From contig JASEFK010000004.1 in NCBI GenBank assembly GCA_030019255.1, positions 15,370 through 79,369 on the forward strand: a stretch of DNA of 64,000 nt, in the 5' to 3' direction. Numbering within the stretch: position 1 is the first letter of the stretch; each line of letters opens with the position of its first letter. The stretch is from Actinomycetota bacterium (GTDB lineage: Bacteria > Actinomycetota > Geothermincolia > Geothermincolales > RBG-13-55-18). The translations under genes were made by a program, and so were the position numbers. Under the pieces are notes generated by a model. It worked only from the letters and a program-made list of their open reading frames with translations. It had not been told where the DNA came from and ran no database searches. This document shows positions 1 through 64,000 of this stretch, one piece after another.

Positions 1-513
1 CAGCCTCTTTATCGTACCTCCTGGGCTCACCGCCTCCCACAGGGAAGGGAGATGTCCCGGACCGTCCAGCCGGGCGACGATGGAGCGCCCGTCCTGCGTA
101 TGCATGTGGAACTCACCGCCGTTCCAGAAGGAAGGCAGATCGAAACAGGGCTTCATCACCTGGCTGGGCAGAAAGCCCGCCCTCTTGGTCGTTTCCTCCA
201 GGTCCATTTCCCGGTAGGTCCTGCGCTGCAGGTTGACCATCCAGCCTCGCCCCTCCTCCCGGTTGTAGATCACCACGCGGGGCACTCCCTCCATGACGAT
301 CCGGAATGAGCCCCCGCAGTATATTCCCACTCCCAGGACCTTGTCGCCCTCCGTGGCCTTGACCTGATAGCTCCCCTCCAGGGTGTTACGCATCCCCTCC
401 TCGTAGGGTCCTATCCCCGCGGTCTCCCCGCGACAACCCCACGTCGTGGCGGCGAGCAGAAAGGACAGCGCCAGGGCCGCCACCGTCCACGCGCTACAAG
501 ACCTCAAGACCAC
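1..513 (-). CDS. Hypothetical secreted protein or lipoprotein; its C-terminus runs off the window edge
   Basis: The minus-strand frame is open from a GTG at 513 down to position 1. An AGGAGG Shine-Dalgarno sits 5-6 nt upstream. The N-terminus MVLRSCSAWTVAALALSFLLAATTWGC looks like a signal peptide with a possible lipobox Cys. The listed + ORF 52..309 is its shadow. Confidence 0.5.
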   Translation of the reverse strand, partial: MVLRSCSAWTVAALALSFLLAATTWGCRGETAGIGPYEEGMRNTLEGSYQVKATEGDKVLGVGIYCGGSFRIVMEGVPRVVIYNREEGRGWMVNLQRRTYREMDLEETTKRAGFLPSQVMKPCFDLPSFWNGGEFHMHTQDGRSIVARLDGPGHLPSLWEAVSPGGTIKRL

Positions 514-651
514 AGGCCCTCCTCTTAACCACAGGGTTACCGTCCTATGGGCTCCCGCCGCCAAGCGCCAGTGGGCTTGCACTTCCGGCCCTCGGACGCG
601 GGCCACGTACGATCCCTCCCGGCGCCCGCTTGCAATGAGCCCGCTCTTCCT

Positions 652-2121
652 CTATCCCTTCATCACCGCCACCGGCCTCATGCGGGCCACGCGGCGGGAA
701 ATACCCGCTCCCTCGCATATCTCCACCACCGCGCGCACGTCCTTGTAGGCCTCGGGGGCTTCCTCCGCTAGGCCGGAGAGCTGGGCCGCACGCACCATGA
801 TGCCCATTCTCTCCAGCCTCCTTTTGAGTTCCTCGCCCCTGACCTGTTTCTTGGCTGCCTTCCTACTCATGGTCCTGCCCGCTCCGTGACAGGTGGAGCC
901 GAAGCTCTTCTCCAGGGCCTCCCGGGTTCCCACCAGCACGTAGGAGTGGCTTCCCATGTCCCCGGGGATGATCACCGGCTGGCCGGTGTCGGCATATTTA
1001 GCGGGCACCTCCGGGCGCGAACCCGGAAAGGCGCGGGTGGCTCCCTTGCGATGGACCATGAGGGTGAGGCGCTTGCCGTCCACCACGTGTTCCTCCATCT
1101 TGGCCAGATTGTGGGATATGTCGTAAAGCACGTGCATCCCCAGGTTCCGGGCCCCCGCCCGGAAGACCTTTTCGAAGCACTCCCTTATCCAGTGGGTGAT
1201 GGCCTCCCGGTTGCACATGGCGAAGTTGGCGGCGCAGGCCATGGCCGCCAGGTAGTCGCGGCCCTCGCGGGATTCCACGGGTGCGCACACCAATTGGCGG
1301 TCGGGGAGGGAATATCCGTACTTCTTGAGGGAAGCCCCCATCACCTCGATGTAATCGGTACATATCTGGTGACCCAGGCCCCTGGAGCCGGAGTGCACCA
1401 TAACTACCAGCTGGCCCTCGAAGAGCCCCAGCTTGTCCGCTGGGGGCCTGGTCTCCTCCACTACCTGGATTTCCAGGAAATGGTTTCCGGACCCCAGGGT
1501 CCCCACCTGGTCCTTGCCCCTGGCAAAAGCCCGCTCGCTCACCTTGGAGGGGTCGGCTCCTGGATAGCACCCTTGCTCTTCCATGGCCTCCAGGTCCTCT
1601 TCCCATCCAATACCCCGGGCCACCAACTCGGGAGCCCCCTTGGACATCAGCCTCTCCACCTCGCCGCGCTCCAGGTGGAGCCTTCCTTTGGTGCCCAGAC
1701 CCTTGGGGACGGAGGTGTTGAGCAGGTCCAGAAGCTCCGGTAGCTTCTCCTTCGCCTCCTCCCAGGTCAGGGAGGTAAGAACCAGCCTCACCCCGCAGGA
1801 GATGTCATAGCCCACACCGCCCGGCGAGACGACCCCACCCTCCACCAGGGTGGCGGCCACCCCTCCGATGGGAAAGCCGTATCCCCAGTGGATGTCCGGC
1901 ATGGCCAAGGAGGCCTTGACGATCCCCGGCAGGCAGGCCACGTTGGCCACCTGCTGCAGGGCGTTGTCCCCGTCGGCTTTTTCCAGTATTTCCCTGTCAG
2001 CGAAGACGATGCCCGGGACCCTCATACCCTCCTGGGCCTCGGCAGGTATCTCCCACATGTATTCGTCCACCTGCCTGACCTTGTCGAGAAAACCCACTGA
2101 CCTCACCCCCTTCCGGCGCAT
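652..2121 (-). CDS. rtcB: RNA-splicing ligase RtcB (3'-phosphate/5'-hydroxyl RNA ligase)
   Basis: 489 aa. The N-terminus aligns with archaeal RtcB (DKVRQVDEYMWEIP...MRVPGIVFADREILEK). HFLEIQ, GSRGLGHQ and CHGAGR metal- and GTP-binding motifs are present. Confidence 0.9.
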   Translation of the reverse strand: MRRKGVRSVGFLDKVRQVDEYMWEIPAEAQEGMRVPGIVFADREILEKADGDNALQQVANVACLPGIVKASLAMPDIHWGYGFPIGGVAATLVEGGVVSPGGVGYDISCGVRLVLTSLTWEEAKEKLPELLDLLNTSVPKGLGTKGRLHLERGEVERLMSKGAPELVARGIGWEEDLEAMEEQGCYPGADPSKVSERAFARGKDQVGTLGSGNHFLEIQVVEETRPPADKLGLFEGQLVVMVHSGSRGLGHQICTDYIEVMGASLKKYGYSLPDRQLVCAPVESREGRDYLAAMACAANFAMCNREAITHWIRECFEKVFRAGARNLGMHVLYDISHNLAKMEEHVVDGKRLTLMVHRKGATRAFPGSRPEVPAKYADTGQPVIIPGDMGSHSYVLVGTREALEKSFGSTCHGAGRTMSRKAAKKQVRGEELKRRLERMGIMVRAAQLSGLAEEAPEAYKDVRAVVEICEGAGISRRVARMRPVAVMKG

Positions 2122-2324
2122 TGCACCTCTTCTGCGCGAAATTCAGGGTTTGCGGCGTATCTCCCCCGGGCGGTAGGACATGCCTTCCCGCCTGAGGGGC
2201 CTTGCTCGATGGCGCGGGGGCCGGAACCCCCGCCGTTCGGAACCGACCCTTAAATCATCCCCCGCCTTTTTCCTTTACGGCACCGGGGTGGCAGGGGGCG
2301 CGGGCAACATGGCCCACAGCCGTA

Positions 2325-2741
2325 TTAGACGTCGAATATCACCTGGGCGACCCAGGTGCCGTTCTCCTCACTCAGCTGCAGCATGTGGTAGGTGGGGGCC
2401 TTTATCTCGCCGGAGACCTTGTGTCTGGCCGGGTCCAGGGGCTCCCCCAACCCCCAGCCCTCGACCCGATCCCCGGTCACCTCGCGAACCTCGAAATCAC
2501 CGAACGCCCAGCCCTCCACCTCCACCAGGAAGAGGATCTCCGAGAGCCATCTCACCAGCAGCTCCTCGGGCCCGGAGGCTCGGGCCCGGATGTCCTTCCT
2601 CTCCCTGGGCTCCACGCTCCCCACGTCCAGGATAAGGGACATCATCCCCAGGGCGCAGCTGGCGAAAGCCTCCTCTCTCGACCTCCCGTAGGCCCTTATT
2701 CCCACGTCCGCAGTGTGCTCGATAACTTCGAACCTCTTCAG
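2325..2741 (-). CDS. Archease, the RtcB activator
   Basis: The C-terminal 138 aa of the 2325..3416 ORF carry the archease signatures: [18 protein letters not shown] near the N-terminus and APTYHMLQL near the C-terminus. The true start lies at or just inside the gyrA stop. It is either a CTG at 2741 behind a GGGGGAGGAG SD, or a GTG at 2777. No ATG is available. Confidence 0.7.
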
Positions 2742-5206
2742 CTCTCCTCCCCCTCTTCCTCTTTTTCCTCCGACCACCCCTCGCGGGAGGCGAGGTGGGC
2801 GATGGAGGCCACCCGGTCCTCCTCCCGTAGGCTCATGACTCTGACCCCCTGGGTGGCTCGTCCCATGCGGGAGATGTCCTCCGCCGGCACCCTGATGACC
2901 ACTCCCTCCACGGATATGGCCATCAGTTCCTGGTTGTCCCTGACCACCCTGGCGCCCACTATCTTTCCCCTGGTCCCGCCTGCGGCGATGGTGCGCACCC
3001 CCTTGCCTCCGCGGTGGTGCCTGGGGTACTTGGATATGGCCGTTCGCTTCCCGTATCCCTGCTCGGTGATCACGAAAAGGTCGGCGTCCTCGGTGGCGAT
3101 GCCCATGGCGATGACCTCGTCCCCCGGGGAGAGGCTTATCCCCCGCACGCCGCGGGTGTTCCTTCCCATGGGCCGGCAGTCCGTCTCCGGGAAGCGGAGG
3201 GCCTGTCCCTCCCGGGTCACCAGCATGAGATCGCTGTGCCCGTCGGTGAGCCGGGTGTCGATGACCTCGTCCCCCTCCTGCAAGTCTATGGCTATGAGCC
3301 CGTCCCGGCGCGGAGAATCGTAATACTTGAACGGGGTCTTCTTGATCATGCCCTTCCTGGTGGCCATGACCAGGTAGCTTTCCTCCGGGTACTCCCGGGT
3401 GGCAATCACCGAGCATATCTTCTCGTCCGGTCCGAGGGGTAGCAGGTTCACCAGTGCCTGTCCCCTCGAGGTGCGTGAACCCTCGGGAAGTTCATAAACT
3501 TTCAGTCGGTAAGACTTGCCGCGATTGGAAAAGAAGTGGATGTAATGGTGGGTGGAGGCCACGAAGAGGTGTTCCACGAAATCGCCCTCCTTGAGGTTCA
3601 TGCCCGTCACCCCCTTACCCCCCCTCCTCTGGGTCCGGTAGGTAGCGATGGGAAGCCTCTTCACGTAACCGGAATGGGTGATGGTCACCACCACCTCCTC
3701 CTCTGCGATCAGGTCCTCGATCTCCAGGTCCTCGTAGTCGGGAACTATCTCCGTGCGGCGGGGGTCGGCGTATCTCTTCTTTATCTCCGTGAGCTCCTCC
3801 ACGATCAGGGCACGCACCTTCTTCTCGTCAGCCAGGATCTCCCGGAGGCGCGCTATCTCCTTCTTGAGCTCCTTGTGCTCCTCGCGGACCTTCTCCCTCT
3901 CCAGCCCGGTCAGGCGCTGGAGCCTCATGTCCAGTATGGCCTGGGCCTGTTCCTCGCTCAGTTTGAAGCGCATCATCAACCCGTCCCTGGCGTCCTGAAC
4001 GGTGCGCGACTTCTTTATCAGATCGATCACCGCGTCCAGGTTGGCCAGGGCCACCAGCAGGCCTTCCAGGATGTGTGCCCTCCTCTCCGCCCTGTCCAGC
4101 TCGAAACGGGTCCTTCTGGTAATAACTTCCACTTGGTGCGCTACGTAGGCCGCCAGTGCCTCCTTCAGAGATAGGATGCGCGGTACCCCGTCTACCAGGG
4201 CCAGCATGATGATGCCGAAGGACTCCTGGAGCTGGGTGTGCTTGTACAGCTGGTTGAGGACCACCTGGGGGGCCGCTTCCTTGCGCAGCTCCACCACCAG
4301 CCTCATGCCGGTGCGATCACTCTCGTCCCTGAGATCGGCTATTCCCTCCAGCTTCTTGCTTCTTACCAGCTCGGCTATGCGCTCCGTGAGACGCGCCTTG
4401 TTTACCTGGAAGGGGATCTCGGTTATAACGATGCGGCTCCTTCCCGACTTGGTCTGCTCGATGTGCGCCCTCCCGCGCACCTTTATGACTCCCCTTCCCG
4501 TCTCGTATGCCTCCCTCAAGCCCTCCAGGCCCATAACCACGCCGCCGGTGGGAAAGTCGGGCCCCTTGATGTAGCGCATCAGCTCCCGCGAGTCGAGTTC
4601 CGGGTTTTCGATGAGGGCCACGGTTGCGTCTATGACCTCTCCCAGGTTGTGCGGGGGTATGTTGGTGGACATACCCACTGCTATGCCCGACGAGCCGTTC
4701 GCCAGCAGGTTGGGGAACCGCGAGGGGAGAACGGTGGGCTCCTGGAGGGAGCCATCGTAGTTGGGCGTGAAGTCCACGGTGTCCTTGTCGATGTCCCGTA
4801 AAAGCTCCATGCTGATGGGGGAAAGCCTGGCCTCCGTGTAGCGCATGGCCGCCGGGCTGTCCCCGTCCACGGAACCGAAGTTCCCGTGTCCGTCCACCAG
4901 CTCGTAGCGGCTGGAAAAGTCCTGGGCCATGCGTACCAGGGTGTCATATATGGCGGCATCCCCGTGTGGGTGATACTTCCCCATGACATCTCCCACCACC
5001 CTGGCCGACTTGCGGTAAGGGCGGTTAGGGGTCAGGTTCTGCTCGAACATGCCGTAGAGGATGCGGCGGTGAACGGGCTTCAGCCCGTCCCGCACATCAG
5101 GCAGCGCTCTCCCCACGATTACGCTCATGGCGTAATCGATATAGGAGCGGCGCATCTCCTCCTCTATCTCCACGGTCTTCACTTTTCCAGACAATGCCTG
5201 CACCAT
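2738..5206 (-). CDS. gyrA: DNA gyrase subunit A
   Basis: 822 aa. The N-terminus carries the gyrase signature ...[21 protein letters not shown]. Acidic C-terminal tail. Confidence 0.97.
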
Positions 5207-5249
5207 TTCCGCATCCTCCCGTTAGCGAGGCCCGTGCGGGTTCCCAGCC

Positions 5250-7223
<1,974 letters not shown>

Positions 7224-7240
7224 TTATAACACTTCGGGGG

Positions 7241-7256
7241 TGTTTCACGTGAAAAC
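7241..7256. promoter_or_regulatory. parS: parS centromere site, 14/16 match to consensus
   Basis: tGTTTCACGTGAAAac lies in the gyrB-dciA intergenic region and matches 14/16 of the Spo0J/ParB parS consensus TGTTTCACGTGAAACA. Confidence 0.75.
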
Positions 7257-7281
7257 GGGGGGTTAAATCTTTTATATAAGG

Positions 7282-7560
7282 TTAAACTTTAGGTTTAACC
7301 TTTATAACGATGCCCTCTATTCTTAGCCCCGTCATATCCTCCAGCCTTCCCAGGAGTTCCTCCCTACGCATACTCAGTTCTTGCGCCCAGGCGTGCGAGC
7401 TTACCCTTATCACCAGCTTTCCTCCTCTGAAGCCGCAGGGAACCCCTTCCGGAACCCCCTCCATCTCCCCCCATGCCCTCTTTACCTTCAGAAGGTCCTC
7501 CACCCTCCCCAGCCCTTCCTCGACGAGCGTCTCCCTTAAAAGATCGCCTATATCCCTCAT
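7282..7560 (-). CDS. dciA: DUF721 / DciA-like protein (probable replicative helicase operator)
   Basis: 92 aa. It sits between recF and gyrB, as DUF721/DciA genes typically do. Motif RAWGEM...GKLVIRVSSHAWAQEL. Confidence 0.65.
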   Translation of the reverse strand: MRDIGDLLRETLVEEGLGRVEDLLKVKRAWGEMEGVPEGVPCGFRGGKLVIRVSSHAWAQELSMRREELLGRLEDMTGLRIEGIVIKVKPKV

Positions 7561-7749
7561 ATGCGCTCCCTGTAAAACCCTCGCACATGTCCATCTTAAA
7601 CTCTCCCGGGGACACGAAGCCCGCGCCGGCCGCCGCCAAGGCTGCGTTAGAGGTTTCCTGTGCGTTTCCTCGCTGGTAAAATGCAGCCGTCCACCGTACC
7701 GTCACCGGTAGATAATACAGTTTTACTTTGGCCTGACTTCCTGGGCCAT

Positions 7750-8790
7750 TCATGTCCCGCATTTTAGGGCATCCAGGTTGATAATCCTTTCCGCCGTCGT
7801 CTCCCTGATTTCCTCCGTCGAGGTCACCAACACCTGCTCCCTACGCTTAAGATTCACCGCGAGCCTCTCGCGGTTCCCGGAGTCAAGCTCGGAGAAGCAG
7901 TCGTCAAACAACAGGAGTACCTTTTTGGGGGTCCGTTCCTCTATTATCCTCGCCTGTACCATCCTGCAGGCCAGGCAGAACATCTTCTGTTCTCCCTGCG
8001 AACCCTCCCTTCGCAGGTTCCTTCCGCCGAGGTAAAAGACCACCTCATCCCGATGCGGTCCGGAGAGGGTCATTCCCTTTCTTATTTCCGCCTCCTCCAT
8101 CCTCTCCAGCTTTTCCAGGTTGTCCTCCTCACTCTCCACCGAGAAGCTCGAATAATACTTGACTTCCACCTCCCCCATACCCCAGTCCTTCGTCTCCTCT
8201 TCCAGCATGCTGGACATGAGGTAGAGCGCCGCCCGCCTCTCACGCACTATCTCCATCCCCTGTCTCACGAGCAGAAGGTTCCAGTTCCTGATGTCGTCTG
8301 CCCTCCAGGTCTCCTTTCTCACCATCCGAAGGGCATGGTTTCTCTGCTTGAGGGTACGGTTGTATCCCTTTATAAGTTCCCCGTAGGACGCTTTCACCGC
8401 TTTTATGGTCTCGTCCACAAATCTCCTTCTCCATTCCGGGTTACCCTTCACCAGAAAAATGTCATCGGGAACGAAGGCCACCGCTCCGGCGGTTTTTAAC
8501 CTCTTTTTTAATGTGTTTTCCCCTCTCCTCAGGACCACCTTCCCTCTTTCCTCCACCTCCCCTGTCAAGCAACCTTCTACCCAACCTATCTCTTCCCCAC
8601 TCCTTATCATCTCCTGCATATCGGCTCCTTTTATGGACCTGCCCTCCACAAGATAAAAAACGGCCTCGAGAAGGTTTGTCTTCCCGACGCCGTTCTCTCC
8701 CACGATGAGGTTCAATCCCGGACCGAAGTATACTTCGAGGTCCTTGTGGTTTCTAAAGTTTTTTATCTTAACACCCGCCAACAATTTCAA
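7750..8790 (-). CDS. recF: DNA replication and repair protein RecF
   Basis: 346 aa. N-terminal Walker A GENGVGKTNLLEA. The ATGA start overlaps the dnaN stop. Confidence 0.9.
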   Translation of the reverse strand: MKLLAGVKIKNFRNHKDLEVYFGPGLNLIVGENGVGKTNLLEAVFYLVEGRSIKGADMQEMIRSGEEIGWVEGCLTGEVEERGKVVLRRGENTLKKRLKTAGAVAFVPDDIFLVKGNPEWRRRFVDETIKAVKASYGELIKGYNRTLKQRNHALRMVRKETWRADDIRNWNLLLVRQGMEIVRERRAALYLMSSMLEEETKDWGMGEVEVKYYSSFSVESEEDNLEKLERMEEAEIRKGMTLSGPHRDEVVFYLGGRNLRREGSQGEQKMFCLACRMVQARIIEERTPKKVLLLFDDCFSELDSGNRERLAVNLKRREQVLVTSTEEIRETTAERIINLDALKCGT

Positions 8791-9878
8791 ATCCTTACGG
8801 GCATAATAATATAAATAAAATCCTCGCTCCCCTTTTCCTTTATCACCCCCGGTTTTAAGGGTTCATTTATGCCCATGACCACGGTATCACCTTCGACCGA
8901 AGTTATACCGTCCTCCAAAAACTTGCCGTTGAAGGCAATGGTGACCGGCTCACCTTCGTAATCCACGGCGAGGGTTTCCCTTCCCTCCCCTACATCCCTC
9001 GACTCGCTGTTCAAGATTATCCTTCCCGGTTCTACCTGCAACTTTATGATGCTGTTTACCAGGGATGCCCTTTTAAGGGCGCTGAGTAGATCTTCCTTCG
9101 CCACTTCTACCATCTTCTCCATACTCTCCGGTATAAACTGTTCGTAGCGCGGAAATTTGCCCTCTATGAGCCTGACGGTAAAACCCGTGTTTCCATCATA
9201 AAATTTCAGTTGTCCTGCATTATCATCCCTAAATACTTTTATCGCACCGTTCTCGTTCACGTGCCTGGAAAAATTATGAAGAGGTGCGGCAGGAATGATG
9301 TAACTTCCCCTCTCTTCTGCCCTGAATCCCTCCCTTATCTTCTTAATGGCAAGGCGATAACTATCCGTACTTACCAGCCTCATCTCCTCCCCATCGAAGT
9401 CCATATAAATCCCGGTTAAGGTTGGTCTCTTCTCATCCCTTGAGGCCGCCTTTGAGACAACCTGGACGGATCGCGAGAAGAGAGATGGTTCGAGGTTGTC
9501 TATGACCAACGTGCCGACTTCAGGTGGAGTGGGAAAATCGTCCTTCGGCATGGTGAAGATCTTGAAGACATTATTTTCACCTACCACCTGCAGCTCGTTT
9601 CCCGTCAATTCCAGCACCATCTTCTCGTCCTTAAAATCACGCGATAGCTCGAGAAGTATCTTGTGGTTGACCACACAGCTTCCTTCATCCTCCACGTTCG
9701 CTGCACAATAAGTGGTCGTTGAGGACTCAAGGTCCGTGGTATATACCTTGACCCCATCACCATGGGCATCGAGTACGACACCGGAAAGAATGGGCATTAC
9801 ACTCCTCGAGCTAACGGAGAGCTGCACGAGTTGGAGGGCCTTCTGAAAGTCATCCTTCAAGACCTCGAATCTCATCAC
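8787..9878 (-). CDS. dnaN: DNA polymerase III beta sliding clamp
   Basis: 363 aa, three-domain clamp. The N-terminus MRFEVLKDDFQKALQLVQ is typical of DnaN. Confidence 0.95.
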   Translation of the reverse strand: MMRFEVLKDDFQKALQLVQLSVSSRSVMPILSGVVLDAHGDGVKVYTTDLESSTTTYCAANVEDEGSCVVNHKILLELSRDFKDEKMVLELTGNELQVVGENNVFKIFTMPKDDFPTPPEVGTLVIDNLEPSLFSRSVQVVSKAASRDEKRPTLTGIYMDFDGEEMRLVSTDSYRLAIKKIREGFRAEERGSYIIPAAPLHNFSRHVNENGAIKVFRDDNAGQLKFYDGNTGFTVRLIEGKFPRYEQFIPESMEKMVEVAKEDLLSALKRASLVNSIIKLQVEPGRIILNSESRDVGEGRETLAVDYEGEPVTIAFNGKFLEDGITSVEGDTVVMGINEPLKPGVIKEKGSEDFIYIIMPVRI

Positions 9879-10128
9879 CCATGCCTCCTTACTAATATCA
9901 ATGGAAATTTAAAAACCATATTCATTGTATTATTCCATGCGCAAAGCGCGGAAAAGTCGGTAATCGGGCATCCGAAGAGGAAGTCTGGGTTCCAGTGGTT
10001 GTGTAAAACGCTGTGTAAAAACAATGAATGGATGTGTGTAAACAGTGTACTGCATGAGTTCCGCTTCCGGTAAGGATGTAGAAACCCCGTAACTTATAAA
10101 CATCCTACCTCCTTCTGGTTACCGATTT
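9879..10128. promoter_or_regulatory. oriC: Probable oriC segment: AT-rich unwinding element plus DnaA-box-like repeats in the dnaA-dnaN intergenic region
   Basis: 250 bp noncoding, far more AT-rich than the genome. Three direct repeats TGTGTAAA(A/C) lie at 10000-10008, 10012-10020 and 10036-10044. Each is the reverse complement of TTTTACACA, an 8/9 match to the DnaA box TTATNCACA. TTATAAACA sits near 10094. An AT-run lies at 9890-9950. Confidence 0.55.
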
Positions 10129-11463
10129 TCAACATTTTTTCAACCGGTTGGTTATCTTCTGTACCATGTTGTATATATCCCTCTTTTCCTTCATAAGCTC
10201 CCTTATTTTTTCCACGGAGTGTATGGCCGTGGAGTGATGCCTCCCCCCGAGGGCGCTGCTGATGGCGGGGAGAGAGGCGTCGGTCAGCTCTCGGCAGAGA
10301 TACATACATATCTGGCGAGCCGTAACCAGATGCCTTGAACGGTTTGCGCTCTTTAACTGGTCGACCGTAATATTGAAGCACTCCGCAGTGACACTGATTA
10401 TCTGGTCGATGGTTATGTTGGTAGAGGGTTCCTCCGGAAGGATGTCGCGGAGAACCTCGGCGGCGAGATCAACGCTTATGGGCTGCTTTATGAGGTTGGA
10501 GTAGGCCACAACCCGTATAAGGGCGCCCTCGAGTTCTCGAATGTTGGACTCAAAGCGAGATGCTATGTAATAGATTACGTCGTCGGGGACCTCTTTTTTA
10601 TCAAGGTCCACCTTCTTCTTGAGGATGGCTATGCGCGTTTCGAGGTCCGGGGGTTGGATGTCGGTTATCAAACCCCATTCGAACCTGGATATTAACCTGT
10701 CCTCGAGGTTAGGAATATCCTTGGGAGGACGATCGCTGCTCAGAACGATCTGCTTGTTGTTATTATGCAGGTCGTTGAAGGTGTGAAAAAACTCTTCCTG
10801 CATTCGTTCCTTATTAGCCAGGAACTGAATGTCGTCGACCAGAAGCATGTCGTTGGACCTGTACTTCTTTTGGAAGCTAGGGACCCTCTTGTCGCGGATG
10901 GCGTCTATGTAATCGTTAACAAACTTCTCCGTGGAAACGTAGGTGATTTTAAGGTTGGGATAAAGCTTTTTAGTATAATGGCCTATAGCGTTCATGAGAT
11001 GGGTCTTACCGAGGCCCACGCCTCCGTAGATGTAAAGTGGATTGTAACACGTTGGATTTTCCGAGACGGACAGGGCAGCGGCGTGGGCGAAGCGGTTACT
11101 GGGTCCTATAACAAAGGTATCGAACGTAAACCTAGGGTTTAAATCCGAGGAAGCGGTGTCCTCATCAAGCAAGTTAACGTCGAGAAAAACCGGCTTCCTA
11201 CTTCCCTTTTTTCTACGGTCCTTGAAGGTGAGCCTTACTTCTCTAACCCCGTCAAAGGTGTCTCTTGCTACCTCTTGTATAAGTTTAAGATAGCGCTTGT
11301 CCACCCACTCCTTGGTGAAGATATTATTAGTGTAGAGCACCAGTGTGTCCCCCTCCACTCCCTCGAAGTGAACATTCTTTAACCAGATGGAGGAGGAATC
11401 AGGAATGCGTTCCTGTATTTTTTCCACGCATTTATCCCACAAGTGGCCGGTCTTAGGGGTCAT
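10129..11463 (-). CDS. dnaA: Chromosomal replication initiator DnaA
   Basis: 444 aa. AAA+ Walker A GGVGLGKTHLMNAIG. C-terminal DNA-binding domain. Confidence 0.97.
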   Translation of the reverse strand: MTPKTGHLWDKCVEKIQERIPDSSSIWLKNVHFEGVEGDTLVLYTNNIFTKEWVDKRYLKLIQEVARDTFDGVREVRLTFKDRRKKGSRKPVFLDVNLLDEDTASSDLNPRFTFDTFVIGPSNRFAHAAALSVSENPTCYNPLYIYGGVGLGKTHLMNAIGHYTKKLYPNLKITYVSTEKFVNDYIDAIRDKRVPSFQKKYRSNDMLLVDDIQFLANKERMQEEFFHTFNDLHNNNKQIVLSSDRPPKDIPNLEDRLISRFEWGLITDIQPPDLETRIAILKKKVDLDKKEVPDDVIYYIASRFESNIRELEGALIRVVAYSNLIKQPISVDLAAEVLRDILPEEPSTNITIDQIISVTAECFNITVDQLKSANRSRHLVTARQICMYLCRELTDASLPAISSALGGRHHSTAIHSVEKIRELMKEKRDIYNMVQKITNRLKKC

Positions 11464-11512
11464 AGGATCATCCCCCGAGGTGGGTCGCCGAACGCATCAC
11501 AAACGTATTCTA

Positions 11513-12253
11513 TTATAGCGACAGAATGCTCTGCAAGTAGGACTTGCCGGCATCGGACAGGAATCTTTTTCCATCTGACGACCGCGCTATAAGGCCCAGT
11601 TGCTCAAGCCTGACGAGCTCACGATGGGCGGTGCTCAGGCTTATCCCCAGCTCCTCGGCAACTTGGGAGGGACCGACGAACTCCTCCTCGGTGAGGAGGA
11701 AGAGGATGTTGTTCTGACGATGCGAGAGACGTTCCTCCAGGCCCGAGTAAGGCGAGGCGAGAGCGTGGCCGTTGGTCAGGGAAACCGCAACGTAAGTCCC
11801 CTCACCGGGATGGCTGAAGACCTGGAGCTCCCCACCGAGGTCTCCCACCTCCTTCTCCGCGAGATAGAAACCGAGTCCCACGCCGCGAATCACGGAACGG
11901 TGTATCTCCGTGGCGGTGGAATAACCCGGCTCCAGGGCGAGGTCCAGCCGACTGATACCAGGCCCCGTGTCCGAGATGTAGAACCGCTCCAGGGAGGGGT
12001 CCACCACCACGGAGGCGGCACAGGGAACGGCGTGAACGAGGTTGTCGATCAACTCGCGGAGGGTGGTCTCCGGAGGTTGCGGAAGCGCGGGCTCCAAGGC
12101 GGTCATCACTATGTCGACCACACGTTCGCGGAATGAAGGGAAGTCATTCATTACAACGTCGTGAACCAGGAAACCGTTTCCGTCGGGAACTGCGACCCTG
12201 GTGTGAGGAGGCTTTATAAACCAGCCCGCTTCCGAATCTCCCGCTCTATCCAT
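11513..12253 (-). CDS. GHKL-type ATPase domain (HATPase_c-like) fused to a C-terminal winged-helix HTH; function unknown
   Basis: 246 aa. N-box ELIDNLVHA, G1 box DTGPGI and G2 box GVGLGFYL fit an anti-sigma/RsbW-type GHKL fold. The C-terminus VGPSQVAEELGISLSTAHRELVRLEQLGLI is wHTH-like. The gene sits 49 nt upstream of dnaA on the same strand, and dnaA carries its own SD. Confidence 0.65.
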   Translation of the reverse strand: MDRAGDSEAGWFIKPPHTRVAVPDGNGFLVHDVVMNDFPSFRERVVDIVMTALEPALPQPPETTLRELIDNLVHAVPCAASVVVDPSLERFYISDTGPGISRLDLALEPGYSTATEIHRSVIRGVGLGFYLAEKEVGDLGGELQVFSHPGEGTYVAVSLTNGHALASPYSGLEERLSHRQNNILFLLTEEEFVGPSQVAEELGISLSTAHRELVRLEQLGLIARSSDGKRFLSDAGKSYLQSILSL

Positions 12254-12439
12254 CGTTTTTCACCCCCTTTTCACGTTTATGAAAAACCCTTGTAAATGGG
12301 GAAAAAGTTCCCGAAGCGTGAGAAATAGAACCGGGGTTGTGTACAAACGCGCTTCCTTAAAAGCGCTGGAATGCAGCCGTCACGGCCCAGGTATGACGGA
12401 ACCTGGGAGCCCCCTGAAAACAAGCGTGTAAGCGGTAAA

Positions 12440-12480
12440 ACAGAGTTTTCCACAGCTTTTTCAACACCTGTTGATAACCA
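12440..12480. promoter_or_regulatory. DnaA-box cluster upstream of the GHKL-wHTH/dnaA genes
   Basis: TTTTCCACA at 12446-12454 and TGTTGATAA at 12469-12477 (reverse complement TTATCAACA). Both are 8/9 matches to TTATCCACA. Confidence 0.5.
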
Positions 12481-12618
12481 GCCTATCCCCACCGCCGCGC
12501 TCGAGAGCAAGTCAGATTATAGCAAGGGTGCGAAGGGCGATTAAGGGGCATTTTTGACAGAAATGAGTCTGCCAGGCAGAGGGAGATCGTGGGGCTGGTG
12601 CTGTATTGTTTCAGTAGG

Positions 12619-14154
12619 CACGTTAGGGTTGAAAAAGATGAGAGACCACCCTATCCTCCCGGCAAAACAAGGAGAAGAGAAGCAAGAAGTGATCTCTAAT
12701 TGCACAATCTCCAATCCATGGTACTACATTTAGTCACCGAAGCGAATAGCCTGGAGGAGCTGGAGAAGAAGGTGGCCGAGGTGGTCTTCGAGCTGGGCCG
12801 AGCCCTGCTCAAGGCGGCCTACAAACACCTGGACGAAAAGCTTTCCAGGGAGAGGGAAAAGGGGCTCCGTAACCTCGGGATGAGAAAGAGGGACATCCTC
12901 ACCCGCTTCGGGGTCATCACCGTGAGGAGGAGGTACTTCAGGGACCGGGAGAGGCGCCACCGCTTCCTTTTAGACGAAGCCCTGGGCTGGGCAAAGGGGG
13001 CCTGGCCTTGAGCCCCACCCTAGAGGGCGAGGTCTTGAGGATGGCAAGCGAGACCTCCTTCCGCAAGGCATCCCGGTACCTCTCCCTCTTCCTGGCCCAG
13101 GAGGTGGACCACAACCTCTCCTCCACCGCCGGGTTCAGGAGAGGATGTCCGAGCGGACGGAGGAAAAGAGGAAAAGGGCGGGGGACCTCTTCCTCCGGGG
13201 CGCACTTCCCCCTCGCAGAAAAGAAGGCCCGGAGGTTGTTCATGGAGGCGGAAGGCTGCCTGGTCTCCACCCAGAGGAGAGGGGGCAAAAAGCACGAGCT
13301 CAAGGTGGGCATCTCCTACGAGGGCTGGTCCCCCCGGGGCGAGGGGAAGTGGAAAACCCGGGGAAGGCGGGTCTTCCTCTCCACCTCCGAGGGGGCCACC
13401 TTCCTCTCCGAATGGAGCGCCGATCTCGCCACCGTCTACGACCCTTCCGGGGTTTCCGAGATCATCTGGTCCTCCAACAGGGCCTTCTGGCTCAAGAGGG
13501 CCCCCGACCTCTTCTCCTCCACCTTCGCCCAGCTTTCCCGCTTCCACCTGAGAGGGTCCCTCGCCCGTGCCCTGGGCTTCTCAAGCGAGGCCTCCAGGCT
13601 CTTTTGCCTGGTCTGCGAGAAAAAGGCGAGGGAGGTGATCGCAGAGCTCGAAAAACACCAGGAAGAGGCCGTCGAGGAGAAAAGAAAAAAAGGATAGCGG
13701 GGGCCATCTCCTATCTCTCCTCCTTCTCCGGCTGGCTTTCCGACTGGAGGAATGTGCTCGCGGCTTCGGAGGACGACCGCTCCCCCGGGGCCATAGAGTC
13801 AAACATGGACAAGCTCGCCTCCGACCGCTTCAAGAAGCGGGGCATGAGCTGGTCCCGCAAGGGCGCGGACTCCATGTGCCAGATCGTGGAGCCCAGGGAA
13901 AACGGGGAGCTTCCCGCCTCCGTCTTGCGGAAAAGGAGGATCAAAGAGCGGACGGAGAAGAAGATCCTGGCCTCCCTCAGAAGGGAGGTGAGAAAAGATC
14001 CGGAAGCCTGGCTCCGAAAGCACATGCCGCTGCTCGAGTCAAGAAGCGGCGATCCCTGGGTGAAGGAAGTGCTCCGAGGGCTTGCTGGTTATTCAATGAT
14101 CGCTTGAGATGTTTTGTCGGGATGAGGCGCCTACTTTTTGTGGACAGTAACGTG
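12619..14154 (+). mobile_element. Decayed IS of the ISLre2/UPF0236 transposase family
   Basis: Imperfect terminal inverted repeats: cacgttagggttgaaaaag at 12619-12640, and ctttttgtggacagtaacgtg at 14133-14154. They bracket a transposase split over three frames. Length about 1.5 kb. Confidence 0.5.
12700..14107 (+). pseudogene. ISLre2/UPF0236-family transposase, frameshifted with substituted catalytic residues
   Basis: Three consecutive ORFs (12700-13011, 13008-13697, and about 13690-14107) together give about 470 aa. They are colinear with UPF0236 transposases: ...FGVITVRRRYFRD..RFLLDEALGW; FMEAEG...KVGISYEGW...YDPSGVSEIIWSSNRAFW...QLSRFHLR; ...[19 protein letters not shown]. The DDE-position residues are changed (LFIEADG to FMEAEG, NGDGA to SSNRA). 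There are at least two frameshifts. Confidence 0.6.
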
Positions 14155-14167
14155 GGGCTCGGGTTTC

Positions 14168-14196
14168 TTGACACCTGCATGGGGCGCCGATATAAT
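14168..14196 (+). promoter_or_regulatory. Sigma-70/sigma-A consensus promoter for rpmH-rnpA-yidD-yidC
   Basis: TTGACA at 14168-14173, a 17-nt spacer, and TATAAT at 14191-14196. The rpmH ATG lies 25 nt downstream behind a GGAGG SD. Confidence 0.6.
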
Positions 14197-14220
14197 CTTC
14201 CTGCTTTAGCGGAGGCAGAG

Positions 14221-14355
14221 ATGAAGAGAACCTATCAGCCGAATACCAGAAAAAGGAAAAAGAACCACGGGTTTCGAAAGAGGATGAGCACCCGTGCCGG
14301 TCGCGCTATACTCAAGAGGAGGAGGCTGAAGGGCAGGAAAAGGCTAAGCGCCTGA
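14221..14355 (+). CDS. rpmH: 50S ribosomal protein L34
   Basis: 44 aa: [44 protein letters not shown]. Confidence 0.92.
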
Positions 14356-14359
14356 ACGC

Positions 14360-14707
14360 ATGGAAACCCTTAAAAAGAGCCGCGACTTCAAGAGGGTGCT
14401 GCAAGGCGGGGACCGGGAGAAACTGGAAAATATTGTCATTTTCGCGCTGCCCAACCCGGAGGGACCGACAAGGATCGGGATATCGGTGACCAGGAGGGTG
14501 GGTGGCAGCGTCAGAAGGAACCGAATAAAGAGGAGGATAAGGGAGGCGGTCTGGAGGAACGCCTCCCTTTTACCGCGGGGTGTGGACATGGTGATCCTCG
14601 CCGGAGCAAAATGTTACGACACGGAGTTTAACCGCATTGAGAGAGATATAAAGGTCTTTATCGAAAGATGGAAGGAAAGAGAGGAGCGGAGGAAGGAAAG
14701 GCGCTGA
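14360..14707 (+). CDS. rnpA: RNase P protein component
   Basis: 115 aa, basic. It has the RnpA RNR-like motif [11 protein letters not shown]. It follows rpmH by 4 nt. Confidence 0.9.
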
Positions 14708-14721
14708 GTTTTCCGGCCAGG

Positions 14722-14928
14722 ATGGCCGTATGGATTATCAGGGCCTACAGGGTAATGATCTCGAGTTGGACTCCGCCGAGGTGCAGGTTCTACCCTACGT
14801 GTTCGCAGTACATGATACAGGCAGTGGAAAGGTACGGCTTCCTTAGGGGAGGCCTGATGGGAGCACGAAGGATCCTCCGCTGCCACCCGCTGTGTGAAGG
14901 CGGATATGACCCCGTCCCGGAGCGATAA
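14722..14928 (+). CDS. yidD: Membrane protein insertion efficiency factor YidD
   Basis: [30 protein letters not shown]... is the canonical YidD sequence. The ATG at 14722 is internal to the listed ORF 14668-14928. Confidence 0.85.
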
Positions 14929-14931
14929 GCC

Positions 14932-15996
14932 ATGATGAGTGTATGGTCCGAGATATGGAACGGGATAGTAGCGTTTTTTAATGTTCTGCTGCAGGCCTTT
15001 TACGGGTTCAGCGGAAATTACGGGCTGGCCATTATTATCCTCACCGTGCTCATTAAACTCGTCCTGCTCCCGCTGACTATAAAACAGACCAGGTCCATGT
15101 TGGCCATGCAGAAGATACAGCCGGAGATAAGGAAGATACAGGAAAAATACAAGGACGACAAGGAACGTCTCTCCCAGGAGATGATGAAGTTTTACCGGGA
15201 GAACAAGATCAACCCACTGGGAGGCTGCCTTCCGCTCCTCCTGCAGCTTCCCGTGTTCTTCGCGCTTTTCACGGTATTAAGGAAATACCTTCTGACGCCG
15301 CCGGCCCTACTTATCGGAAATACCTACTCCGTTTTCGGCGGCATGGACCTGCTGGGGGGAGCCGCATACTCTATGCTGCCCGCGGTCAAGCGGGCCGGCT
15401 TCTTATGGATGGGGAACCTTGCCGACACCACTCGCATCGCGGATCCTTATTTCGTACTCATCATCCTCCTCGCCGCCTCGACTTGGTATTCCCAGAAACA
15501 GGTCATGACCGACCCCCGGCAGAAGAACATGATGATCATAATGCCCATCTTCACCGCCTTCATAGGGTACAGCCTCCCGGCTGGAGTGGCCCTTTACTGG
15601 GTCACCACCAACGTCCTACAAATATTGCAGCAGTGGGGAATGGAGTTATATGACAAGAAGTTTAAGAAAGAAAAAGACGAGAAAGCGCGCCTACCACAGA
15701 GGGTGGAGAAAGCCGGCAAGGGAGAGGCGGTGAAGAAAAAGCCTGCCGCCAAAGCGGGATCACCGAAATCGGCGGACCAGGGCAAAGAAAGAAAAACCCC
15801 CTCCAAGGGACCGGCTAAGGCGGCGGTCGGGGATAAGCGGGCGAAAACCGGCCAGGGAAAGGCATCCGCTCGCGGTCCGGCCACCGCGAAATCGGGCGCC
15901 AAGAAGGCGGATGCAGGCAAGACCGGAACCTCCGGAGGGACCGGAAAAAAGCGTCCCAAGACCCCTCCCCCGGGATCGAGGGCCAAGAAGCGGTGA
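14932..15996 (+). CDS. yidC: Membrane protein insertase YidC/Oxa1 family with a long basic C-terminal tail
   Basis: 354 aa. Firmicute-type short YidC core (LLPLTIKQ...NPLGGCLPLLLQLPVFFALF). The Lys/Ala/Gly-rich tail of about 100 aa resembles the ribosome-binding tails of YidC2/Oxa1. Confidence 0.9.
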   Translation: MMSVWSEIWNGIVAFFNVLLQAFYGFSGNYGLAIIILTVLIKLVLLPLTIKQTRSMLAMQKIQPEIRKIQEKYKDDKERLSQEMMKFYRENKINPLGGCLPLLLQLPVFFALFTVLRKYLLTPPALLIGNTYSVFGGMDLLGGAAYSMLPAVKRAGFLWMGNLADTTRIADPYFVLIILLAASTWYSQKQVMTDPRQKNMMIIMPIFTAFIGYSLPAGVALYWVTTNVLQILQQWGMELYDKKFKKEKDEKARLPQRVEKAGKGEAVKKKPAAKAGSPKSADQGKERKTPSKGPAKAAVGDKRAKTGQGKASARGPATAKSGAKKADAGKTGTSGGTGKKRPKTPPPGSRAKKR

Positions 15997-16033
15997 GTGA
16001 TGGGGAGGCCTGGAGTAAAGAAGGAGCAAGGCC

Positions 16034-16498
16034 ATGGAGATGACGGACAAGAGAAATACCCCCAAGAGCATCGTGGTGGACATCGTCAATCTCATGAACC
16101 TCAGAACCAGGGTGACCTCGTGGGAGGACGAGGAAGAGGTGCATGTTGATATCTGGGGAGAGGACCTGGGGATCCTTATTGGCAAGGGAGGCGCTACCCT
16201 GCAGGCGCTCCAGGATCTGGTAACGGTGATAGCGAGAAAAAAAGGACACACCAACAGGAGAATAACCGTAGATGTGGAGCGGTACAAGGAAAGAAAGCGC
16301 CAAAGACTCAGGGATTACGCCGAGAGGATGGCGGAGAAGGCGACCAGCACGGGGAGGCCGGTGAAGCTGGAGCCCATGAGCCCAAGGGAGAGAAAGATAG
16401 TACACGACACCCTGAAGGAAATCCCTGGAGTGGAAAGCTTCAGCGAGGGCGAAGAGCCGCATAGAAGAGTGATAATCAGGCCGGTGAAGGCGGAATAG
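16034..16498 (+). CDS. jag: Jag/KhpB-like RNA-binding protein (KH and R3H domains)
   Basis: 154 aa. KH-like region ILIGKGGATLQALQDLV. C-terminal R3H motif LEPMSPRERKIVHDTLKEIPGV. Confidence 0.8.
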   Translation: MEMTDKRNTPKSIVVDIVNLMNLRTRVTSWEDEEEVHVDIWGEDLGILIGKGGATLQALQDLVTVIARKKGHTNRRITVDVERYKERKRQRLRDYAERMAEKATSTGRPVKLEPMSPRERKIVHDTLKEIPGVESFSEGEEPHRRVIIRPVKAE

Positions 16499-16537
16499 AG
16501 CTTCGAGCGCAAGAAGGCACGCTGGACGCGATGGCAT

Positions 16538-16553
16538 TGTTTCACGTGAAACA
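16538..16553. promoter_or_regulatory. parS: parS centromere site, perfect 16/16
   Basis: TGTTTCACGTGAAACA is an exact match to the Spo0J/ParB parS consensus. Confidence 0.85.
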
Positions 16554-16770
16554 GAGTTCTTGTATGGTCGGCCGAGCCGAAGGCACGCCTGTATGAGCCT
16601 ACGGATCGCCGGAGATGTCCAGTACCCCCTAAAGTATTGGGGCCGCTGATGGGGCAGGCGGTTCCTCCACCACAAAGTCGTCAACGGGCAAGAGGAAAGC
16701 TCGACCAGAACTTCAAATTAATTTGCCAAAACGGCCATCACAAGCAAATTAGGCGATAGGCAGTCAAATT

Positions 16771-16786
16771 TGTTTCACGTGAAACT
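16771..16786. promoter_or_regulatory. parS: parS centromere site, 15/16
   Basis: TGTTTCACGTGAAACt. Confidence 0.8.
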
Positions 16787-16966
16787 TGCGCAAAGGAAAG
16801 GCGAGAATTAAATAGAAGAAAAAAGTGTCACCACTCAATGCGAGAATCGAGGAGGGGTTAGGTAGAGCTTGCAGAAAGCGGGGCCTTGAGGCGGGGAAAC
16901 AACGCGGGTGGCGCGCCTTTCACGGTAAGCATTCAGACAAAGAGGTCGAAATGCGGGTCAACTGAA

Positions 16967-17686
16967 ATGGACGAGAGCGTACAGCAGGAAGACATAACCA
17001 CCAAGGAGAGAGCGGAGCGGGTTTACCAGGCCATAAGGAAGGTTGCAGGAAGGCTGGGCATCGATATATCCCAGGAAAGGCTGGATGCATCGGTCGTCTA
17101 TGTGGAGGAGTTGTTGCGCTGGAACAAGGCCTTCAACCTGGTGGGAAGGCGGCTTGACCTGGAGGGCGTGATGCTCCTGTTTCTGGATTCCCTTACTCCA
17201 TTAGCCGTGAAGGATATTTTTCCGGAGGGTGTGGAGGTGTTGGACATCGGGAGCGGCGCCGGGATGCCGGGCATACCCTTGTACATCATCGGGGGCCCCT
17301 TTTCGCTGACCATGGTCGAGTCGCAGAGAAAAAGGGTTACCTTTATAAGGCACATATGCCGCAGGCTCGGACTTTCCAGGGCCAGCGTTTATCCCGGCAG
17401 GCTCGAAGAGATGCAGAAGGAGGAAGACCTCTCGAGTGCTTTCGATGTTGGGTTGGCTAGGGCGGTTATGGATCCCCTAAAACTGCTGAAAATTGCGGGT
17501 CCCGTGATAAGCGAGGGGGGGAAACTGGTGTTGTTCGTGGGAAAGGGGGACGCGGAGCGGTTGAGAAGGGGCTTACTGGATCTGGAAAGAAAGGGCTGGA
17601 AATTGGAAGGCCTAAGGTCCACCCAGCGATATGTGGGCAGGGAAAATTATCTCGCCGTCTTAAAGAAAACCTCACAGACGGGGTGA
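16967..17686 (+). CDS. rsmG: 16S rRNA (guanine527-N7)-methyltransferase RsmG/GidB
   Basis: Conserved LLRWNKAFNLVG and GSGAGMPGIPL SAM motifs. An ATG at 16967 (MDESVQQ...) fits the family length. The TTG at 16886 used by the ORF track is the alternative. Confidence 0.85.
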   Translation: MDESVQQEDITTKERAERVYQAIRKVAGRLGIDISQERLDASVVYVEELLRWNKAFNLVGRRLDLEGVMLLFLDSLTPLAVKDIFPEGVEVLDIGSGAGMPGIPLYIIGGPFSLTMVESQRKRVTFIRHICRRLGLSRASVYPGRLEEMQKEEDLSSAFDVGLARAVMDPLKLLKIAGPVISEGGKLVLFVGKGDAERLRRGLLDLERKGWKLEGLRSTQRYVGRENYLAVLKKTSQTG

Positions 17687-17877
17687 CAGAGGCAAGGGGA
17701 ACTTATTATGAGGTGAGGAAAAGGAAAGAGGAGGGTTAAAGCGAGCCGTTTCTGACCCAAATGCGTCAGCGAAACGTAGCGCGCGTTCCAAGGAGCGCGA
17801 AAAGACGCGGGCGTACGGGTGTGCGGAAGCAAGTGGGTTCCGGAAAACAAGAGACGTTGTATTACCGAGAATAAGGG

Positions 17878-18684
17878 GTGAGGGCCATGGAAGAGGAAGA
17901 GATCGGACCGGAGCGCACAGAAATCGCTAAAGTAGTGGCAATCGCCAACCAGAAAGGCGGCGTGGGAAAGAGCACCACGGCGATAAATCTGGGCGCCTAC
18001 CTGGCCCTGGAGGGAAAGCGGGTGCTGGTTATCGACCTGGACCCCCAGAGTAACGCCACCAGCGGCCTGGGGGTGGGCCCCTGTCTTGAGGGGCAGCAAA
18101 TATATGACGTGTTGGTGAACGAGGTGCCGCTGAAGGAGGTCATAGTTCCAACTTCCACCCCGGGCCTTGACCTGGCACCTTCCTCCCTGCGCCTTGCCGG
18201 GGCGGAGGTGGAGTTGGTTTCCGTGTTCTCCAGGGAGAGCAGGCTGAGGAAGGGCATCGAGCCCGTAAAAGGGGAATACGACATTATATTGGTTGACTGC
18301 CCCCCGTCGCTCGGACTGCTCACCGTCAACGCGCTTGCTGCGGCTGATGAGGTGCTCATCCCCATACAGTGCGAATACTACGCCCTTGAGGGGCTGGTGC
18401 TGCTGCTGCGCACCATAGAGAAGATAAAGGTATATTTAAATCCGGGGCTTCGCATAGGAGGCATACTTCTGACCATGCATGACCCGAGGACCAACATATC
18501 CAGACAGGTCATGGAGGAGGTGAGGAAACAATACCCGAGGGAGACGTTTCGTACGGTGATTCCCAGGAACGTTCGTTTGAGCGAGGCACCGAGTTACGGA
18601 AAGCCCATCTCGGAATATGATCCGTTCTCTAAGGGGGCACTGGCCTATCATGAGTTGGCGAAGGAAGTGATGTCACATGGCTAA
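17878..18684 (+). CDS. parA: Chromosome partitioning ATPase ParA/Soj
   Basis: Deviant Walker [14 protein letters not shown]. 268 aa. Confidence 0.92.
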
Positions 18685-19543
18685 GAGAGGCTTGGGAAAG
18701 GGGCTCGGGGCGTTAATCTCATCGAGCACTGCCGCGGAGCAGCCGCGCTACGAGATGATACCGGTGGACAGCATCTCCCCCAGCCCGCTTCAACCGAGGA
18801 AAAAATTCAAGGAGGAAAGCCTGGAGGAGCTCGCCGCATCTCTCAAGGAGCACGGTGTGGTGCAGCCGGTTATCGTGCGCCCCTCGGGGGCGGGGTATGA
18901 GCTCCTGGTGGGGGAAAGAAGGTGGAGGGCCGCCCAACTGGCGGGATTGAAATCCATCCCTGCGGTGGTGAGGGAGGCCGAGCCTTCGGAATGTCTGCAG
19001 GTGGCGCTGGTAGAGAACCTGCACCGGGATGACCTCAACGGCATCGAGGAGGCGAGTGCCTACCGCCAGCTTATGGAGGAATTCGGCCTGACACAGGAAG
19101 AGATATCCCAAAAAGTGGGGAAATCCAGGTCGGCGGTGGCCAACGCGCTCCGCTTGCTTCAACTTCCAGTAGAGATTCAGGCTTCCGTGGTGGCGGAGGA
19201 GATCACCGTGGGCCACGCCCGGGCGCTCCTGGCGCTTCAGGGAGACCCGTATCAGGAAATCCTCCTCAAGCGGATAATCGAGGAGGGGCTCTCCGTGCGG
19301 GAGACGGAGGAATTGGTGCGCAGGAGGCTGAGCGGCGCGGGGGCTGAAAAGGAGAGAACCAGGGAAAAGCCGAAACAACTCCAGCATTACGCGGAACTCA
19401 TATCCGCCAGCCTGCAGGCGCGGGTTAAGGTGGTGCAGGGCAAGAGAAAGGGCAAAATAGTCATCGAGTTCAAGGGAGAGAAGGACCTGAAAAGGTTGCT
19501 CAAGGAGATCGGCGTCCAGGTCGAGGAGGCCACCCCCGATTAA
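18677..19543 (+). CDS. parB: Chromosome partitioning protein ParB/Spo0J
   Basis: 288 aa. ParB box [13 protein letters not shown] and an HTH. It overlaps parA by 8 nt. Confidence 0.92.
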
Positions 19544-20487
19544 GCGTATTTCTCCAGGGCCAGGTCGACCAAGCGCTCCACCAGGCGCGTGAAGGACATG
19601 CCTGCCGCCTCCGCGGCCAGGGGTAGCAGGCTGGAATCGGTCATCCCCGGACTGATGTTCAATTCCAGGACCATGGGCACGCCCTCCCGGTCCACGATGA
19701 TGTCCACCCGGGAGAGGTTCTGGCATTCCAGGCTGCGATGGGCCTTGAGGGCCACCTCGACGACCCTCCGGGCGGTCTCTTCGGGAAGGCGGGCTGGACA
19801 GTAGTAGTCGGTGGCCCCCAGGGTGTAGCGGGATTCGAAATCGAAGAAGCCGGCGTGGGGAACGACCTCCACCACGGGTAGGGCCTCCAGCTCGCTGTTG
19901 CCCAGGATGCTCACGGCCACCTCTGTTCCGGAAACGAACTTCTCCAGGAGGATCCTGTCGTCGTAATGGAGGGCCGAACGGACGGCCTCAGGCAGGGCGT
20001 CCTCCTCCTCCACGATCCTTACCCCCAGCGCAGATCCCTGGGCCACCGGCTTCACCACCAGCGGATATCCCAACTTCTCCCCCGCAGTGGACAGAGCGGC
20101 CACGGCACCCATTTCCTCGAAGGTAGCCTCGCTGAGCACGAAGAAGGGAGGGGTGGGGATGTCGTTGCGGATGAAGATCTCCTTGGAAAGGGCCTTGTTG
20201 AAGCCCATCGCGCTGGCGTAGACGCCCGGTCCTGTGTACGGTATGCCCAGGATCTCCAGCAGCTCCTGCACCGTACCGTCCTCGCCGAACTTGCCGTGAA
20301 GGGCTATGTAGACCAGGTCAAGTCCAGCCTTTTTGAGGTTGGGGACCAGGCTTTCATCCACGTCGAACTCCACCACCTCGTGGCCCAGCTCCTCTAGAGC
20401 CCGGGCAACCCTCCTTCCGGAACGCAGGGATATGTCCCTTTCCAGAGACCTGCCTCCCATGAGAACGCCGATACGCATCACCCTCAA
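19540..20487 (-). CDS. ddl: D-alanine--D-alanine ligase
   Basis: 315 aa. ATP-grasp fold. HGKFGEDGTVQELLE and the C-terminus are typical of Ddl. Confidence 0.9.
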   Translation of the reverse strand: MRVMRIGVLMGGRSLERDISLRSGRRVARALEELGHEVVEFDVDESLVPNLKKAGLDLVYIALHGKFGEDGTVQELLEILGIPYTGPGVYASAMGFNKALSKEIFIRNDIPTPPFFVLSEATFEEMGAVAALSTAGEKLGYPLVVKPVAQGSALGVRIVEEEDALPEAVRSALHYDDRILLEKFVSGTEVAVSILGNSELEALPVVEVVPHAGFFDFESRYTLGATDYYCPARLPEETARRVVEVALKAHRSLECQNLSRVDIIVDREGVPMVLELNISPGMTDSSLLPLAAEAAGMSFTRLVERLVDLALEKYA

Positions 20488-20491
20488 CCCC

Positions 20492-21769
20492 CTATTCCTC
20501 CGGGCGGGGGCGGCCGTCCGTCTTTCCCTCCAGGCCCAGGGCCTTGGCCAGGGCCACCTCCCGCTTGACCACCTTTGACAGGCGCCTGATGCCTTCCCAG
20601 ATCAGCTCGGGCTCGGGGTAGCTGAAGTTAAGCCGCATGCTGTTCTCCCCCCCCGCGTAAGGGAAAAAACCCCTTCCGGGGACGTAGGCCACCTTAGCGT
20701 CGACGGCCGAGGCCAGCATGTCGGACGTCTTTATGAACTCCGGAAGGGTTACCCACAGGAAGAGGCCGCCCTGGGGTCGGGTCCAGGATGCGATCCCGGA
20801 AAGGTATTCCTCCAGGGCCTCGAGCATGACGTTTCTCCGCTCCCGGTAGATCTCCACCAGCTGCCTGACCTGTCCCCTCCAGTCCTGGCGTGAGAAATAA
20901 AGGTGGGCAACCCTCTGGGTGAAGGAGGAAGTGCAGAGGTCCGCGGATTGCTTGGCCAGGAGGAGCTTCTCCAGGATGGGATGGGGAGCGGCTACCCACC
21001 CGATACGCATGCCCGCCGAGAATATCTTGGAGAGGGTTCCCAGGTAGATCACCCGGCTCTCGTCAAGGCTGCGAAGGGTGGGGGAGGGCTCGCCCTCGAA
21101 GCGCAACAACCCGTATGGGTTATCCTCCACCACCAGGCAGTCGAAGGCCTCCGCCAGCTGCAGGAGGCCGTAGCGCCGCTCGGTGCTCATGGTGACCCCC
21201 GCGGGGTTGTGGAAGTTGGGCACGGTGTAGATGAATTTAACCCTTCGTCCCTGGCCGGAGAGACCGCGGAGGGTTTCCTCGAGGCGGTCCAGGAGCATCC
21301 CTTCCTCGTCGACGGGTACGGCGTGGATGCGGGGCTGGTAGCTGAGAAAGCTGTTGAGTGCCCCCACGTAGCTCGGGGCCTCGGTGACAATGTCGTCTCC
21401 AGGGTTTATGAATATTTTGGAAATTATTTCCAAACCCTGCTGGGCGCCGTTGGTGATGATGATGTCCTCAGGGAGACAGGGGGTGCCCTCTTCGCGCATG
21501 ACCTCCACAAGGCTCCTCTTGAGCGGGGCGTATCCGTCCGACGGTCCATACTGGAGGGCGGCCGCATGGTCCTCGCGAATGACCTCCTCCACCAGGCCCA
21601 GGATCATGTCGGGGTCTATGGCCTGGGTGTAGGGTAGCCCTCCGGCCAGGGAGATGATGTCGCGACGGGCGGTGACGGCCAGGAGGTCCCGGATCTCCGA
21701 GGAGAGCATGCTGGAGGTCCGGTGAGCGTACTTGTCACCGAAGGGGTCGAGCACGAACTTCTGGGGCAT
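20492..21769 (-). CDS. PLP-dependent aminotransferase (class I/II, LysN/MocR C-terminal-domain type)
   Basis: About 425 aa from the ATG at 21769 (MPQKFVLDPFGDKYAHRT...). The fold is that of an aminotransferase. The listed 486-aa ORF starts at an upstream in-frame M. Confidence 0.75.
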   Translation of the reverse strand: MPQKFVLDPFGDKYAHRTSSMLSSEIRDLLAVTARRDIISLAGGLPYTQAIDPDMILGLVEEVIREDHAAALQYGPSDGYAPLKRSLVEVMREEGTPCLPEDIIITNGAQQGLEIISKIFINPGDDIVTEAPSYVGALNSFLSYQPRIHAVPVDEEGMLLDRLEETLRGLSGQGRRVKFIYTVPNFHNPAGVTMSTERRYGLLQLAEAFDCLVVEDNPYGLLRFEGEPSPTLRSLDESRVIYLGTLSKIFSAGMRIGWVAAPHPILEKLLLAKQSADLCTSSFTQRVAHLYFSRQDWRGQVRQLVEIYRERRNVMLEALEEYLSGIASWTRPQGGLFLWVTLPEFIKTSDMLASAVDAKVAYVPGRGFFPYAGGENSMRLNFSYPEPELIWEGIRRLSKVVKREVALAKALGLEGKTDGRPRPEE

Positions 21770-22135
21770 TGCCGCATCACCCCTCGACCGCGGACCGGCA
21801 CCGTCGTATGAGTTGTAGTATACAGCACCCCCGCCGGGGAGGTCGGGTCCCCAATCGCGATCTGCTCCCACCTGGTGCGCAGGGAAAAACCCGCCGGCTC
21901 GAAAGCCAGGCCGGGAGGGAGGTAGTGGGCGGAACCGGGAAAGGTCCTGCAATGGAAGGTCGGCGGCATGGGATGGACGCTTACACGGAAAAGCGCAGGG
22001 TCTTCAAGGGGACCGCTCGCGGAGACGATAAATATTAAGCTTGGCATGCCCGCGATGGGCCGGAATGCCGCCACGCCCGCGAGAGCAAGAAGAGCGGCCG
22101 GGGCGCTGACATCCCTTCCGGGGAACGGTAGAGCG

Positions 22136-22996
22136 ATGAACGAAGAGACGGCCAAGGCGCGCGGAGAGGCGCAAGGGGTCACGGGGGGAGAGGACATCGG
22201 CTTCGAGCTTCTCCTCCGCTACCTGGGCTCCCAGTTCGGGCTCGACTTTAAGCAATACAAGCCGAATTACCTGCGGCGGCGCATAGGCGTGCGCATGAGG
22301 GCCACCGGCTGCGTGGACTATCTCCAGTACCGCCAGTACGTGCGGCAGCACCCCGAGGAGTACGAGCGGCTCATCAACGACCTCACCATCAACGTCACGG
22401 AGTTCTTCCGCGACCCGGACGTCTACGAGGCGCTGCGCTCGAGTGTCATCCCGGAGATCATCAACTACAAGAGGAAGATCGGCTCCTACTATCTCAGGGC
22501 CTGGAGTGCCGGCTGCGCCACCGGGGAGGAGCCTTACTCCCTTTCCATTTTATTCCTGGAGGCCGTCGGGGAATGCGACCCGCGCGAACCTTGGATGATG
22601 CGTATCACGGCCACCGATCTGGACGACAAGGCCCTGAAGGCGGCCAGGGAAGGATACTACGAGAGCGTCAGGCTGTTGCCGGGCATGGACCTGCGGAGAT
22701 ATTTCCACCAGGACGGGAAGGGTTACCGGGTGAAGGAGGAGGTCAAGAGGCCGGTCCGTTTCATGCTCCTGGACCTGGTGCGAAAACCCCCCCTGCGCCA
22801 CCTGGACCTCGTTCTGTGCCGAAACGTGCTCATCTATTTCGAGAGGGAGAAGCAAGCGAGGATACTGGACATCTTCAGGCAGTGCCTGCGGGCCGGCGGC
22901 TTCCTGGTCCTGGGAAAGAGCGAGACCATCGTGGGATCGGGGGGTTCCAGCTTCAGGCCTTACCGCAGGAAGGAGAGGATCTACGCCAGGATATGA
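22136..22996 (+). CDS. cheR: Chemotaxis protein methyltransferase CheR
   Basis: CheR N-terminal helical domain plus the SAM methyltransferase domain (...LDLVLCRNVLIYFEREKQARIL...). The ATG at 22136 (MNEET...) is the likely start of the 342-aa listed ORF. Confidence 0.85.
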   Translation: MNEETAKARGEAQGVTGGEDIGFELLLRYLGSQFGLDFKQYKPNYLRRRIGVRMRATGCVDYLQYRQYVRQHPEEYERLINDLTINVTEFFRDPDVYEALRSSVIPEIINYKRKIGSYYLRAWSAGCATGEEPYSLSILFLEAVGECDPREPWMMRITATDLDDKALKAAREGYYESVRLLPGMDLRRYFHQDGKGYRVKEEVKRPVRFMLLDLVRKPPLRHLDLVLCRNVLIYFEREKQARILDIFRQCLRAGGFLVLGKSETIVGSGGSSFRPYRRKERIYARI

Positions 22997-23223
22997 GGGC
23001 CGCGGCAACGGAGCCCGACCTCACCGGAGCGGTTGCGGAGGGCCGGGACCGACGGTCGCAGGGAGCCCTAATCGAGGTGGGGAAAGGCGAAGGGAACGAG
23101 CAAGACCTGCGGAAAGAAGCGCGGGGCGTCGAGGCGAGCGGATCGCCGCCCGGGGAAGGAAGCAAAAGGGCATAAAGGCGGACAAATACCTGCTCCCCGG
23201 AAGGAAGGACGGCGGACAGAATA

Positions 23224-23251
23224 TAAAACTATTATGACTGACTGCCGATTA
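23224..23251 (+). promoter_or_regulatory. Sigma-28 (FliA/SigD)-type promoter upstream of the MCP genes
   Basis: TAAA at 23224-23227, a 16-nt spacer, and GCCGATTA at 23244-23251. This matches TAAA-N15/16-GCCGATAA. It lies about 90 nt upstream of the MCP ATG at 23344. Confidence 0.55.
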
Positions 23252-23343
23252 AGCCAGTGGCAGCATGGCCGGATTGCTTTTCCAGCCCGGGCAGCAGCAT
23301 GAGACCCGGGCCTCCGGCCGCGAGGCGATGGAGGAATAGGGAC

Positions 23344-24723
23344 ATGGATAAGGCGGCCGCGAACGTTGACGACACAAGGTTCAAGATGAGCACAAGACGA
23401 GTGGCTTTTACCGCCGGCATCGCCTTCGTGGTCCTGGCCCTGGTGGCGTGCCTGCTAGGCCTGATAGTTCTTTCCGCCGGAGCGTCCAGGGCCCGCCGCG
23501 CGGCCGAGGCGGGAGAACTGGAGGCTGCCAGGGAGAACGCGGATTCCGCCGAGGGCCTCCTCCGGGCAGCGCTGGGGGCCTTCATCGCCCTGCTGGTACT
23601 GGAGGCCGTTCTGGCGGCGGCGTGGATCACCCTGCTCTACCGGTGGATAACGGGAACGGTGAAGGAGATGACCTGGCAGATCCAGCAGGTCTCCGCCGGC
23701 GACGGGGACCTCACCCGCCGCGTCGTGGTGCGTGACCGGCGAGTGTTCGGCAGCCTGGCCGATAGCATCAACGCCATGATCGGGGCCCTGCAGGGCTCGG
23801 TGGCGGAGATAAGCCGCATAGCTTCCGACCTGAACAACAGCGCCGAGCAGATGTCGGCGGTCATCCAGCAGATGAACGCCTCCAGCCAGGACATATCCAA
23901 CACCATCGCGCACATCGCCAAGGGCGGCGAGGAGCAGGCCCGGAGGGTCCTGGAAACCTCTCACTCCATGGAGCTCATGAACACTTCCATCCAGGAAATG
24001 GCGGAGAAGGCCGACCTCTCCAACCAGGCGGCCATGGAGGCCATCGAGATCGCCCAGAGGGGGGCCGAGGCGGCGGTGGATACGGCCGCGGCCATGGAGG
24101 TCATCCGCCGGGCCGCCGAGGCGGTGGTGGAGGCGAGCACCGGGCTCGAGGAGCGCTTCATGCAGATCGGGATCATCGTGGACGTCATTACCTCCGTGGC
24201 CGACCAGACCAACCTCCTGGCCCTCAACGCGGCCATCGAGGCGGCCCGCGCCGGAGAGCAGGGAAGGGGCTTCGCCGTGGTGGCCGAGGAGGTGCGCAAC
24301 CTGGCGGAGAACTCCCGGAAGTCGGCGGAACAGATAGCCAACCTCATAAGGGAGATCGAGGCCGGGGTTAACCGCATGAGGTCCAGCATAGACTCGGCCA
24401 TCGAGCAGGTGAAGGGCGGCACTGAGGTGGTGGAGAAGGCCGGCAGGGCCTTGCAGGAGATAGCGGTGACCATCCAGACCACCTCGCGCTACGCCAGCGA
24501 GATAGCAGAGATAACCAGGCGGCAGGTGAAGGAGAACGAGGAAGCCCTGAAGGCCATCACGGAGATAGCCAGCATCGCCGACGAGACGGCCGCCTCCTCC
24601 GAGGAAGCCTCCAGCACGGTGGAGGAACAGACGGCCTCCATGCAGGAGATGGCCGCGGCGGCTGCCGAGCTGGCGGCCATGGCGGAGAAGCTCAACAATC
24701 TAGTGAGCGGCTTCAAGGTCTGA
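23344..24723 (+). CDS. Methyl-accepting chemotaxis protein (two TM segments, a loop of about 30 aa, HAMP and MA domains)
   Basis: Two TM segments flank a short loop. HAMP-like segment. The MA signalling domain carries [45 protein letters not shown]. The ATG at 23344 sits behind a GGAGGA SD. Confidence 0.85.
24202..24302 (+). repeat. 101-nt near-identical segment shared with the second MCP gene at 25518-25618
   Basis: gaccagaccaacctcctggccctcaacgcggccatcgaggcggcccgcgccgg(a/g)gagcagggaaggggcttcgccgtggtggccg(a/g)ggaggtgcgcaacct. 2 mismatches in 101 nt. Confidence 0.8.
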
Positions 24724-24746
24724 GGCGCGGAAGGGGTGGGGAGAAA

Positions 24747-26039
24747 ATGGACTCTCGCGAAAAGGAGATGAAGAAGACCGCCGAGAGCATCGCCAGGTTC
24801 GTGACCGTCACCTCGGCCATAGTCTTTCCCCTGGGGATAGCCCTGGACATAGGCATCGCTTGCGCGGCGGCTAAGCTCTCCTGGAACCCCTTCCTGGTGG
24901 GCCTCCTCTTCGGCTTCATCGCCATCGCGGTGACCATGTCCGCGGCAGCCCTTTACATTGTGCCGGTCTATCTTTTACCCGTCCGTTACCTGCGGCAGAT
25001 ACTGGAGCGACTGCGTGACAAGGACTTCACCGTCCATGCCGACGAGGAGAGGAGCGGGCTCCTGCGCGGCTTCGCCGTGGCCCTCAACGACCTGGCCGAC
25101 TCCATGCGCGCCATGTTGAGGGAGCAGGCGGAGACGGCGGACCAGCTCACCTCGGCCAGCGAGATGATGTCCGGCGTGTCCCGGGAGACCACGGAGACGG
25201 CCCAGGAGACGGCCAACACCGTCTCCCAGCTGGCGAGGGGGGCCGAGGAGCAGGTCAACGCCATCGTGCAGGCCCAGAACACGGTGAGCGAGATAGTGAG
25301 CGAGATCTCCCGGGTGGCGGAGAGCTCCCAGGAGGCCAACCGCTTCAGCCAGCAAGCCCAGGAGACGGTGGCCAAGGGGGTGATGGCCGTGCAGCGGGCC
25401 ACGGAGAAGATGCAGCAGATAAAAGCCACCGTGGACGCCTCCGCGGACGCAGTCAGGGAGTTGGGGGAGCACTCCACGCAGATCGGTCTCATCGTCGACG
25501 TTATCACCTCCATCGCTGACCAGACCAACCTCCTGGCCCTCAACGCGGCCATCGAGGCGGCCCGCGCCGGGGAGCAGGGAAGGGGCTTCGCCGTGGTGGC
25601 CGGGGAGGTGCGCAACCTAGCCGAGGGGTCGGCCAAGGCGGCCTCCCAGATCGCCAACCTGGTGAGGGAGATACAGCGGGGGATCGACCGCACCATCCAG
25701 GGAATGGAGGGCGGCACCCTGGTCGCGGATGAGGGTAACATGGTGGTGGGCGAGGCCAGGGAGATGCTCAAAGAGATCGACGAGGCCTCGAGGGCCATCG
25801 CCGAGAAGATATCCGCCATCTACGAGGCCACCCAGCAGATCTTCGAGAAGAGTGGCAAGGTGGTGGAGGCCATGAGCTCCATCGCGGGCATCTCGGAGGA
25901 ATCGGCGGCTTCCACCCAGGAGGTGTCCGCGTCCATCCAGGAACAGACGGCGGCCATGGAGGAAGTGACCGCCGCCGCCCAGGAATTGGAAGAAATTGCC
26001 AACAGGCTGCGGGCCATGCACCGGCAATTTAGGCTTTAG
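24747..26039 (+). CDS. Methyl-accepting chemotaxis protein paralog (membrane-anchored, no periplasmic ligand domain)
   Basis: 430 aa. N-terminal TM hairpin and an MA domain. It shares a 101-nt segment with the upstream MCP, with 2 mismatches. Confidence 0.88.
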
Positions 26040-26116
26040 GCGGGAGGTTTCGTTGAGGGCTGCTGCCGGTTGGGATATAGTGAATTCGAGGGCCGGCGCG
26101 GTCGGCGCGGGAGGAA

Positions 26117-26590
26117 ATGGAAATGGCTGAGGAAGCGAGGGCAGCCGAGGAGATCCAGCTGGTGGTCTTCGGCCTGGGGAAAGAGGAATTCGCCGTGGAG
26201 GTGACCCAGGTCCGGGAGATCATCCGCATGCAGGAGATAACGCGGATGCCCAAGAGCCCCCACTTCGTGGAGGGGATCATCAACCTCCGGGGGCAGATAA
26301 TCGCCGTCATCGATCTGGCCAAACGGCTGAACATCCCCTCCGGGGAACGGGGCCCCGAGACGAGGATCATCGTGGTGGAGGCCGAAGAGGTCAAGGTGGG
26401 GATGATCGTGGACTCCGTCTCCGAGGTGCTGCGGGTGAGCTCCGAGGCGGTGGAGCCCAACCCCTCCCTGGCCGCCGACGTGTCCGCCGCCTTCCTCCAA
26501 GGGGTGGTGAAGCACGACAACCGCCTCATCATCCTTCTAGACCTGACCAAGATACTGTCCATGGAGGAGATGGCCGGCCTCGGGTTTTAG
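26117..26590 (+). CDS. cheW: Chemotaxis coupling protein CheW
   Basis: 157 aa, CheW-like domain (QLVVFGLGKEEFAVEVTQVREI...). Confidence 0.9.
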   Translation: MEMAEEARAAEEIQLVVFGLGKEEFAVEVTQVREIIRMQEITRMPKSPHFVEGIINLRGQIIAVIDLAKRLNIPSGERGPETRIIVVEAEEVKVGMIVDSVSEVLRVSSEAVEPNPSLAADVSAAFLQGVVKHDNRLIILLDLTKILSMEEMAGLGF

Positions 26591-26769
26591 GAAAGGGGAG
26601 AGAGCTTTCGATATATAGATAGGAATGCAGTATCCCGGTCGGCAGCCCAAAGCGGCCGGGGCGTCACTGGATACGTCGGTAAACATCAAGAGGACGGGAG
26701 CTGAGAGGTATGGCCGGGAAGAAAGCGAGTACCGGGGACTCCGATAAACCAAAGGGAAAGGAGGGGAGG

Positions 26770-27135
26770 ATGGCGCCGACCGTTCTGATCGTCGACGACG
26801 CCCTGTTCATGCGCATGATGATCCGGGATATCCTGTCCAAGGACGGCTTTGAGGTGATCGGAGAGGCCGAGAACGGCGTGGAGGCGGTGGAGCGCTACAA
26901 GGAGATGCGGCCGGACCTGGTGACCATGGATATCGTCATGCCCGAGATGGACGGCATCGAGGCGGTCAGGCAAATCATGAAGATAGACCCCAACGCCAAG
27001 ATACTGATGTGCAGCGCCATGGGCCAACAGCCGCTGGTGGTGGAGGCGCTCGAGGCGGGGGCAAAGGACTTCATCATCAAACCCTTCCAGCCCTCGAAGG
27101 TCATCGAGGCGGTCGAGAAAGCGCTCAAGAGCTGA
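26770..27135 (+). CDS. cheY: Chemotaxis response regulator CheY
   Basis: Single receiver domain (LIVDD...DLVTMDIVMPEMDG...KDFIIKPF). The ATG at 26770 sits behind a GGAGGGGAGG SD. The upstream in-frame ATG at 26710 is the alternative. Confidence 0.85.
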   Translation: MAPTVLIVDDALFMRMMIRDILSKDGFEVIGEAENGVEAVERYKEMRPDLVTMDIVMPEMDGIEAVRQIMKIDPNAKILMCSAMGQQPLVVEALEAGAKDFIIKPFQPSKVIEAVEKALKS

Positions 27136-27160
27136 GCGTTTCTCCCCTGAAGGGGAGGAG

Positions 27161-28240
27161 GTGGATTTTTTGCCCCGCAAGATCAGGGTGCTGATAGTCG
27201 ACGATTCCGCCTTGGTGCGCAAGCTCCTGAAGGACATCATAAACGACGATCCGGACATGGAAGTGGCGGGAATAGCCGCCAACGGGGTGGAAGCCATCCG
27301 GGCCGTCGCCGAACTCCAACCCGACGTCATGACCATGGACATCCACATGCCCGAGATGGACGGCCTCACCGCCCTGGAATACATCATGCGCAAGATGCCC
27401 CTTCCCGTGGTGATGCTCAGCGCCATGGCCCAGAGGGGGGCGGCGGCCACCATTAAGGCCCTCGAGCTTGGGGCGGTGGACTTCATCACCAAGCCCTCCC
27501 ACTATCCCTCGGCGGTCAAGGAAGTGCGGGAGGAAGTAATCCTCAAGATAAAAACGGCCTTCCAGGCCCGGGAACGCGTGAAAAGGGGTTACCCGAAGCC
27601 CAGGGAGAGGAGAAGGGCCCTTCCGGTTATAAAGCCCGGGAGACAGGAGAAGCTGGTGGTCATCGGGGCATCGGCGGGCGGGCCGCGCGCCCTGGCGGAG
27701 ATCATGCCCATGTTTCCCCGAGACATCCCGGCGGCCATAGTCATCGTCCAGCACATGCCCAGCGTTTTCACCCGCTCCTTCGCCGCCCGGCTAAACGCCA
27801 TATCGGAACTACCGATCCGGGAGGCCGAGGAGGGAGAGGAGATCAAGCCGGGAACGGTACTGGTGGCCCCCGGGGGGAAGGATCTCATCGTGAGTTTGGA
27901 CCGCAGCGGGCTGGGGAGGGTGGAGCTCATGGATTCCGCCAACCGCACCGGGGCCACCCCCCGCATCGACACCACCATGATCACCGCCGCCGAGACCTTC
28001 GGCCCCCGGACCATCGGGGTAATCATGACCGGGATGGGATCGGACGGGGCCAGGGGGATGGAAAGGATAAAGAAGAACCGGGGAAGCACCATCGCCCAGG
28101 ACGAGGCAAGCTGCCTGGTGTTCGGCATGCCCAAGGTGGCCATCGACAGGGGCCACGTGGACTGGGTGGTCTCCCTGGAGAAGATACCGGAGAAGGTCCT
28201 GGAGCTTTTGCAGGCGCCCGAGCAGGAGCCTTCGAGGTGA
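27161..28240 (+). CDS. cheB: Chemotaxis methylesterase CheB (receiver plus methylesterase)
   Basis: 359 aa. N-terminal receiver and a C-terminal CheB_methylest domain (GASAGGPRAL...GMGSDGA). Confidence 0.9.
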   Translation: MDFLPRKIRVLIVDDSALVRKLLKDIINDDPDMEVAGIAANGVEAIRAVAELQPDVMTMDIHMPEMDGLTALEYIMRKMPLPVVMLSAMAQRGAAATIKALELGAVDFITKPSHYPSAVKEVREEVILKIKTAFQARERVKRGYPKPRERRRALPVIKPGRQEKLVVIGASAGGPRALAEIMPMFPRDIPAAIVIVQHMPSVFTRSFAARLNAISELPIREAEEGEEIKPGTVLVAPGGKDLIVSLDRSGLGRVELMDSANRTGATPRIDTTMITAAETFGPRTIGVIMTGMGSDGARGMERIKKNRGSTIAQDEASCLVFGMPKVAIDRGHVDWVVSLEKIPEKVLELLQAPEQEPSR

Positions 28241-28246
28241 CGGCCC

Positions 28247-30265
28247 ATGGACATGGACGTTTCCCAGTACAAGGAACTGTTCATCAACGAAGCCCAGGAA
28301 CACCTCGAAGCCCTGAACCAGGCCATGGTGGAACTGGAAAAGGATCCCGGGAACTCCGACGTGCTCACCGAGATCTTCCGATCCGCGCACACCCTGAAGG
28401 GTATGTCCGCCACCATGGGCTTCGACCAGCTGACGGAGCTGACCCACGAGATGGAGAATGTCCTCGACGGGCTGCGCAGCGGGGACATGGAGGCCACCAC
28501 CGAAATCGTGGATCTCCTCTTCAGCTGCCTCGACCTCCTGGGGTCCATGTTGGCGGCCATAGCCGAGGAGAGCGGCCGGACCGTGGACACCCAGCCGGTC
28601 ATCCAGGCCCTGCGGGAGGCTTCCGGAGGAGGGAGGCCCTCCTACGAGGTCGCGGTCCGATACGGCAAGTCGGAAGACCGCGAGGCGCCCAGCCCGAGCG
28701 GAGAAGGGGTGGGAGAGGCCGGGGCCCTTCCGGGGGAGGGGGCGGAAAGGCCCCCCGGAAGGGAGAGGGAGGTGCGCCTGCGGGTGACCCTGGACAGGGA
28801 TTGCGCCCTGAAGTCGGTGCGGGTGTTCATGATCTTCAAGAAGCTCTCCCGGGTGGGAAGGATAACCGGCTCCCAACCCTCCATGGAGGAGCTGGAGGAC
28901 GGGAAGTTCGAGCGCTCCTTCGAGGTCAGCCTGCTCACCGCGGAGAGCGAGGAAAGCCTGCGTCGCGACCTGATGACCATAGCCGAGGTCTCGGACGTGG
29001 AGTTCTTGGCCGCCGGGGAGTCCGCGGTCGTGGAGGCGGAGGAGGAATCGCGGGAGGCCGTCGAGAGGGTGGCTCCGGAGCCACCTCCCGGGCTCGAGCA
29101 TCCGGTGGCGGCACCGGTGCGCACCCAGAGCGTCAGGGTGAACATCGCCAGGCTGGACAACCTCATGAACCTCATCGGGGAGCTGGTGATAAACCGTACC
29201 CGGCTGCAGGAGATAGCCTCCTCCTACAACATTCCCGAGCTCAAGGAAGCCCTGGCGCAGACGGCGCGCCTCACCGCCGATCTCCAGGATGAGGTGATGA
29301 AGACGCGCATGGTTCCCGTAGACCATATCTTCAACCGCTTCCCGCGCATGGTGCGCGACCTGGCCAAGAGCCGGGGGAAGGAGATCGATTTCACCATGGA
29401 GGGGAGGGACATCGAACTGGACCGAACCATCCTGGACGAGATCAGCGATCCCCTTATGCACCTCTTGCGCAACGCCGTGGACCACGGCATAGACAGCCCG
29501 GAGGAGAGGGAGGCACGAGGAAAGCCCCGGCGGGGCAGCATCCGGCTGGCCGCCAGGAGGGACCGCAACTACGTGTCCATAGAGGTCTCCGACGACGGCC
29601 AGGGGATCGACGAACGCAAGATCTACGAGGCCGCGGTTCGGGCGGGGCTGGTGTCCCCGGAGGAGAAGAAGAGTCTCAGCGACGAGGACATCCTGCGTCT
29701 CTTGACCACGCCGGGTTTCTCCACCGCCCAGGAGGTGAGCGGGGTTTCGGGACGGGGGGTGGGCCTGGACGTGGTACGCAGCAAGGTGGAGTCCCTCGGG
29801 GGGATGCTGGTCATGAAGACCAGCAGGGGGGAGGGGACGACCTTCGCCATGAAGCTGCCCCTCACCCTGGCCATCATCCAGGCGCTGCTGGTCAGGGTGC
29901 AGGGTGAGACCTACGCCATCCCCCTGGGGACGGTCTCGGAGACGGCCGTGGTATCCTCGCACGAGATAAGGTACGTCTCCAACCAGGAGGTGATATTCCT
30001 TCGCGACGAGACCCTGCCCCTGCTGAGACTGGCCCGCTGCCTGGGCCTGCCGGACGAGGACGGCCGGGGAACCTTCCCCGTGGTGGTGGTGGAGGTAACG
30101 CCTCGCACGGTGGCCATAGCCGTGGACGAGCTGCTGGGGCAGCAGGAGATCGTCATCACCAGCCTGGACAAGTTCCTGAAGGGGATAAAGGGTTTCGGCG
30201 GCGCCACCATCCTGGGCACGGGCGAGGTGGCGCTCATACTGGACATACCGAGCCTGATATCCTGA
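28247..30265 (+). CDS. cheA: Chemotaxis histidine kinase CheA
   Basis: 672 aa. Hpt domain (FRSAHTLKGMSATMGF), dimerisation domain, HATPase_c and a CheW-like C-terminus. Confidence 0.95.
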   Translation: MDMDVSQYKELFINEAQEHLEALNQAMVELEKDPGNSDVLTEIFRSAHTLKGMSATMGFDQLTELTHEMENVLDGLRSGDMEATTEIVDLLFSCLDLLGSMLAAIAEESGRTVDTQPVIQALREASGGGRPSYEVAVRYGKSEDREAPSPSGEGVGEAGALPGEGAERPPGREREVRLRVTLDRDCALKSVRVFMIFKKLSRVGRITGSQPSMEELEDGKFERSFEVSLLTAESEESLRRDLMTIAEVSDVEFLAAGESAVVEAEEESREAVERVAPEPPPGLEHPVAAPVRTQSVRVNIARLDNLMNLIGELVINRTRLQEIASSYNIPELKEALAQTARLTADLQDEVMKTRMVPVDHIFNRFPRMVRDLAKSRGKEIDFTMEGRDIELDRTILDEISDPLMHLLRNAVDHGIDSPEEREARGKPRRGSIRLAARRDRNYVSIEVSDDGQGIDERKIYEAAVRAGLVSPEEKKSLSDEDILRLLTTPGFSTAQEVSGVSGRGVGLDVVRSKVESLGGMLVMKTSRGEGTTFAMKLPLTLAIIQALLVRVQGETYAIPLGTVSETAVVSSHEIRYVSNQEVIFLRDETLPLLRLARCLGLPDEDGRGTFPVVVVEVTPRTVAIAVDELLGQQEIVITSLDKFLKGIKGFGGATILGTGEVALILDIPSLIS

Positions 30266-30308
30266 TAATACAGGGGCGTCGGGCACGAGGACCGGGAAAG
30301 GAGGAGTC

Positions 30309-30923
30309 ATGGCCGAAAGGAAAGGGCTTACCCCCCTCCAGCTGGACGCGCTGAGGGAAGTGGGGAACATTGGCTCGGGAAACGCCGCCGTAGCCCTTTC
30401 CACCATGGTGGACAAGAAGGTGATGCTGAGCGTACCCCGTGCTTCCCTGGTCCCCCTGGTCAAGGTCTCCGACCTGGTGGGCGGGGCGGAGACGCCGGTG
30501 GTGGGCATCTACCTGCACATAAGCGGAGACGCCTCGGGCAGCATGCTCCTCCTGCTGGAGGAGCACAGCGCCCGGGAGCTGGCCCACCTCATGGTCTCCG
30601 GCACGGAGGGCGGGGAGCTCACGGTGGTAGAACAGTCCGCCCTCCAGGAGACGGGAAGCATCCTGGCCGGTTCCTACCTCAACGCCCTCTCCCAGATGAC
30701 CGGCATACTCCTGAAGCCCTCAGTGCCCGGCTTCGCCATGGACATGGCGGGGGCCATCATCGATTTCATCCTGGTGGAGATAAGCCAGTCCGAGGACTAC
30801 GTCCTGGTCATCGAGACGGAATTCGACGTCCTGCAGCACAAGATAAGGGGACACCTGATCCTGTTCCCGGACCTGGGGTCCCTGGACATCATCCTGGGAA
30901 GGCTTGGGGTGACGGCGGATTGA
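30309..30923 (+). CDS. cheC: CheY-P phosphatase CheC
   Basis: 204 aa. CheC-family repeats (EVGNIGSGNAAVALS ... ETGSILAGSYLNAL). Confidence 0.85.
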   Translation: MAERKGLTPLQLDALREVGNIGSGNAAVALSTMVDKKVMLSVPRASLVPLVKVSDLVGGAETPVVGIYLHISGDASGSMLLLLEEHSARELAHLMVSGTEGGELTVVEQSALQETGSILAGSYLNALSQMTGILLKPSVPGFAMDMAGAIIDFILVEISQSEDYVLVIETEFDVLQHKIRGHLILFPDLGSLDIILGRLGVTAD

Positions 30924-31450
30924 CGGAGGAGACCCTGACCGAGAAAGTGATCAACGTGGGCGTGGCCGAATACTACGTGACCCACAACCCCCACATCCTG
31001 GCCAGCTTCGGCCTGGGGAGCTGCGTGGGCGTGGCCCTTTACGACGAGAAGAAGAAGATCGGCGGCCTGGCCCACATCATGCTGCCCGATTCCAGGGCCA
31101 TAAGCAAGCCGGGGAAGCCGGGCCGCTGCGCCGACACCGCCATAAGGGCCATGGTGGAGGAGATGGAGAAGCTGGGATCCCGGCGGAAGGACATCAAGGC
31201 CAAGATAGCTGGCGGAGCCTGCATGTTCACCATCCCCGGCGCCACCAACCCCAAGAACGTTCCCGGCCCGGCCATCGGGATGCAGATAGGGGAGAGGAAC
31301 GTGGAGGCGGCCAAGAGGACGCTGCGGGAGCTTAAAATCCCCCTAGTGGCGGAGGACACCGGAGGCAATTACGGACGGACCATGCGCTTCAACGTGTCCG
31401 ACGGCACGGTGGTTATAAGCTCCATAAGGCATGGGACCAAGGAGCTCTAA
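30920..31450 (+). CDS. cheD: Chemoreceptor glutamine deamidase CheD
   Basis: 176 aa. CheD family (VGVAEYYV...GLGSCVGVALYD). The start overlaps the cheC stop. Confidence 0.85.
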   Translation: MTEETLTEKVINVGVAEYYVTHNPHILASFGLGSCVGVALYDEKKKIGGLAHIMLPDSRAISKPGKPGRCADTAIRAMVEEMEKLGSRRKDIKAKIAGGACMFTIPGATNPKNVPGPAIGMQIGERNVEAAKRTLRELKIPLVAEDTGGNYGRTMRFNVSDGTVVISSIRHGTKEL

Positions 31451-31457
31451 GGTGACC

Positions 31458-31796
31458 ATGAAGGGCGAGGGCGTGGAGGTGTCCCGGGAGGCCATCGCCA
31501 CCCTGGCGGCGCAGGCGGCCTGCCAGGTGCCGGGGGTGGTATCTTGCTACCGCAGCCCGGTGGACAGCCTGGCCTCCAGGGTGAAGCGGGAGTTCGTGCA
31601 CAAGGGCATCAAGGTGGAAAACGTCGAGGGGGCATACCGCCTGGGCGTCCACCTGAGGGTGGAATACGGGGTGAACCTTCCTTCACTGGCGCGGGAGGTG
31701 AGGGAAAAGGTACGGGAGTACCTGGAGGGCCTTACCGACGTGAAGGTGGAGGATGTGGAGGTGATCATCGAGGACATCGAGCCCCCGCCTTCCTGA
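31458..31796 (+). CDS. Asp23/Gls24-family (alkaline-shock-like) protein
   Basis: 112 aa from the ATG at 31458. MKGEGVEVSREAIATLAAQAA...VKVEDVEVIIEDIE is typical of the family. Confidence 0.7.
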   Translation: MKGEGVEVSREAIATLAAQAACQVPGVVSCYRSPVDSLASRVKREFVHKGIKVENVEGAYRLGVHLRVEYGVNLPSLAREVREKVREYLEGLTDVKVEDVEVIIEDIEPPPS

Positions 31797-31878
31797 AGCC
31801 GGCCCTGCGCTTCCCCTACGAGTTCCCCCACGAGGTGCATCCCCACTACCATCCGTACGCGCGGAGTGCCGCTGAGGG

Positions 31879-32883
31879 TCAGGAGCTCTCCCCCTTATCC
31901 TCGGGAGGATTGAAGTAGGCGGCGATTGCCCCCGCCAGGGCCGGGCCCAGCCCCGCCGGTATTTCCAGGCCGGGAGGCCATTCCACGACCACGCAGGGCA
32001 TGCGGGTCTCCCTCAGCAGGGGGTAACTCCGGGCCTCGGGAGAGGGCACGGGGACGCCGAGCGCATCCTTCATCCGGGAAGCCACGAGTTCCGCCAGCCG
32101 CCTGCCGCGGGGAGAGAAGTACTTTTTACTTCCGAAGAAGAAGACGCTGACCCGGTCGGAATCGCCGGGGCGGAAACCAACGACCGCGTCCGCCCCCCTC
32201 TGGTTGGCCGCCTGGGCCCGCTGGCTCTCCGACGCGGGCGCGGCGGGGCCCCCGGTCAATATGGTAAATATTCCCATATCACGCAGAACCAGGGAAGCAC
32301 GGCGTAGTGCCTCCGCGAGCTCGATCTGATCCGGGTCGAGGTCCAGCACCACTAGCCGTTCCCTCAGGCCGCGGTCCTCGCCGTCCCTAAGGGCCTCATG
32401 GACCACGGCCACGCTGGTCTCCTTCATGGCGTGCCTCAGTCGCAGGAGGCAGGAGATGGTGGAGGTTCCGGCGATCCCGTCCACGGGAAGGCCCATGTCG
32501 TGCTGGAAGGCACGCAGTGCCCGGTCGGTGTCCTGGCCGAAGATGCCGTCCTCGCGGCCGGCGTTGAACCCCAGTCGGTTGAGGTAGGACTGGAGCTCCC
32601 TCACGTCGTCGCCGCGGAAGGGCGGCACGCGCAGGTAGAGGAAGCGGTCGCCGAGGCGGAAGGAGGCCTCCACCAGCTCGCGCCAGGTGACCTCGTCCAC
32701 GCGGCCGTCCGGTCGCAGTCCGCGGGCGGACTGGAACTGGCGCACTGCCGCCTCTGTGGCCTCACCGAAGGAGAGCTCGCGCATCTCCGCCTCCATGCCC
32801 GGCGGCGAATAACCCAGTTCGTGGAGCCTTTTCTGGACGTCGGCCACCGGAAGTCCGCGGTCACCGCGGGAGATGGGCTGCAC
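31879..32883 (-). CDS. Two peptidoglycan-binding (PG_binding_1) domains plus a degenerate Amidase_3 (MurNAc-LAA-like) domain lacking the catalytic His residues
   Basis: 334 aa. The two PG_binding_1-type repeats run DVQKRLHELGYSPPG...FGEATEAAVRQFQ and DVRELQSYLNRLGFNAG...FGQDTDRALRAFQ. The C-terminal region is colinear with Amidase_3. VVLDLDPDQ replaces VVIDAGHGG, and VVGFRPGD replaces ISIHADA. ETRMPCVVVEWP matches the E..P.VLVE motif. Confidence 0.65.
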   Translation of the reverse strand: MQPISRGDRGLPVADVQKRLHELGYSPPGMEAEMRELSFGEATEAAVRQFQSARGLRPDGRVDEVTWRELVEASFRLGDRFLYLRVPPFRGDDVRELQSYLNRLGFNAGREDGIFGQDTDRALRAFQHDMGLPVDGIAGTSTISCLLRLRHAMKETSVAVVHEALRDGEDRGLRERLVVLDLDPDQIELAEALRRASLVLRDMGIFTILTGGPAAPASESQRAQAANQRGADAVVGFRPGDSDRVSVFFFGSKKYFSPRGRRLAELVASRMKDALGVPVPSPEARSYPLLRETRMPCVVVEWPPGLEIPAGLGPALAGAIAAYFNPPEDKGESS

Positions 32884-32886
32884 GTC

Positions 32887-35016
32887 TCATTCCCCCTCGT
32901 GGACGGGAAGGGTGAATTTGAAGGAAGACCCCTTTCCCGGCTCGCTTTCCACCCAGATGCGACCACCGTGGCTTTCCACGATGCCCTTGGATATGACCAG
33001 CCCCAGCCCCAGGCCGCCGGCGGAGCGGGTGGAGTCGGTCTCCACCTGGTAGAACATGGTAAACAACCTCCTCTGCTCGTGGAGGGGGATGCCGGGCCCG
33101 GTGTCCCGGACCTCGAATTCCACCATCCCCTCCTCCCGCGAGCGGCGGGCGGAGACCTCCACGGTCCCGCCCGGGGGAGTGAACTTGATGGCGTTGCCGA
33201 TGAGGTTCTCCAGCACCTGGTGGACCCTCCACACGTCTACGCTCACCGGGGGAAGCCCCTCCTCCACGGAGGATACGAGGCCCAATCCCCTTTCCGCCGC
33301 CTGGTTCCCGTATTCCGAGACCGCGTTGGCGATCAGCTCTTCCACGGGGGCGGGCCATTTCTTCCCTACCAGGCGGCCTTCTTCCAGGCGAGTGATGTCC
33401 AGGAGGTCGTTGATGATCTTGGTCATCTGGTCTGCTCGGGCGTTGATTATCCGAATCTTGTCCATCTGGAAGGGGGTGAGCTCTCCCAGCTCGCCGAACT
33501 GGAAGGCGTCGGCGTATCCCTTGATGATGGAGAGGGGGGTGCGCAGTTCGTGGGAGGCGATGGCTATGAAGTCCGATTTCATCTTGTCCAGCACGGAGAG
33601 CTCTTCGTAGGCCCTTTCCAGGTCCTGGTGGCTCTGCTCCACCATGGCCTCCAGTCGCCGGCGCTCGCTGAGGTCGTGGGCGATGCCCACGATACCCACC
33701 AGGTTACCTCCCCGGAAGACAGGCGCCGAGCTTATCTGCACCGGAAGCGGGGATCCATCGGCGCGGCGCAGCGAGGTCTCGAAGAAGACCTTCTCTCCGC
33801 GGCGACGCCTCTCTAACATCCGCTCCACCTTGTCCACCTCTTCCGGGACCACGACGTCCCGGGGCTCCTTGCGCATGAGCTCGTCGGGATGTGCGAGGCC
33901 CAGCATGTCCAGGAAGGCCTGGTTACAGAAGGTAAAACGGCCATCGGCGTCCATGGCGTAGAAACCGTCGTTGAGGCTCTCGATGAGCAGGTTGAGGTAG
34001 TCGGTGGTCTCGGCCAGACGGCGCTCCAGGCGCACGTATTCGCTCACCTCCTCGAAGAGGAGCAGGGCCTCCCGCACGTTGCCCTGTTCGTCCAGCAGGG
34101 GATGAAGGCGGACGCGGTGAAAGTGGTCCGTCCCCCCCACCACCTGGTGCACCCGCGGCTGCTCGAAGGAGCGCCCCTCCACCAACACCCGCCGCAGGAT
34201 GTGCTTCCAGTCGGCACGGAATTCCTGGGGCATGATGTCCAGGGCGGGCAGCCCCTCGAGCTCTTGCGGATCGATGCCCATGGCCTCGATCACCCACTCC
34301 TGCATGGACCGGTTGCAGCGCAGGACTCGGAAGTTGCGGTCCAGTACGGCGATCTTTACGGGCACGCTCTCGAAAATGCCCGCCTCGCGTTCCGAGACCT
34401 CCCTGAGAACCGCCTTTTCCCGGGCCTCGGCGGTGATGTCTTCCACGAGCACCAGGAAGAGGTCGCCCCGCGACCCCTCCCGGGAAGCCGTATTAGCCGG
34501 ACTTATCCGCACGCGGCATACCCCGGAGCGGTCCTCGAGGAAGTACTGCTCGAAATCGCGCTCCAGGGTCCCCCCCTGGCTACGGGCCTTCTCCAGATAG
34601 AGGGACCAGCTCCCGAAGAAGGGGGGCAGGAAGGCCTGGTCGAGGCGGCCGCCGGGCTCCAGGGCGCCATGGTGCCCCGCTTGGCGGGGCAGATCGCGGG
34701 CCGCGGCGTTGGTTCCCAGGATGCGCCCGCTCCCGTCCACCAGTATGGCGGGCACGGGGAGGAGGGAGAGGAAGGCTTCCCACCGGACCATGGAAGGGTG
34801 AGCGGGACGGCTCCGCCGGGCGGAGTGCCTGAGGAGAAAGAAAGTGGAAACGGGAATCGATGCCAGTGTTAAGGCGGCGAAAGCCACCCCTGCGGCCCTC
34901 CAACCCGCCGCCGTGAAGGCCAGGCAGAGCAGGGCCGGCAGGAGGGGTGCTGAGGCGGCAAGAAGGGGTGGGCTAACGCGCCTGTTCATCCCCCTCACCT
35001 TCCTCCGGGCGGGCAC
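32887..35016 (-). CDS. Membrane-anchored multi-PAS sensor histidine kinase
   Basis: 709 aa. Two N-terminal TM segments, at least two PAS domains, HisKA (IASHELRTPLSIIKGY) and HATPase_c (GLGLGLVISKGIVESHGG). Confidence 0.9.
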   Translation of the reverse strand: MPARRKVRGMNRRVSPPLLAASAPLLPALLCLAFTAAGWRAAGVAFAALTLASIPVSTFFLLRHSARRSRPAHPSMVRWEAFLSLLPVPAILVDGSGRILGTNAAARDLPRQAGHHGALEPGGRLDQAFLPPFFGSWSLYLEKARSQGGTLERDFEQYFLEDRSGVCRVRISPANTASREGSRGDLFLVLVEDITAEAREKAVLREVSEREAGIFESVPVKIAVLDRNFRVLRCNRSMQEWVIEAMGIDPQELEGLPALDIMPQEFRADWKHILRRVLVEGRSFEQPRVHQVVGGTDHFHRVRLHPLLDEQGNVREALLLFEEVSEYVRLERRLAETTDYLNLLIESLNDGFYAMDADGRFTFCNQAFLDMLGLAHPDELMRKEPRDVVVPEEVDKVERMLERRRRGEKVFFETSLRRADGSPLPVQISSAPVFRGGNLVGIVGIAHDLSERRRLEAMVEQSHQDLERAYEELSVLDKMKSDFIAIASHELRTPLSIIKGYADAFQFGELGELTPFQMDKIRIINARADQMTKIINDLLDITRLEEGRLVGKKWPAPVEELIANAVSEYGNQAAERGLGLVSSVEEGLPPVSVDVWRVHQVLENLIGNAIKFTPPGGTVEVSARRSREEGMVEFEVRDTGPGIPLHEQRRLFTMFYQVETDSTRSAGGLGLGLVISKGIVESHGGRIWVESEPGKGSSFKFTLPVHEGE

Positions 35017-35350
35017 CGCGAAGCTCCCCCCATATCCAGCTCCAGTACCTGGCCACGGTGGGCAGGGCCAGGGATATGGCGACGGTCATGGGGATGGAGG
35101 CCACCAGCAGCTTTATCACCAGGCCGGTGCGGGGGTCGGGTTCGGGGAGCCCCCAGGCCCCGAGCATGAGAAGAGTCCAGGAGACGGGCAGGGGGAGGAG
35201 GAAGAAGAAGACCGACAGGCCGAAGAGGCGGTAATAGGGTGGTATCTCCAGGGCCTCTCCCAGCCTCCTACTGAGGGACATGAGCAGCAGCAGCATGGCC
35301 CCCACGGAGAGGGGCCCGATGATGTACAGGGACGAGGACAGGTAGATCAT
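34973..35350 (-). CDS. Small polytopic membrane protein, second half of a split pair
   Basis: An ATG at 35350 (MIYLSSSLYIIGPL...) overlaps the upstream stop as ATGA. About 125 aa and 3-4 TM. Its 3' end overlaps the HK start by about 44 nt. Confidence 0.5.
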   Translation of the reverse strand: MIYLSSSLYIIGPLSVGAMLLLLMSLSRRLGEALEIPPYYRLFGLSVFFFLLPLPVSWTLLMLGAWGLPEPDPRTGLVIKLLVASIPMTVAISLALPTVARYWSWIWGELRGARPEEGEGDEQAR

Positions 35351-35652
35351 CTTCCCAGCATCAGGCGGTAAGCCCGGTAGACCACCACGAAAAGGCAGAC
35401 GCCCGCCAGCGCCGGCCAGATCGCCAGGTGAAGATATATGGCCACTATCGATTCTCCCACCGAGAAGATGAACGTGCTCAGCCCCATGAGGAGGAAGAAG
35501 GGGATGATGAGAAAAGGATAGGTGCGACCCCCAAACTTGTCCTCCGCCAGCCGGCATATTCCGTAGAAATAGACCAGCACCAGGGCGGTGGCGGAGGTGT
35601 TGTAGAACCACAGGAAGAGGGAAAAGGTCTTCAGCCAGTCGTAGGACGTCAC
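35347..35652 (-). CDS. Small polytopic membrane protein, first half of a split pair
   Basis: 101 aa with about 3-4 hydrophobic helices. It lies between the receiver gene and the HK. Confidence 0.5.
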   Translation of the reverse strand: MTSYDWLKTFSLFLWFYNTSATALVLVYFYGICRLAEDKFGGRTYPFLIIPFFLLMGLSTFIFSVGESIVAIYLHLAIWPALAGVCLFVVVYRAYRLMLGR

Positions 35653-35690
35653 CGCTCTCCCCTTCTCGGCCAGAATTCGCGCCCGGGTCC

Positions 35691-36086
35691 CTAGGAAGAG
35701 CCCGAGCTGCGCCTGCGCTCGTCCAGGATGCGCCTCACCTCGGTGAGCAGCTCCTGCTTGCTGAAAGGCTTGGTGATATAGCCCGCCGCCTTCATCACCG
35801 AGAGCCCGATCATCTTATCGATGTTCTGGGTGCGGGCGGTGATGAAGGCCACCGGCGTGTCCTTCGCTTCGGGATCGTTCTTGATGCGGCGAAGGACCTC
35901 CCAACCGTCCACCCTGGGCATCATGATGTCCAGGAGTATGAGGTCGGGCTTTTCCCGGAAGGTCTTCTCCAGCGCTTCCTCGCCGGAGAAAGCCGAGACG
36001 GTGGTGTACCCCGCGTTCCCCAGGAAGAGCTCGATCAGCTCCACCATCTCGCGATCGTCGTCCACGATGAGGATCTTTTCCGCCAC
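35691..36086 (-). CDS. Stand-alone CheY-like response-regulator receiver
   Basis: 131 aa. KILIVDDD...LILLDIMMPRVDG...YITKPF. The start is immediately adjacent to the KaiC-like stop. Confidence 0.9.
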   Translation of the reverse strand: MAEKILIVDDDREMVELIELFLGNAGYTTVSAFSGEEALEKTFREKPDLILLDIMMPRVDGWEVLRRIKNDPEAKDTPVAFITARTQNIDKMIGLSVMKAAGYITKPFSKQELLTEVRRILDERRRSSGSS

Positions 36087-36896
36087 CTACTTCACCTCCC
36101 CCTTCCCGGCTTTCCCCTTGGGGCCGAACACCTCGACGAAGGCGTCGATCTCCCTCTTGCGGGGCAGGCCGGAGAGCACCCCCTCCCGGTCGGAGAACGG
36201 CTCGCCGATCAGGATTCCCCGTTCGGTGATGCGAAACTCCCTTATGGACTTGTCGTGCGAGCTGGCCCTCTGCTTGAGCACCAGCATGGCGCGGGCGATG
36301 GAGGAATCGAGCTCCACGTAGCGCAGGATGATGACCGCGTCCACCAGGTAGGAGATGCCGTACTGCGCGGCGGCCATGTCGCCGGTGATGCCCGGGTCTT
36401 CCTGGGTTACCAGGGCGGTGAGGCCGTGCCGGAGGAGGGCGTTGGTGAAGGTGAAGGCAATCTCCCGCATCTTTACCGGGTCGCGGGTGAGCCTCTCCAG
36501 GTGGGAGATGGAGTCCACGAGTATCCTGCGCGCTCCCAGCTCCTGCACCATGGTGTCCAGGAGCCCCCCGGAGGCCTGGGCCTGCTCGAAGAAGATCTCG
36601 GGAGAGGTGAAGAGGATGCGCACCAGGCCTCTGCGCTCAAGGTCCTGGAGGTCGAAGCCCAGGGAAATGGCGTCGCGCAGGAGCTTCTTGGGAAAGTGCT
36701 CGAAGGTCACTATGAGCCCCGGTTCCCCGAATTCTTCGGCGCCCCTGGCGATAAATTCCAGTCCCAGGCAGGTTTTTCCAGTTCCCGGTGCCCCCAGAAC
36801 CAGGGTCACCGAACCCCGGTACGGCCCGCCGTCCATCATCTCGTCGAGCCTGGGGATGCCGGTGGAAGCCCGTTCCCTTACCGATTCCTCGTTCAT
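36087..36896 (-). CDS. Single-domain KaiC-like RecA-superfamily ATPase (COG0467-type signalling ATPase)
   Basis: 269 aa. GIPRLDEMMDGG...LVLGAPGTGKT Walker A, VTFEH (compare KaiC VTFEE), ILVDSIS Walker B. Confidence 0.85.
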   Translation of the reverse strand: MNEESVRERASTGIPRLDEMMDGGPYRGSVTLVLGAPGTGKTCLGLEFIARGAEEFGEPGLIVTFEHFPKKLLRDAISLGFDLQDLERRGLVRILFTSPEIFFEQAQASGGLLDTMVQELGARRILVDSISHLERLTRDPVKMREIAFTFTNALLRHGLTALVTQEDPGITGDMAAAQYGISYLVDAVIILRYVELDSSIARAMLVLKQRASSHDKSIREFRITERGILIGEPFSDREGVLSGLPRKREIDAFVEVFGPKGKAGKGEVK

Positions 36897-37153
36897 CCAG
36901 CCTCCCTCTTCAACTCTTATTATACACGCCGATTATACACGCCGGCCTCCCTCCCCTTCCCCCGGGGGCCGGGCAGCCTCCGGGCGGAGGTCGCGGGTAG
37001 CGGCTTCCCGGTGATGGGTGTGCGGAACCCGACGCCGGGGTTTCCGCTCCCGGCGTTCGCGTAAAGAATAGGTTTAGAGAGAACTCCACATAAAGGAGAA
37101 AAGCTTTCGGCCGGGCGGCGGCGGAGGTCGCGGCAGCGTGCTATACTTATAAC

Positions 37154-37428
37154 GTGATCGTGCTAGGCGGGGAGCTAGCGGTGCCCTGTACCCGCAATCC
37201 GCTATAGCGGGGCTTAATTCCCAACTGAGGCTCTCCGGTCTTGAGTATGGCGCGCCGGCAAGCGGCGTTGAAGGTCGGGTCCTGCGCAACGGGAACTTGC
37301 GAACCCCGTCAGGTCCGGAAGGAAGCAGCGGTAAGCAAATCTTCCCGGGTGCCGCAGACCAACCTGACCGGAGCAGGCTACCGGCGTAGCGCTCGGGGTC
37401 GGGAGTCGAAGGCGGGTGCACGATCACA
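37154..37428 (+). ncRNA. ffs: Signal recognition particle RNA, large Bacillus-type with an Alu domain
   Basis: The domain IV motif ccGTCAGGTCCGGAAGGAAGCAGCgg lies at 37303-37330. The 5' region GTGCTAGGCGGGGAGCTAGCGGTGCCCTGTACCCGCAATCCGCTATAGCGGGGC is near-identical to B. subtilis scRNA. The 5'/3' terminal pairing is gtgatcgtgc/gcacgatcac. About 275 nt, immediately upstream of dnaX as in Firmicutes. Confidence 0.85.
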
Positions 37429-37478
37429 TATATTTGCCCGCGATCATCCGATGTTAGAAGGCCGGGAGAAGATAGGAA

Positions 37479-39431
37479 TTGGCTTACATCTCGCTTTACC
37501 GCAAGTGGCGCCCCCAGACCTTCGAGGAGGTGGTGGGCCAGGAGTACGTGACCCGGACCCTGGCCAACGCCGTCCGCTCCGGGAACATCGCCCACGCCTA
37601 CCTTTTCGCCGGCCCGCGGGGAACGGGGAAGACCAGCACCGCGCGCATCCTGGCCAAGGCCCTGAACTGCGAGGAGGGCCCCACCCCCAACCCCTGCAAC
37701 CATTGCTCCTCCTGCCGTTCCATAACCGACGGCACCTCGGTGGACGTGGTGGAGATAGACGCGGCCTCCAACCGCGGCATAGACGACATCCGGGACCTGC
37801 GGGAGAGGGTTATCTTCACCCCCGCCTCTTCGCGGGTCAAGGTCTACATCCTCGACGAGGCCCACATGATAACCAAGGAGGCCTTCAACGCCTTCCTCAA
37901 GACGCTGGAGGAACCGCCGGCCCACGCGGTCTTCGTCCTGGCCACCACCGAGCCCCACAAGCTCCCGCAGACCATCCTTTCCCGCTGCCAGAGGCATGAT
38001 TTCCGCAGCGTCCCCGCCCCCCTGTTGGCCGAGTACCTCCGGAGGGTGGCCGGGGAGGAGGGCTACCGGGTCACCCCGGAGGCCCTGCGCCTGGTAGCCC
38101 GCCGGGCGAGGGGATCGGTGCGCGATGCCCTGGTGGCGCTGGAGCAGTTGGCCAGCTACGGGGATGGGGTGGTGGAGGAATCCGATGCCGCGGGCTTCCT
38201 GGGGCTCATAGAGGACGAGGTGCTGCTGGAGATGGGAGAGTCGCTCATCGGGGGCGACCTCCAGGCGGTGATTTCCATGGTCGAGAGGGTTCACGAGGAG
38301 GGGAGGGACCTGGCACACTTCGCGGCCCAGGTCCAGGAACATTTTCGCAAGGTCCTCCTCCTCCAGCACGCCGACCTCGGGGCGGTGGACCTGGAGGTGG
38401 ACGAGGATTCCCTGCGCAGGCTGCGCGAGCAGGCCTCCCTCCTTTCGCCGGAGAGAACCCTGCACTTCATCGCCGCCATGGGGCGCGCCCGCGAGGAGAT
38501 GAAGCAGTCCTCCTCCCCCCGCCTGGTCCTGGAGAGCGCCCTGATAGCCATGGCCCGGGAAGACCTGGAGGGCACCCCGGAGGCCATCCTCGCCCGCCTC
38601 AAGAGGCTGGAGGGAAAGCTGGAGGGGATGGCGCACCGGGAGGCCGCCACCGCGGCGCTCCGGGGGGAGGCCCGCACTGGGAGGGCTGCGACCCGCTCCG
38701 GGGGCGCGGCCGCGGCGGTAACGGAGGCGGAGGCGGCAGGCGCGGGGCCGGAAGAAATAAAGGCGGAGGCGGGAGCGGCGGAGGTGGCCGCGGAACCAGA
38801 AGGGCCCCGCGAGGAGCCGGAAGCGGTAGTCGAGGAACCGGCAGCGGCCGTTTCCCGCGAGGACTCCTCCGCGGCCGGGCTGGACCTGGCGGCGGTGCGG
38901 AAGTCCTGGGCTCGGGTCAAGGAGCGAGTGCGGGAGATAAAAGTCCCGACCCACGCCCTGCTGCTGGAGGGAAAGCCCCTCCGCCTGGAGGGCGACGAGC
39001 TGGTGATCTCCTTCCCTTCCGACCGCTCCTTTCACTACCGTGAGCTGAGCAAGGAAAACCACAGGCGCGTCGTGGAGCGGGCCCTGGAGGAGGTGCTGGG
39101 GGCGCCCCTGCGGGTGAGCGCCGTCCTGGAGGAGGGAGGCCGGGGGTCGGCAGAGGCTCCCGCTCCGGTGGGGAAGTCCCGCGGTTCCTCCGTCCGGTCG
39201 AGGCGGGCGGCAAGGGAGGGAGAGGCCGGGGGCATTCCTGATACGGGCGAGGATGAAGGCGCCGTCGAGCGGCAGCCGGAGACGGCGCCGCGGCGGGCGC
39301 CGGAGGACGTGGAAAAGGAGGTCGCTGCCCCGGTGGAAAAGGAAGCCGGGGCCGGAGAGGCTGGCAAGGTGAAGCTGCTTAAGGACATCTTCGGGGCAGA
39401 GATGGTGGAGGAGATAAAGCTCCAGGAGTGA
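37479..39431 (+). CDS. dnaX: DNA polymerase III subunits gamma/tau
   Basis: 650 aa. TTG start, [25 protein letters not shown]+ motifs GPRGTGKTS. Ala/Glu-rich linker. Confidence 0.9.
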
Positions 39432-39499
39432 GGCTCCCGCGAAGCGTGGCGCGGGCGGCCAGCCCGGCGTGCCGGGAGCGGGGGACGAGGAGGTCGAGC

Positions 39500-39814
39500 A
39501 TGAATGGGAATCTTCAAAAGATGATGAAACAGGCCCAGAAGTTGCAGCGCCAGATGCTGGAGGCGCAGGAGGCCCTGGCCGAGGAGAGGGTGGAAGCCAC
39601 TTCCGGCGGAGGGATGGTGAAGGCAGTGGCCGACGGGCAGCAGAACATCCTGGAGATAAAGATCGATCCCCAGGTGGTGGACCCCGAGGACGTGGAGATG
39701 CTAGAGGACCTGGTCCTTGCGGCGGTCACCGAGGCGCTCAGGAAATCCCGCGAGCTGGCGGAGGAAAGGCTGGGGGCCTTCACCAAGGGCTTGAAGATAC
39801 CGGGACTCTTTTAG
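39500..39814 (+). CDS. ybaB: Nucleoid-associated protein YbaB/EbfC
   Basis: [26 protein letters not shown]... is canonical YbaB. The listed ORF 39428-39814 begins at an upstream GTG. My base count around 39480 is off by 1, so I took the coordinates from the ORF track. Confidence 0.88.
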
Positions 39815-39822
39815 GAGGGGAA

Positions 39823-40419
39823 GTGCTGTACACGCCCCCCCTGGCGAGGTTGGTGGAAGAACTTTCCAAACTCCCCGGGATCGGGCCCAAGACGGCCCAG
39901 AGACTCGCCTTTCACCTCCTGAAGGTCCCTCCCGAGGAGGCCCGGTCCCTGGCCCAGGCCATCATGGAGGCGAGGGAAAAGATATCCTACTGCAGCCGCT
40001 GCTTCAACTTCGCCGAGGGGGAGCTCTGCGAGTACTGCGCGGACGCCCGGCGCGACCTAACCCTGGTATGCGTGGTGGAACGCCCCCAGGACATAGTGGC
40101 CGTGGAGAGGACGGGGGAGTTCCGGGGCCTCTACCACGTGCTGGGCGGGGCCATCTCCCCCATCGACGGCATCGGGCCGGAGGAGCTGCGCATCCGGGAA
40201 CTTCTGGAGAGGGTGCGCCGGGACGGGGTCCGGGAGGTCATCATCGCCACCAACCCGCGGGTGGAGGGGGAAGCCACGGCCATGTACCTGGCCAACCTCC
40301 TCAAGCCCCTAGGGGTGCGCGCCACGCGCATCGCCAGCGGCCTGCCGGTGGGAGGGGACCTGGAGTACGCGGACGAGGTCACCCTGGGAAGGGCCCTCAA
40401 GGGCAGGCATGACCTCTAA
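39823..40419 (+). CDS. recR: Recombination protein RecR
   Basis: 198 aa from the GTG at 39823 behind an [25 protein letters not shown] HhH motif, C4 zinc finger (CSRCFNF...CEYC) and a Toprim domain. The listed 316-aa ORF 39469-40419 merges a shadow of ybaB with recR. Confidence 0.9.
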
Positions 40420-40505
40420 CGCCTTGACAGCCGCGGGGCCCGGGCGTAAAAAGAGAAAAAGCCTGGAGAAAGGCAGTTCGCGCGTCGATAGGTAATATCT
40501 GGAAA

Positions 40506-41747
40506 ATGGACAGGCAGCGGATCCTGGTACAGAAGTTCGGCGGGACTTCCGTGGCCGACACGGAGAAGATAAAGAACGTGGCCAGGCGCATCGCGGACAC
40601 CCGCCGGAAGGGCTACCACGTGGTGGCGGTGATCTCCGCCCTGGGGGACACCACCGATCGGCTGGTGGAGCTGGCCTACCAGATCACCTCCCGGCCCCGG
40701 GAGAGGGAGATGGACATGCTCTTAGCCACCGGGGAGCAGATCTCCGTGGCCCTGCTCTCCATGGCCATGCACGAGCTGGGACACGAGGCCATATCTTTCA
40801 CCGGGGCCCAGGTGGGCATCGTCACCGACAGCGCCCACACCAAGGCCAAGATCCTGGACGTCAAGGTGGGACGCATACTCGAGGAGCTGGAAAAGGGAAG
40901 CGTGGTGATCGTGGCCGGCTTCCAGGGCGTCTCCCTGGACGACCAGATAACCACTTTAGGGCGGGGAGGCTCGGACACCACGGCGGTGGCCCTGGCCGCC
41001 GCCCTGGGGGCGGAGGTGTGCGAGATCTACACCGACGTGGACGGGGTGTACACCGCGGACCCCCGGGTGGTGCCCGAGGCGCGGAAGCTGAGCCGGGTCT
41101 CCTACGAGGAGATGCTGGAGATGGCCGCCACCGGGGCCAGGGTCCTGCAGCTGCGCAGCGTGGAATTCGCGAGGAATTACGGGGTGGTGATTCACGTGAG
41201 ATCCAGTTTTTCCCAGGAGGAAGGCACCTGGATAACCGAAGAGGACGAGCGCATGGAGAAGGCCATCATCAGCGGCGTAACCCACGACGTGAGCGAGGCC
41301 AAGGTCACCGTCTTCAACGTCCCGGACCGCCCGGGCGTGGCCGCCACCCTGTTCAAGGCCCTGGCGGCGGAGAACATAAACGTGGACATGATCATCCAGA
41401 ACGTGAGCGAGAACCAGCGGACGGACATCTCCTTCACGGTGAGCAAGGAGGACCTGCAGAAGGCGGAGGAGATAACCGCCCGGGTGGCCGAGGAGCTGGG
41501 GGCGGGCGGCGTCAGCGTGGATCGGGACATCGCCAAGGTAAGCCTGGTGGGGGCGGGCATGCGCACCCACCCGGGAGTGGCGGCAGACATGTTCGCCGCC
41601 TTGGCGGAGAACGACATCAACATAGAGATGATAAGCACCTCGACCATCAAGATAAGCTGCGTCATCCGGGCGGAGGACGTGGAGAAGGCCGTGCGGGCCA
41701 TACATGCCAAGTTCGGCCTGGACCGCGGGGTGGTCATGAGGGCCTGA
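40506..41747 (+). CDS. lysC: Aspartate kinase
   Basis: 413 aa. VQKFGGTSV and two C-terminal ACT domains. Confidence 0.9.
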
Positions 41748-41777
41748 CCTTGAGTGCCTGAACGGGAGGCGGCGGCC

Positions 41778-42785
41778 ATGCGAAGGGAATACCGCGTAGC
41801 CGTGGTGGGAGCCACGGGCATGGTGGGGATGACCATGCGGGAGATCCTAGAGGAGCGGGATTTCCCCGTGTCCGAGCTGCGCCTCCTGGCCTCGGAGCGC
41901 TCCAAGGGAAGGCGCCTCCCTTTCCGGGGCGAGGAGATCGAGGTACAGGTCCTGGACGAAGGCTCCTTCGAGGGCATCGACCTGGCCCTCTTTTCCGCCG
42001 GTGCGGAAATATCACGGCGTTTCGCCCCCCACGCCGTGCGCGCGGGGGCCCTGGTGGTAGACAACAGCAGCGCCTTCCGCATGGATCCCGGGGTTCCCCT
42101 GGTGGTTCCGGAGGTCAATCCCGAGGCGGCCTTCGACCACCAGGGACTCATCGCCAACCCCAACTGCTCCACCATCCAGATGGTGGTGGTGCTCAAGCCC
42201 CTCCACGACCGCTCTCCCCTGCGCCGGGTGGTGGTCTCCACCTACCAGTCGGTGTCCGGGACTGGCAGGGAGGCCGTGGAGGAGCTCCGAACCCAGGCGG
42301 AGGCGGTGCTCAGGGGGGAGGACCCGGTCCCCGTAGTCTATCCCCACCCCATAGCCTTCAACTGCCTGCCCCACATAGACGTCTTCTTCCCCAACGGATA
42401 CACCAAGGAAGAGATGAAGATGGTGGAGGAGACCAGGAAGATCATGGGAATTCCGGACCTCCCCGTATCCGCCACCACGGTGCGCGTACCCGTTTTCGTG
42501 GGCCACTCGGAGTCGGTGAACGCGGAGTTCGAGGACCCCATCCCCCCGGAGGAAGCCAGGCGCATACTGGCCGCGGCGCCGGGGGTGGAGGTCGTCGACG
42601 AGCCCGAGGCCTTCCGCTACCCGCTGGCCATGGACGCCGCCGGAAAGGACTCCTGCTACGTGGGTCGTATCCGGGCCGACCTCTCCTGTCCCCGGGCCCT
42701 CAATTTCTGGGTGGTGGCCGATAACCTGCGCAAGGGCGCCGCCCTCAACGCGGTGCAGATAGCGGAGCTGGTTCTGGAGACCTGA
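41778..42785 (+). CDS. asd: Aspartate-semialdehyde dehydrogenase
   Basis: MRREYRVAVVGATGMVG..., with the ATG at 41778 behind a GGGAGG SD. The active-site Cys region is NPNCSTIQMV. Confidence 0.9.
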   Translation: MRREYRVAVVGATGMVGMTMREILEERDFPVSELRLLASERSKGRRLPFRGEEIEVQVLDEGSFEGIDLALFSAGAEISRRFAPHAVRAGALVVDNSSAFRMDPGVPLVVPEVNPEAAFDHQGLIANPNCSTIQMVVVLKPLHDRSPLRRVVVSTYQSVSGTGREAVEELRTQAEAVLRGEDPVPVVYPHPIAFNCLPHIDVFFPNGYTKEEMKMVEETRKIMGIPDLPVSATTVRVPVFVGHSESVNAEFEDPIPPEEARRILAAAPGVEVVDEPEAFRYPLAMDAAGKDSCYVGRIRADLSCPRALNFWVVADNLRKGAALNAVQIAELVLET

Positions 42786-43856
42786 ATGTCCGGGGAAGAC
42801 CGGGAAGCCGGAAGCCGGGAGGAGGAGGGGCCGAGCTGCCACTGGCATCACCAGCGCCGGGCGGTTGCCCTGTGTGTCTCCTGCGGTCGGGCGGTGTGCG
42901 CCGAGTGCGACCACCTCGCGGGTTACCGGCACCACTGCCCCTTCTGCCTTCCCCGACCGATACCTCAACCGGCGTGGGGGCAAGGCCCCTATGCGCCGCC
43001 TGCCGCTCCGGGGGCCGGCCCGTACGTGCCGCCTCCCTACTACCCGCCGCCCCATCCTCTGCCGGTGCCCCCTCCGGCCTGCTCGCCAACCGGCTACTAC
43101 CTGCCCGCCCCGCCCCTTTCCGCTCCCCCGGTCGCGGAGCCTCCCGAGCCGGAGGACCGCCGGGAACACCGCTGGTGGAGGGCGGACTGGAAGCTCTCCG
43201 AGGTCACCGTGGCCCTCTTCGTCATCTTCGGGATCTATAACCTGGTGGGCGTGGCGCTCCTCCTCACCACCGATAACCCGCTCTTCTACGAGTACCTGTC
43301 CTACGCCCTCTTCTTCTGTCCCCTCATCCTCCTGTGCACGGTCTGGATACTGAAACGCCACGGGAGGGGGCGGGAGGAACTGGGCCTGGTCTGGGGGCGG
43401 CCATGGAAGACGCTGCTCTCTGGCCTGGGCGGCAGCGCGGCGGCCCTGTCCTTGAGCTACGCCGCCTTCTTCGCCCTCTATTTCCTGTTCTACCTCGTCG
43501 CAGGCAGGCCGCCCTCGGCTGGGGAGACGGAGCAGCTTCGGGGTATAGGCGGCGGCGGGCTGGCCCTGGTGATCGCGGTGGTGGTCCTGCTGGCCCCCGT
43601 CTTCGAGGAGATCTTCTTTCGGGGGCTTTTCTACTCCGCCCTGCGCAGGAAGATGGGACCGCGGGCCGCGGTGGCCATAAACGGCCTCATCTTCGGGGCT
43701 TTGCACTTCCAGCCCCTGTACATGATCTCCCTGGTCCTGGTGGGCATGGTCCTGGCCTACCTCTACGAGAAGACCGACTCCCTATACGCCTCTATGACCG
43801 CCCACGCGCTCTACAACCTGGTCGTGGTCCTGATGGCCCTCTTCACCGGTTGGTGA
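42786..43856 (+). CDS. CPBP-family (CAAX/Abi-type) intramembrane protease with an N-terminal B-box-like zinc finger and a Pro-rich linker
   Basis: 356 aa. The N-terminus C-x2-H-x8-C-x2-C-x4-C-x2-C-x9-C-x2-C is followed by a PP-rich linker and about 6 TM. CPBP motifs are EEIFFRG, FGALHF and HALYN. The ATG directly abuts the asd stop. Confidence 0.72.
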   Translation: MSGEDREAGSREEEGPSCHWHHQRRAVALCVSCGRAVCAECDHLAGYRHHCPFCLPRPIPQPAWGQGPYAPPAAPGAGPYVPPPYYPPPHPLPVPPPACSPTGYYLPAPPLSAPPVAEPPEPEDRREHRWWRADWKLSEVTVALFVIFGIYNLVGVALLLTTDNPLFYEYLSYALFFCPLILLCTVWILKRHGRGREELGLVWGRPWKTLLSGLGGSAAALSLSYAAFFALYFLFYLVAGRPPSAGETEQLRGIGGGGLALVIAVVVLLAPVFEEIFFRGLFYSALRRKMGPRAAVAINGLIFGALHFQPLYMISLVLVGMVLAYLYEKTDSLYASMTAHALYNLVVVLMALFTGW

Positions 43857-43985
43857 GGACTGGCACGGGAGGCGGGTCGCGGAACGGAGGGGTGATGGGC
43901 CCGCTCGGTTTCAGGCGCCGGGCTCGCTTGTCGAATAAATCATAGCGGGCCCGCGGGAGCGGGCCCGGAGCAGGAAAGGAAGGAT

Positions 43986-45089
43986 GTGTCCGTGGACGTG
44001 CCGCGCTGCGCCGCGCATCCCGAGGAGCCGGCCGCGGCGTCCTGCCCGGAATGCGGCGGCCATTATTGCTCGCGCTGCCTGCGTCCCATGGGAGGCCGCC
44101 TCCTCTGCCCTTCATGCGCGGAGAGGGCCGTTTACGGGGGCGGCACCCAGGTTTCCGGAGTGGAGGCGCACCGGGCGCCGGAGCGCGGGCCGGTGGCGGC
44201 CAAGATTGTGGCCACCTGCGCCTTCCATCCCGGCGTCAGGGCGGTCACCCGCTGCAGCCGCTGCGGGGCCTTCATCTGCTCCGCCTGCCAGAGGGTAGGC
44301 GGCGATAGGCGTTATTGCGACCATTGTTACCAGGAAATGGTAAATGAGCCCCGGCGCAGGGCGGCGGCGGGCGGGAATGGCGACGCCCTTACCTCCCCCT
44401 CCCGAGCCGCCTGGAGGCTGTGGCCGGGGCTGGCCTTCCTGCCCCTCCCCTTCCTCCTGAGCTGGCTGATGACCTACATGATGCGCCAGGGCGAAGAGGT
44501 CTCCGTGGGGGCCGCCCAGCTGCTTGTAAGCCTTCTGCTCTACTCCTCCACCCTGATCTATACCTTGCTGGTGGTCTCGAGGCACGGGAACGCCCGGGAG
44601 CTGCTGGGAATGCACGGGGATAACCTGGCGGGGGCGCTGGGCCTGGGGGTAATCTGCGGGTCGCTGGCCTTCTGGATAGGGACCGCCGGAAGCTTCATAT
44701 CCGTGGGCCTCCTTGAGCGGGTGAGCTGGGTGGAGGAATGGCTGCGCAGCTTCTTCGACGTCAACGTGAAGAACGTCACCGGCGCGGACCTGCTGGTGGC
44801 CGGGCTGGTGATCATCATCGCCGCTCCCGTCTTCGAGGAGATCTTCTTCCGGGGCTTCCTCTACCCCGCCATGCGGCGGAGGATGGGAGTATGGTCGGCC
44901 TCCCTGCTAAACGGATTCCTCTTCGCCGCGGTGCACTTCAGCCTCTTCGGGCTCCTGGGGAGGACCCTGGTGGGCACCCTCTTCTGTCTCCTCTACGAGT
45001 ACACCGGGAACCTGTGGTCCCCGGTGGCCGCCCACGGCATCAACAACTTCGTGGCCTTCTTCCTGCCCCTGGCGGCCATATGGAGCTGA
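43986..45089 (+). CDS. CPBP-family intramembrane protease paralog with two N-terminal B-box-like zinc fingers
   Basis: 367 aa. Two Zn-finger units (CAAHPEEPAAASCPECGGHYCSRC...CPSC and CAFHPGVRAVTRCSRCGAFICSAC...CDHC), then a TM domain with EEIFFRG, FAAVHF and HGINN. Confidence 0.72.
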   Translation: MSVDVPRCAAHPEEPAAASCPECGGHYCSRCLRPMGGRLLCPSCAERAVYGGGTQVSGVEAHRAPERGPVAAKIVATCAFHPGVRAVTRCSRCGAFICSACQRVGGDRRYCDHCYQEMVNEPRRRAAAGGNGDALTSPSRAAWRLWPGLAFLPLPFLLSWLMTYMMRQGEEVSVGAAQLLVSLLLYSSTLIYTLLVVSRHGNARELLGMHGDNLAGALGLGVICGSLAFWIGTAGSFISVGLLERVSWVEEWLRSFFDVNVKNVTGADLLVAGLVIIIAAPVFEEIFFRGFLYPAMRRRMGVWSASLLNGFLFAAVHFSLFGLLGRTLVGTLFCLLYEYTGNLWSPVAAHGINNFVAFFLPLAAIWS

Positions 45090-45339
45090 GAATGAGCTTT
45101 TCGGATGCGGCGAGCTTACTTGGCATTCACGCCGGGACTTCGCCTGGAGGCCGGCAGGGACCTTGGGGGACGAGGGACTCGGCCCCCGGGAATTTCGGGG
45201 CGTTAATCTGGGTGGAGCGGAGTTCGCCGCATGGGCTCCCAGGGGGCTGGCGGTTGCCGGGGCGCTTAACAAGGGGAGTGGAGGAGTATATGATTATGGG
45301 GGAGAAGACTAATCTTAAAGTTGAACAAGAGGTTTATAT

Positions 45340-47028
45340 ATGATATGCGATAAGTGCGGTACGGAGAATCGTGAGGACGCGGCCTTCTGCGTGGCCTGCG
45401 GCGCAGCCCTCCCAGGCGCCACGTTCTCCTCCCTCCAACCCAGGGATGGGGAAAGGGAAAAACCCGAGGCCGTATCCTTCCCTTCGATTCCGTGGACCCG
45501 GACCTCCTCGCCGCTGGAGGAGGAGAAGCGATTCAAGGATGTGACCGTTACCCGGGACGCTACCGCCCGGAAGCATCCGCAAGCACCCGGCCTTCCGTTC
45601 CCGGAAATGCCGGCGGGGACGACGGAGGCGACCCGGGAAGCGCGGTCCGGAGAAGCCGGGGAAACGCCCCTGCCGGAAATGCCGCCCCAATCGACCGGCG
45701 GCCTGGATTCCCGGGCATCCGCGCAGGAACCCTATCGCGTGGTCTCGCCCGGGGGCTTCGTCTTCAGCACGTCCAGGGCGGCGGCCCATGAGGGCACCGG
45801 GGAAGAGGTTGGCTTCCCGGGAACGGAGCCTGTGACTCCGAGTGCCGCTGCCGGCATGCCCGCGGGAAACTCCGAGAAGGCTCCCGGAGGGGTGGAGGGA
45901 GGAACCCCGGCGCCCGGGGAAACGGCAGTCTGGACTCCCGAGGTTCCCGACCGGGAGGAAGGCGAGGAGGATGGAAGGCTAGTGTACATACCCCCGGAGT
46001 CCGACCTTCCCCTTCGGCGCGGAGGGTCGGATTCCGCCCACGCGGAGTCCCTTCCCTCCTCGGCCCCCGAAGCGGTGCCGCCCGAGGACCGTACCCAGGC
46101 CATGGAGCCGGTGCCCGACGCGGGAAGGGTACACGTCCCCCAGGTGCTCTGTCCGGAGTGTTACGCCCACAACCCGGAGATGAACCGCTTCTGCCAGGAG
46201 TGTGGGAACCCCCTGCCGGCGGCATCCCGGGGGCGGCCGGTGGCCAGGCGACCGATGCCGGCCGGGACCGCCTACCGCCCCACGGCTACCCTTTACCTAC
46301 CGGAGGAGGAGACCGCCGCCGGGATGGAGCACGCACGGGAGGGAGGACGCGGGGAGGTCCGCCGGGAGAAAAGATTCGGGGCTGCGGACGCCCTCGCGAC
46401 GGTCTCGGCGATCGTCCTGGCTGCCTCGCTGGCCCTCCCCACCTTCCTGGAAGGATTTTCCTACAAGAATGGGGTGGACCTGGGCATTTTCTCCCACCAG
46501 GGAGCCTACGTGCGCGGCGCTTACGAGCTGCTCGGCGGGCCGGGTATCCTTCCCTACCGGGGAGTGGAGTTCTTCACCGTGGGCCTGGTCTTCGCCGTGG
46601 CGCTCTTCCTGGCCCTGCTTTTTCTCGTCCTGCGCGTGGGACGGGGGCCCATGTTCATGCTAGCTGGCAGCTTGGCGGCACTTCCCCTGGTCTACCTCTT
46701 CTTCCAGGCCCTGCTGCCGCTGCGGGAGAGGGGGGTGGAGATAGAGCCGGCCTTGGGCCTGGGAAGGCTCTTTTTCGGCGGCGACGGGGCTCCCGGCCTA
46801 GGGCCCGCGGTGTGGATGGGCTGCGCCGCCGCCATACTCCTCATCCTGGCCGGGTTCCTGGCTCCCCCGCGGGGATGGGGGAGGTTGTTCACCTTCCTGG
46901 TCTTTTTCAGCCTGGTCCTGGGAGCCGGTTTCTTCTGCGCCGCCTGCTACAACTGGAACCTTTTCATCTCCGAAGCCGCGGCCGGAACCCCCGCCGCGAC
47001 GGCGCCCCTCCTGGCTGCTTTTCTATGA
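45340..47028 (+). CDS. Double zinc-ribbon protein with a long acidic/Pro-rich disordered linker and a C-terminal polytopic membrane domain
   Basis: 562 aa. MICDKCGTENREDAAFCVACGA and CPECYAHNPEMNRFCQECGN zinc ribbons lie about 260 aa apart. About 6 C-terminal TM. No CPBP motifs. Confidence 0.62.
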   Translation: MICDKCGTENREDAAFCVACGAALPGATFSSLQPRDGEREKPEAVSFPSIPWTRTSSPLEEEKRFKDVTVTRDATARKHPQAPGLPFPEMPAGTTEATREARSGEAGETPLPEMPPQSTGGLDSRASAQEPYRVVSPGGFVFSTSRAAAHEGTGEEVGFPGTEPVTPSAAAGMPAGNSEKAPGGVEGGTPAPGETAVWTPEVPDREEGEEDGRLVYIPPESDLPLRRGGSDSAHAESLPSSAPEAVPPEDRTQAMEPVPDAGRVHVPQVLCPECYAHNPEMNRFCQECGNPLPAASRGRPVARRPMPAGTAYRPTATLYLPEEETAAGMEHAREGGRGEVRREKRFGAADALATVSAIVLAASLALPTFLEGFSYKNGVDLGIFSHQGAYVRGAYELLGGPGILPYRGVEFFTVGLVFAVALFLALLFLVLRVGRGPMFMLAGSLAALPLVYLFFQALLPLRERGVEIEPALGLGRLFFGGDGAPGLGPAVWMGCAAAILLILAGFLAPPRGWGRLFTFLVFFSLVLGAGFFCAACYNWNLFISEAAAGTPAATAPLLAAFL

Positions 47029-47405
47029 ACATCCCGTCACGACGGGCGCATTATGCACCCGAACGGGCAGGTCCTCCCCTCGAGAGCGCGCAAGGCTTCC
47101 CCGCTGGCATGTTCCTTTTCCGGGGAGGATCGAGGGCTCATGTCCTGTCGTGACGAGGCGCACGTAAAGACGCGCGGTGTTTCTGCGGACGTCCCCCGGG
47201 TCCCTCAAGGTGAGGGATCCCCTGTCGGGAACGGCAGGATGTCTTTCCGTAAAGGGGTGAAGAGGAGCCGATCTCGCGACGTGCGGTGCCCCTTTTCGTT
47301 GACGTCCCTTCAGACCCCCGTATATAGTTAGTCTCGCGAATCCTTTCCATAGAAACGCATGAGTTCACGCTGCCGCAAGGGCGAGGCGAGGCCGGAGGGC
47401 GAGGT

Positions 47406-48803
47406 GTGATGCGTAAATCGTTTGGCGCTGCCATGAGGAGACCGATCATCGTTCTTGCGGCGGCCCTGCTTGCGGCCCTGGCGCTGGCGGGATGCTTCGG
47501 GGGAGCCCCGGAGGGGGTGAAGGTGACCGAGGTGAGACGGGGGGACGTGAGCAGGGTGGTCACCGCGGTAGGCAGGCTGGAGGCCGACAACCCCGTCGAC
47601 GTCTACCCTCCCGCCAGCGGGACCATCGCCGCCCTCTACGTGAGGGAGGGGGATCGCGTGGAGGCCGGGGACCTCCTGGCCTCGCTGGACCAGGAGGAGC
47701 TCAAGGCCCAGGCGGCCAAGGCCAGGGCCAGCTACCTCACCGGTGCCGCGGTGGGCGACGTCCTCGCCGGGCAGTACTCGGGCATGCAGGCCCTCTACCA
47801 GGGCGCAGAGTACGCCTTCCAGGTCTTCGGGCAGACCCAGGAACAGCTGGACGCCATGGTCCTCAACCTCTTCGACCTGGTGCCCCTGGTGGTGCCCCTG
47901 CTACCCCCGGACCAGCAGGAGTTCGTCAAGTCCCTCGTCGCCGAGCAGAGGGCGGCCTACCTCGAGGCTATGGCCTCGCGACCCGCACCGCCTTCCCTGG
48001 CGCTGCCCGCTTATCCTTCCGATGCCTTGGCGGCCGGCGAGGCCGTGAAGGAGGCCTCCAGCTACGAATATCAAAAGGCCCTCTACGCCGCCAACCATCC
48101 TCACCTGGTGGCGCCGGTGTCCGGATACGTGGTCTTCTCCGCCCCTCCCTCGGTCCCGGGGCTGGATTTCCTCTCCGAGATGCTGGGAGGCTTCGGTTCG
48201 CTCCTCACCGGCCTGGGGGACCTGACCTCCCTTCTGGGAGGGGACCTGGGGGCCCTTTTGGGGGGACAGGCGGGCGCGGAACTCAAGGTGGGGAGCAAGG
48301 TCAGCGCCGACAGCCCCGTCTTCCAGATCGTGGACCTCCAGAGCATGCGAGTGAGGGCGGAGGTGGAGGAGACGGACATCCCCAAGGTGCAGGTAGGGCA
48401 GAAGGTCAAGGTCTACCTGGACGCCTACCCCGACTTGGCCTTCACCGGGGAGGTGGTGCAGGTGGGCATCCGGGCGGAGCGCGGCTCGGGAGGGACCACC
48501 GTCTTCCCGGTGATCGTCAGGCTGGACCGCACCGAGGTGCCCCTGCGCCTAGGATACAACGCCACCGTGGACATCGAGGTCCTGAGCCGGAAGGGGATAA
48601 TCTCCCTCCCGGTCACCGCCCTTTTCTCCGAGGAGGGGAAGGATTACGTGTATGTGGTGGAGGACGGCAGGGCCGGTAGGCGGGAGGTCACGGCGGGAGA
48701 GCGGAGCGAGGAATGGGTGGAGATCCTAGCCGGGCTGGAGGAGGGAGAGAGGGTGGTCACGGAAGGGGTGGGCCTGGTGAAGGAAGGCCAGAAGGTGGAA
48801 TGA
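47406..48803 (+). CDS. Efflux-type membrane fusion protein (HlyD/RND adaptor family) lipoprotein, orphan
   Basis: 465 aa. Signal plus lipobox LALAGC. Biotinyl-lipoyl-like, coiled-coil and beta-barrel segments. No transporter gene is adjacent. Confidence 0.78.
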   Translation: MMRKSFGAAMRRPIIVLAAALLAALALAGCFGGAPEGVKVTEVRRGDVSRVVTAVGRLEADNPVDVYPPASGTIAALYVREGDRVEAGDLLASLDQEELKAQAAKARASYLTGAAVGDVLAGQYSGMQALYQGAEYAFQVFGQTQEQLDAMVLNLFDLVPLVVPLLPPDQQEFVKSLVAEQRAAYLEAMASRPAPPSLALPAYPSDALAAGEAVKEASSYEYQKALYAANHPHLVAPVSGYVVFSAPPSVPGLDFLSEMLGGFGSLLTGLGDLTSLLGGDLGALLGGQAGAELKVGSKVSADSPVFQIVDLQSMRVRAEVEETDIPKVQVGQKVKVYLDAYPDLAFTGEVVQVGIRAERGSGGTTVFPVIVRLDRTEVPLRLGYNATVDIEVLSRKGIISLPVTALFSEEGKDYVYVVEDGRAGRREVTAGERSEEWVEILAGLEEGERVVTEGVGLVKEGQKVE

Positions 48804-48824
48804 GCCCCTCCGGAGTGCCGGCGC

Positions 48825-51119
48825 ATGGATTTTGAGGAACTGATCCGGGAGATAAGCGAGGGCTGGGGGGAGGGTCACCGGGTCGCCCACCTGGAGGTCA
48901 TACCCTCCCGTGAGCCCCGGCTCACCGAGCTCCCGGATGGACTACACCCCTCCCTGGTGGAAACCCTCGGGCGCATGGGCATCACCGGCCTCTACCTCCA
49001 CCAGGCCCGTGCCCTGGAGCTCCTTTCCCGGGGACACAACGTGGTCATCGCCACCGGGACCGCCAGCGGGAAGAGCTTCTGCTACCACATACCGGTCTAC
49101 CAGGAGCTCATGGAAAACCCTTCCAGTAGGGCCCTGTACATCTTTCCCACCAAGGCGCTGGCCCAGGACCAGCTGCGCAGCCTGGAGGAGCTGTACGGGG
49201 GTGAGGTGGTCTCGGCCACCTACGACGGCGACACGCCGTTGGAACTGCGGAGCTGGATAAGGCGCCAGGCCCAGGTAGTGCTCACCAACCCGGACATGCT
49301 CCATTACGGCATACTACCCAACCACAGGCTATGGGGCGGATTCTTCCGCCGCCTCCGTTACGTGGTCCTAGACGAGGCTCACGTGGCCCGCGGCGTCTTC
49401 GGCTCACACGTGGCCCAGGTGCTACGGCGTCTGCGGCGCACGGCGGAGCGCTACGGCTCGCGGCCCGTGTTCGTCTTCGCCAGCGCCACCATCGCCAACC
49501 CGGCGGAACACGCCTCCAAGCTCTGCGGGCTGGAGGTGAAGGCGGTGGAGGATGACTCCTCTCCGCGAGGGAGGAAGGTATTCGCCCTCTGGAACCCCCC
49601 AGACATCCTGTCCCGGGAGGGCGGGGAAATCCACCGTTCCTCCAATCTGGAGACGGCGGAGATACTGGCCCGGTTAATTCGGCTGGGGGTGCGCACCATC
49701 GCCTTCTGTCGCTCCCGCAAGGCGGCAGAGCTGGTCTACGGCTATGTGCTGCGCCTGTTGGGTTCGGAGGAGAGGAAACTCGCGGAGAGAATTTCCCCTT
49801 ACCGGGGAGGCTATCTGCCTGCGGAGAGGAGGGAGATAGAGCGTCGTCTTTTCTCCGGGGAACTTCTGGCGGTGACCACCACCAATGCCCTGGAGCTGGG
49901 GGTGGACATCGGGGAACTGGAGGCCTGTCTCATGAACGGCTATCCGGGGACCATCGCCAGCACCTGGCAGCAGGCCGGGAGGGCGGGGCGCCGGCAGGGG
50001 GAATCGCTGGCCGTGCTGGTGGCCGCCGACGATCCGCTGGACCAGTACCTGGTCCGCCACCCGGAGTTCCTCTTCGGCTCACCCTGCGAGGAGGCGGTCA
50101 TCGACCTGGAGAACCGGCGCATACTGGGCGACCACCTGGTATGCGCGGCCTACGAGTTCCCCCTGCGGGAGGAGGACGAGGAGTACTTCGGGCCCGCCAT
50201 GCGGGAGATTCTCGAGGAGCTGTCCCGCGAGGGACGGCTGAAGAAAAGGGGCGGGAGGTGGTACTTCGCGGGGCCGGGCTCCCCGGCCCAGGAGGTGAAC
50301 CTGCGGTCCGCCTCCGGGAAGCTCATCAGCATCGTGGACCGGGACACCGGGACCCTGCTGGGGACCGTGGAGGAGGCTTCCTGTTTTTTCCATGTGCATC
50401 CCGGGGCCGTCTACCTGCACCAGGGCGATTCCTACCTGGTGGAGGAGCTGGACCTGGAGCGCATGGTGGCCCTGGTGAGGGCCGAGGAGCTTGACTTTTA
50501 CACCAACCCCATGGACAACACCGACGTCGTGGTCCTGGAGGAGGAACGGGCGAAGGCCCCGGGACCGCGGGCGTGTTCCCTCCACTACGGGGAGGTGGAG
50601 GTCTCGGTCAAGGTGTACGCATACCAGAAGCGGCGGCTCCTCACCCACGAGGTCCTGGAGACCCTGGGGCTGGACTTGCCCACCCGTACCCTGCGGACCA
50701 GGGCCCTGTGGTACACCTTGCCGCCCGAGCGCCTGGCTCCCCTGGAGATGGACGAGTACACCTTGGCTGGGGGGCTGCACGCCCTGGAGCACGCCTCCAT
50801 CGCCATGCTCCCCCTCTTCGCCATGTGTGATCGCTGGGACATAGGGGGCATGTCCACGGCCTTCCACCCGGATACCGGCCGGGCCACGGTCTTCATCTAC
50901 GACGCCTACCCGGGCGGGGTAGGCATCGCCGCCCGGGGGTTCCGCCTGGCGACGCGGCACCTGAGGGCCACCCGCGAGATGGTGGAGAGATGCCCATGCG
51001 CCGAGGGCTGCCCCTCGTGCATCCAGTCCCCCAAGTGCGGGAGCGGCAACGAGCCCCTGCACAAGCGGGCGGCGGCGGAGCTCCTCAAGTTGCTCGAGGA
51101 AGATCTCGCCGCGGAATGA
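48825..51119 (+). CDS. DEAD/DEAH-box helicase with a C-terminal DUF1998 zinc domain (MrfA/YprA-like)
   Basis: 764 aa. Walker A ATGTASGKS, DEAH, the helicase C domain, and the C-terminal CPCAEGCPSCIQSPKCGSGN. Confidence 0.85.
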   Translation: MDFEELIREISEGWGEGHRVAHLEVIPSREPRLTELPDGLHPSLVETLGRMGITGLYLHQARALELLSRGHNVVIATGTASGKSFCYHIPVYQELMENPSSRALYIFPTKALAQDQLRSLEELYGGEVVSATYDGDTPLELRSWIRRQAQVVLTNPDMLHYGILPNHRLWGGFFRRLRYVVLDEAHVARGVFGSHVAQVLRRLRRTAERYGSRPVFVFASATIANPAEHASKLCGLEVKAVEDDSSPRGRKVFALWNPPDILSREGGEIHRSSNLETAEILARLIRLGVRTIAFCRSRKAAELVYGYVLRLLGSEERKLAERISPYRGGYLPAERREIERRLFSGELLAVTTTNALELGVDIGELEACLMNGYPGTIASTWQQAGRAGRRQGESLAVLVAADDPLDQYLVRHPEFLFGSPCEEAVIDLENRRILGDHLVCAAYEFPLREEDEEYFGPAMREILEELSREGRLKKRGGRWYFAGPGSPAQEVNLRSASGKLISIVDRDTGTLLGTVEEASCFFHVHPGAVYLHQGDSYLVEELDLERMVALVRAEELDFYTNPMDNTDVVVLEEERAKAPGPRACSLHYGEVEVSVKVYAYQKRRLLTHEVLETLGLDLPTRTLRTRALWYTLPPERLAPLEMDEYTLAGGLHALEHASIAMLPLFAMCDRWDIGGMSTAFHPDTGRATVFIYDAYPGGVGIAARGFRLATRHLRATREMVERCPCAEGCPSCIQSPKCGSGNEPLHKRAAAELLKLLEEDLAAE

Positions 51120-51772
51120 AACTTCAGCCCTGGCGAGGCGGGGTATGATCAGGGCCTCCACCATGGACTCGTGCCGGCTGCCGTCGCCCAGGTTCATATG
51201 GTATTTTATGGTAATTATTACCGGGCTGTCACGCACGCATCATCGGTGCCGTCCTTCGGGACGTGGGGATTAGCGTGTTTGGTAATATATGGCGGAAATC
51301 ACTGCTCGAGAAGGGAAGCCTTGTTCCCGGTCCGGTCGGCGAGTGTGGTTCCCCAGCTTCCGATTTTGGTCCTGCCAAAAACTCCAGTCCTGGAGCCTAA
51401 TAATCGACGCCGTGGCGTCCGATAAAAAGAGCGGGAGAGGGAGACCGAGGCGATGGTCAACCTTCCAAAAGAGGTGGTGTGCGAGAGTTTTGACCACGGC
51501 TCTCCCTCATCCCTGTTTTTTGCCGGCGGGTATTCACGCATTAGAATTGCTTCGGTGCCATTCGGTGTAGCGCTGACCCCAGGAACCAAGGTTTCCTTAA
51601 CCCTGGGTTTCGTCGCTGGAATGACGCCGCTGCGGACAAGATGCCGCCACGTGGATGAGCATGCTCTCACGGGCGGTAATGAAATGCACAAAGCCATTCG
51701 TGTCATGGGTGCATTATTTTATCGAAATAATCATTGTGTATAATGTCGCAAGTACCTTGTTATAATCTCCGT

Positions 51773-52480
51773 ATGAATGAAGGGAAGAGCGCTGCCGAGC
51801 TCGGCCGCCGGGAGCGCAAGAAGAGGCAGACCCGCGAGGCGCTGGAGAGGACCGCCCTGCGCCTTTTCCGGGAGAAGGGCTACGACCGCACCACCATCAG
51901 GGACATCACCGAGGAAGTGGACGTCTCCCAGCGCACCTTTTTCCGCTATTTCCCCTCCAAGGAGGCGGTGCTCTTCGGGAACTGGGAGGAGAGCCTGGAG
52001 CTGCTGCGGCGGCTCATCCTGGAAAGGCCGCGAGAGGAGCCGGTTTTCGTCGCCCTCTACCAGGCGGCCCTGAAGCTCGCCGAGGCGGACCGGGAGAACG
52101 AGGAGTGGCTGGTGATGGTCAAGGAACTGGCGGAAAGGTCCCGCCGCATCGGCGAGTTCGAGCGCAACGTCATCTACCCCGGTTTCGAGAGGGTGGTGGC
52201 CGAGGCCCTGGCGGAACGCATGGGGGTAGACCCGGCGAAGGACCCCCGCCCCAGGATGCTGGCCGCGGTCTCCGTGGCCGCCTGGACCACGGCGCGCCGC
52301 ATGTGGATGGAGAGCGGAGGAAAACAGTCCGTATCCGGCATCCTCTCCCGGACTTTCGGCTCCCTCGTGGAAACGTTGCCCGGGACCGGCGGGGCAGAAG
52401 GGAGCCGGGCGGCGGAGGGTTCCGGGACCCGGAAGGCAGGAAACCGCAGGACCGGTTCCTCCCGGAAGAAAAGGTCTTGA
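51773..52480 (+). CDS. TetR/AcrR-family transcriptional regulator
   Basis: The N-terminal HTH RTTIRDITEEVDVSQRTFFRYFPSKE is typical of TetR proteins. The ATG at 51773 lies 6-7 nt downstream of a TATAAT at 51761-51766, so the mRNA may be leaderless. Confidence 0.8.
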   Translation: MNEGKSAAELGRRERKKRQTREALERTALRLFREKGYDRTTIRDITEEVDVSQRTFFRYFPSKEAVLFGNWEESLELLRRLILERPREEPVFVALYQAALKLAEADRENEEWLVMVKELAERSRRIGEFERNVIYPGFERVVAEALAERMGVDPAKDPRPRMLAAVSVAAWTTARRMWMESGGKQSVSGILSRTFGSLVETLPGTGGAEGSRAAEGSGTRKAGNRRTGSSRKKRS

Positions 52481-52514
52481 GTGGGCTGACCTTACCGACC
52501 CCCGGCAGGACGAA

Positions 52515-53105
52515 TCAGCGGAGGTCGTCCAGAACCTCCCTCACCGCGTCCAGGATGGGGGTCCGGATTCGCGGCGGGATTTTCCTCAGGTAATCCAGCG
52601 CTTTTTCCTTTACCTCCGGGCGCAGGCCCCTCAGGTAGGCGAGGACGTTTTCCGGGGTCAGGTCCCGACGGGTGCGCCTCTCGAAGTCCGGGCGGAGGTC
52701 GTTCCAGATCACCACCCGGAGCTCGTGCCCCTCCCGGTTCTTCTCCTCCGCCCAGCGCCGGATGTCCGGGAGGCACTCGTCCACCGTCCGGCACCAGTGC
52801 TCACCGGTGGCCAGGTCCAGAAAACCGACGTTTTCCGGTTTGCACTCCGCCCTCTGGGCCAGGCTCCATACCGCTTCGCCCACGCTGTCCGTCCCCATGA
52901 GGGACCAGTAGACCTGGACCGGCGTTGAGCCCCTCCGGAGGGAGAGGGCCAGGTACCTCTGGGGAGCCACGCGGGAGAGCTCCACAGGCAGGACGGGTCC
53001 ATCCCCCAACCACCGCCCGTCGCGAAGCATGAGCCCCTCCGGCTCCGTGACCATGGGGTCCCATCCCAGGACCGCTATCTCCGCCAAGCTTCCCACCTCC
53101 CGCAC
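52515..53105 (-). CDS. Hypothetical protein
   Basis: 196 aa, GTG start. No family recognised by eye. The start region is tandemly duplicated (see findings). Confidence 0.45.
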   Translation of the reverse strand: MREVGSLAEIAVLGWDPMVTEPEGLMLRDGRWLGDGPVLPVELSRVAPQRYLALSLRRGSTPVQVYWSLMGTDSVGEAVWSLAQRAECKPENVGFLDLATGEHWCRTVDECLPDIRRWAEEKNREGHELRVVIWNDLRPDFERRTRRDLTPENVLAYLRGLRPEVKEKALDYLRKIPPRIRTPILDAVREVLDDLR

Positions 53106-53530
53106 GAAAGTTCTTACTTCCCACCTCCCGCACGAAAAGTCCTTAAGATCGATTTTTCATGTGCAATGTCGATTCCTTCCGCTTCCTACCCGGAGACCTT
53201 CGTGCAATGCTTCTCAAAGACTTTTCCAGCCCGGTTATTTCTACCCTTTCACTCCCTCCTTGAGGCCCTCAGAGCGACGCACTCAAGGCCGCCTTCACCT
53301 ACCGGCAAGGCCGACTTCTTGCTCCCCTACAAGAAACCTCGACGCGGCCTGTCCTCGAAACCGCTTTCGGGAGCCTCGCCCGCGTCCGGGGGGTCGCCGC
53401 ATCATCCGCCTCGTACCCCTGGCGGACCTTCTCCTGCGGGTTCCCCCGGAAGACGATTTCGGCGCCCTGCGCCGCCGACTAAAGCCGCCGCCCATTTATT
53501 GTTTATGGGCGGCCTGATATCTTATTCTCC

Positions 53531-54820
53531 ATGAGGTTTTCCTGGGAGTACGGGCGCGGAATACAGGAGTTCGAGGTCCCCGATGACCTCCTCCTCGGCG
53601 TGGTGGAGGGGACGGCCGTGGAGCCCCTCCTCGACCTCCGGCGCGCCCTGGAGGAGGCCCTGGAAAATCCCCTGGGATCCCCTCCCCTGTCGGAACTGGT
53701 GCGCAGCGGGGACCGGGTGGCCGTGGCCTGCCCCGACTTCCACCGCCTGTGGGTGCGCGCCCGGTTGTGGATGCCCCTCCTGGTGGGGTACCTTAACCGC
53801 TGCGGGGTGCGCGACCGGGACATCACGGTGATCATCGCCAACGGGACCCACGCTCCGCCCGGCTACCGGGGGCTGAGGATGATCCTGGGGGAAGACTTCC
53901 CTCCCGGTGTCCGGGTGGTGAACCACGATGCCCGCGACGAGGGTAGCCTTCGCTTCCTGGGGCACACCCCCTACGGCACTCCCCTGTGGGTAAACCGCCA
54001 CGCCCTGGAGGCCGACCACCTCATACTCACCGGGGCCGTGGTGCCCCACACCTTCGCCGGCTTCGGAGGGGGCCGCAAGGCGGTGGTGCCGGGCATGGCG
54101 GGGATAAAGACCATCCTGGCCAACCACCGCCGGGCCCTGAGCGAGGTGCCGGGTGGGGGCATCCATCCGAGGGCGGTCCCCGGGGTCCTGGACGGCAACC
54201 CGGTCCACGAGGACATGCTGGCCGCGGCGCGGATGGTGGGGCCACGCTTCATCGTCAACTTCGTGCTCAGCGAGGAGGGCGACTTTTTGGGGGTCTTTGC
54301 CGGGGACCTGGAGGAGGCCCATCGGGGCGGATGCGCCTTCGTCGAGGAGGCCTTTCGGGTGGAAATTCCTTCCAGGGCGGACATCGTGGTCGCTTCCCGG
54401 GGAGGGTATCCCATGGACCTCACCTTCTACCAGGCCTTCCAGTCCAACGCCAACGCCCGCGCCGCCCTGCGCGAGGACGGGCGGGGGGTCCTGATCATGG
54501 TGGGGGAGTGCTCGGAGGGCCTGGGCCCCTACGAGTTCCAGCGCTGGTTCCACATGGGAGGACTGGAGGAGATGGAGGCGGAACTGCGCCGCGCCTTCAC
54601 CGTCCCCGGTTTCGTGGTCTACCGGGCGGCGCTGCTGGCCCGCCAGGCGGAGAAGGTGATGCTGGTCTCCAGGCTGGATCCCGAGGTGGTGAAAGGGATA
54701 GGCGTTATCCCCCATACGAGCATCCGCGAGGCGCTCGAGGAGGCTCTGGACACCGTGCCTGGGGGAAGGGTGCTCCTCATGCCCCACGCCTCCCAGACCA
54801 TCCCCTCACCGGCCTGCTGA
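53531..54820 (+). CDS. larA: LarA-family nickel-pincer-cofactor-dependent racemase/epimerase (DUF2088)
   Basis: 429 aa. ...ITVIIANGTHAPPG... and the overall LarA architecture. Confidence 0.8.
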   Translation: MRFSWEYGRGIQEFEVPDDLLLGVVEGTAVEPLLDLRRALEEALENPLGSPPLSELVRSGDRVAVACPDFHRLWVRARLWMPLLVGYLNRCGVRDRDITVIIANGTHAPPGYRGLRMILGEDFPPGVRVVNHDARDEGSLRFLGHTPYGTPLWVNRHALEADHLILTGAVVPHTFAGFGGGRKAVVPGMAGIKTILANHRRALSEVPGGGIHPRAVPGVLDGNPVHEDMLAAARMVGPRFIVNFVLSEEGDFLGVFAGDLEEAHRGGCAFVEEAFRVEIPSRADIVVASRGGYPMDLTFYQAFQSNANARAALREDGRGVLIMVGECSEGLGPYEFQRWFHMGGLEEMEAELRRAFTVPGFVVYRAALLARQAEKVMLVSRLDPEVVKGIGVIPHTSIREALEEALDTVPGGRVLLMPHASQTIPSPAC

Positions 54821-54966
54821 GCCGCGCCGTTTTCCGGGGCACCCCGGACCCGGCACGACCCCCGCTAACGACGTAAGCCATTCCATATCCAGGGGGGTCT
54901 CCGGAAGCGGTCAAGCCCTACGGGCTCCCTTCCCCACTGGCGTCCAGGAAAGGCTCCGGACTTTAT

Positions 54967-55431
54967 TCAGCGCTCCGGGCCCAGGATGGCCTCCACCGCC
55001 TCCTCGGGGCTTGAGGCGCGCTGGAGCTTGTCGTCCGGCACGCCCCTCCGGGCGATGTCCCAGCTGGAGATGGCCACTACCCTTTTCCCCATCTTTAGGG
55101 CCATGGCGATCTCGGAGAGGGTTCCGTATTCGCCTCCCACGGCGATAACCGCATCCACGGTACGCACGATGACCGCGTTGCGCGCCTGTCCCATGTCCGT
55201 GGCGATGGCATAGTCCACGTAGGGGTTGGCGTCGCCCCGGAAGGGGCCGGGGAGGATCCCTATGGTCACGCCGCCCTCCTCCTTGGCCCCCTTGCAGGAG
55301 GCCTCCATCACCCCGCCCAGGCCGCCGCAGACCAGGACGGCGCCCCTGCGGGCCAGCAGGCGGCCCACCTCGTAGGCCAGCCGGGCCTCCTCCTCGCTGC
55401 AGAATTGTCCGCCCACCACTCCCACGTACAC
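54967..55431 (-). CDS. TIGR00725/LOG-family Rossmann-fold protein
   Basis: 154 aa from the GTG at 55431 behind a GGGAGG SD. VYVGVVGG...VCGGLGGVMEA... It is the C-terminal frame of the listed 600-aa ORF. Confidence 0.65.
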   Translation of the reverse strand: MYVGVVGGQFCSEEEARLAYEVGRLLARRGAVLVCGGLGGVMEASCKGAKEEGGVTIGILPGPFRGDANPYVDYAIATDMGQARNAVIVRTVDAVIAVGGEYGTLSEIAMALKMGKRVVAISSWDIARRGVPDDKLQRASSPEEAVEAILGPER

Positions 55432-55493
55432 TCTCAGACCTCCCGAAACGAACCGGATTTTCCCTTCGCCGCGGGCACCCGGCCCGCCGGCTC

Positions 55494-56717
55494 TTACCAG
55501 TAATCTCCTTGAGGCCGATCCCCGCTTCCCACCCCTTCGCCAGAAAGCAGGTCGCGGGCCGCCTCCTCGGCGGCGGCGTAGACCTCCTTGAGGGGCACGC
55601 CGGACCGCAGGGCCGCCCGCCGACAGTCCTCGTACTCCGGGGCCACGTTCAGGGGCCGGCCCTCGTGGCGGGCCACCTTCACCCGCACGGGCCCGTAGTC
55701 CGTGCTCACCTCCAGCACCTCCCGGTCCAGGTACTCCTTGTCCACCTCCTCGATGCGTATCCCCAGGGTCTTGGTCTCGGCGAAGATGACCTCCTTTATC
55801 TCCTCCTCGCGGGAGGGCGGGGCGAGCACGGAGATGGTCACCGCGGGGCGCGATTTCTTCACCTGGATGGGGGAGAGCCAGACGTCCTCGGCCCCGGCCT
55901 CGAAGAGCCTCTCCATGACGTAGGGGTAGATCTCCGGGTTCATGTCGTCGATGTTGGCGGAAAAGACCATCCTTCTCTCGCGGGTTCTGCCCCGCGCGAC
56001 CAACTCTCTCTCCCCCAGGAAGCCCCGCAGGACGTTGGGTATCTCCAGGTCGCGGTCCCCCGCCCCGTAGCCCACGGCCTGGATGCGCATGGGGGGCAGG
56101 AGGCAGAAGTCGGAGGCCAAAGCGGCCACGATGGCCGCGCCGGTGGGGGTGACGATCTCGGTGGGGATGCCGCTGGAGTACACGGGCACGTCCCTCAGGA
56201 TCTCGGTGACCGCGGGGGCTGGCACCGGGTATACGCCGTGGCTGGTCTTGATCATACCCGTGCCCATGGGGAGGGGGGAGCAAAGGAGCTCCTCCACCTC
56301 CAGGTGCTCCAGGCAGGCCACCGAGCCTACCACGTCCACCAGGGTGTCGGCGCTTCCCAGTTCGTGGAAATGGACCTGTTCGATGTTTCTCGAGTGGATG
56401 CGGCTCTCCGCCTCCGCCAGGAGGGCGAACACCCTCTGGCTCCTCTCCTTGACCTGCGGGGAGAGGTTGCTCCGGTCGATGAGCTCCCTGATGTGGGCGT
56501 AGGTCCTGACCACCTCTCTCTCCAGGACCCTCACATGGACCTTGGTGGCCCCGATGCCCTTGCGCTCGGTGCGGGTGGCGGTGATGTTCGCCTCGCTGAG
56601 GCCCAGGCGCGACGCGGTGTCCTGCAGGAGGTCGAGAGGAGCCCCGAGGTCCACCAGCACGCCCAGCATCATGTCCCCGCTGATGCCGGCGAAGGCGTCC
56701 AGGTAGAGGGTCTTCAA
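55494..56717 (-). CDS. larC: LarC, nickel insertion protein for the pincer cofactor (DUF111)
   Basis: 407 aa. MKTLYLDAFAGISGDMMLGVLVDLG is the canonical LarC/DUF111 N-terminus. Confidence 0.85.
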   Translation of the reverse strand: MKTLYLDAFAGISGDMMLGVLVDLGAPLDLLQDTASRLGLSEANITATRTERKGIGATKVHVRVLEREVVRTYAHIRELIDRSNLSPQVKERSQRVFALLAEAESRIHSRNIEQVHFHELGSADTLVDVVGSVACLEHLEVEELLCSPLPMGTGMIKTSHGVYPVPAPAVTEILRDVPVYSSGIPTEIVTPTGAAIVAALASDFCLLPPMRIQAVGYGAGDRDLEIPNVLRGFLGERELVARGRTRERRMVFSANIDDMNPEIYPYVMERLFEAGAEDVWLSPIQVKKSRPAVTISVLAPPSREEEIKEVIFAETKTLGIRIEEVDKEYLDREVLEVSTDYGPVRVKVARHEGRPLNVAPEYEDCRRAALRSGVPLKEVYAAAEEAARDLLSGEGVGSGDRPQGDYW

Positions 56718-56937
56718 GCCGCCACTCCTTCGAATCGCCCGGAATCCACCCCTCTCGAGCGGTTTTCACCCTTACTCCCGACGGCCCTCTTCACCCGATA
56801 CTCGATAAACGGGCTTGCGCCTACCTACCCCGCTCGAGCGCTTGCCGCCTTTTTATCCCTTCAACATCGATCATATCACCCTGCAGGGAATATTATCCGC
56901 TTCCACGCCCGCAAGATCGGATTCCCGCACGCCTCCC

Positions 56938-57822
56938 TCACCGTGCCCGGCATGCAAAGGACGTGATGTCGCCTTCTCCTTCTTGGAAGAGGGTGAGAAC
57001 CTTCCGCTCCGGCGCCTCCTGGTCCATGCTCCCGCTGCGGTAGCCCTCCAGGTCCAGGTCCGCACGCCGGAAACCCAGTTCCCGGAGCCTTCCCGCCACC
57101 ACCTCGCGGTTCTCCCCGTGGATGAGGGAGGCAGTCTCCTCCCCTCCGGCTTCGATGCGGGCCCACTCCGGCCCCTCCAGGCGCACCCGGAGCTCGCGCC
57201 ACCCCAGGCCTTCCAGAAACTCCTCGGCGGCGTCAACCCTGCGGATAGCCTCCGGGTCCAGCCGCGCCCCGTAGGGGAAGCGGGTGGCCAGGCAGGGGCG
57301 GGAAGGAGCGTCCCAGTTGGGAAGCCCCAGTTCACGGGCCAGCTCGCGGACGTTCCGCTTGGTGAAACCGGCTTCCTCGAGGGGGCTGAGGCAGCCTTCC
57401 TCCCGGGCCGCCCTCCTGCCGGGACGATACATCGAGGCGTCGTCCCGGTTTCCGCCGTCCAGCACCGCCTCCAGGCCATGCGCGGCGGCCAGGCCGCGCA
57501 GGAGAACCAGGCGGTGCTTCTTGCAACGGTAGCAGCGGTCCAGCGGGTTGTCGGAAAACCCCTCCAGGGAGAGCTCGTCGCACTCGGTGACCTTTAAGGG
57601 GAAGCCCAGCTCCCCGGAGAGGCGTATGGCGCGGCTTATCTCCCGTGGGGGCATGAGGGGGGAGGAGACCAGAACCGCCAGCATGCGGTCGCCGAGAACC
57701 TTCCAGGCCAGGTAGGAGAGCAGGGTGGAATCCACGCCCCCCGAGTAGGCGACGGCAGCGGAGGGAAGGGTATCCAGGATTTCCCATAAACGCCGCTGCT
57801 TGTCTTTCAGCTCCTCATCCAT
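56938..57822 (-). CDS. larE: LarE, ATP-dependent sacrificial sulfur transferase (PP-loop ATPase)
   Basis: PP-loop SGGVDS. The ATG at 57822 (MDEELKDKQRRLWEIL) is internal to the listed ORF 56938-57876. Confidence 0.85.
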   Translation of the reverse strand: MDEELKDKQRRLWEILDTLPSAAVAYSGGVDSTLLSYLAWKVLGDRMLAVLVSSPLMPPREISRAIRLSGELGFPLKVTECDELSLEGFSDNPLDRCYRCKKHRLVLLRGLAAAHGLEAVLDGGNRDDASMYRPGRRAAREEGCLSPLEEAGFTKRNVRELARELGLPNWDAPSRPCLATRFPYGARLDPEAIRRVDAAEEFLEGLGWRELRVRLEGPEWARIEAGGEETASLIHGENREVVAGRLRELGFRRADLDLEGYRSGSMDQEAPERKVLTLFQEGEGDITSFACRAR

Positions 57823-57971
57823 CTTCGCTCCATACCTTCGTTTCGAGTATATCACGCACGGGTAGCGGAGAAGCATTGCCGCGGCGCCCGCCGCCGTCCG
57901 CCCGAAATCCCGCTCCGGTCCCGGAAAAAGCGCGGAATATGGTATCCTCTTGAGGGAAAGGAGGACGGGAC

Positions 57972-58561
57972 ATGTTGGAAGCCTTTAAGAACAACTCCGG
58001 CCTGATGATAACCCTTCTTCTGCTGATGGATTTCCTCCTACTGGCGGGGGTTTTCGTCCTCTTCCGACAACTTTCCCTGCTGCGCCGCAACGTGACCATC
58101 CTCAAGCGGGGGGTGGATGGCTCCAGCCTTCTGGAGAAGGTGGCCTCCCAGGCGCTGCAGATACAGGATATCTACCGCATCCTGGAGCAGCATGCCACGG
58201 AGAAGGAATACCTAACCGAGGTATTGGCTGGGTCCCTGCAGAGGGTGGCCGTGGTGCGCTTCGACGCCTTCGACGACATGGGCGGCAAGCTCAGTTACTC
58301 GGTGGCCATGCTGGACGAGAACGGGGACGGGGTCATCTTCACCTCCATCTACGGCCGCAACGAGAACCGCACTTACGCCAAGGCGGTTAAGAACGGGAGG
58401 GCTTCCCACGTCCTGTCCCGCGAGGAGGAGGAGGCCCTGCGCCGCGCCCTCACCGTGAAGCCCCCCATGATTCGCGCCCGCAAGGGCGGCGCCGGCAGGC
58501 TCTTCAACCTGGAGAGCGCGGTGGAGGACGGCGGGGAGTCCCGAAGGGAGGAGGACGGCTC

Positions 58562-58574
<13 letters not shown>
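57972..58574 (+). CDS. Membrane-anchored hypothetical protein (DUF4446-like)
   Basis: 200 aa. One N-terminal TM, then a conserved region VVRFDAFDDMGGKLSYSVAMLDENGDGVIFTSIYGRNE. It overlaps the pheA start. Confidence 0.5.
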
Positions 58575-60716
<2,142 letters not shown>

Positions 60717-61167
60717 GCCATCTTCGGAAATCCCCTCGTGCGCCAGGCGATATTCTTTCATTACCCTCAGCTTCATTATTTTGAGGCTCTTTCCCCACCC
60801 CGCCCTCGCATCTATCCCCGATGGTCGCGAGAGCCCCGATTCCTCGGCAAGCTTTCAGCGTTGCGGAGACGTTCCCCCTCGGCTCTCGTTGCGTCGTGAA
60901 TGAAGTCGAAGATATGTGCGGGTTGAGCTGCGGCGGAGAAATCTTCCCCCGGCTCCCGTAGCGCCTCTCGCTCCCTAGGGCATCGGGCCTTTTCGGCACT
61001 CGCTTTTGAGGTTGAAAAAGGCACATAGACCACTTTGACATCCCGGCTGAAAAACAAGAAATTCTGGCAGATGGAGGCCCTCTCCCTTGCCGTGGCTGGC
61101 TTGACAGAATTAATGCCCCGGTGCCGAATAAAAATATAAAGGGGCTTCGAACGGCAGGTGAGCGCGC

Positions 61168-61914
61168 GTGCAGGGGGACGAGATACTGAGGATCATCAGG
61201 CGCATCACCCGTGACTTCGCTCCCATCCTCCCGGGCCTCCGCCTGGAGTTGATCTCCCCCGAGGGGTTCCGGGCCCGGGTGCGCGGCAAGCCCATCATAG
61301 CCGACCAGGCCATGCTACGGGCCGTTCTGGGCGAGGAGGCCGGAGGGGCTGGGGGAAGAGGGGGCCGACCGTGGGGAAGGGCAGCGCTCGGAAGCGCTGC
61401 GAAGGGCGAAGGGCCGGAGCGGAGCGAAGAAACCGCCAAAGGCAAGGGACATCTCAACGAACCCTATCCGGAGGCGGGGCCCGCCTTTGCCGTGTCGGGC
61501 GGGAAGGTTCCGGAGGTAAAAAAACCCATCCCTCCCGGACGGGGGAGCCCGGAAGGAGAGGAACGGAAAGGGGAAAAGGTGCGGGAAGAAAAGACACGGG
61601 AGGGTCCCGCAGAGAGGTACCCCCTTTACGCCCTCCCCTCCAGCCGTACCATCTTGGTGGAGATGGAGAGCCTCGCCGAGAGGGTGAACCAGGAGGACCG
61701 CCGCCTGCACCGCCCCCTGGTGGAGGGGCTCGTCCTCCGCGAGGTCCTTTATCTCATCACCAGCGGCCAGCCTCTCCCCGAGCCCCGGGCGCGGGCAGAA
61801 CGCATCCTTCGCCGCCACTGGCCCTTCCAGTACGCCGCCCTGCGCAGCGTGGGCCTCACCGTGACTGGCTTCGAACGGCCTCCGCAGGGCGAGGCGCTGG
61901 GCCGGGACAACTAG
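61168..61914 (+). CDS. Hypothetical protein with a central Gly/Glu/Lys-rich disordered region
   Basis: 248 aa, GTG start. No recognisable family. Confidence 0.4.
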   Translation: MQGDEILRIIRRITRDFAPILPGLRLELISPEGFRARVRGKPIIADQAMLRAVLGEEAGGAGGRGGRPWGRAALGSAAKGEGPERSEETAKGKGHLNEPYPEAGPAFAVSGGKVPEVKKPIPPGRGSPEGEERKGEKVREEKTREGPAERYPLYALPSSRTILVEMESLAERVNQEDRRLHRPLVEGLVLREVLYLITSGQPLPEPRARAERILRRHWPFQYAALRSVGLTVTGFERPPQGEALGRDN

Positions 61915-62352
61915 GGGCTTGTGAAGGGATTCTCGGCGGAAAGGCCGTCCATTCCCTCAACGGACGTCAATCGATTTGGGGTGTCTTTACACGAGGGATT
62001 GCGCGGTGGGGTTGTTGCTGTTCCAGGATTTCTTGCAGCCCGGAATGCGTGAACGTTTTTCTCGGCATTTGCCCATTACGTCAAGTGATTATGACATCTG
62101 CTCAAGAGGCCACAACACGTGGTGAAATCATCGGTCACCCCCCACTCCATGCAAGCTACATCTTTTTTCCTAAACTGAGGGAACAATCGTTTTGTTTAAT
62201 TGGCGGGTAGTGAACGTGTTCCGTACGGAAGTAGGGTTACGGGAACCGGGCCCGAAGGAGCAAGGCATGGCCGTCCGATCATCCTTTGAGGTTCGGGACG
62301 GAAGGCCCTTGACGCGTTTACGACCCGGGTTCCTATAAGTAAAATGGGTCCT

Positions 62353-62440
62353 GGAGGGGTGGCAGAGCGGACTAATGCGGTGGTCTTGAAAACCATTAGC
62401 CTTCGCAGGCTCGCGGGTTCGAATCCCGCCCCCTCCGCCA
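62353..62440 (+). tRNA. tRNA-Ser (anticodon TGA), class II with a long variable arm, CCA encoded
   Basis: Acceptor GGAGGGG/CCCCTCC, anticodon loop cTTGAaa, long variable arm TAGCCTTCGCAGGCT, T-loop GGTTCGAAT, 3' CCA. Upstream TTGACG...TATAAG promoter. Confidence 0.9.
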
Positions 62441-62813
62441 ATCATGGTTATAAGGTTATTCCGGCGGAAAAGTATCGATGGAGACTGATTTTCTCAGGCG
62501 AGCCATTCTACGGCAACCACGTTTTCTACCCCGGCATCCTTGAACTCGGGATAGCCTGTGACCAGAACGGAACCTTTCTACTGGGCGAGTGCGACCGCGA
62601 AGAAATCGGCGTAAGTGATAAGATTTCCGGATGAGGTGGGCGGCTATATGATCAAACCACTCTGGGAATCCAAATCCGGTAAATTTGCGAGGGAAAGACA
62701 TCGTAATACAGCCTGGCAGCCGGCATAATAAGGGCGTGGGGATACGTTCTTTCTCATGTCCCCCCGGTCGAGGAAAGGGGGAAATAACGACATTTGCCGT
62801 GAGGTAATCGGAG

Positions 62814-63980
62814 ATGGAAGGGATAAATCTTAATTTCAAGATAGGCACTCATGACCTTCATCCCGACGCCAACTTCAACTTCCAGTTGAACCGGATGGTC
62901 ATGTATGCCGACGGCGATCTGGAAGAGGTAAAAGAGGCGGCGCGGAAGATAACCGATATGAGGTCCTGGGTGAAGACCTTCGTGGACCTGGGGGAGAGGG
63001 CCCTGGGCGAGGGAAGGGTCGCCCAGGCCATCTCCTACTTGCGCGGTGCCGAGTTCTTCATGTACGAGGATATCGAGGAGAAACATCGCCTCTACGACCG
63101 GGCGACAAGCCTTTTCTACGAGCATTACTCGCGTTTCTTCGAGAAGGGCGCCATAAGGACGGATCGCGTGCCCTACGAAGGGAAGTACCTGCCGGTGTGG
63201 ATCACCGGGCCCGGGGAGAGGGCGGGAGCCATCCTCCTACACGGGGGTTACGACTCCTGCAAGGAGGAGTTCCTGCGCACCGTCCTCTACCTGGGGCAAA
63301 GGGGTTACACCGTATACCTTTTCGAGGGGCCGGGACAGGGCGAGGTCCTGAAGAAACTGGGCCTTCCCTTCACCCACCGGTGGGAGAGGCCGGTGAGGGC
63401 CGTCCTCGACCATTACCGCCTTGACGACGTGACCATCGTGGGAGTCTCGCTGGGGGGTATGCTCGCCCCCCGCGCCGCGGCCTTTGAGCCAAGGATAAAA
63501 AGGGTTGTGGCCTGGGGTGTCCTCCCCAACTTCCTGGACGTGGTCATCTCCACCCGGCCCAGGGTCCTCCAGTGGCTGCTCCGGGCCGGTCTCCGCCTCG
63601 GTCTTAGGCCGGCGGTGGACCTGGGGGCGAGGCAGCAGATGGCCCGGGATCCCCTGGCCGAATGGGGGATAAAACATGGTTGTTACGCCTTCGGCGTAGC
63701 TTGTCCGTACGAGTTCCTAAAGGCGGCGGACAGGTTCCAGTTCCTGGACGTCGCGGACCGCATCACCCAGGATTTCCTTCTCCTCGGCTCCACCAGGGAC
63801 CACTTCATACCCCTCGCGTTCTACAAGCGGGAGATCGACGCCCTGACCAACGTGAGGTCCCTCACCTTCCGGCTCTTCACGGAGAGGGAGAGCGCAGAGA
63901 ACCACTGTAACCTGGGGAACATCAAGCTGGCGCTGGACACCATCTTGGCCTGGCTGGACCAGGTGGGAAGCCGGGACTGA
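62814..63980 (+). CDS. Alpha/beta-hydrolase fold protein
   Basis: 388 aa. Nucleophile elbow GVSLGG. Confidence 0.7.
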   Translation: MEGINLNFKIGTHDLHPDANFNFQLNRMVMYADGDLEEVKEAARKITDMRSWVKTFVDLGERALGEGRVAQAISYLRGAEFFMYEDIEEKHRLYDRATSLFYEHYSRFFEKGAIRTDRVPYEGKYLPVWITGPGERAGAILLHGGYDSCKEEFLRTVLYLGQRGYTVYLFEGPGQGEVLKKLGLPFTHRWERPVRAVLDHYRLDDVTIVGVSLGGMLAPRAAAFEPRIKRVVAWGVLPNFLDVVISTRPRVLQWLLRAGLRLGLRPAVDLGARQQMARDPLAEWGIKHGCYAFGVACPYEFLKAADRFQFLDVADRITQDFLLLGSTRDHFIPLAFYKREIDALTNVRSLTFRLFTERESAENHCNLGNIKLALDTILAWLDQVGSRD

Positions 63981-64000
63981 CGCAGCCCTCGCCGGCATAA

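Follow-up and report, generated by a model that had tools for sequence, protein, structure and literature searches.

In the window, by which we mean the whole stretch of 64,000 nt analysed here, the gene directly upstream of dnaA encodes a protein (called X in the following) that joins a histidine-kinase-type ATP-binding domain to a C-terminal winged helix-turn-helix (wHTH). Judged by its architecture and its genomic position, the family of X is a strong candidate for the role of a chromosome-replication regulator that has been missing from several Gram-positive lineages.

Gene X and the dnaA operon

Gene X is the first cistron of an X-dnaA operon, and its ATG start codon is preceded by the Shine-Dalgarno sequence GGGGGTG. 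The operon is arranged as follows:

11513..12253, minus strand: gene X, encoding the GHKL-wHTH protein of 246 aa (open reading frame list, homologues, full-length alignment from residue 1)
11464..11512, minus strand: X-dnaA spacer of 49 nt, which holds the dnaA ribosome-binding site
10129..11463, minus strand: dnaA, 444 aa (Pfam DnaA_N, Bac_DnaA, Bac_DnaA_C)

The reading frame is regarded as a real gene, with a predicted product in which an ATP-binding domain is tethered to a DNA-binding domain. The first-pass annotation had described a 246-aa frame combining an ATP-binding fold (N, G1 and G2 boxes) with a C-terminal wHTH, which is borne out by Pfam and by the motif positions, and had let it end 49 nt from dnaA on the same strand, which is exactly the gap found. 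No terminator-like site was detected in the 49-nt spacer.

Domain architecture of X

The following parts of the protein were delimited:

11774..12211, minus strand: residues 15-160, N-terminal beta-hairpin and helix followed by a Bergerat-fold ATP-binding domain (Pfam, AF2, Foldseek)
12029-12055: N box, E67-L-I-D-N71-L-V-H74-A75
11957-11971: G1 box, D95-T-G-P-G99
11870-11887: G2 box, R123-G-V-G-L-G128
11729..11773, minus strand: residues 161-175, inter-domain linker (AF2, family comparison)
11516..11728, minus strand: residues 176-246, C-terminal wHTH, DeoR/IclR/MarR-like (Pfam, PDB profile matches)

The Pfam model HATPase_c matches residues 62-159 (E=5.7e-11, 43.3 bits against a cut-off of 26.4), and the AF2 model of the domain (pLDDT 86) finds its Foldseek matches in histidine-kinase CA domains. 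With the Mg-binding Asn, the DxGxG and GxGxG motifs and the CA-like AF2 model, X has the characters of the GHKL/Bergerat-fold superfamily. Among 494 family members N71, D95, G97, G99 and G128 are conserved to 100%, G124 and G126 to 99.8%, H74 to 99.4% and E67 to 95%. Since the residues of the ATP site are near-invariant, nucleotide binding must be under strong selection, and ATP would be the ligand.

The assignment to a known class within this superfamily was tried in three directions. X is not a two-component histidine kinase, as it has neither a DHp domain nor a phospho-acceptor His: no HisKA-type match was obtained from Pfam at E<=1, the alignment holds no conserved His N-terminal to the CA domain, where about 50 residues precede the N box, and no response-regulator gene adjoins X in the inspected loci. 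A bona fide SpoIIAB/RsbW was rejected on the low model score and the missing STAS or sigma partner. The SpoIIAB model TIGR01925 is the top NCBIfam match, yet it reaches 26.1 bits against a cut-off of 135, and no STAS or sigma gene was found beside X in any inspected locus. In profile searches histidine-kinase CA domains match more strongly (KinB, 3e-11) than SpoIIAB does (6e-6). The N-terminus of MutL is matched at 1e-6 with a likeness confined to motifs I-II, motif I of X (ExxxNxxHA) having the same spacing as the ExxxNxxDA of MutL/Hsp90; without a transducer domain, which in GHL ATPases supplies a Lys to the gamma-phosphate, X was rejected as a member of this group (GyrB, MutL, Hsp90, MORC).

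In the case of the C-terminal part, three Pfam wHTH models score above their cut-offs (HTH_IclR 27.9 against 22, HTH_24 23.8 against 21.9, HTH_DeoR 23.5 against 21), whereas MarR models stay below (22.4 against 24.6 and 23.7 against 27). AF2 places the helices of a wHTH at residues 178-189, 195-202 and 206-218 and its strands at 222-224 and 230-232. PDB profile matches include the PhiH1 repressor-like protein, AdcR and MntR, and the best matches are wHTHs of bona fide transcription factors, among them the C-terminal wHTH of ligand-sensing Csa3/CasR. R211 in the recognition helix is conserved to 98%, and in the wing R230 to 96% and K229 to 87%. The net charge (family median 0, window copy -2) is less basic than that of typical DNA binders. 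Only HTH sub-models were matched, and Pfam found none of the IclR, DeoR or MarR effector domains in X; these families proper were rejected on the missing family-specific effector or dimerisation domain. PADLOC gave weak matches to the wHTH alone (Csa3/CasR wHTH, E of about 2e-6), and an anti-phage defence gene was rejected in view of the context, an invariant origin region.

Between the GHKL fold and the wHTH no domain was found in X, only a disordered linker with pLDDT below 50 at residues 163-167. In the family this linker measures from 11 to 212 aa (median 26); where long, it is of low complexity and disordered, and no additional domains were found in the long members.

Linkage and co-inheritance with dnaA

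At 50% identity (E<=1e-30) the family falls into 371 clusters, at 90% into more than 2000. There are 92 close homologues, and both domains are kept in 490 of the 494 members. By MAG-level source names, on which the taxon placement is based, members belong to Geothermincolia, Coriobacteriia, Thermoleophilia and one Clostridia-labelled MAG. Coriobacteriia, which are common in gut metagenomes, are rich in the family, with clusters of 100-180 member sequences, some of them on contigs of 2.0-2.2 Mb. A scan of GTDB genomes with over-specific peptide patterns from the single protein recovered at least one true relative (Ca. Solincola); two unrelated HATPase matches (L002, L003) were also drawn in.

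Each of the 73 non-redundant loci has dnaA directly after gene X and on its strand. The gap has a median of 51 nt (range 8-147 nt), being reduced to 8-9 nt in seven loci, and in L036 the two genes overlap. The order is kept in every individually inspected contig. The usual neighbours are rpmH/rnpA/yidC on one side and dnaA/dnaN/recF on the other, and the linkage to dnaA survives where thiamine genes replace rpmH-rnpA-yidC. Neither the 80 metagenomic loci nor the 10 contigs inspected showed a copy away from dnaA. In addition, the identities of X and of DnaA are correlated (Mantel r=0.68, 0 of 999 permutations).

From these comparisons, X is an old partner of dnaA, co-inherited with it across Actinomycetota classes and at least one Clostridia-labelled genome. 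It had been described as inserted in front of dnaA; this deep co-inheritance speaks against that description, and a recent insertion was rejected. The window does hold a truly inserted element, a UPF0236 transposase at 12700-14107, which is decayed.

It had also been noted that no canonical origin-region gene of this architecture is known, a look for orthologues upstream of dnaA in related genomes had been proposed, and X had been suggested to regulate dnaA expression or initiation. On the first point, profile searches gave generic domains (HATPase_c and wHTH) and no characterised family, no NCBIfam model reached its cut-off, source annotations say nothing finer than "ATP-binding protein" or "anti-sigma regulatory factor", and the literature search returned no description of the family and analogies alone (SspH, CcrZ, BUS). 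Such orthologues were found upstream of dnaA in all loci compared. Since no characterised family was found and the synteny is complete, the functional link to dnaA or to initiation is well supported on genomic grounds; the mechanism behind the suggested regulation is an inference.

One could argue that X senses ATP in a housekeeping role, regulates other genes and has no more in common with dnaA than its strong promoter, as its domains and the names given to it are generic. However, hitch-hiking rarely outlives divergence at the phylum level, and here the linkage is without exception, persists when the upstream neighbourhood changes and is accompanied by no copy elsewhere in the loci and contigs mentioned above. 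We consider this explanation improbable.

DnaA boxes on both sides of the operon

Upstream of X the following elements were located:

12446-12454, plus strand: DnaA box TTTTCCACA
12458-12466, plus strand: DnaA box TTTTCAACA, between the other two boxes
12469-12477: DnaA box TGTTGATAA, which reads TTATCAACA on the minus strand
12338-12346, minus strand: fourth DnaA box TTGTACACA, in the leader
12516-12524, minus strand: extended -10 element TGcTATAAT of the candidate operon promoter
12539-12544, minus strand: -35-like element TTAATC of the same promoter, with a 17-nt spacer

The boxes at 12446 and 12469, already listed in the first-pass annotation, were confirmed in position; it did not list those at 12458-12466 and 12338-12346, nor the further cluster between dnaA and dnaN. 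TTTTCCACA and TTATCAACA each differ by one mismatch from TTATCCACA, and the whole 64-kb window holds 14 one-mismatch boxes and no perfect box. Read on the operon strand, the triad at 12446..12477 consists of a forward box, 2 nt and two reverse boxes phased by 12 nt. All 13 aligned relatives keep it, as do two distant clusters. The fourth box lies in a conserved block of columns, where relatives show TGTGCA(C/T)A.

Across 13 aligned loci the hexamer T-A-T-A-A-T hardly varies, and we infer that the TGnTATAAT element belongs to the operon promoter, which a simple scan missed because the -35 element is weak. The upstream boxes sit in the leader, just downstream of this element, as is typical of autoregulation. 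Footprinting of three independent locus groups revealed promoter elements, DnaA boxes and T-rich tracts alone, and no operator specific for X. The two boxes that lie head to head form a palindrome, at which a wHTH could bind as well; such a site would be inseparable from one for DnaA. For the leader RNA no Rfam match was obtained, and its folding is no better than that of shuffled sequences (z=-0.86).

The gap between dnaA and dnaN contains the second cluster:

9879..10128, minus strand: dnaA-dnaN gap, probable unwinding module
10000-10008 and 10012-10020: tandem DnaA boxes TTTTACACA
9938-9955: weak box pair
9918-9935: six central-A triplets (DnaA-trio-like)
9890-9917: AT-rich tract

The sign of the GC skew changes near 10000. 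A basal unwinding system (BUS) consists of a box pair, DnaA-trio repeats and an AT-rich tract (PMC10721633). Only in the dnaA-dnaN gap, and not in the upstream cluster, do pairs of co-oriented boxes precede repeats of central-A triplets and an AT-rich tract; the unwinding site is therefore probably located downstream of dnaA. Thus, the upstream boxes do not form the one origin cluster, given an equally dense cluster with a BUS-like layout in the dnaA-dnaN gap. Boxes with no more than one mismatch amount, in related loci, to 6.65/kb in the 500 nt upstream of X and 6.40/kb in the dnaA-dnaN gap compared with 0.36/kb in coding sequence, an enrichment of about 18-fold on both sides that is far above chance.

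Clusters are present upstream in 63 of 64 loci and downstream in 47 of 52, and this flanking arrangement would suit an architectural role, in which ATP-dependent dimers of X bridge the two clusters, so that the operon forms a loop and the origin is organised in two parts. The GHKL domains of GyrB, MutL and Hsp90 dimerise on ATP; the MutL/Hsp90-like spacing of motif I and the match to the MutL N-terminus point in the same direction, and flexible linkers could span the distance. However, the protein has just 246 aa with neither a transducer domain nor any other GHL feature, and apart from DnaA boxes no X-specific repeated motif common to both clusters was found. We give this role little credence.

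Possible mode of action

The reading that we favour, with confidence a little short of even, is that X is an ATP-switched, DNA-anchored regulator which is made together with DnaA and controls its supply or activity. Gene X is here the gene nearest the promoter in an ancient X-dnaA(-dnaN-recF) operon, and it encodes a stand-alone histidine-kinase-type ATP module without DHp, a flexible linker and a DeoR/IclR/MarR-like wHTH. ATP bound by the GHKL module would alter self-association, and self-association would pair two wHTH domains on DNA at the DnaA-box control region of the operon itself, the dnaA-dnaN origin being a possible second site. On DNA, X might set either the amount of DnaA made or the ease with which DnaA boxes are occupied. 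As X and DnaA would come from one DnaA-box-controlled transcript, we propose that they are produced in a fixed ratio.

Several observations stand against this proposal. Besides DnaA boxes and promoter elements, footprinting showed no conserved operator; allosteric one-component transcription factors do not usually have a disordered linker that varies so widely (from about 11 to about 212 residues); and the wHTH is less basic than usual. Furthermore, the stand-alone GHKL signalling modules SpoIIAB and RsbW act on proteins and not on DNA, and the tight or overlapping X-dnaA spacing hints at a complex with DnaA over a purely transcriptional control.

In a different possibility, the GHKL module works as an anti-initiator or in a partner switch: it would bind DnaA directly and may phosphorylate it on Ser/Thr, and the wHTH would be a tether near the origin. 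SpoIIAB and RsbW each control, by binding it, the sigma factor whose gene comes directly after their own, and a GHKL gene directly upstream of its presumed target is familiar from rsbW-sigB and spoIIAB-sigF. X likewise has a CA-type GHKL domain without DHp and without a conserved His, its N-terminal order of strand(s), helix and N-box helix presumably agrees with that of SpoIIAB, and the SpoIIAB model is the top NCBIfam match, far below cut-off. The very short or overlapping junctions between X and dnaA in several lineages fit as well, and long disordered linkers are more easily reconciled with an effector on a tether than with an allosteric transcription factor. Against this, the operon in the inspected loci lacks a STAS-type antagonist or other partner, the TIGR01925 score (26 bits against 135) is low and the domain is closer to the CA domain of KinB (3e-11) than to SpoIIAB (6e-6). 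To our knowledge, Ser/Thr phosphorylation of DnaA of this kind has not been reported. CcrZ, an ATP-binding protein with a kinase fold that controls DnaA, provides a precedent for control of DnaA by such a fold (PMC8387234). On balance we regard this second mode of action as possible and rather unlikely, and as somewhat more doubtful still the bolder version that X founds a new class of GHKL anti-initiators, with ATP-dependent binding or phosphorylation of DnaA and a wHTH tethered to origin DNA.

How bacteria other than E. coli, Bacillus and Caulobacter hold DnaA in check has yet to be settled. Mycobacteria and many other bacteria are reported to have no identified homologues of known DnaA regulators (PMC5720831). 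X has been kept beside dnaA across class- and probably phylum-level divergence, with an invariant nucleotide site and a predicted DNA-binding domain, and its role is accessible to direct genetics and biochemistry in cultivable relatives. It also offers a new marker gene for origin-prediction tools. If X acts on DnaA itself, a kinase-type ATP switch would be a new principle of initiation control; if it is indeed an anti-initiator, it would supply the DnaA control system so far missing from Coriobacteriia, Thermoleophilia, Geothermincolia and related lineages.

Comparison with known systems

Regulators that act on DnaA, such as YabA, SirA, Soj/ParA, Hda, DiaA/HobA and CcrZ, have the modulation of DnaA as a presumed common role with X; a likeness to any of them was not found among the Pfam, NCBIfam, PDB and Foldseek matches. 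We know of no such regulator whose gene opens the dnaA operon.

The best matches of X in sequence and structure are histidine-kinase CA domains (KinB, HK853, YycG, ZraS), with which it shares the N, G1, G2 and G3 boxes and an F-box-like lid segment, LEPGYST. Unlike histidine kinases, X has no HisKA/DHp domain, phospho-acceptor His, sensor or transmembrane part, or adjacent response regulator. In the one-component regulators Csa3/CasR, DeoR and IclR a sensor is followed by a wHTH as in X, the wHTH of which matches these models. However, the sensor of X is a GHKL fold and not a CARF, sugar-binding or IclR effector domain, and its linker is long, disordered and highly variable. Proteins of the DIP2311 type (PDB 3lmm; AlbA_2, HATPase_c_4 and wHTH) provide the only solved structure among the Foldseek matches listed that aligns across both the GHKL-like domain and the wHTH (TMq 0.45, 261 columns, rmsd 12 A). 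The high rmsd indicates that the domains are arranged differently; X has no AlbA_2 domain, and the genomic contexts are unrelated.

SpoIIAB and RsbW resemble X as small GHKL modules without DHp, in which a conserved Glu stands four positions ahead of the Mg-binding Asn and a conserved His follows that Asn; in each case the next gene of the operon encodes a DNA-binding initiator protein. The N-terminal strand and helix before the N-box helix of SpoIIAB are presumably as in X. On the other hand, X carries its own wHTH, has its His at N+3 and not at N+4, is accompanied by no STAS gene and is followed by dnaA instead of a sigma factor gene.

At the level of the locus, the bipartite origin of Bacillus subtilis (incAB - dnaA - incC) also has DnaA-box clusters flanking dnaA on both sides, and its downstream cluster shows the co-oriented box pair, DnaA-trio-like repeats and AT-rich tract seen here (PMC10721633). 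In contrast to B. subtilis, an extra conserved protein-coding gene lies here between the upstream cluster and dnaA.

Organization of the origin region

The origin region of the window is of the classical type. Names of gyrA and gyrB are presumed, and those of jag, rsmG, parA and parB were assigned by analogy with how the genes are ordered at related loci.

Minus strand: putative gyrA and gyrB
7750-8790, minus strand: recF
8787-9878, minus strand: dnaN
10129-11463, minus strand: dnaA
11513-12253, minus strand: gene X (246 aa)
About 14221-14355, plus strand: rpmH
After rpmH, plus strand: rnpA, yidD and yidC
Beyond yidC, plus strand: putative jag, rsmG, parA and parB

Gene X starts with an ATG codon, with GGGGGTG in front, and no terminator-like hairpin was found between X and dnaA. 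The first-pass annotation had placed a 246-aa reading frame on the dnaA strand, ending 49 nt from dnaA, and both statements are exact. The two DnaA boxes it reported (at 12446 and 12469) are also present, each with one mismatch to TTATCCACA; only 14 such boxes and no perfect one occur in the 64-kb window. The GC skew switches sign near position 10000. The G+C content is 0.50-0.51 over dnaN-dnaA (8001-12000) compared with 0.63-0.69 across most of the window.

Domain structure and family of X

Pfam assigned HATPase_c to residues 62-159 of X (E=5.7e-11; 43.3 bits, cut-off 26.4) and several winged helix-turn-helix (wHTH) models, above their cut-offs, to residues 176-231. X is a member of the GHKL superfamily with a wHTH, as had been read from the sequence before. 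The AlphaFold2 model, built with the homologue alignment, reached a mean pLDDT of 86 and comprises:

Residues 17-53: N-terminal beta-hairpin and helix
Residues 62-158: GHKL sandwich
Between GHKL sandwich and winged HTH: disordered linker (pLDDT<50 at residues 163-167)
Residues 178-245: three-helix winged HTH

The Bergerat-fold nucleotide site is intact in alignments of 32 homologues and, subsequently, of 494 family members. Among the latter, E67-x-x-x-N71-L-x-H74-A75 is conserved to 95% (E), 100% (N) and 99.4% (H), every residue of D95-x-G97-P-G99 to 100% and the glycines of R123-G124-x-G126-x-G128 to 99.8-100%; G152-T153 is a further motif of the site. The nucleotide-binding module is therefore under very strong constraint. 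The wHTH carries conserved residues of the DNA-contact type, namely R211 in the recognition helix (98%) and K229 (87%) and R230 (96%) in the wing, at a net charge of only about 0 in the family.

Foldseek matches in the PDB were the catalytic (CA) domains of the histidine kinases ZraS, HK853, YycG and CckA, and also PDK/BCKDK. A profile search of PDB sequences gave KinB CA as top match (3e-11), with the MutL N-terminus at 1e-6 and SpoIIAB at 6e-6, and the C-terminal part matched the wHTH repressors PhiH1-like, AdcR and MntR. Since neither a HisKA/DHp (phospho-acceptor) domain nor a conserved His upstream of the CA domain was found, X is not a histidine kinase. No NCBIfam model was reached by X, the best being SpoIIAB with 26 bits at a cut-off of 135.

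A single-sequence search returned 92 homologues, which are about 245-263 aa long. When 1.84 billion cluster representatives were searched with a profile, 371 clusters matched with E<=1e-30 and 1370 with E<=1e-10, and in a set of 5.8 billion sequences profile or single searches gave at least 2036 and at least 2247 clusters. The names given to members in their sources are limited to 'ATP-binding protein', 'HTH domain-containing protein' and 'anti-sigma regulatory factor (Ser/Thr protein kinase)'. The nearest named relative is Candidatus Solincola tengchongensis (class Geothermincolia; 72-75% identity). Other named taxa are Actinomycetota MAGs, Coriobacteriia, Coriobacteriales, Coriobacteriaceae, Atopobiaceae, Miltoncostaeales, Thermoleophilia and one 'Clostridia bacterium' MAG; the Coriobacteriia members form clusters of 100-180 sequences and sit on contigs 2.0-2.2 Mb long.

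Of the 494 members collected, 490 have both domains; fragments of 158-198 aa account for at least three of the other four. The length of the linker between the domains varies between about 11 and about 212 aa (median about 26). In long members (up to 491 aa), N-terminal extensions and linkers are of low complexity, rich in Pro/Gln/Ala/Ser, and no additional Pfam domain was found. Four such proteins of 428-491 aa, P0228 (Atopobiaceae by name), P0220, P0112 (Clostridia-labelled MAG) and P0138, have Pro/Gln/Ala-rich linkers that reach about 212 aa and N-terminal extensions that reach about 158 aa, with no extra domains found.

Linkage of X to dnaA

At least 500 relatives were detected when metagenomes were scanned, from which 80 loci were kept. 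As determined by tblastn with the window proteins, dnaA lies directly downstream of X on the same strand in all 73 non-redundant loci, a synteny conserved in relatives; the X stop codon and the first aligned DnaA codon lie 8-147 nt apart (median 51). Family loci without a dnaA match all have <=505 nt of downstream sequence. The linkage is obligatory and of the operon type.

In the gene-position index, every contig inspected has X-dnaA-dnaN(-recF-DciA-gyrB) with rpmH-rnpA-yidD-yidC running divergently from it, an arrangement present at 71%, 54% and 35-37% identity as well as in Thermoleophilia, Coriobacteriales and the Clostridia-labelled MAG. The remaining order in this MAG is Firmicutes-like, with jag, trmE and gidA on the one flank and dnaN, S4_2, recF, DciA, RemA and gyrB on the other. 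Downstream of dnaN the gene order differs between lineages: recF is absent on one 968-kb JGI contig (L008/L026), where BacA, MgtE and Nramp follow instead, in two loci (L092, L094) dnaN and recF are separated by a small S4_2 (yaaA-like) gene, and L094 has a RemA-like gene before gyrB.

In locus L036 (543-kb contig; 3740-6027), rpmH-rnpA-yidC is replaced, upstream of X, by genes for MoeA, thiamin pyrophosphokinase and a thiamine transporter. Because X-dnaA is kept under these different neighbours, X is linked to dnaA and not to rpmH. The X stop and dnaA start codons overlap here, which suggests translational coupling.

The first-pass annotation described X as inserted in front of dnaA. This does not agree with the linkage in 73 loci, nor with the pairwise identities of X and DnaA, which correlate over 58 loci (Mantel r=0.68, reached by 0 of 999 permutations) at similar divergence (mean identity 0.47 and 0.52, respectively). 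Judged from these sequence comparisons, X was not inserted but has long been inherited together with dnaA as its partner. The real insertion is a decayed and frameshifted UPF0236 family gene (12700-14107, plus strand) that separates the promoter region of X from rpmH and consists of three ORF fragments (profile positions 2-91, 158-313 and 310-390); UPF0236 is an ISLre2-type transposase family. This remnant roughly doubles the rpmH-X distance (about 1970 nt versus 970-1180 nt in relatives).

DnaA boxes and the probable unwinding site

Allowing <=1 mismatch to TTATCCACA or TTGTCCACA, DnaA boxes cluster on both sides of X-dnaA. Their density is 6.65 per kb in the 500 nt upstream of X (at least one box in 63 of 64 loci, two or more in 56) and 6.40 per kb in the dnaA-dnaN gap (at least one in 47 of 52), compared with 0.36 per kb in the X and dnaA coding sequences. 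In the gap, the following elements are seen:

9879-10128: dnaA-dnaN gap, layout of basal-unwinding-system type, conserved in relatives
10000-10020: tandem co-oriented TTTTACACA boxes
9938-9955: weak adjacent box pair
9918-9935: six central-A triplets (GAA TAA TAC AAT GAA TAT)
9890-9917: AT-rich tract before the dnaN ribosome-binding site

In the basal unwinding system, two boxes of like orientation are followed by DnaA-trios, whose central adenine is conserved, and then by an unwinding region (PMC10721633); the predicted gap layout matches it. The sense strand of the gap is the only one with an enrichment of central-A triplet runs (mean longest run 5.35, 3.83 in shuffled sequences), with p<=0.05 individually in 16 of 54 loci; this level is reached by 2 loci for the antisense strand of the gap and by 2 for each strand upstream of X. 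Given the layout and the skew switch near 10000, the unwinding site most likely lies downstream of dnaA.

Footprinting of the leader in 13 loci (50-75% protein identity) revealed, in the direction of the operon:

Within 12516-12560, minus strand: conserved A-rich block TGTCAAAAATGCC, preceding the promoter-like element
Minus strand: -35-like TTAAYC (TTAATC in the window), then a 17-nt spacer
12516-12524, minus strand: TGnTATAAT (TGcTATAAT in the window), nearly invariant
12477-12446: box triad, about 40-55 nt past TGnTATAAT; a forward box, a 2-nt gap and two reverse boxes with 12-nt phasing
12338-12346: fourth DnaA box, about 100 nt beyond the triad
After the fourth box: T-rich tracts, then a GGTGAA Shine-Dalgarno sequence

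The A-rich block may serve as an UP element or as a binding site. A simple promoter scan did not call the TGcTATAAT/TTAATC element. The triad recurs in two distant locus clusters, one AT-rich and one GC-rich. The promoter-like element followed by the triad would place the boxes within the transcribed leader of a conserved candidate promoter, the layout expected if DnaA autoregulates the operon. Just upstream of this promoter, a terminator-like hairpin TCTGCCTGGCAGA with T-rich tail (12568-12580, minus strand) may insulate it against read-through from the transposase-remnant side. In four loci (L019, L021, L022 and L023) the stretch from about 120 to 20 nt before X, which lies between the fourth box and the Shine-Dalgarno sequence, carries four to five direct (C/T)TTTCC repeats spaced about 10-11 nt. 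The local DnaA box has TTTTCC as its 5' half; the repeats might be weak DnaA sites, X sites or a pyrimidine-rich leader.

Proposed role of X

In general terms, X is likely to take part in controlling DnaA or initiation. As to the mechanism, we tentatively prefer an ATP-switched DNA-binding regulator, a possibility we rate at somewhat below even: ATP-dependent self-association of the GHKL modules would pair two wHTHs, which would then act at the DnaA-box control region of X's own operon and perhaps also at the origin proper. Sensor-plus-HTH proteins that are encoded together with their targets most commonly follow this logic, and ligand-sensing regulators have a similar wHTH.

SpoIIAB and RsbW exert control of the binding or phosphorylation type on a sigma factor encoded just downstream. 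By this model X would be an anti-initiator, its GHKL module binding or phosphorylating DnaA and its wHTH serving only as DNA tether. The footprinting detected no operator other than DnaA boxes in the leader, the disordered linker is very variable, the X-dnaA junctions are tight or overlapping and the wHTH is weakly charged, all of which speak for this rather unlikely but principal rival of the ATP-switched regulator. An architectural role, with X as a bridge, is improbable, and an unrelated function equally so.

Comparison with known systems

X did not show the defining features of SpoIIAB/RsbW anti-sigma kinases, GHL ATPases, the IclR, DeoR or MarR families proper, defence-system proteins or any known DnaA regulator. 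Assignment of X to a characterised family unrelated to replication, which would have counted against the first-pass reading, did not result: no curated model of the X family was found in Pfam or NCBIfam, and no publication describing it in the literature searched. The domains themselves are known; what is new is their combination and context, which are very widely conserved, and the role of X is probably replication-linked. The region as a whole is like the bipartite incAB-dnaA-incC origin of Bacillus, here with one extra gene. Related ideas are found in the HATPase-only regulators of Streptomyces, such as SspH (PMC9137472), and in CcrZ, a kinase-fold protein of Firmicutes which modulates DnaA (PMC8387234).

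Follow-up and report, generated by a model that had tools for sequence, protein, structure and literature searches.

Six tightly packed genes on the minus strand of a 64,000-nucleotide stretch of DNA from an uncultured actinobacterium (the whole stretch is further called the window, and the genes lie at its positions 31879-36896) encode a KaiC-like ATPase, a receiver, two small membrane proteins (TM1 and TM2), a PAS histidine kinase and a CwlM-family protein, and by analogy with known systems we slightly favour the view that they form one operon for a membrane-associated KaiC-type signalling module. The conserved core of this module consists of the KaiC-like ATPase, TM1 and TM2, and it is always accompanied by one small partner, either a winged-helix (wHTH) protein or a receiver (REC), and never by both. 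The locus is a conserved, unstudied variant of known KaiC-type signalling modules. An initial annotation had presented the module as uncharacterised and not described before; the former holds for the module as a whole, because both membrane proteins are without family annotation, and the latter is too strong, since KaiC-REC fusions are already known in archaea. KaiC homologues are widespread outside cyanobacteria, and this locus together with its roughly 50 relatives provides a compact, defined setting for non-cyanobacterial KaiC function, comprising one KaiC domain, two small membrane partners of a rare unannotated family and a slot that takes a DNA-binding-type protein or else the receiver of a two-component system.

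Organization of the locus

The window is a replication-origin region, with gyrA, gyrB, recF, dnaN, dnaA, yidC, rsmG, parA and parB. All genes described initially were found on the minus strand at the positions assigned to them, although six were counted instead of five, and their tight co-directional packing was borne out by the distances between them. The GTG start codon of the receiver gene immediately follows the TAG stop codon of the ATPase gene (gap of 0 nt), as had been noticed before, TM1 and TM2 share an ATGA overlap and are translationally coupled to each other, TM2 and the kinase gene overlap by 17-44 nt and the CwlM-like gene begins 3 nt past the kinase stop codon. Searches with domain HMMs matched KaiC, Response_reg, PAS, HisKA, HATPase_c and PG_binding_1 as the initial annotation had named them, with Amidase_3 remaining sub-threshold.

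Upstream of the KaiC-like gene, a tandem direct repeat GGCGTGTATAAT-c-GGCGTGTATAAT (36919..36943, minus strand) was read from the sequence, containing two extended -10-like elements (TGTATAAT) 22-35 nt 5' of the KaiC-like ATG, and a Shine-Dalgarno-like run GAGGGAGG at 36901-36908 precedes the gene. From these elements we infer a candidate operon promoter, and go no further than that because a consensus promoter scan, which needs a -35 hexamer, reported no promoter at this site. When the genes were compared with the PADLOC defence models, the matches were confined to generic fragments of REC, HATPase or P-loop type, at E 7e-7 or weaker, and an anti-phage defence system was rejected as no component match was significant.

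A single-domain, CII-like KaiC ATPase

The first gene (36087..36896, minus strand) encodes a RecA-superfamily ATPase of 269 aa with a single CII-like domain. It matches Pfam PF06745 with an E-value of 8.8e-50 (169.7 bits, cutoff 26.6) over model positions 2-228 of 231, whereas the RadA/Sms model TIGR00416 aligns to residues 7-80 only (E 4.4e-4, 19 bits), so that a RadA/Sms identity was discarded and the initial placement in the KaiC family stands. Its best PDB matches are KaiC CII domains, with 156 bits against 110 for CI. Walker A (G35-T42, GAPGTGKT), the catalytic E66 followed by H67 (the motif 'VTFEH' as first read), the Walker B residue D128 and K208/R210 are all present; Walker A, D128, E66 and K208/R210 align with the KaiC CII motifs and are invariant in 12 subfamily members, and the second residue of the catalytic pair varies within the subfamily (H, E or Q). 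Judged by alignment, this stand-alone CII-like ATPase thus retains every catalytic motif.

In a residue-level PDB alignment S182 coincides with KaiC S431, and Y183 occupies the position of T432. The S431-equivalent serine is missing in the Chloroflexi-type and L086-type members ('GLAF', 'APF'), and S182-type autophosphorylation is therefore not a family-wide mechanism. With cyanobacterial KaiC CII the window protein shares the Walker motifs, the catalytic Glu, the Lys/Arg finger region and the S431-equivalent serine; it differs in having no CI, KaiA or KaiB, in the replacements of T432 by Y and E319 by H, and in belonging to a membrane-linked module. Pseudomonas KaiC homologues are two-domain proteins like KaiC itself, in contrast to the single CII-like domain found here. 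The NCBIfam KaiC equivalogs TIGR02655 and NF006799 match through their CII half only, at 177 bits (cutoff 408) and 130.9 bits (cutoff 546), and with one domain, 269 aa and scores below both equivalog cutoffs the protein was not considered circadian KaiC proper. Within 10 kb on either side, Pfam searches of the called genes detected neither kaiB nor kaiA.

TM1 and TM2, two three-helix membrane proteins

TM1 (35347..35652, minus strand, 101 aa) and TM2 (34973..35350, minus strand, 125 aa), delineated by iterated HMM searches and hmmsearch respectively and both modelled with AF2, confirm the two small, overlapping polytopic membrane proteins of the initial annotation. Neither matches a family in Pfam, NCBIfam or PADLOC, and TM2 represents a rare, unannotated family. 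In a search of 1.84 billion representatives TM2 gave 56 clusters, all of 36-127 aa (55 of them 93-127 aa), none of which is fused to another domain. The pair is thus not a split membrane protein, as had been suggested, but two separate small proteins.

AF2 predicted three helices in each, at residues 3-40, 46-65 and 69-98 of TM1 (pLDDT 76.5, from only 2 sequences) and at residues 2-34, 41-65 and 73-112 of TM2 (pLDDT 88.7, pTM 0.73, from 36 sequences). TM1 is conserved in a cytoplasmic loop 'R(I/L)A.(F/L).E..(S/F)G.R' and a C-terminal 'L..LM.G', TM2 in a loop 'LS(R/K)RLGE..k.P.YYR' and an invariant C-terminal 'YW.W', and in the models the basic loop 1 and basic C-terminus of both would fit the cytoplasmic side under the positive-inside rule. 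The helices contain conserved Pro and Gly residues, the membrane core has no conserved charged residues and the loops are minimal. TM1 and TM2 align in register in hhalign (probability 63%, E 6.8e-5) and are possibly paralogous.

Receiver and histidine kinase

The second gene (35691..36086, minus strand) encodes a stand-alone REC response regulator of 131 aa without output domain (Response_reg E 5.5e-28), with an acidic pocket (D9/D10/D11), the phospho-acceptor D53, T83 and K106. The histidine kinase (32887..35016, minus strand), delineated by Pfam, NCBIfam and hydropathy, counts 709 aa from its GTG or 700 aa from an alternative ATG at 34989, which is preceded by a strong Shine-Dalgarno-like run, and its start overlaps the end of TM2 by 44 nt or 17 nt, respectively. 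It has PAS matches in three stretches, HisKA (E 1.5e-16) with the H-box SHELRTP (His489 in the 709-aa numbering) and HATPase_c (E 1.3e-32), which agrees with the multi-PAS membrane kinase overlapping its upstream gene that had been described. Kinase and receiver thus carry the complete two-component residues, with H-box His and HATPase_c in the former, and acidic pocket, Asp, Thr and Lys in the latter. According to hydropathy, the membrane anchor of the kinase consists of two N-terminal hydrophobic spans forming a hairpin with almost no external loop.

A kinase gene starting at or over the TM2 stop codon was found in 14 of 30 non-redundant TM2 loci, and the KaiC-TM1-TM2 genes of the other 16 have no adjacent kinase. 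The sensor domains of these kinases differ, being PAS in the window and 2-6 GAF elsewhere (multi-GAF in Chloroflexi).

Conservation of the core and its interchangeable partner

The KaiC-like-TM1-TM2 core recurs in some 40 more loci, most of them of Chloroflexi type and many of them unrelated metagenomic ones, and an iterated HMM placed TM1 immediately after a KaiC-like gene in about 50 loci. The module hosts are uncultured. Solincola-type relatives maintain the order KaiC-REC-TM1-TM2 down to about 59% KaiC identity, so the gene order is conserved in related genomes and the chance juxtaposition that the initial annotation had left as an option is refuted. About 40 Chloroflexi-type loci have the order wHTH-KaiC-TM1-TM2, and this core with its alternative wHTH or REC had been overlooked in the composition first given for the module. 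Among 27 non-redundant loci the fourth component is a wHTH protein in 19 and a REC in 8, with both or neither in none, an exclusivity that rests on about three independent REC lineages, so that its Fisher p-value makes the loci look more independent than they are. The wHTH partner has weak matches to the archaeal families HVO_A0114 and DUF7342. Scored against the window REC, the receivers that neighbour KaiC-TM1-TM2 in unrelated loci reach 93-109 bits and the window's own CheY 44 bits, which makes the module-adjacent RECs, by sequence score, far closer to one another than to the local CheY.

A number of loci depart from the common arrangement. Three independent ones (L086, L099 and L105) have the REC last, as KaiC-TM1-TM2-REC. 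In L104 KaiC-REC-TM1-TM2 is kept and the kinase has shrunk to an 81-aa PAS remnant. Conversely, L107 has TM1-TM2-HK with the KaiC-like gene absent, in the same SecA...adenosine-deaminase context where L010 carries wHTH-KaiC-TM1-TM2. No partner besides TM1-TM2 is obligatory, because the kinase is missing in about half of the loci and in L104, and the KaiC-like gene in L107; the retention of TM1-TM2-HK in L107 points to TM1-TM2 as the element that stays constant, on the input side.

The CwlM-like last gene

The last gene (31879..32883, minus strand) encodes a protein of 334 aa with two PG_binding_1 domains (E 1.1e-38) and a degenerate Amidase_3-like domain (E 1.1e-5, 25.9 bits with the cutoff at 27, positions 37-142 of 174). 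BLASTP aligned it collinearly with CwlM, a regulator of cell-wall synthesis, of M. tuberculosis (P0241, confirmed as CwlM by an exact look-up; E 2e-33, 32% identity over 335 aa). The CwlM family is defined by two PG-binding domains with an Amidase_3 domain behind them, in Actinobacteria (Boutte et al. 2016), and the window protein, which comes from a Candidatus Solincola MAG, has this composition with a weak Amidase_3 match. In the alignment the window reads 'VGFRPGD' where CwlM reads 'ISLRCE' and P0230 retains 'SIHLNSH', and an active Amidase_3 N-acetylmuramoyl-L-alanine amidase was rejected on the sub-threshold Pfam match and the lost metal ligands. No amidase was among the PDB sequence matches of the protein. 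Hydropathy revealed no hydrophobic span that could be a signal peptide in the first 60 residues, the first PG-binding domain starting at about residue 5. The degenerate amidase with two PG_binding_1 domains agrees with the catalytically dead fold of the initial annotation, but not with the wall-binding, envelope-sensing role attached to it: as a CwlM homologue without signal peptide, the protein is by sequence of a cytoplasmic regulator type.

Besides the collinear domains, the window protein and M. tuberculosis CwlM (Rv3915) have in common the missing secretion signal, an Arg in place of a metal-binding His, their occurrence in Actinomycetota and a position near the origin. They differ in the first metal-site loop, where a further 17 residues are deleted in the window protein, and in the Thr-rich tail. 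In CwlM this C-terminal tail (PTG/TGT) is phosphorylated by PknB and needed for MurA activation, whereas the window C-terminus, '...YFNPPEDKGESS', when aligned to CwlM contains no Thr and so no PTG/TGT tail. Conservation of the REEEL-helix region is only partial ('VHEALRDGEDRG' versus 'AIREEELVRSSG'). Moreover, the window gene stands beside a histidine kinase, CwlM being linked to a Ser/Thr kinase. The CwlM family is hereby extended to the deep actinobacterial class Geothermincolia in a form without phospho-tail, which bears on the evolution of MurA control.

The CwlM-like gene follows the kinase in L025, L026, L028 and L103 and is present in L104 without the kinase. The gene is probably co-transcribed with the module and may nevertheless ride along as a passenger, without truly belonging to it. 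We consider the chances evenly balanced that it is a housekeeping regulator of precursor synthesis at its ancestral origin-proximal site, into which the KaiC module reads through from its chance position upstream, the two having no functional link. The window being an origin region agrees with the position of cwlM in M. tuberculosis H37Rv, where Rv3915 adjoins parB-parA-gid-yidC-dnaA; synteny with relatives extends over the whole dnaX...che neighbourhood, and L007 and L030 keep the rest of the operon without the CwlM-like gene. The operon-like spacing (the 3-nt gap here, a 4-nt overlap in L104) and the persistence of the linkage in L104 despite loss of the intervening kinase argue for a true module part.

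Comparison with known systems and proposed mechanism

A close parallel is a predicted Pseudomonas operon that combines a KaiC-family ATPase with a PAS histidine kinase and a receiver lacking an output domain; there, KaiC bound the kinase via the PAS domain of the latter and also bound the receiver (bioRxiv 10.1101/2022.01.26.477890). The same three components recur in the window, L001-L007, L023-L030 and L103. TM1/TM2-type proteins, the wHTH alternative and the CwlM-like gene belong to the module of the window and not to the description of the Pseudomonas network. In archaea, KaiC-like 'signal transduction hubs' include KaiC-REC fusions, such as those in Methanosarcinaceae (Makarova et al. 2017 as summarised in Galperin et al. 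2018, PMC5847659), and such fusions support a direct functional link between KaiC-like protein and receiver. As summarised there, the hubs resemble the window module in their single-domain KaiC-like ATPases, receivers and small winged-helix-type partners, whereas the window module is bacterial (Actinomycetota, Chloroflexota) and has separate genes and an obligatory three-helix membrane pair.

By analogy with these systems and from gene neighbourhood, on which the individual steps are based, we infer a membrane-docked KaiC-like hub that would cross-talk with the histidine kinase and the receiver. TM1 and TM2 would assemble into a 3+3-helix heteromer. Through the conserved basic loops on its cytoplasmic side and its aromatic C-terminal tails, this heteromer would tether the KaiC-like hexamer to the membrane, and within the membrane it would contact the hairpin-anchored kinase. 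Because it has almost no external loops, the pair would signal the state of the membrane or envelope and not the presence of a soluble ligand. The kinase/phosphatase balance of the PAS kinase would be set by the nucleotide state of the KaiC-like hexamer, and S182 autophosphorylation may contribute to it in the clade of the window; precedents are cyanobacterial KaiC, whose hexameric ATPase state is read by histidine kinases (bioRxiv 10.1101/2022.01.26.477890) in its SasA/CikA-RpaA output, and the Pseudomonas KaiC homologues, which bind their kinase. The kinase would then phosphorylate the stand-alone receiver at D53. Lacking an output domain and standing in for the wHTH of other lineages, this receiver would either bind back to the KaiC-like hexamer or serve as a phosphate sink. 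The signal might run from KaiC to the kinase or from kinase and receiver to KaiC. More speculatively, the tail-less CwlM homologue may be an effector that connects the module with MurA and the synthesis of peptidoglycan precursors.

A broader reading, which we put forward only tentatively, is that TM1/TM2 and the CII-like KaiC constitute an unrecognised, self-contained membrane signalling core of the Terrabacteria, with an output to peptidoglycan via CwlM in Solincola. A paralogous three-helix heteromer would sense the membrane or envelope state and dock the hexameric KaiC-like ATPase, whose state would be read by interchangeable adaptors, either a wHTH protein (transcription) or REC plus kinase (phosphorelay). 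If true, the Solincola tail-less CwlM would represent a route of MurA control independent of a Ser/Thr kinase.

It is rather unlikely that the KaiC-like hexamer is itself the output, powering or gating a TM1/TM2 channel, translocon or membrane-remodelling unit, with REC~P (or wHTH elsewhere) only switching the ATPase on or off and the kinase as sensor. RecA-superfamily hexamers often energise membrane machines, the KaiC-like protein with TM1/TM2 forms the most constant trio and the conserved Pro and Gly of the helices would fit such a role; but six helices with minimal loops and without conserved core charges make a poor transporter, the accessory proteins are all of a signalling type (wHTH, REC, GAF or PAS kinases) and L107 has TM1-TM2 and a kinase without the ATPase. 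A single-domain KaiC-like protein, ArlH, does function with ArlI/ArlJ in the archaellum motor, where it is located at a membrane platform and autophosphorylation controls its oligomerisation and partner binding (bioRxiv 10.1101/2021.03.19.436134). The window ATPase, however, falls far short of the cutoffs of the ArlH/FlaH models, to which its matches are weak (E 7e-8 to 3e-11); homologues of ArlI and ArlJ are absent here, and TM1/TM2 are unrelated small proteins.

The view that TM1/TM2 are kinase helpers like LiaF or BceAB, with the KaiC-like ATPase separate, co-expressed and making no contact with the membrane pair, likewise has little probability in our estimation. Intramembrane-sensing kinases typically require accessory membrane proteins, and those of LiaFSR and BceRS-AB resemble the window kinase in their two-helix hairpin with negligible external loop and their small membrane-protein neighbours. 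Their systems differ by having no long PAS arrays, accessory proteins unrelated to TM1/TM2 and no KaiC-like ATPase. The overlap of TM2 stop and kinase start, which the window has in common with many other loci, TM1-TM2-HK occurring alone in L107 and the window kinase hairpin without sensing loop all speak for such helpers; the 16 of 30 loci without a kinase beside KaiC-TM1-TM2 and the loss of the kinase from L104, which kept KaiC-REC-TM1-TM2, speak against them. Membrane-embedded contact moreover looks unlikely for the Chloroflexi-type kinases, because Pfam detected no membrane (or receiver) domains in those following TM2 and the one N-terminus read, that of L107, has no hydrophobic segment.

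A timer, in which a clock-like or hourglass cycle of phosphorylation in the KaiC-like protein would gate the two-component pair in time, is very improbable, and the clock-like behaviour suggested initially was dropped: the nearest solved relatives are KaiC CII domains, S182 aligns with S431 and Pseudomonas KaiC homologues are phosphorylated at one or two sites and according to culture age (bioRxiv 10.1101/2022.01.26.477890), but a single domain allows no CI/CII ring stacking, neither kaiB nor kaiA was found in these 20 kb, T432 is replaced by Y with the serine not conserved in the subfamily, and the protein stays below both KaiC equivalog cutoffs.

For the membrane-docked KaiC-like hub, the natural variants give testable predictions on binding partners and signal direction, the informative ones being the kinase loss in L104, the loss of the KaiC-like gene in L107, the wHTH/REC swap and the position of the REC before or after the TM pair.

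Gene content of the cluster

The 64-kb window derives from a metagenome-assembled genome recorded as Candidatus Solincola sp. (Actinomycetota, class Geothermincolia; GCA_054165685.1, contig JBRBPE010000004.1). Six genes lie head to tail on the minus strand, reading from 36896 to 31879, one more than the five counted in the initial annotation, whose domain assignments (KaiC, receiver, PAS kinase, and PG-binding with amidase) were borne out by our domain searches. The first gene encodes a KaiC-like ATPase of 269 aa (36087-36896; KaiC PF06745, E 8.8e-50) and is followed by REC, a stand-alone receiver of 131 aa (35691-36086; Response_reg, E 5.5e-28) whose GTG start abuts the ATPase TAG stop. Next come two small membrane proteins recognized by hydropathy and AlphaFold2, TM1 (101 aa, 35347-35652) and TM2 (125 aa, 34973-35350), which are joined by an ATGA overlap. 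The histidine kinase HK (32887-35016) shows several PAS family matches in three stretches, besides HisKA (E 1.5e-16) and HATPase_c (E 1.3e-32), and is 709 aa long when started at GTG or 700 aa when started at the ATG at 34989, which is preceded by a strong Shine-Dalgarno-like run; with either start codon its 5' end overlaps the 3' end of TM2. Only 3 nt separate the HK stop from the start of the last gene (31879-32883), which encodes a CwlM-like protein of 334 aa with two PG_binding_1 domains (E 1.1e-38) and an Amidase_3 match that, at 25.9 bits, misses the cutoff of 27. Translation is coupled within the cluster. A reading of the cluster as a defence system was ruled out by a PADLOC search.

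Directly upstream of the KaiC-like ATG, a perfect tandem repeat (36919-36943, minus strand) consists of two copies of GGCGTGTATAAT with one base between them and contains two extended -10-like TGTATAAT elements. A consensus scan, which requires a -35 hexamer, returned no promoter, and terminator-like sites occurred at chance level in a terminator scan.

The KaiC-like ATPase

RadA/Sms, ArlH/FlaH and RadB identities were ruled out by score, RadA/Sms reaching an E value of only 4e-4 compared to 8.8e-50 for KaiC. The closest solved structures are true KaiC proteins, whose CII domain gives a better alignment (156 bits) than CI does (110 bits). Across 12 diverse members of the subfamily there is no variation in Walker A (35-42), E66, Walker B D128 or K208/R210, while the residue following the catalytic Glu is His in the window protein ('TFEH') and Glu or Gln in the other members. 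The KaiC phosphosite S431 aligns with S182, a position taken by Ala or Pro in Chloroflexi-type members and in those resembling locus L086, so that autophosphorylation at this site was rejected as a mechanism shared by the subfamily.

In contrast to circadian KaiC, the window protein has a single domain, carries a Tyr at the position of T432 and does not reach the circadian-KaiC equivalog cutoffs, and neither kaiA nor kaiB was found within 10 kb on either side of its gene. Judged from its sequence, the window ATPase is a KaiC-family domain and not a circadian KaiC; that the module would be a true timer is unlikely.

The membrane proteins TM1 and TM2

Neither TM1 nor TM2 had a significant family match in Pfam, NCBIfam or PADLOC. 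Hydropathy and AlphaFold2 agree in predicting that each protein has three long helices, at 2-34, 41-65 and 73-112 in TM2 (pLDDT 88.7, pTM 0.73, from a 36-sequence alignment) and at 3-40, 46-65 and 69-98 in TM1 (pLDDT 76.5, a model of moderate confidence built from two sequences only). The loop that follows helix 1 and the C-terminal end are basic in TM1 as well as TM2 and bear conserved motifs, being 'RIA.FYE..SGQR' ('CRLAEDKFGGRT' in the window) and 'L..LM.G' in TM1, and 'LS(R/K)RLGE..k.P.YYR' and an invariant 'YW.W' in TM2. By the positive-inside rule these segments are predicted to be cytoplasmic, and the external loops are very short.

The initial annotation had described the pair as a split membrane protein, a reading that we reject, as no fused form was found. 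When 1.84 billion representatives were searched exhaustively with the TM2 profile, only 56 clusters came back at E ≤1e-3, all at most 127 aa long (93-127 aa save one fragment of 36 aa) and none fused to another domain, and a query with TM1 and TM2 concatenated retrieved only 11 close relatives of 124-125 aa, each matched by just one half, TM1 or TM2. Profile-profile comparison aligned the three helices of TM1 and TM2 in register (probability 63%, E 6.8e-5), which suggests, without proving it, that the two are paralogous and form a heteromer.

Comparative architectures and the partner slot

To compare the module among relatives, loci (numbered contigs from genomes or metagenomes) were gathered by exact-match and homologue look-ups plus a metagenome scan with a C-terminal KaiC-like alignment (80 loci), and were annotated by iterated HMM searches that started from the proteins of the window. 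When the full KaiC-like alignment was used to scan genome contigs, its Walker A pattern drew distant relatives (24-34% identity among the matches listed), which are mostly proteobacterial and in many cases have a second KaiC-like match adjoining.

Architecture A, found in about 40 loci with a KaiC identity of 45-52%, consists of a winged-helix protein (wHTH), the KaiC-like ATPase, TM1 and TM2, and part of these loci carry Chloroflexi or Anaerolineae labels. Architecture B, that of the window and its Solincola-type clade, has KaiC-like, REC, TM1 and TM2, to which most loci add a PAS kinase downstream and many the PG-binding gene; in L007 and L030 the kinase is present and the PG-binding gene absent. 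In architecture C the order is KaiC-like, TM1, TM2, REC, as found in the independent loci L086, L099 and L105, some with a second REC; in L099 and L105 (e.g. L105 1599-2367) the two receiver genes are in tandem, the second overlapping the first. Together these loci identify KaiC-like/TM1/TM2 as the conserved core of the module.

Partners were counted in 27 non-redundant loci that have a KaiC-like gene together with TM1/TM2 and enough flanking sequence on either side: 19 contain wHTH without REC, 8 contain REC without wHTH, and no locus contains both or neither. This mutual exclusivity has a nominal Fisher p of 4.5e-7, although the REC loci represent only about three independent lineages, and no wHTH homologue was found anywhere in the 64-kb window. 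Assignment of the small protein of architecture A to the winged-helix type is tentative, as the matches are weak: its profile matched the PDB entry 3r0a, a 'putative transcriptional regulator' (E 1.3e-3), and AdcR (0.014), and of 14 members compared with Pfam, 9 matched HVO_A0114 (best E 5.5e-5) and 3 matched MarR_2. Module-adjacent receivers score 93-109 bits against the window REC, compared to 44 bits for the window's own CheY, and the window REC possesses the complete phospho-acceptor set (D9/D10/D11, D53, T83, K106) and no output domain.

The kinase recurs at a fixed point, its ORF beginning at or over the TM2 stop in 14 of the 30 non-redundant TM2 loci. Kinases of the architecture B clade are PAS-type with a membrane hairpin, and the six kinases of Chloroflexi type that were scanned belong to a multi-GAF type, in which we found 2-6 GAF stretches. 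In architecture D (L107 4624-7969, GCA_010092845.1), TM1 and TM2 are followed by a kinase that is GAF-type too, without a KaiC-like or wHTH gene within 5 kb. L107 shares its SecA...adenosine-deaminase context with L010, which has wHTH-KaiC-TM1-TM2, and between the two loci the cytoplasmic partner has been exchanged naturally. A more distant relative, L104 (GCA_040961035.1), retains KaiC-REC-TM1-TM2 and the CwlM-like gene and has an 81-aa PAS remnant (7759-8004) where HK stands elsewhere, its receiver thus being without a local kinase. In two less likely rival readings, the KaiC-like ATPase would work as an engine on TM1/TM2, or TM1/TM2 would serve the kinase as no more than accessory sensors.

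Loci L008 (8001-9197) and L033-L038 contain a paralogous subclade of the KaiC-like gene (55-60% identity), with a wHTH gene downstream and no TM1/TM2. Judging by a common locus-tag prefix, Ca. Solincola sediminis seems to have this paralogue as well as the module. In at least three paralogue loci (L008, L035, L038) the same strand also has a related receiver gene, which in L008 is about 3.5 kb upstream.

The CwlM-like last gene

CwlM homologues combine two PG-binding domains with an amidase domain and are found almost exclusively in Actinobacteria; they have no secretion signal, often have degenerate zinc ligands and usually end in a C-terminal PTG/TGT phospho-tail, and phosphorylated CwlM is a cytoplasmic activator of MurA (Boutte et al. 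2016). As reference we used M. tuberculosis CwlM (P0241), whose sequence was confirmed by exact look-up and is named CwlM by its sources. The window protein aligned with it by BLASTP over 335 collinear residues (E 2e-33, 32% identity), its 'VGFRPGD' facing CwlM 'ISLRCE' with an identical His-to-Arg change. Its first metal-site loop is deleted and, unlike CwlM, its C-terminus has no Thr-rich tail. By homology, the last gene product is a tail-less member of the CwlM family. It has no N-terminal hydrophobic segment and is probably cytoplasmic. Because of the missing signal peptide and the CwlM homology, we reject a reading of this protein, a cell-wall-binding pseudo-enzyme in the initial annotation, as an extracellular, wall-bound sensor.

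The CwlM-like gene may simply be a passenger that has stayed where it was ancestrally while the module was inserted in front of it. On the H37Rv map, M. tuberculosis cwlM adjoins parB-parA-gid-yidC-dnaA, and the window gene also lies within the origin region. The operon-like spacing, a 3-nt gap in the window and a 4-nt overlap in L104, speaks against this explanation. That the module would reach MurA by way of the CwlM homologue is speculative.

Proposed mechanism and novelty

The gene identities are established and the catalytic and acceptor residues are intact. In the mechanism we favour, TM1 and TM2 would form a six-helix membrane unit that reports the state of the membrane or envelope and uses its conserved loops and tails on the cytoplasmic side to dock a KaiC-like hexamer. 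The state of the hexamer may in turn modulate the adjacent kinase, as suggested by the precedents of KaiC with SasA/CikA and of Pseudomonas KaiC homologues, which bind their own PAS kinase and single-domain response regulator (bioRxiv 10.1101/2022.01.26.477890). The kinase would phosphorylate REC, which takes the slot of the wHTH protein elsewhere, and REC would in turn either influence the hexamer by feedback or serve as a phosphate sink. A direct KaiC-REC link is supported by the KaiC-REC fusions of Methanosarcinaceae (Galperin et al. 2018, PMC5847659).

The initial annotation considered the system not to have been described before. For the module with its membrane pair we found no description in the searchable literature, which does not include the key archaeal survey (Makarova et al. 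2017). Its general kind is not new, since KaiC-family ATPases beside two-component genes are already known and the basic KaiC/HK/RR logic has been described. The novel elements are a single CII-like domain strictly coupled to a three-helix membrane pair that is rare and has no annotation, a partner position filled by wHTH or REC interchangeably, the repeated occurrence of a kinase 'fusion point' where TM2 stops and, in Geothermincolia, a tail-less CwlM closing the operon. The comparative pattern is clean and yields testable predictions for a mechanism that we infer in uncultured hosts.

Genomic surroundings

On one side the cluster is bounded by a large-type bacterial SRP RNA (RF01854; 37158-37423, plus strand, 218.7 bits), which lies directly upstream of dnaX and divergent from the KaiC-like gene; dnaX-ybaB-recR-ask-asd continue beyond it, heading away from the cluster. 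Stop-to-stop ORFs across the SRP RNA, e.g. 37074-39062 (minus strand), are spurious. The other border is a convergent Asp23-family gene, which closes a complete che operon (21968-31796, plus strand) of cheR, two MCP genes, cheW, cheY, cheB, cheA, cheC and cheD. Chemotaxis genes have been reported missing from one published Solincola MAG and present in others.

The replication-origin region (2738-19543) contains gyrA, gyrB, recF, dnaN and dnaA, the latter on the minus strand (10129-11463), and then yidC, rsmG, parA and parB on the plus strand. Between 8 and 18 kb the G+C content falls to 0.50-0.55 and the GC skew changes sign, and the cumulative skew has its minimum near 10 kb. Directly upstream of dnaA, a 246-aa ORF (11513-12253, minus strand) has HATPase_c-like (E 5.7e-11) and IclR-type HTH (E 2.1e-6) matches, an unusual pairing at an origin. 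Between dnaA and yidC, where G+C is low, a 320-aa ORF without a Pfam match (13145-14107, plus strand) occupies the place expected for oriC, rpmH and rnpA and may not be a real gene. A tRNA gene (RF00005) is located at 62353-62437 on the plus strand (57.7 bits). In L001 (1-4111), ask-asd are followed, downstream of asd, by two adjoining genes for Rce1-like (CPBP) intramembrane proteases and a zinc-ribbon protein, and the Rce1-like pair is found in L007 too.

Follow-up and report, generated by a model that had tools for sequence, protein, structure and literature searches.

A probable CwlM orthologue with a degenerate amidase site at the end of a KaiC-like/histidine kinase operon in Geothermincolia

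The stretch of DNA that we analyzed (64 kb, called the window below) contains on its minus strand a probable orthologue of mycobacterial cwlM, which would make it the counterpart of this gene in a deep-branching actinobacterium, a Candidatus Solincola-like member of the Geothermincolia. Our best explanation, in which we have reasonable confidence and which draws on sequence comparison and on the analogy with mycobacteria, is that the gene product acts without catalysis in the cytoplasm, where it regulates the supply of peptidoglycan precursors, and that its control would have moved from Ser/Thr phosphorylation to a signalling operon. The known CwlM family largely explains the gene; what is new is the regulatory context in which this short CwlM without a tail is found.

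In mycobacteria CwlM is an essential protein and a major substrate of PknB; opinions still differ on how it controls MurA and MurJ. The mycobacterial protein has degenerate Zn ligands and activates MurA from within the cytoplasm (PMC4946905); MurJ and FhaA are further partners (PMC6180346). MurA activation and the binding of FhaA both depend on its C-terminal tail, which is phosphorylated by PknB on Thr382, Thr384 and Thr386 (PMC4946905, PMC6180346). An interface with MurA, the REEEL motif, was predicted by AF2-multimer and is supported by in vitro mutants; E178 and E179 of this motif are predicted to form salt bridges with MurA (PMC12723410). A search of the literature returned nothing specific on CwlM outside the Mycobacteriales or in Geothermincolia.

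Results and Discussion

Gene, domains and fold

The gene (31879-32883, minus strand) is an open reading frame of 334 codons with a GTG start. Its product combines two PG_binding_1 domains with a C-terminal domain of the Amidase_3 fold, which is degenerate, and it has no signal peptide. The start is supported by two observations: homologous proteins begin at the same residue, and a Shine-Dalgarno sequence precedes the GTG. GC3 is 0.84 and GC2 0.49, as is usual for genuine genes of this window with its 65% GC. More than 1500 homologues were found in the database; the nearest named ones, with 82% identity, come from Candidatus Solincola, a member of the class Candidatus Geothermincolia in the phylum Actinomycetota. 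An ORF of 472 aa on the opposite strand (32398-33816, plus) and other overlapping ORFs were rejected as shadow ORFs of the GC-rich region, because the coding GC3/GC2 pattern and all of the homologues belong to the minus frame.

A Pfam search found two PG_binding_1 stretches (PF01471) with an E value of 1.1e-38, so that the tandem peptidoglycan-binding domains of the preliminary description are confirmed. The first comprises aa ~5-71 (32671..32871, minus); it is also seen as a match to 1lbu over aa 4-71 and in the helices of the structural model (H11-73). The second was placed by Pfam at aa 90-145 (32449..32616, minus). The two are separated by a linker with a motif of the CwlM family, ELVEASFRLGDRFLY, at aa 69-83. 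A further linker helix at aa 158-169 (32377..32412, minus), present in the AF2 model, matches the helix with which CwlM of M. tuberculosis is predicted to contact MurA through 'REEEL'. The pseudo-catalytic domain occupies aa ~174-325 (31909..32364, minus) and is supported by Pfam, Foldseek, profile and alignment data.

With 25.9 bits, this last domain stays just below the Pfam gathering score of 27 for Amidase_3 (PF01520, aa 200-301). The homology of the C-terminal half to Amidase_3, which had been proposed from the sequence, is real all the same. The assignment is secure because three approaches agree. An AF2 model built on 93 relatives has a mean pLDDT of 94 and a pTM of 0.89. The best 19 matches of this model in a Foldseek search of the PDB are all Amidase_3 enzymes with a probability of 1.0, among them AmiC2, CwlV, AmiA, Ami1, LytH and CwlD; the TM(target) values range from 0.47 to 0.65, with lower values of 0.26 and 0.34 for the longer chains 9a7d and 4bin. 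Finally, a profile made from the C-terminal domain of the family matches Amidase_3 sequences of the PDB with an E value of 7e-20.

NCBIfam holds no model for CwlM, and the protein obtains there only partial matches to peptidoglycan-binding domains of SleB and similar families. A search of representative sequences with the full-length protein gave 597 clusters at E <= 1e-30, a list that is useful for the count only because it is dominated by long proteins with multiple PG_binding_1 repeats.

The metal site

The active site was aligned using as anchor P0110, a 40%-identical relative with the canonical motifs DAGHG / E / SIHLNS / VHVE. In the protein from the window the first Zn ligand, canonically a His, is replaced by Pro184 (LDLDPDQ; codon CCG, 32334-32332, minus). 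The second ligand, a Glu, is gone together with a loop of ~17 residues, and the third one, the second Zn-His, is Arg238 (GFRPGD; codon CGC, 32172-32170, minus). The catalytic Glu in the last core strand is kept as Glu301 (VVVEWP; codon GAA, 31983-31981, minus), and at least 90% of the family members have this residue. Both the substitution of the ligands and the retention of the Glu had been read from the sequence before; the alignment bears this out, with His, Glu and His all lost. Within the clade of the window the first Zn-His position is occupied by P, A, E, S, L or N, so that no alternative ligand is conserved there. Because all three Zn ligands are missing, the protein cannot be a Zn-dependent MurNAc-L-Ala amidase, and judged by its sequence it is most likely a non-catalytic pseudo-enzyme with an Amidase_3 fold.

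The loss is widespread. A complete His-Glu-His-Glu set is kept in only 6 of 93 aligned relatives. Among 74 syntenic orthologues, a sample ranked on similarity to the window protein and with a bias towards short forms, the commonest patterns are G/gap/R/E (33 orthologues) and P/gap/R/E (8), while H-E-H-E occurs in 8. The orthologues with the commonest patterns share with the window protein the loop deletions and the short C-termini. The degenerate site is thus the commonest state of the family in the sampled orthologues and not peculiar to this gene, and by its sequence features the window protein is a typical "short-form" CwlM.

Relationship to mycobacterial CwlM

We suspected a CwlM because of the domain architecture, the absence of a signal peptide and the actinobacterial origin of the DNA. 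For comparison an M. tuberculosis sequence of Rv3915 served as search query only. It retrieved an entry (P0121; cluster of 1775 member sequences) with 100% identity over 406 aa, as well as P0237, which carries the name M. tuberculosis, and close relatives with the NCBI name "CwlM". The numbering of P0121 reproduces the published positions of REEEL (176-180) and of T382/T384; it was therefore accepted as an authentic CwlM reference.

The window protein matches P0121 in BLASTP with an E value of 2e-33 and 33% identity, colinear over aa 7-301. It has in common with mycobacterial CwlM (Rv3915 / MSMEG_6935) the domain order, with two PG_binding_1 domains followed by Amidase_3, and a homology over the full length. 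The linker between the two PG_binding_1 domains is shared as well (ELVEASFRLGDRFLY in the window protein, ALKEASYRLGARTLY in P0121; EAS[FY]RLGxRxLY), as are the absence of a signal peptide, the degenerate Zn ligands, including Arg at the second Zn-His position, and the location of the gene close to the origin and convergent with parAB. The family assignment, settled by the gene context of the relatives (see below), goes beyond the preliminary description, which had recognized the pseudo-enzyme with its Amidase_3 fold and missed its orthology to CwlM, an already characterized family (PMC4946905, PMC6180346).

The two proteins differ in size and in those parts that carry regulation in mycobacteria. 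The window protein is 72 aa shorter than CwlM from M. tuberculosis. Missing from it are the ~17-aa loop after strand 1, which in CwlM carries the Zn-Glu, the loop after the strand with the catalytic Glu, the N-terminal T43 insert of mycobacterial CwlM and the entire phospho-Thr tail (GKNDRPTGTFTFAELL...). Its own C-terminal end reads ...YFNPPEDKGESS, so that T382/T384/T386 are aligned to P327/D329/G331. The Zn-ligand positions are Arg/Glu/Arg in M. tuberculosis CwlM and Pro/deletion/Arg here; the catalytic position is Asp in the former and Glu in the latter. In the helix equivalent to REEEL only one Glu is conserved, namely E163 (E177 in M. tuberculosis), in at least 90% of the sequences. The residues of the predicted salt bridges are not retained: E178 is aligned to Ala164 and E179 to a gap. 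Because the features of the switch and the E178/E179 contacts are missing, MurA activation may not be conserved.

Close counterparts are uncharacterized short-form CwlM orthologues from Acidimicrobiia and other Actinomycetota (e.g. P0105, L019-L090). They are 38-46% identical to the window protein and exhibit the same loop deletions, the x/gap/Arg/Glu pattern, short tails and no signal peptide. Unlike the window gene, theirs are still found in the trxB-trxA-cwlM-parB slot; the kinase operon is confined to the clade of the window. The active Amidase_3 enzymes (CwlV 1jwq, AmiC2 5emi, C. difficile 4rn7, AmiA/B/C, Ami1 Rv3717, CwlD, LytH) have the same fold and the motifs R..AN, S..G..LA and LRETxMP..vE in common with the window protein. 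They are exported enzymes with the Zn ligands His/Glu/His, whereas the window protein has Pro/deletion/Arg and is most likely cytoplasmic.

Genome neighbourhood

The canonical context of cwlM is seen around P0110 and P0105, which are 40-43% identical to the window protein, and in the mycobacterial P0240. It reads DUF6049, MurJ, ..., trxB, trxA, cwlM, followed by the convergent parB, parA, rsmG, jag, yidC, ..., dnaA. This context, complete or truncated by the end of a contig, was present in all 74 GTDB species-representative loci from outside the clade of the window; a match to TrxA lay upstream in 72 of them and the kinase operon occurred in none.

The window itself covers the origin region, in agreement with a minimum of the cumulative GC skew near 8-10 kb. 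It contains rtcB, gyrA, gyrB, recF, dnaN and dnaA (652-11463, minus), then yidC, jag/khpB, rsmG, parA and parB (14932-19543, plus). These are followed by ddl and an aminotransferase gene (19540-21952, minus), a che operon of ten genes with asp23 (21968-31796, plus), the operon with cwlM, HK, sm2, sm1, RR and KaiC-like ATPase (31879-36896, minus) and, beyond 36896, by SRP RNA, dnaX, ybaB and onwards on the plus strand. The pair parA-parB (17878..19543, plus), elsewhere in Actinomycetota the convergent neighbour of cwlM, is 12.3 kb away from the cwlM-like gene; the two are still convergent, with ddl, the aminotransferase gene and the che operon between them. In the 64-kb window we found neither trxB and trxA nor MurA, MurJ, PknB or FhaA.

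Since the window carries parA and parB, the canonical slot can be inspected directly. A second, canonical cwlM beside parB, which would make the present gene a paralogue, was rejected: ddl (19540-20487) occupies this slot, and a tblastn search of the 64 kb, for which four CwlM sequences were used, detected a single cwlM-like locus. In addition, no Geothermincolia assembly is present twice among the best 80 GTDB loci listed. The clade of the window is monophyletic within the family, with 100 of 100 NJ bootstraps. The simplest reading of these data would be a single rearrangement in the ancestor of the Geothermincolia, which parted cwlM from parB and put the signalling operon upstream in place of trxB-trxA.

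The kinase operon

The operon begins with a KaiC-like (RAD55-family) ATPase gene (36087..36896, minus), which is followed by genes for a receiver-only response regulator of 131 aa (RR; 35691..36086, minus), two small membrane proteins, a histidine kinase (HK) and cwlM. The membrane proteins, sm1 (101 aa; 35347..35652, minus) and sm2 (125 aa; 34973..35350, minus), are polytopic and belong to no Pfam family. The kinase (32887..35016, minus) is a multi-PAS protein anchored in the membrane by 2 TM segments, with an intact H-box and a HATPase_c domain. In the response regulator the residues DD, D53, T and K are present and there is no output domain; Walker A (GAPGTGKT) and Walker B motifs can both be recognized in the ATPase. 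Judged by these residues, ATPase, kinase and response regulator look competent. The ATPase is a single-domain KaiC-like protein and not a double-domain (CI+CII) KaiC: its 269 aa match the CII half only, with 177 bits against a KaiC cutoff of 408 bits.

That cwlM closes the operon, as the preliminary description had it, is evident from the junction with the kinase gene (32881..32898, minus). The Shine-Dalgarno sequence GAGGGGG (32898-32892) lies inside the 3' end of HK, and only 3 nt separate the stop codon of HK (TGA, 32889-32887) from the GTG (32883-32881). A similar spacing, with a gap between -4 and +3 nt and a GGAGG-type Shine-Dalgarno sequence within the upstream gene, occurs in 9 of 12 loci of the clade. 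From this spacing we infer that cwlM is translationally coupled to HK and that both are transcribed together. A scan of the operon for promoters and terminators gave counts no higher than in shuffled sequence. Read-through of the stop codon to an HK-CwlM fusion was considered since, in the window and in five other loci, both genes are in the same frame and separated by TGA plus one codon; such a fusion is not conserved, because other loci have gaps of -4, -10, +2, +37 or +85 nt.

The gene order is kept in every genome of the clade that was sampled, from 82% down to 47% identity, and cwlM is always the last gene. In two loci of one subclade (L007, L016) the kinase is cut down to a PAS remnant and cwlM is still attached. 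The ATPase and the two small membrane proteins form a core module that Chloroflexota have as well, there without RR, HK or cwlM; sm2 matches, with an E value of 1e-7, a Chloroflexota protein of 118 aa that follows a KaiC-like ATPase.

Proposed function

By analogy with the mycobacterial work, the protein would tune the supply of peptidoglycan precursors by protein-protein contacts in the cytoplasm, which could mean stimulation of MurA, an action on the flippase MurJ, or both. Phosphorylation by PknB and reading of the Thr tail by FhaA would not be usable, because the C-terminal Thr tail is missing. Instead the context suggests that the amount of CwlM, and possibly its activity, is tied to the operon of which cwlM is the last gene, at least as far as synthesis is concerned.

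One may go a step further, albeit only tentatively. The operon is without a DNA-binding output and for this reason the tail-less CwlM could serve, at the post-translational level, as the output of a module embedded in the membrane and made of KaiC-like ATPase, the two small membrane proteins, HK and RR. The CwlM checkpoint of the Geothermincolia would then have been rewired, and whether CwlM acts on MurA or MurJ would depend on the phosphorylated RR or on the kinase itself. We regard this extension as a possible scenario with rather long odds.

A different interpretation of the same operon is that the protein is an output or accessory subunit of the KaiC-like/HK/RR module and not an activator of MurA. 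Its dead groove and the peptidoglycan-binding domains would bind a cytoplasmic muropeptide or UDP-MurNAc-peptide; the protein would either report the status of precursors or recycling to the kinase or receive a signal from the phosphorylated receiver-only RR. The absence of a DNA-binding output is in line with this interpretation, and so are the coupling of cwlM to HK, which the spacing suggests in 9 of the 12 clade genomes, and the persistence of cwlM with the KaiC-like, RR and membrane protein genes where HK is truncated. The same can be said of the glutamates predicted to contact MurA, which are not conserved, and of the groove motifs Glu301, LRETRMP and AN, which are conserved to more than 90% despite the loss of the metal ligands. 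However, LRETRMP and AN are generic structural motifs that are found in active Amidase_3 enzymes too, so that their retention need not mean ligand binding. Furthermore, the core of KaiC-like ATPase and two membrane proteins occurs in Chloroflexota without cwlM, and the operon link could therefore be a matter of transcriptional convenience only. Taken as a whole we consider this alternative unlikely and prefer the CwlM orthologue that regulates precursor supply.

Cellular location

The location of the protein bears on a further alternative. The preliminary description had seen in the gene product a non-catalytic regulator or sensor that binds peptidoglycan. The first part of this view, a non-catalytic protein with a probable regulatory role, is supported; an action on the wall, which the wording implies, is not. 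The window protein has no TM segment, lipobox or signal-like segment, with a maximum KD19 hydropathy of -0.13 over the N-terminal ~48 residues, and no signal peptide, lipobox or TM segment was found in ~90 orthologues that were inspected. By these features the protein is most likely cytoplasmic. Experiments with M. smegmatis point in the same direction: cysteine-accessibility mapping places CwlM in the cytoplasm, where it is also phosphorylated (PMC4946905). The known partners of CwlM, i.e. MurA, FhaA and the cytoplasmic linker of MurJ, are all intracellular (PMC6180346). The absence of an export signal and the cytoplasmic location of CwlM make it unlikely that the PG_binding_1 domains contact mature peptidoglycan. 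An extracytoplasmic, non-catalytic peptidoglycan-binding regulator or sensor, analogous to dead hydrolases of the EnvC/NlpD type, would have to leave the cell by non-classical export. The two bona fide PG_binding_1 domains would suit such a role, as would an early report (Deng et al. 2005, cited in PMC4946905) that CwlM, made as a recombinant protein, hydrolyzed peptidoglycan in vitro; given the evidence listed above we find an exported protein very improbable.

It is hardly credible that the protein is still a hydrolase with a non-canonical site, in which the retained Glu301 and the acidic LDLDPDQ cluster at the start of the domain (Asp181, Asp183, Asp185) bind another metal, because Asp183 and Asp185 vary even within the clade (DAAEGD, DAAAGH, EAEEGD, AGPPAG), the Zn-Glu loop is deleted, most family members, M. 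tuberculosis CwlM among them, have Arg in place of the second His, and a later study found no amidase activity of CwlM (PMC6180346, citing PMC4946905). The cluster was accordingly rejected as an alternative metal site.

Implications and comparison with other systems

Many of the syntenic actinobacterial orthologues have neither the phospho-tail nor the long loops of mycobacterial CwlM, and the short form without tail and Zn ligands is the commonest one in the sample examined, in which the sequences were ranked by their similarity to the window protein. The frequency of tail-less forms points to a conserved core function of CwlM that is independent of Thr phosphorylation. In this respect the Geothermincolia clade amounts to a natural experiment: a two-component/KaiC-like module has apparently taken the place of the regulatory input, and the compact protein of 334 aa, which is modelled with very high confidence, is well suited for tests of the core role of CwlM. 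The main value of the gene lies in this ancestral, phosphorylation-independent CwlM core and in a possible two-component/KaiC-like input to the control of cell-wall precursors.

Regulation of peptidoglycan synthesis or hydrolysis by protein-protein contact, exerted by a homologue of a hydrolase or by a small adaptor, is also known from proteins with folds unrelated to that of the window protein. EnvC and NlpD (LytM fold) are dead-hydrolase regulators that act in the periplasm on amidases, and ReoM of Firmicutes is a kinase-controlled regulator of MurA that acts via ClpCP-dependent degradation of MurA.

Modules of a KaiC-like ATPase with HK and RR have been described outside the cyanobacteria, for example in Pseudomonas (bioRxiv 10.1101/2022.01.26.477890). 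These resemble the operon of the window in combining the gene of a KaiC-family ATPase with those of a histidine kinase and a response regulator. The operon of the window differs from them by its single-domain ATPase, the two small membrane proteins and the CwlM homologue at its end.

CwlM orthologues with a complete catalytic set

A minority of the syntenic CwlM orthologues keep the full His-Glu-His-Glu set as well as the long loops; these are the proteins of database loci L018, L024, L056, L064, L068, L070, L075 and L085, and the related protein P0110 (L008). A signal peptide was found in none of these orthologues. They could be active cytoplasmic amidases, perhaps acting in an AmpD-like recycling of muropeptides, and this hints that the regulator was derived from a cytoplasmic enzyme.

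The reference protein P0121, which represents a cluster of 1775 members of M. tuberculosis-type CwlM, has Ile at residue 386 (TGTFIF); in the literature and in other mycobacterial CwlM sequences this position is Thr (TGTFTF). P0121 carries a variant residue here, at a position that has been reported as a phosphosite.

Genomic surroundings of cwlM

The slot convergent with parB, where other Actinomycetota carry cwlM-trxA-trxB, is filled in the window by ddl, which encodes a D-Ala-D-Ala ligase, and by a gene for a class I/II aminotransferase (19540-21952, minus strand); hence a different peptidoglycan precursor gene occupies that position.

The genes for the PAS histidine kinase (HK) and CwlM share a reading frame and are separated solely by TGA and one codon, GAC (window 32881-32889). 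The identical 3-nt spacing occurs in 5 further loci of the clade, but not in every one, and a read-through HK-CwlM fusion was therefore rejected as a conserved feature. In one subclade (L007 and L016), about 47% identical to the window protein, the HK upstream of cwlM has shrunk to a PAS remnant of ~81 aa (L007 9759-10004); the genes for the KaiC-like ATPase, the response regulator, both small membrane proteins (sm1 and sm2) and CwlM are kept despite this reduction.

Geothermincolia and Chloroflexota share a conserved, uncharacterised module of three genes, for a single-domain KaiC-like ATPase and, after it, two small polytopic membrane proteins that match no Pfam family (locus L091 6001-7428; window 34973-36896). 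A second KaiC-like paralogue, with 56% identity, is encoded in the same Solincola-type genome (L092). Divergent from the KaiC-like operon, and immediately 5' of dnaX-ybaB, lies a bacterial large SRP RNA (37158-37423, plus strand; 218.7 bits).

The chromosomal origin region and other genes

Window positions 1-20000 are the chromosomal origin region; the minus strand carries rtcB, gyrA, gyrB, recF, dnaN and dnaA, after which the plus strand carries yidC, jag/khpB, rsmG, parA and parB. The minimum of the cumulative GC skew of the window falls at ~8-10 kb, and G+C is 50-55% at about 6-18 kb versus ~65% in the rest. Directly adjoining dnaA, at the putative oriC, is a gene (11513-12253, minus strand) for a 246-aa protein in which an HATPase_c domain is fused to an IclR/MarR-like winged-helix HTH, an unusual pairing. 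The interval between dnaA and yidC, usually occupied by rpmH-rnpA, contains two neighbouring ORFs of 103 and 229 aa (12700-13697, plus strand), which match positions 2-91 and 158-313, respectively, of the UPF0236 transposase family profile; the pair is one transposase, split or degraded.

Behind ask-asd lies a tandem pair of Rce1-like (CPBP) intramembrane protease paralogues (42786-45089, plus strand), the second with a B-box-type zinc-finger match; next comes a zinc-ribbon protein of 562 aa. A gene set for the nickel-pincer cofactor of lactate racemase type is present at 53531-57876; it comprises a LarA-like gene (53531-54820, plus strand), the nickel-insertion protein LarC (55494-56717, minus strand) and a weak match to the NAD-synthase family, which may be LarE (56938-57876, minus strand). 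A tRNA-Ser gene with a TGA anticodon is found at 62353-62440 (plus strand).

Follow-up and report, generated by a model that had tools for sequence, protein, structure and literature searches.

Bacterial CPBP or Rce1-like proteases, among them S. aureus SpdC/LyrA and MroQ, the Abi-type bacteriocin immunity proteins and MmRce1, share a multi-TM scaffold and an EExxxR, FxxxH, HxxxN core, and the myxosortases also belong to this family (PMC11980579). Monoderm MacB-type pumps with membrane-fusion proteins (MFPs) export peptide toxins and antimicrobial peptides, as described for B. subtilis YknWXYZ (PMC4887032) and S. pneumoniae Spr0693-0695 (PMC5768738). YprA-family helicases are found in defence systems; homologues with a wHTH and without fused or adjacent nucleases fall into the non-defence “YprA-only/MrfAB” branches (PMC12458937).

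Here we analyse a 64-kb stretch of DNA (the window) from the uncultured actinobacterium Candidatus Solincola, in which five plus-strand ORFs, all with coding-type GC3 (0.79-0.88), follow the gene for aspartate-semialdehyde dehydrogenase (Table 1), and compare it with 15 related loci found in MAGs of class Geothermincolia. A first-pass annotation had taken the five genes - two finger-bearing CPBPs, a double zinc-ribbon membrane protein, an MFP lipoprotein and a DEAH helicase - for one set. The ORFs and their domains are as it described, with Pfam and NCBIfam matches in agreement, but the set does not hold together: the helicase is a neighbour only in the clade of the window, and elsewhere genes for an ABC ATPase and a MacB/FtsX permease come next after that of the MFP. 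Judged from sequence comparison, the genes are real and conserved, yet not a single five-gene system. We favour, at roughly even odds (about 0.5), a composite of lineage-specific membrane genes, a stranded adaptor and a housekeeping helicase, in which the membrane genes would be linked functionally to a MacB-type exporter.

Table 1. Features of the asd-to-helicase stretch (positions within the window).
Feature	Position	Strand	Basis and remarks
asd (aspartate-semialdehyde dehydrogenase)	41754..42785	+	ORF; upstream anchor of the block, kept; orthologues with Semialdhyde_dh Pfam domains
CPBP1, 356-aa glutamic-type (Rce1-like) intramembrane protease	42786..43856	+	PF02517 85.3 bits; one N-terminal zinc finger, Pro-rich linker
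CPBP1 zinc finger, aa 18-54	42837..42947	+	8-ligand B-box-like pattern
CPBP1 Pro-rich linker, aa 55-125	42948..43160	+	Translation; low complexity
GC-rich hairpin, CPBP1-CPBP2 spacer	43946..43967	.	Terminator scan; 9 bp, all G-C
CPBP2, 367-aa CPBP protease, paralogue of CPBP1	43986..45089	+	PF02517 79.7 bits; two N-terminal B-box-like fingers
CPBP2 finger 1, aa 8-44	44007..44117	+	C8 H11 C20 C23 C28 C31 C41 C44 invariant in 22 sequences
CPBP2 finger 2, aa 78-114	44217..44327	+	C78 H81 C90 C93 C98 C101 C111 C114 invariant
Promoter-like site TTAACA-17-TATGAT	45266..45294	+	Consensus scan, 10/12 matches; consensus match only
Zn-ribbon / disordered linker / Zn-ribbon / 5-TM protein, 562 aa	45340..47028	+	Pfam Zn_Ribbon_1 and DZR
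Zinc ribbon 1, aa 3-24	45346..45411	+	PF13240 stretch 3-24
Zinc ribbon 2, aa 271-293	46150..46218	+	PF12773 stretch 271-293
5-TM domain, aa 348-538	46381..46953	+	AlphaFold2 helices, pTM 0.71; hydropathy and positive-inside rule
Promoter-like site TTGACG-18-TATAGT	47299..47328	+	Consensus scan; in the 377-nt spacer before the MFP gene
MacA/YknX-type membrane-fusion (periplasmic adaptor) lipoprotein	47406..48803	+	TIGR01730 RND_mfp 165 bits, cutoff 94.9
YprA/MrfA/SftH-type SF2 DEAH helicase	48825..51119	+	TIGR03817 982 bits, cutoff 874

Both proteases exceed the PF02517 cutoff (22.4 bits) and keep invariant catalytic residues, namely E274 E275 R279, H307, H340 and N344 in CPBP1, for which hydropathy gives about seven TM segments, and E284 E285 R289, H317, H350 and N354 in CPBP2. 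That they are paralogous, as annotated, is borne out by 33% identity of their CPBP domains over 178 aa (E 3e-24) and by the CPBP1 finger, which aligns to both fingers of CPBP2 (to finger 2 at E 7e-8); the tree places CPBP1 in an orthogroup of its own and indicates a duplication older than the split of the clades. In CPBP1, the finger ligands C18 H21 C30 C33 C38 C41 C51 C54 are invariant in the orthologue alignment, and a regular expression for their pattern (C-x2-H-x8-C-x2-C-x4-C-x2-C-x9-C-x2-C) also matches the orthologues; Pfam gives no detection of this finger at E<0.1. CPBP2 passes two B-box models, each over two stretches (PF22586, ANCHR-like_BBOX, 30.5 bits, cutoff 27; PF00643, zf-B_box, 26.2 bits, cutoff 24.1), with finger 2 as the best conserved part of the N-terminus and the top Pfam B-box stretch (aa 76-104). 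Its AlphaFold2 model (mean pLDDT 78) folds finger 1 into a beta-hairpin plus helix (pLDDT 76-91). Since none of the 16 finger ligands of CPBP2 and none of the catalytic EExxxR / FxxxH / HxxxN residues varies across 22 homologues (38-78% identity), these features are not due to chance.

The proposal that each CPBP combines B-box fingers with a Pro-rich linker stands for the fingers (two in CPBP2; one, sub-threshold in Pfam, in CPBP1) but fails for the CPBP2 linkers, which in this genome are not notably Pro-rich, in contrast to that of CPBP1, whose length differs between orthologues. Co-occurrence analysis, suggested as a check on the finger-CPBP fusion, finds it again in other genomes, albeit solely in class Geothermincolia; among CPBP homologues outside this class the finger extension was not seen, and the literature searched held no description of such a fusion. 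By these comparisons the fusion is confined to the Geothermincolia lineage.

Upstream, the asd stop codon abuts the CPBP1 start at the junction ctGGAGaccTGAATG (TGAATG), and the same 0-nt junction recurs in two related loci (L001, L004). The hairpin between the two CPBP genes is possibly a transcript-processing or attenuation element. Separate transcription units, which the first-pass annotation had named as speaking against its set, are at least partly what we find: CPBP1 is translationally coupled to asd, promoter-like sites lie before the Zn-ribbon gene (46 nt 5' of it) and before the MFP gene, and relatives carry a MarR gene between these two. Coupling of CPBP1 to asd, and not to the other membrane genes, does not favour the composite reading with its exporter link.

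The third protein has the two zinc ribbons and the acidic linker (P/E/A/G-rich, net charge -18) ascribed to it, but five TM segments by hydropathy and AlphaFold2 rather than the six proposed. Ribbon 2 (CPECYAxNxxxNxxCQECG) is nearly invariant, and the membrane domain keeps an invariant outside loop motif (HQG...LLGGPGxLPYxGxEF), inside loop motifs (GRGP, APPRGWGR) and, where TM5 ends, the string FFCAAxYNWNLFI. Neither Pfam nor, at E<1, a PDB fold search gives a match for this domain, and a profile search run exhaustively over 1.84 billion representative proteins returned only 25 clusters, all of identical architecture, with no relatives outside the family itself; without a detectable relative, the domain therefore gives no functional handle. 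Homologues of the whole protein are restricted to this lineage. It appears where two CPBP paralogues occur, and its gene adjoins that of CPBP2 in every locus having both.

The signal peptide of the MFP ends in the lipobox LAGC (Cys at aa 30), and its closest solved relatives are MacA proteins. Orthologues in six loci (L011, L014, L091, L092, L093, L096) are followed by ABC_tran and MacB_PCD/FtsX genes, and in L006, L093 and L096 a MarR gene fills the place of the spacer before the MFP gene. In the window, neither tblastn nor Pfam analysis of the neighbours finds an ABC ATPase or FtsX homologue, in line with the annotated lack of a cognate pump nearby, and the 377-nt spacer holds no detectable MarR remnant. 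The MFP is an orphan because the Solincola clade lost MarR, ATPase and permease from the locus, keeping the adaptor, which is intact in every locus of this clade (clade A). By this comparison it is an adaptor left stranded from a MacB-type exporter under MarR control and no free-standing novelty. Pump genes beside the MFP were lost at least twice, in clade A and in two clade C loci (L012, L090); repeated loss of this kind is not what a tight coupling of CPBPs to the pump, as the composite reading has it, would predict.

As for the helicase, its Pfam order (DEAD, Helicase_C, WHD_HRQ1, MZB/DUF1998) and TIGR03817 match agree with the annotation of a DUF1998 helicase, and it matches B. subtilis YprA/MrfA (PDB 6ZNP) over its full length at E 2.7e-184. 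It adjoins the MFP in clade A only, and the locus lacks it in clades B, C and D; even within clade A the gap, which in the window is 21 nt long with a GGAG ahead of the helicase start, is 150-415 nt in L001, L003 and L004. Genes for a TetR regulator and larA follow 3'. As its adjacency is limited to the window's clade, the helicase is not a member of the block and, by its profile matches, is an ordinary housekeeping YprA/MrfA-type DNA-repair helicase.

What is kept across clades is the order ask-asd, one or two finger-CPBPs, Zn-ribbon-5TM protein, MarR and MFP-ABC ATPase-MacB/FtsX; with the Zn-ribbon, MarR and ABC-FtsX genes as variable members, it is seen in three to four clades. Our best guess from the sequences is that the membrane block may be a module for the envelope or for peptide handling, linked to an exporter of MacB type. 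Directly 3' of ask-asd, Geothermincolia-specific membrane genes encode two anciently duplicated CPBPs, catalytically intact by sequence, with one or two presumably cytoplasmic eight-ligand (two-zinc, B-box-like) fingers at their N-termini, and a lineage-only 5-TM protein whose two presumably cytoplasmic zinc ribbons sit on a long disordered acidic tether. In all sister clades the adaptor is the likely first gene of a MarR-controlled MFP / ABC ATPase / MacB-FtsX operon; in the Solincola clade regulator, ATPase and permease would have been deleted at the locus, leaving the adaptor intact, and the same deletion or rearrangement would have made the YprA/MrfA-type helicase the next gene after it. 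The finger-CPBPs may act at the cytoplasmic membrane face on a membrane-embedded or peptide substrate, their fingers serving as docking or oligomerisation modules for protein-protein contacts, for which the Zn-ribbon protein might be a partner. Their activity might be tied to the adjoining MacB-type exporter, much as CPBP/Abi proteins and ABC-permease-CPBP fusions are involved in maintaining the envelope and in handling peptides or toxins, and the Solincola adaptor would then pair with a pump encoded elsewhere. This guess draws on the top NCBIfam match of both CPBP domains, NF041647, which covers the whole CPBP part (E 5e-26 and 3e-19) below its equivalog cutoff, and on the export of peptide toxins and antimicrobial peptides by monoderm MacB-type pumps with MFPs.

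Instead, the neighbours could be functionally unrelated and held together by pure inherited synteny in a rarely rearranged, origin-proximal core of a small, slowly sampled lineage, which we consider possible, albeit clearly less probable than the composite. Clade A is collinear from a kaiC-like gene via dnaX, recR, ask and asd to larA/larC, and the window includes dnaA-dnaN-recF-gyrBA (dnaA at 10129-11463), placing the membrane block about 30-40 kb from oriC; in a region so close to the origin and so collinear, synteny alone is therefore weak evidence of coupling, and adjacency may reflect inherited order rather than function. Spacers are long and variable (35-415 nt), unconserved in sequence and contain promoter-like sites, and relatives have the MFP-pump genes under their own MarR, with pump loss not accompanied by CPBP loss. 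Yet the order from asd and CPBP to MFP outlasts both an inversion in clade C, which moved the dnaX-ybaB-recR segment to the opposite side, and a complete turnover of the downstream flank, which is helicase-larA in clade A and elsewhere murJ(-), recR(-) or transposase, pfkB(-) and HisK(-), differing in each clade. It does so across four clades that span GC contents of 48% to 67% with asd identities of just 64-70%, and the constant pairing of CPBP2 and Zn-ribbon-5TM genes as well as the tight junctions in L093 (a 4-nt overlap, then gaps of 19-92 nt) also argue against mere inheritance.

Far less probable, to us, is regulated proteolysis along anti-sigma lines, in which fingers or ribbons would hold a transcription factor until a CPBP cuts the anchor and frees it. 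A cytoplasmic zinc domain on a long disordered tether with a membrane anchor would suit this, as would the intact active-site residues, the coincidence of the Zn-ribbon protein with two CPBP paralogues and its invariant Cys-Ala-Ala string, encoded beside CAAX-type proteases. That string, however, lies about 25 residues from the C-terminus, within a predicted TM helix on the outer side, and is no CAAX terminus; in clade C the locus has a finger-CPBP but no Zn-ribbon protein, and the anti-sigma likeness drawn by the first-pass annotation finds neither an HxxxCxxC ZAS motif nor a sigma-factor or other partner gene adjoining the block in any clade. A shade less probable again are sorting-signal proteases comparable to myxosortase MrtP or MrtJ/MrtS, whose task would be to trim C-terminal sorting domains of exported proteins encoded elsewhere: partial NCBIfam matches to MrtJ (45.9 bits), MrtS (40.2), Mrt_core and MrtP and the CPBP membership of myxosortases speak for this, but the matches stay well under the cutoffs (75, 130, 100 and 250 bits) and cover the generic catalytic core only, the locus encodes no protein with a C-terminal sorting signal that could be a substrate, and known Mrt proteases lack cytoplasmic fingers. 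Least probable by far, and largely refuted by the comparative context, is one five-gene system such as an immunity or defence island. One strand shared by all genes, the short MFP-helicase gap with its GGAG and the occurrence of YprA-family helicases in defence systems might suggest it, but the wider gaps in other clade A genomes and the absence of the helicase from the locus in the remaining clades do not; moreover, the helicase matches MrfA along its entire length and passes the housekeeping equivalog TIGR03817, the locus belongs to the core chromosome and is no island, and PADLOC gives partial helicase-core matches only and no defence match for the other four proteins.

Set beside known systems, the proteases of our composite have the CPBP core and scaffold. 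SpdC in the SagB-SpdC complex (6U0O_A) is the top, albeit weak, PDB fold match of the CPBP2 model (E 0.11, prob 0.8) and MmRce1 (4CAD) a profile match (E 0.007); unlike SpdC the proteins here retain their catalytic residues, and unlike known CPBPs their N-termini are extended by a cytoplasmic part that bears one or two eight-ligand fingers. These resemble eukaryotic B-boxes (TRIM, MID1, ANCHR) in their eight Cys/His ligands, their C-x2-H ... C-x2-C spacing and, for CPBP2, the modelled beta-hairpin plus helix and Pfam scores above cutoff, with weak profile matches of its fingers to TRIM21 and MID1 B-boxes at marginal E-values (0.002-0.2); LIM domains score about level with B-boxes in the fold search. 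They differ in that all ligands but one are Cys, the last pair being C-x2-C instead of H-x2-H, and in their tether to a bacterial membrane protease. The helicase, alike over its full length and in domain order to B. subtilis YprA/MrfA and M. smegmatis SftH and above the TIGR03817 cutoff, adjoins no MrfB-type exonuclease gene, and outside clade A nothing ties it to the membrane genes. NF041647, the best NCBIfam model, describes ABC permease/CPBP fusions; here the link of CPBP to ABC exporter is by neighbourhood, no permease is fused, the scores (91.6 and 69.4 bits) fall far short of the 435-bit cutoff, as do those for MrtJ and MrtS of theirs, which does not favour our reading, and the adjoining pump is of MacB/FtsX type with an MFP and absent at this locus in the window's genome. 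A small multi-TM accessory gene just 5', like yknW (PMC4887032), makes for a parallel with YknWXYZ that is positional only, as the Zn-ribbon-5TM protein is no Yip1/YknW homologue by Pfam, family or PDB fold match. Although ATPase, permease and MarR are missing from the window, its MFP is of YknX type in its barrel and C-terminal domains, and its relatives share with YknWXYZ and Spr0693-0695 the operon order MFP-ABC ATPase-MacB_PCD/FtsX.

Both proteases encoded directly downstream of asd (CPBP1, CPBP2) match the CPBP / Rce1-like family PF02517 at 85.3 and 79.7 bits, respectively (cutoff 22.4), and keep the full set of catalytic motifs (EExxxR, FxxxH, HxxxN/D), with E274, E275, R279, H307, H340 and N344 of CPBP1 invariant across homologues and E284, E285, R289, H317, H350 and N354 of CPBP2 invariant in 22 homologues of 38-78% identity. 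Judged by these motifs, the two are glutamic intramembrane proteases of predicted activity. What is new is the fusion of a B-box-like zinc finger to such a protease, plus the tiny family of zinc-ribbon membrane proteins (Zn-ribbon-5TM) that accompanies it; protease, adaptor and helicase of this region all belong to known families. The first-pass annotation described the two CPBPs as paralogues with B-box fingers in each. Paralogy is borne out by the membrane domains, which share 33% identity (E 3e-24), and by alignment of the CPBP1 finger to both CPBP2 fingers, and an NJ tree of the CPBP domain places the duplication before the split of clades A, B and D. The B-box assignment holds for CPBP2, whose fingers exceed the Pfam cutoffs (PF22586, 30.5 against 27; PF00643, 26.2 against 24.1; two stretches for each model); the single CPBP1 finger lies below Pfam detection (no B-box match at E<0.1), and we count it as B-box-like because it is homologous to the CPBP2 fingers and shares their ligand pattern.

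That pattern (C-x2-H-x8-C-x2-C-x4-C-x2-C-x9-C-x2-C) recurs in all family members examined bar the CPBP1 orthologue of one clade. All 16 ligands of the CPBP2 fingers (C8, H11, C20, C23, C28, C31, C41, C44 and C78, H81, C90, C93, C98, C101, C111, C114) are invariant among the same 22 homologues, in which the linkers vary freely, and CPBP1 orthologues retain C18, H21, C30, C33, C38, C41, C51 and C54 together with the catalytic set. Eight ligands per finger would suit a two-zinc, B-box-like finger of cross-brace fold, and AlphaFold2 predicts with confidence (pLDDT 76-91) a beta-hairpin and a helix for each CPBP2 finger, followed by a membrane domain of 7-8 helices. Matches of CPBP2 to solved structures are weak (TRIM21 B-box, E 0.002; MmRce1, E 0.007), as is the top fold match of its model (S. 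aureus SpdC, E 0.11); against solved B-boxes the fingers score weakly by Foldseek and by profile, and LIM domains score similarly. Owing to the lack of a signal peptide and to the eight thiol/imidazole ligands we infer that the fingers are cytoplasmic, and an N-in topology of the CPBPs agrees with the positive-inside rule. Sensitive single-sequence and divergent single-finger profile searches place finger-CPBPs in about 60-100 clusters, all from Geothermincolia-like MAGs, while the CPBPs that score next (Omnitrophota, Nitrospirota, others) begin with unrelated N-terminal sequence that bears no finger. The first finger seemed to be missing from homologues annotated at ~300 aa; for Ca. Solincola sediminis at least, the start codon was miscalled, and an upstream ATG restores both fingers. 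One homologue has been auto-annotated as "B-box zinc finger protein", and the literature searched offered nothing relevant on finger-CPBP fusions or bacterial membrane B-boxes. CPBP/Abi proteases are common in bacteria yet, to our knowledge, substrates or partners are known for only a handful, and conserved cytoplasmic B-box-like fingers, predicted to bind two zinc ions each, may offer a handle - or bait - on how such proteases get recruited or regulated.

The five plus-strand genes occupy 42786-51119, just where they were first placed, and their high third-position GC is that of real genes (genome GC 65%). Proteins that are identical or nearly so are encoded in MAGs labelled Actinomycetota or Candidatus Solincola sp., Solincola being a member of the class Candidatus Geothermincolia. 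Ahead of the block the order is SRP RNA, dnaX, ybaB, recR, ask and asd. Around the origin, GC falls to about 0.50 and the cumulative skew changes direction near 8-10 kb, and oriC probably lies at ~11.5-13 kb of the window; origin genes and skew turn together put the five-gene region about 30-40 kb from the replication origin, on the core chromosome. Upstream of dnaX, the 23257-36896 interval encodes a full chemotaxis cluster (two MCPs, cheW, cheY, cheB, cheA, cheC/X) as well as a peptidoglycan amidase, a multi-PAS histidine kinase and a KaiC-like ATPase, a content that deserves notice in an actinobacterial lineage (compare PMC10746217).

CPBP1 starts at the base right after the asd stop (TGAATG) with GGAG 7 nt upstream, a junction shared by two relatives (L001, L004); given this arrangement, co-translation of the two genes is most likely. 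The remaining spacers (129, 250 and 377 nt in the window, 35-415 nt in relatives) are not conserved in sequence, the MFP-helicase gap of 21 nt is found in the window only, and no riboswitch or other known RNA was matched in Rfam across the spacers of 42.7-53.6 kb. Nor is the hairpin ahead of CPBP2 conserved in the relatives compared.

Coordinates of genes, sites and RNA elements in the window
Feature	Position	Strand	Remarks
Replication-origin region	2738-17686		gyrA(-), gyrB(-), recF(-), dnaN(-), dnaA(-) 10129-11463, then yidC(+), rsmG/gidB(+)
Large bacterial SRP RNA	37158-37423	+	218.7 bits; directly upstream of dnaX
CPBP1	42786-43856	+	356 aa
G-C hairpin, perfect 9 bp	43946-43967		CGGGCCCGC-TCCC-GCGGGCCCG; CPBP1-CPBP2 spacer, just before CPBP2 ribosome-binding site
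CPBP2	43986-45089	+	367 aa
Sigma-70-like site	45266-45294		before ORF 3; consensus-level match
Zn-ribbon-5TM protein (ORF 3)	45340-47028	+	562 aa
Sigma-70-like site	47299-47328		before MFP; consensus-level match
MFP adaptor (ORF 4)	47406-48803	+	465 aa
Helicase (ORF 5)	48825-51119	+	764 aa
RNA-like element, about 100 nt	51425-51525	+	long multi-branched hairpin, then U-tract; MFE -40.6 kcal/mol, z = -3.07
TetR regulator, MftR-like C-terminal domain	51734-52480	+	between helicase and larA
196-aa ORF	52515-53105	-	between helicase and larA; no Pfam or PADLOC match
tRNA	62353-62437	+	

What holds these genes together, and what does not, emerges from fifteen related loci ordered by NJ trees of asd, MFP and the CPBP domain. 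Clade A (the window; L001; L003, from Ca. Solincola sediminis; L004/5; L010) reads asd, one-finger CPBP1, two-finger CPBP2, Zn-ribbon-5TM, MFP, helicase, larA. In clades B/D (L006, L011, L096 and L093, the latter with 48% GC) asd, CPBP1, finger-CPBP2 and Zn-ribbon-5TM are followed by MarR, MFP, an ABC ATPase and a MacB_PCD/FtsX permease, the MarR gene being observed in L006, L093 and L096. Clade C (L012-L014, L090-L092) has ask, asd, a one-finger CPBP, MFP, ABC and FtsX (MFP alone in L012 and L090), with the dnaX-ybaB-recR segment inverted and now beyond the other end of the block. The downstream flank differs per clade: helicase-larA, murJ(-), recR(-) or transposase, pfkB(-), histidine kinase(-). 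From this comparison we conclude that ask-asd, finger-CPBP(s), (Zn-ribbon-5TM), (MarR) and MFP-(ABC-FtsX) make up the conserved unit, that the adaptor is a MacB operon remnant and that the helicase, adjacent in one clade, is an incidental neighbour.

The adaptor itself is of the RND/MacA periplasmic type with a lipoprotein signal (…LALAGC); it matches TIGR01730 at 165 bits (cutoff 94.9) along with HlyD_D23, HlyD_3 and Biotin_lipoyl_2, it has the barrel-sandwich, beta-barrel and C-terminal domains of such adaptors, its orthologues have YknX-type domains and its closest PDB relative is MacA. That it has no cognate pump nearby was seen correctly at the outset, as ABC ATPase and FtsX homologues are absent from the 64-kb window, and the 377-nt spacer between the Zn-ribbon-5TM and MFP genes holds no MarR remnant. 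Yet an ABC ATPase and a MacB/FtsX permease directly follow MFP in L011, L014, L091, L092, L093 and L096, so that the window's "orphan" adaptor is best read as the one gene left of a MacB-type exporter operon under MarR control. As this case illustrates, a membrane-fusion protein that looks orphaned can be the relic of a dismantled MacB operon, which raises the question of the adaptor's role once the pump genes have gone from the locus. Within clade A MFP identity is 50-57%, and since the Solincola MFP is still intact so long after the locus lost its pump genes, it must have a partner, either a pump from another locus or some other protein or complex. In clade C, too, L012 and L090 keep an intact MFP without the adjacent ABC ATPase and FtsX permease, unlike L014, L091 and L092; as the two do not group in the MFP tree, adaptor-only remnants arose more than once in the class.

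The helicase is of the YprA/MrfA type: it meets the TIGR03817 equivalog at 982.5 bits (cutoff 874.1), matches PF09369 (88 bits) and PF22982 (63 bits), carries the DEAH motif (VLDEAH in translation), ends in a WHD plus MZB (DUF1998) module and aligns over its whole length with the sequence of the B. subtilis YprA/MrfA crystal structure (6ZNP; E 2.7e-184). No MrfB-type DEDDh exonuclease that would complete a MrfAB pair is adjacent; relatives have larA directly after the helicase, and the TetR gene and the 196-aa ORF lie between the two in the window's genome only. Between helicase and larA of Ca. Solincola sediminis (L003, 16347-16419) there is a counterpart of the RNA-like element at 51425-51525, with 81% identity across 74 nt; the element does not align in L001 or L004, has no Rfam match and may act as a terminator or belong to a leader RNA of no known class. 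Further downstream, 53531-57876 encodes a nickel-pincer cofactor (lactate racemase-type) set of larA (+), a LOG/lysine-decarboxylase-like ORF, larC (Ni_insertion, -) and a larE-like ATP-pyrophosphatase (-), which is kept next to the helicase in clade A.

The two zinc ribbons of ORF 3 (residues 3-24 and 271-293) flank a segment rich in Pro, Glu, Ala and Gly (net charge -18), with hydrophobic helices C-terminal to the second ribbon. Hydropathy and AlphaFold2 (pTM 0.71) give five transmembrane helices, so the six-helix domain first assigned to it has to be revised. A word-indexed search returns 47 clusters for this family; the profile of the 5-TM domain, run against all 1.84 billion representative proteins, finds only 25 (E<1e-30) before noise sets in, and all 25 share the ribbon-linker-ribbon-5TM layout. 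Their transmembrane domain matches nothing in Pfam, Yip1 included, at E<=10 in any of the 25 members, has no fold match in the PDB, and the literature searched contains no description of the family. Loop motifs HQG…LLGGPGxLPYxGxEF, GRGP, APPRGWGR and FFCAAxYNWNLFI are invariant; the last, as FFCAA[C/S/A]YNWNLFI, marks the end of TM5 (window 46930-46970, aa about 531-543) ahead of a variable tail of about 20 aa. A Cys-Ala-Ala string next door to CAAX-type proteases is suggestive, but it is internal and predicted to be intramembrane, and a link to the proteases is speculative.

As for function, the firm ground is that the catalytic motifs are intact, that the fingers, predicted to bind two zinc ions each, are conserved, that CPBP and MFP/pump genes persist as neighbours and that the helicase is of housekeeping type. 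On it we envisage that on the cytoplasmic side of the membrane the finger-CPBPs may bind or cut a peptide or membrane-borne substrate, that the fingers could serve as docking or oligomerisation modules, plausibly toward the tethered ribbons of ORF 3, and that this activity might be tied to a MacB-type exporter of the peptide-toxin/antimicrobial-peptide kind. Some support for the exporter-linked reading may be seen in NF041647, an ABC-permease/CPBP fusion that is the best NCBIfam model for both CPBP domains, albeit with scores far under cutoff. Inherited gene order alone is a serious, if on the whole unlikely, alternative: origin-proximal collinearity could account for the adjacency, in which case the linkage would be purely positional. 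This possibility, the uncultured lineage and the tiny families limit the practical value. We regard as quite improbable a pump-independent complex in which Solincola, having lost MarR, the ABC ATPase and the FtsX permease, kept an intact MFP as a partner of the finger-CPBPs and/or the Zn-ribbon-5TM protein, the latter being a protease substrate or regulator via its invariant extracytoplasmic loop and the TM5 Cys-Ala-Ala; this would make a hitherto undescribed adaptor-protease signalling or envelope-remodelling device with the B-box-like fingers as its cytoplasmic output or input.

Other readings fare less well. An anti-sigma-like (ZAS) module of regulated proteolysis, to which the first-pass annotation had likened the proteases, would call for HxxxCxxC on an anti-sigma domain and for an ECF sigma-factor gene alongside; the motif is absent, the fingers following their own pattern instead, and no sigma-factor domain occurs among the neighbours in the window or in clades A-D. 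Kinship with sortase-like myxosortases (PMC11980579) could be argued from core matches, all of which fall below their NCBIfam cutoffs (MrtJ 45.9 of 75, MrtS 40.2 of 130, Mrt_core 25.1 of 100, MrtP 21.7 of 250). The grouping of all five genes as one system, or as a defence island, is at odds with their gene context - the helicase neighbours MFP only in clade A, and the conserved block elsewhere has MarR/pump genes - as well as with the TIGR03817/MrfA identity and with a published classification that separates defence clades of YprA helicases from "YprA-only/MrfAB" branches (PMC12458937). PADLOC-DB had no match for the CPBPs, the Zn-ribbon protein, MFP, TetR or the 196-aa ORF and, for the helicase, gave only partial, generic core matches, none above 126 bits, against the models of DruE, SngC and BrxH, on which grounds we rejected a defence island. 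A CPBP also lies close to a helicase in one MAG each of Thermoleophilia (L081) and Anaerolineae (L040); this was considered as independent recurrence and put down to chance, L081 having no finger and two oppositely oriented intervening genes.

The MacB-type exporter envisaged above would be of the sort by which monoderms extrude peptide toxins and antimicrobial peptides (YknWXYZ, PMC4887032; Spr0693-0695, PMC5768738). We considered the Zn-ribbon-5TM protein as a YknW/Yip1-like pump subunit and rejected homology, given that it lacks Pfam and PDB fold matches and that its profile retrieves only its own 25 clusters. Within the four-component exporter YknWXYZ, YknW is a member of the Yip1 family and the Zn-ribbon-5TM protein is not; what the two have in common is their position.
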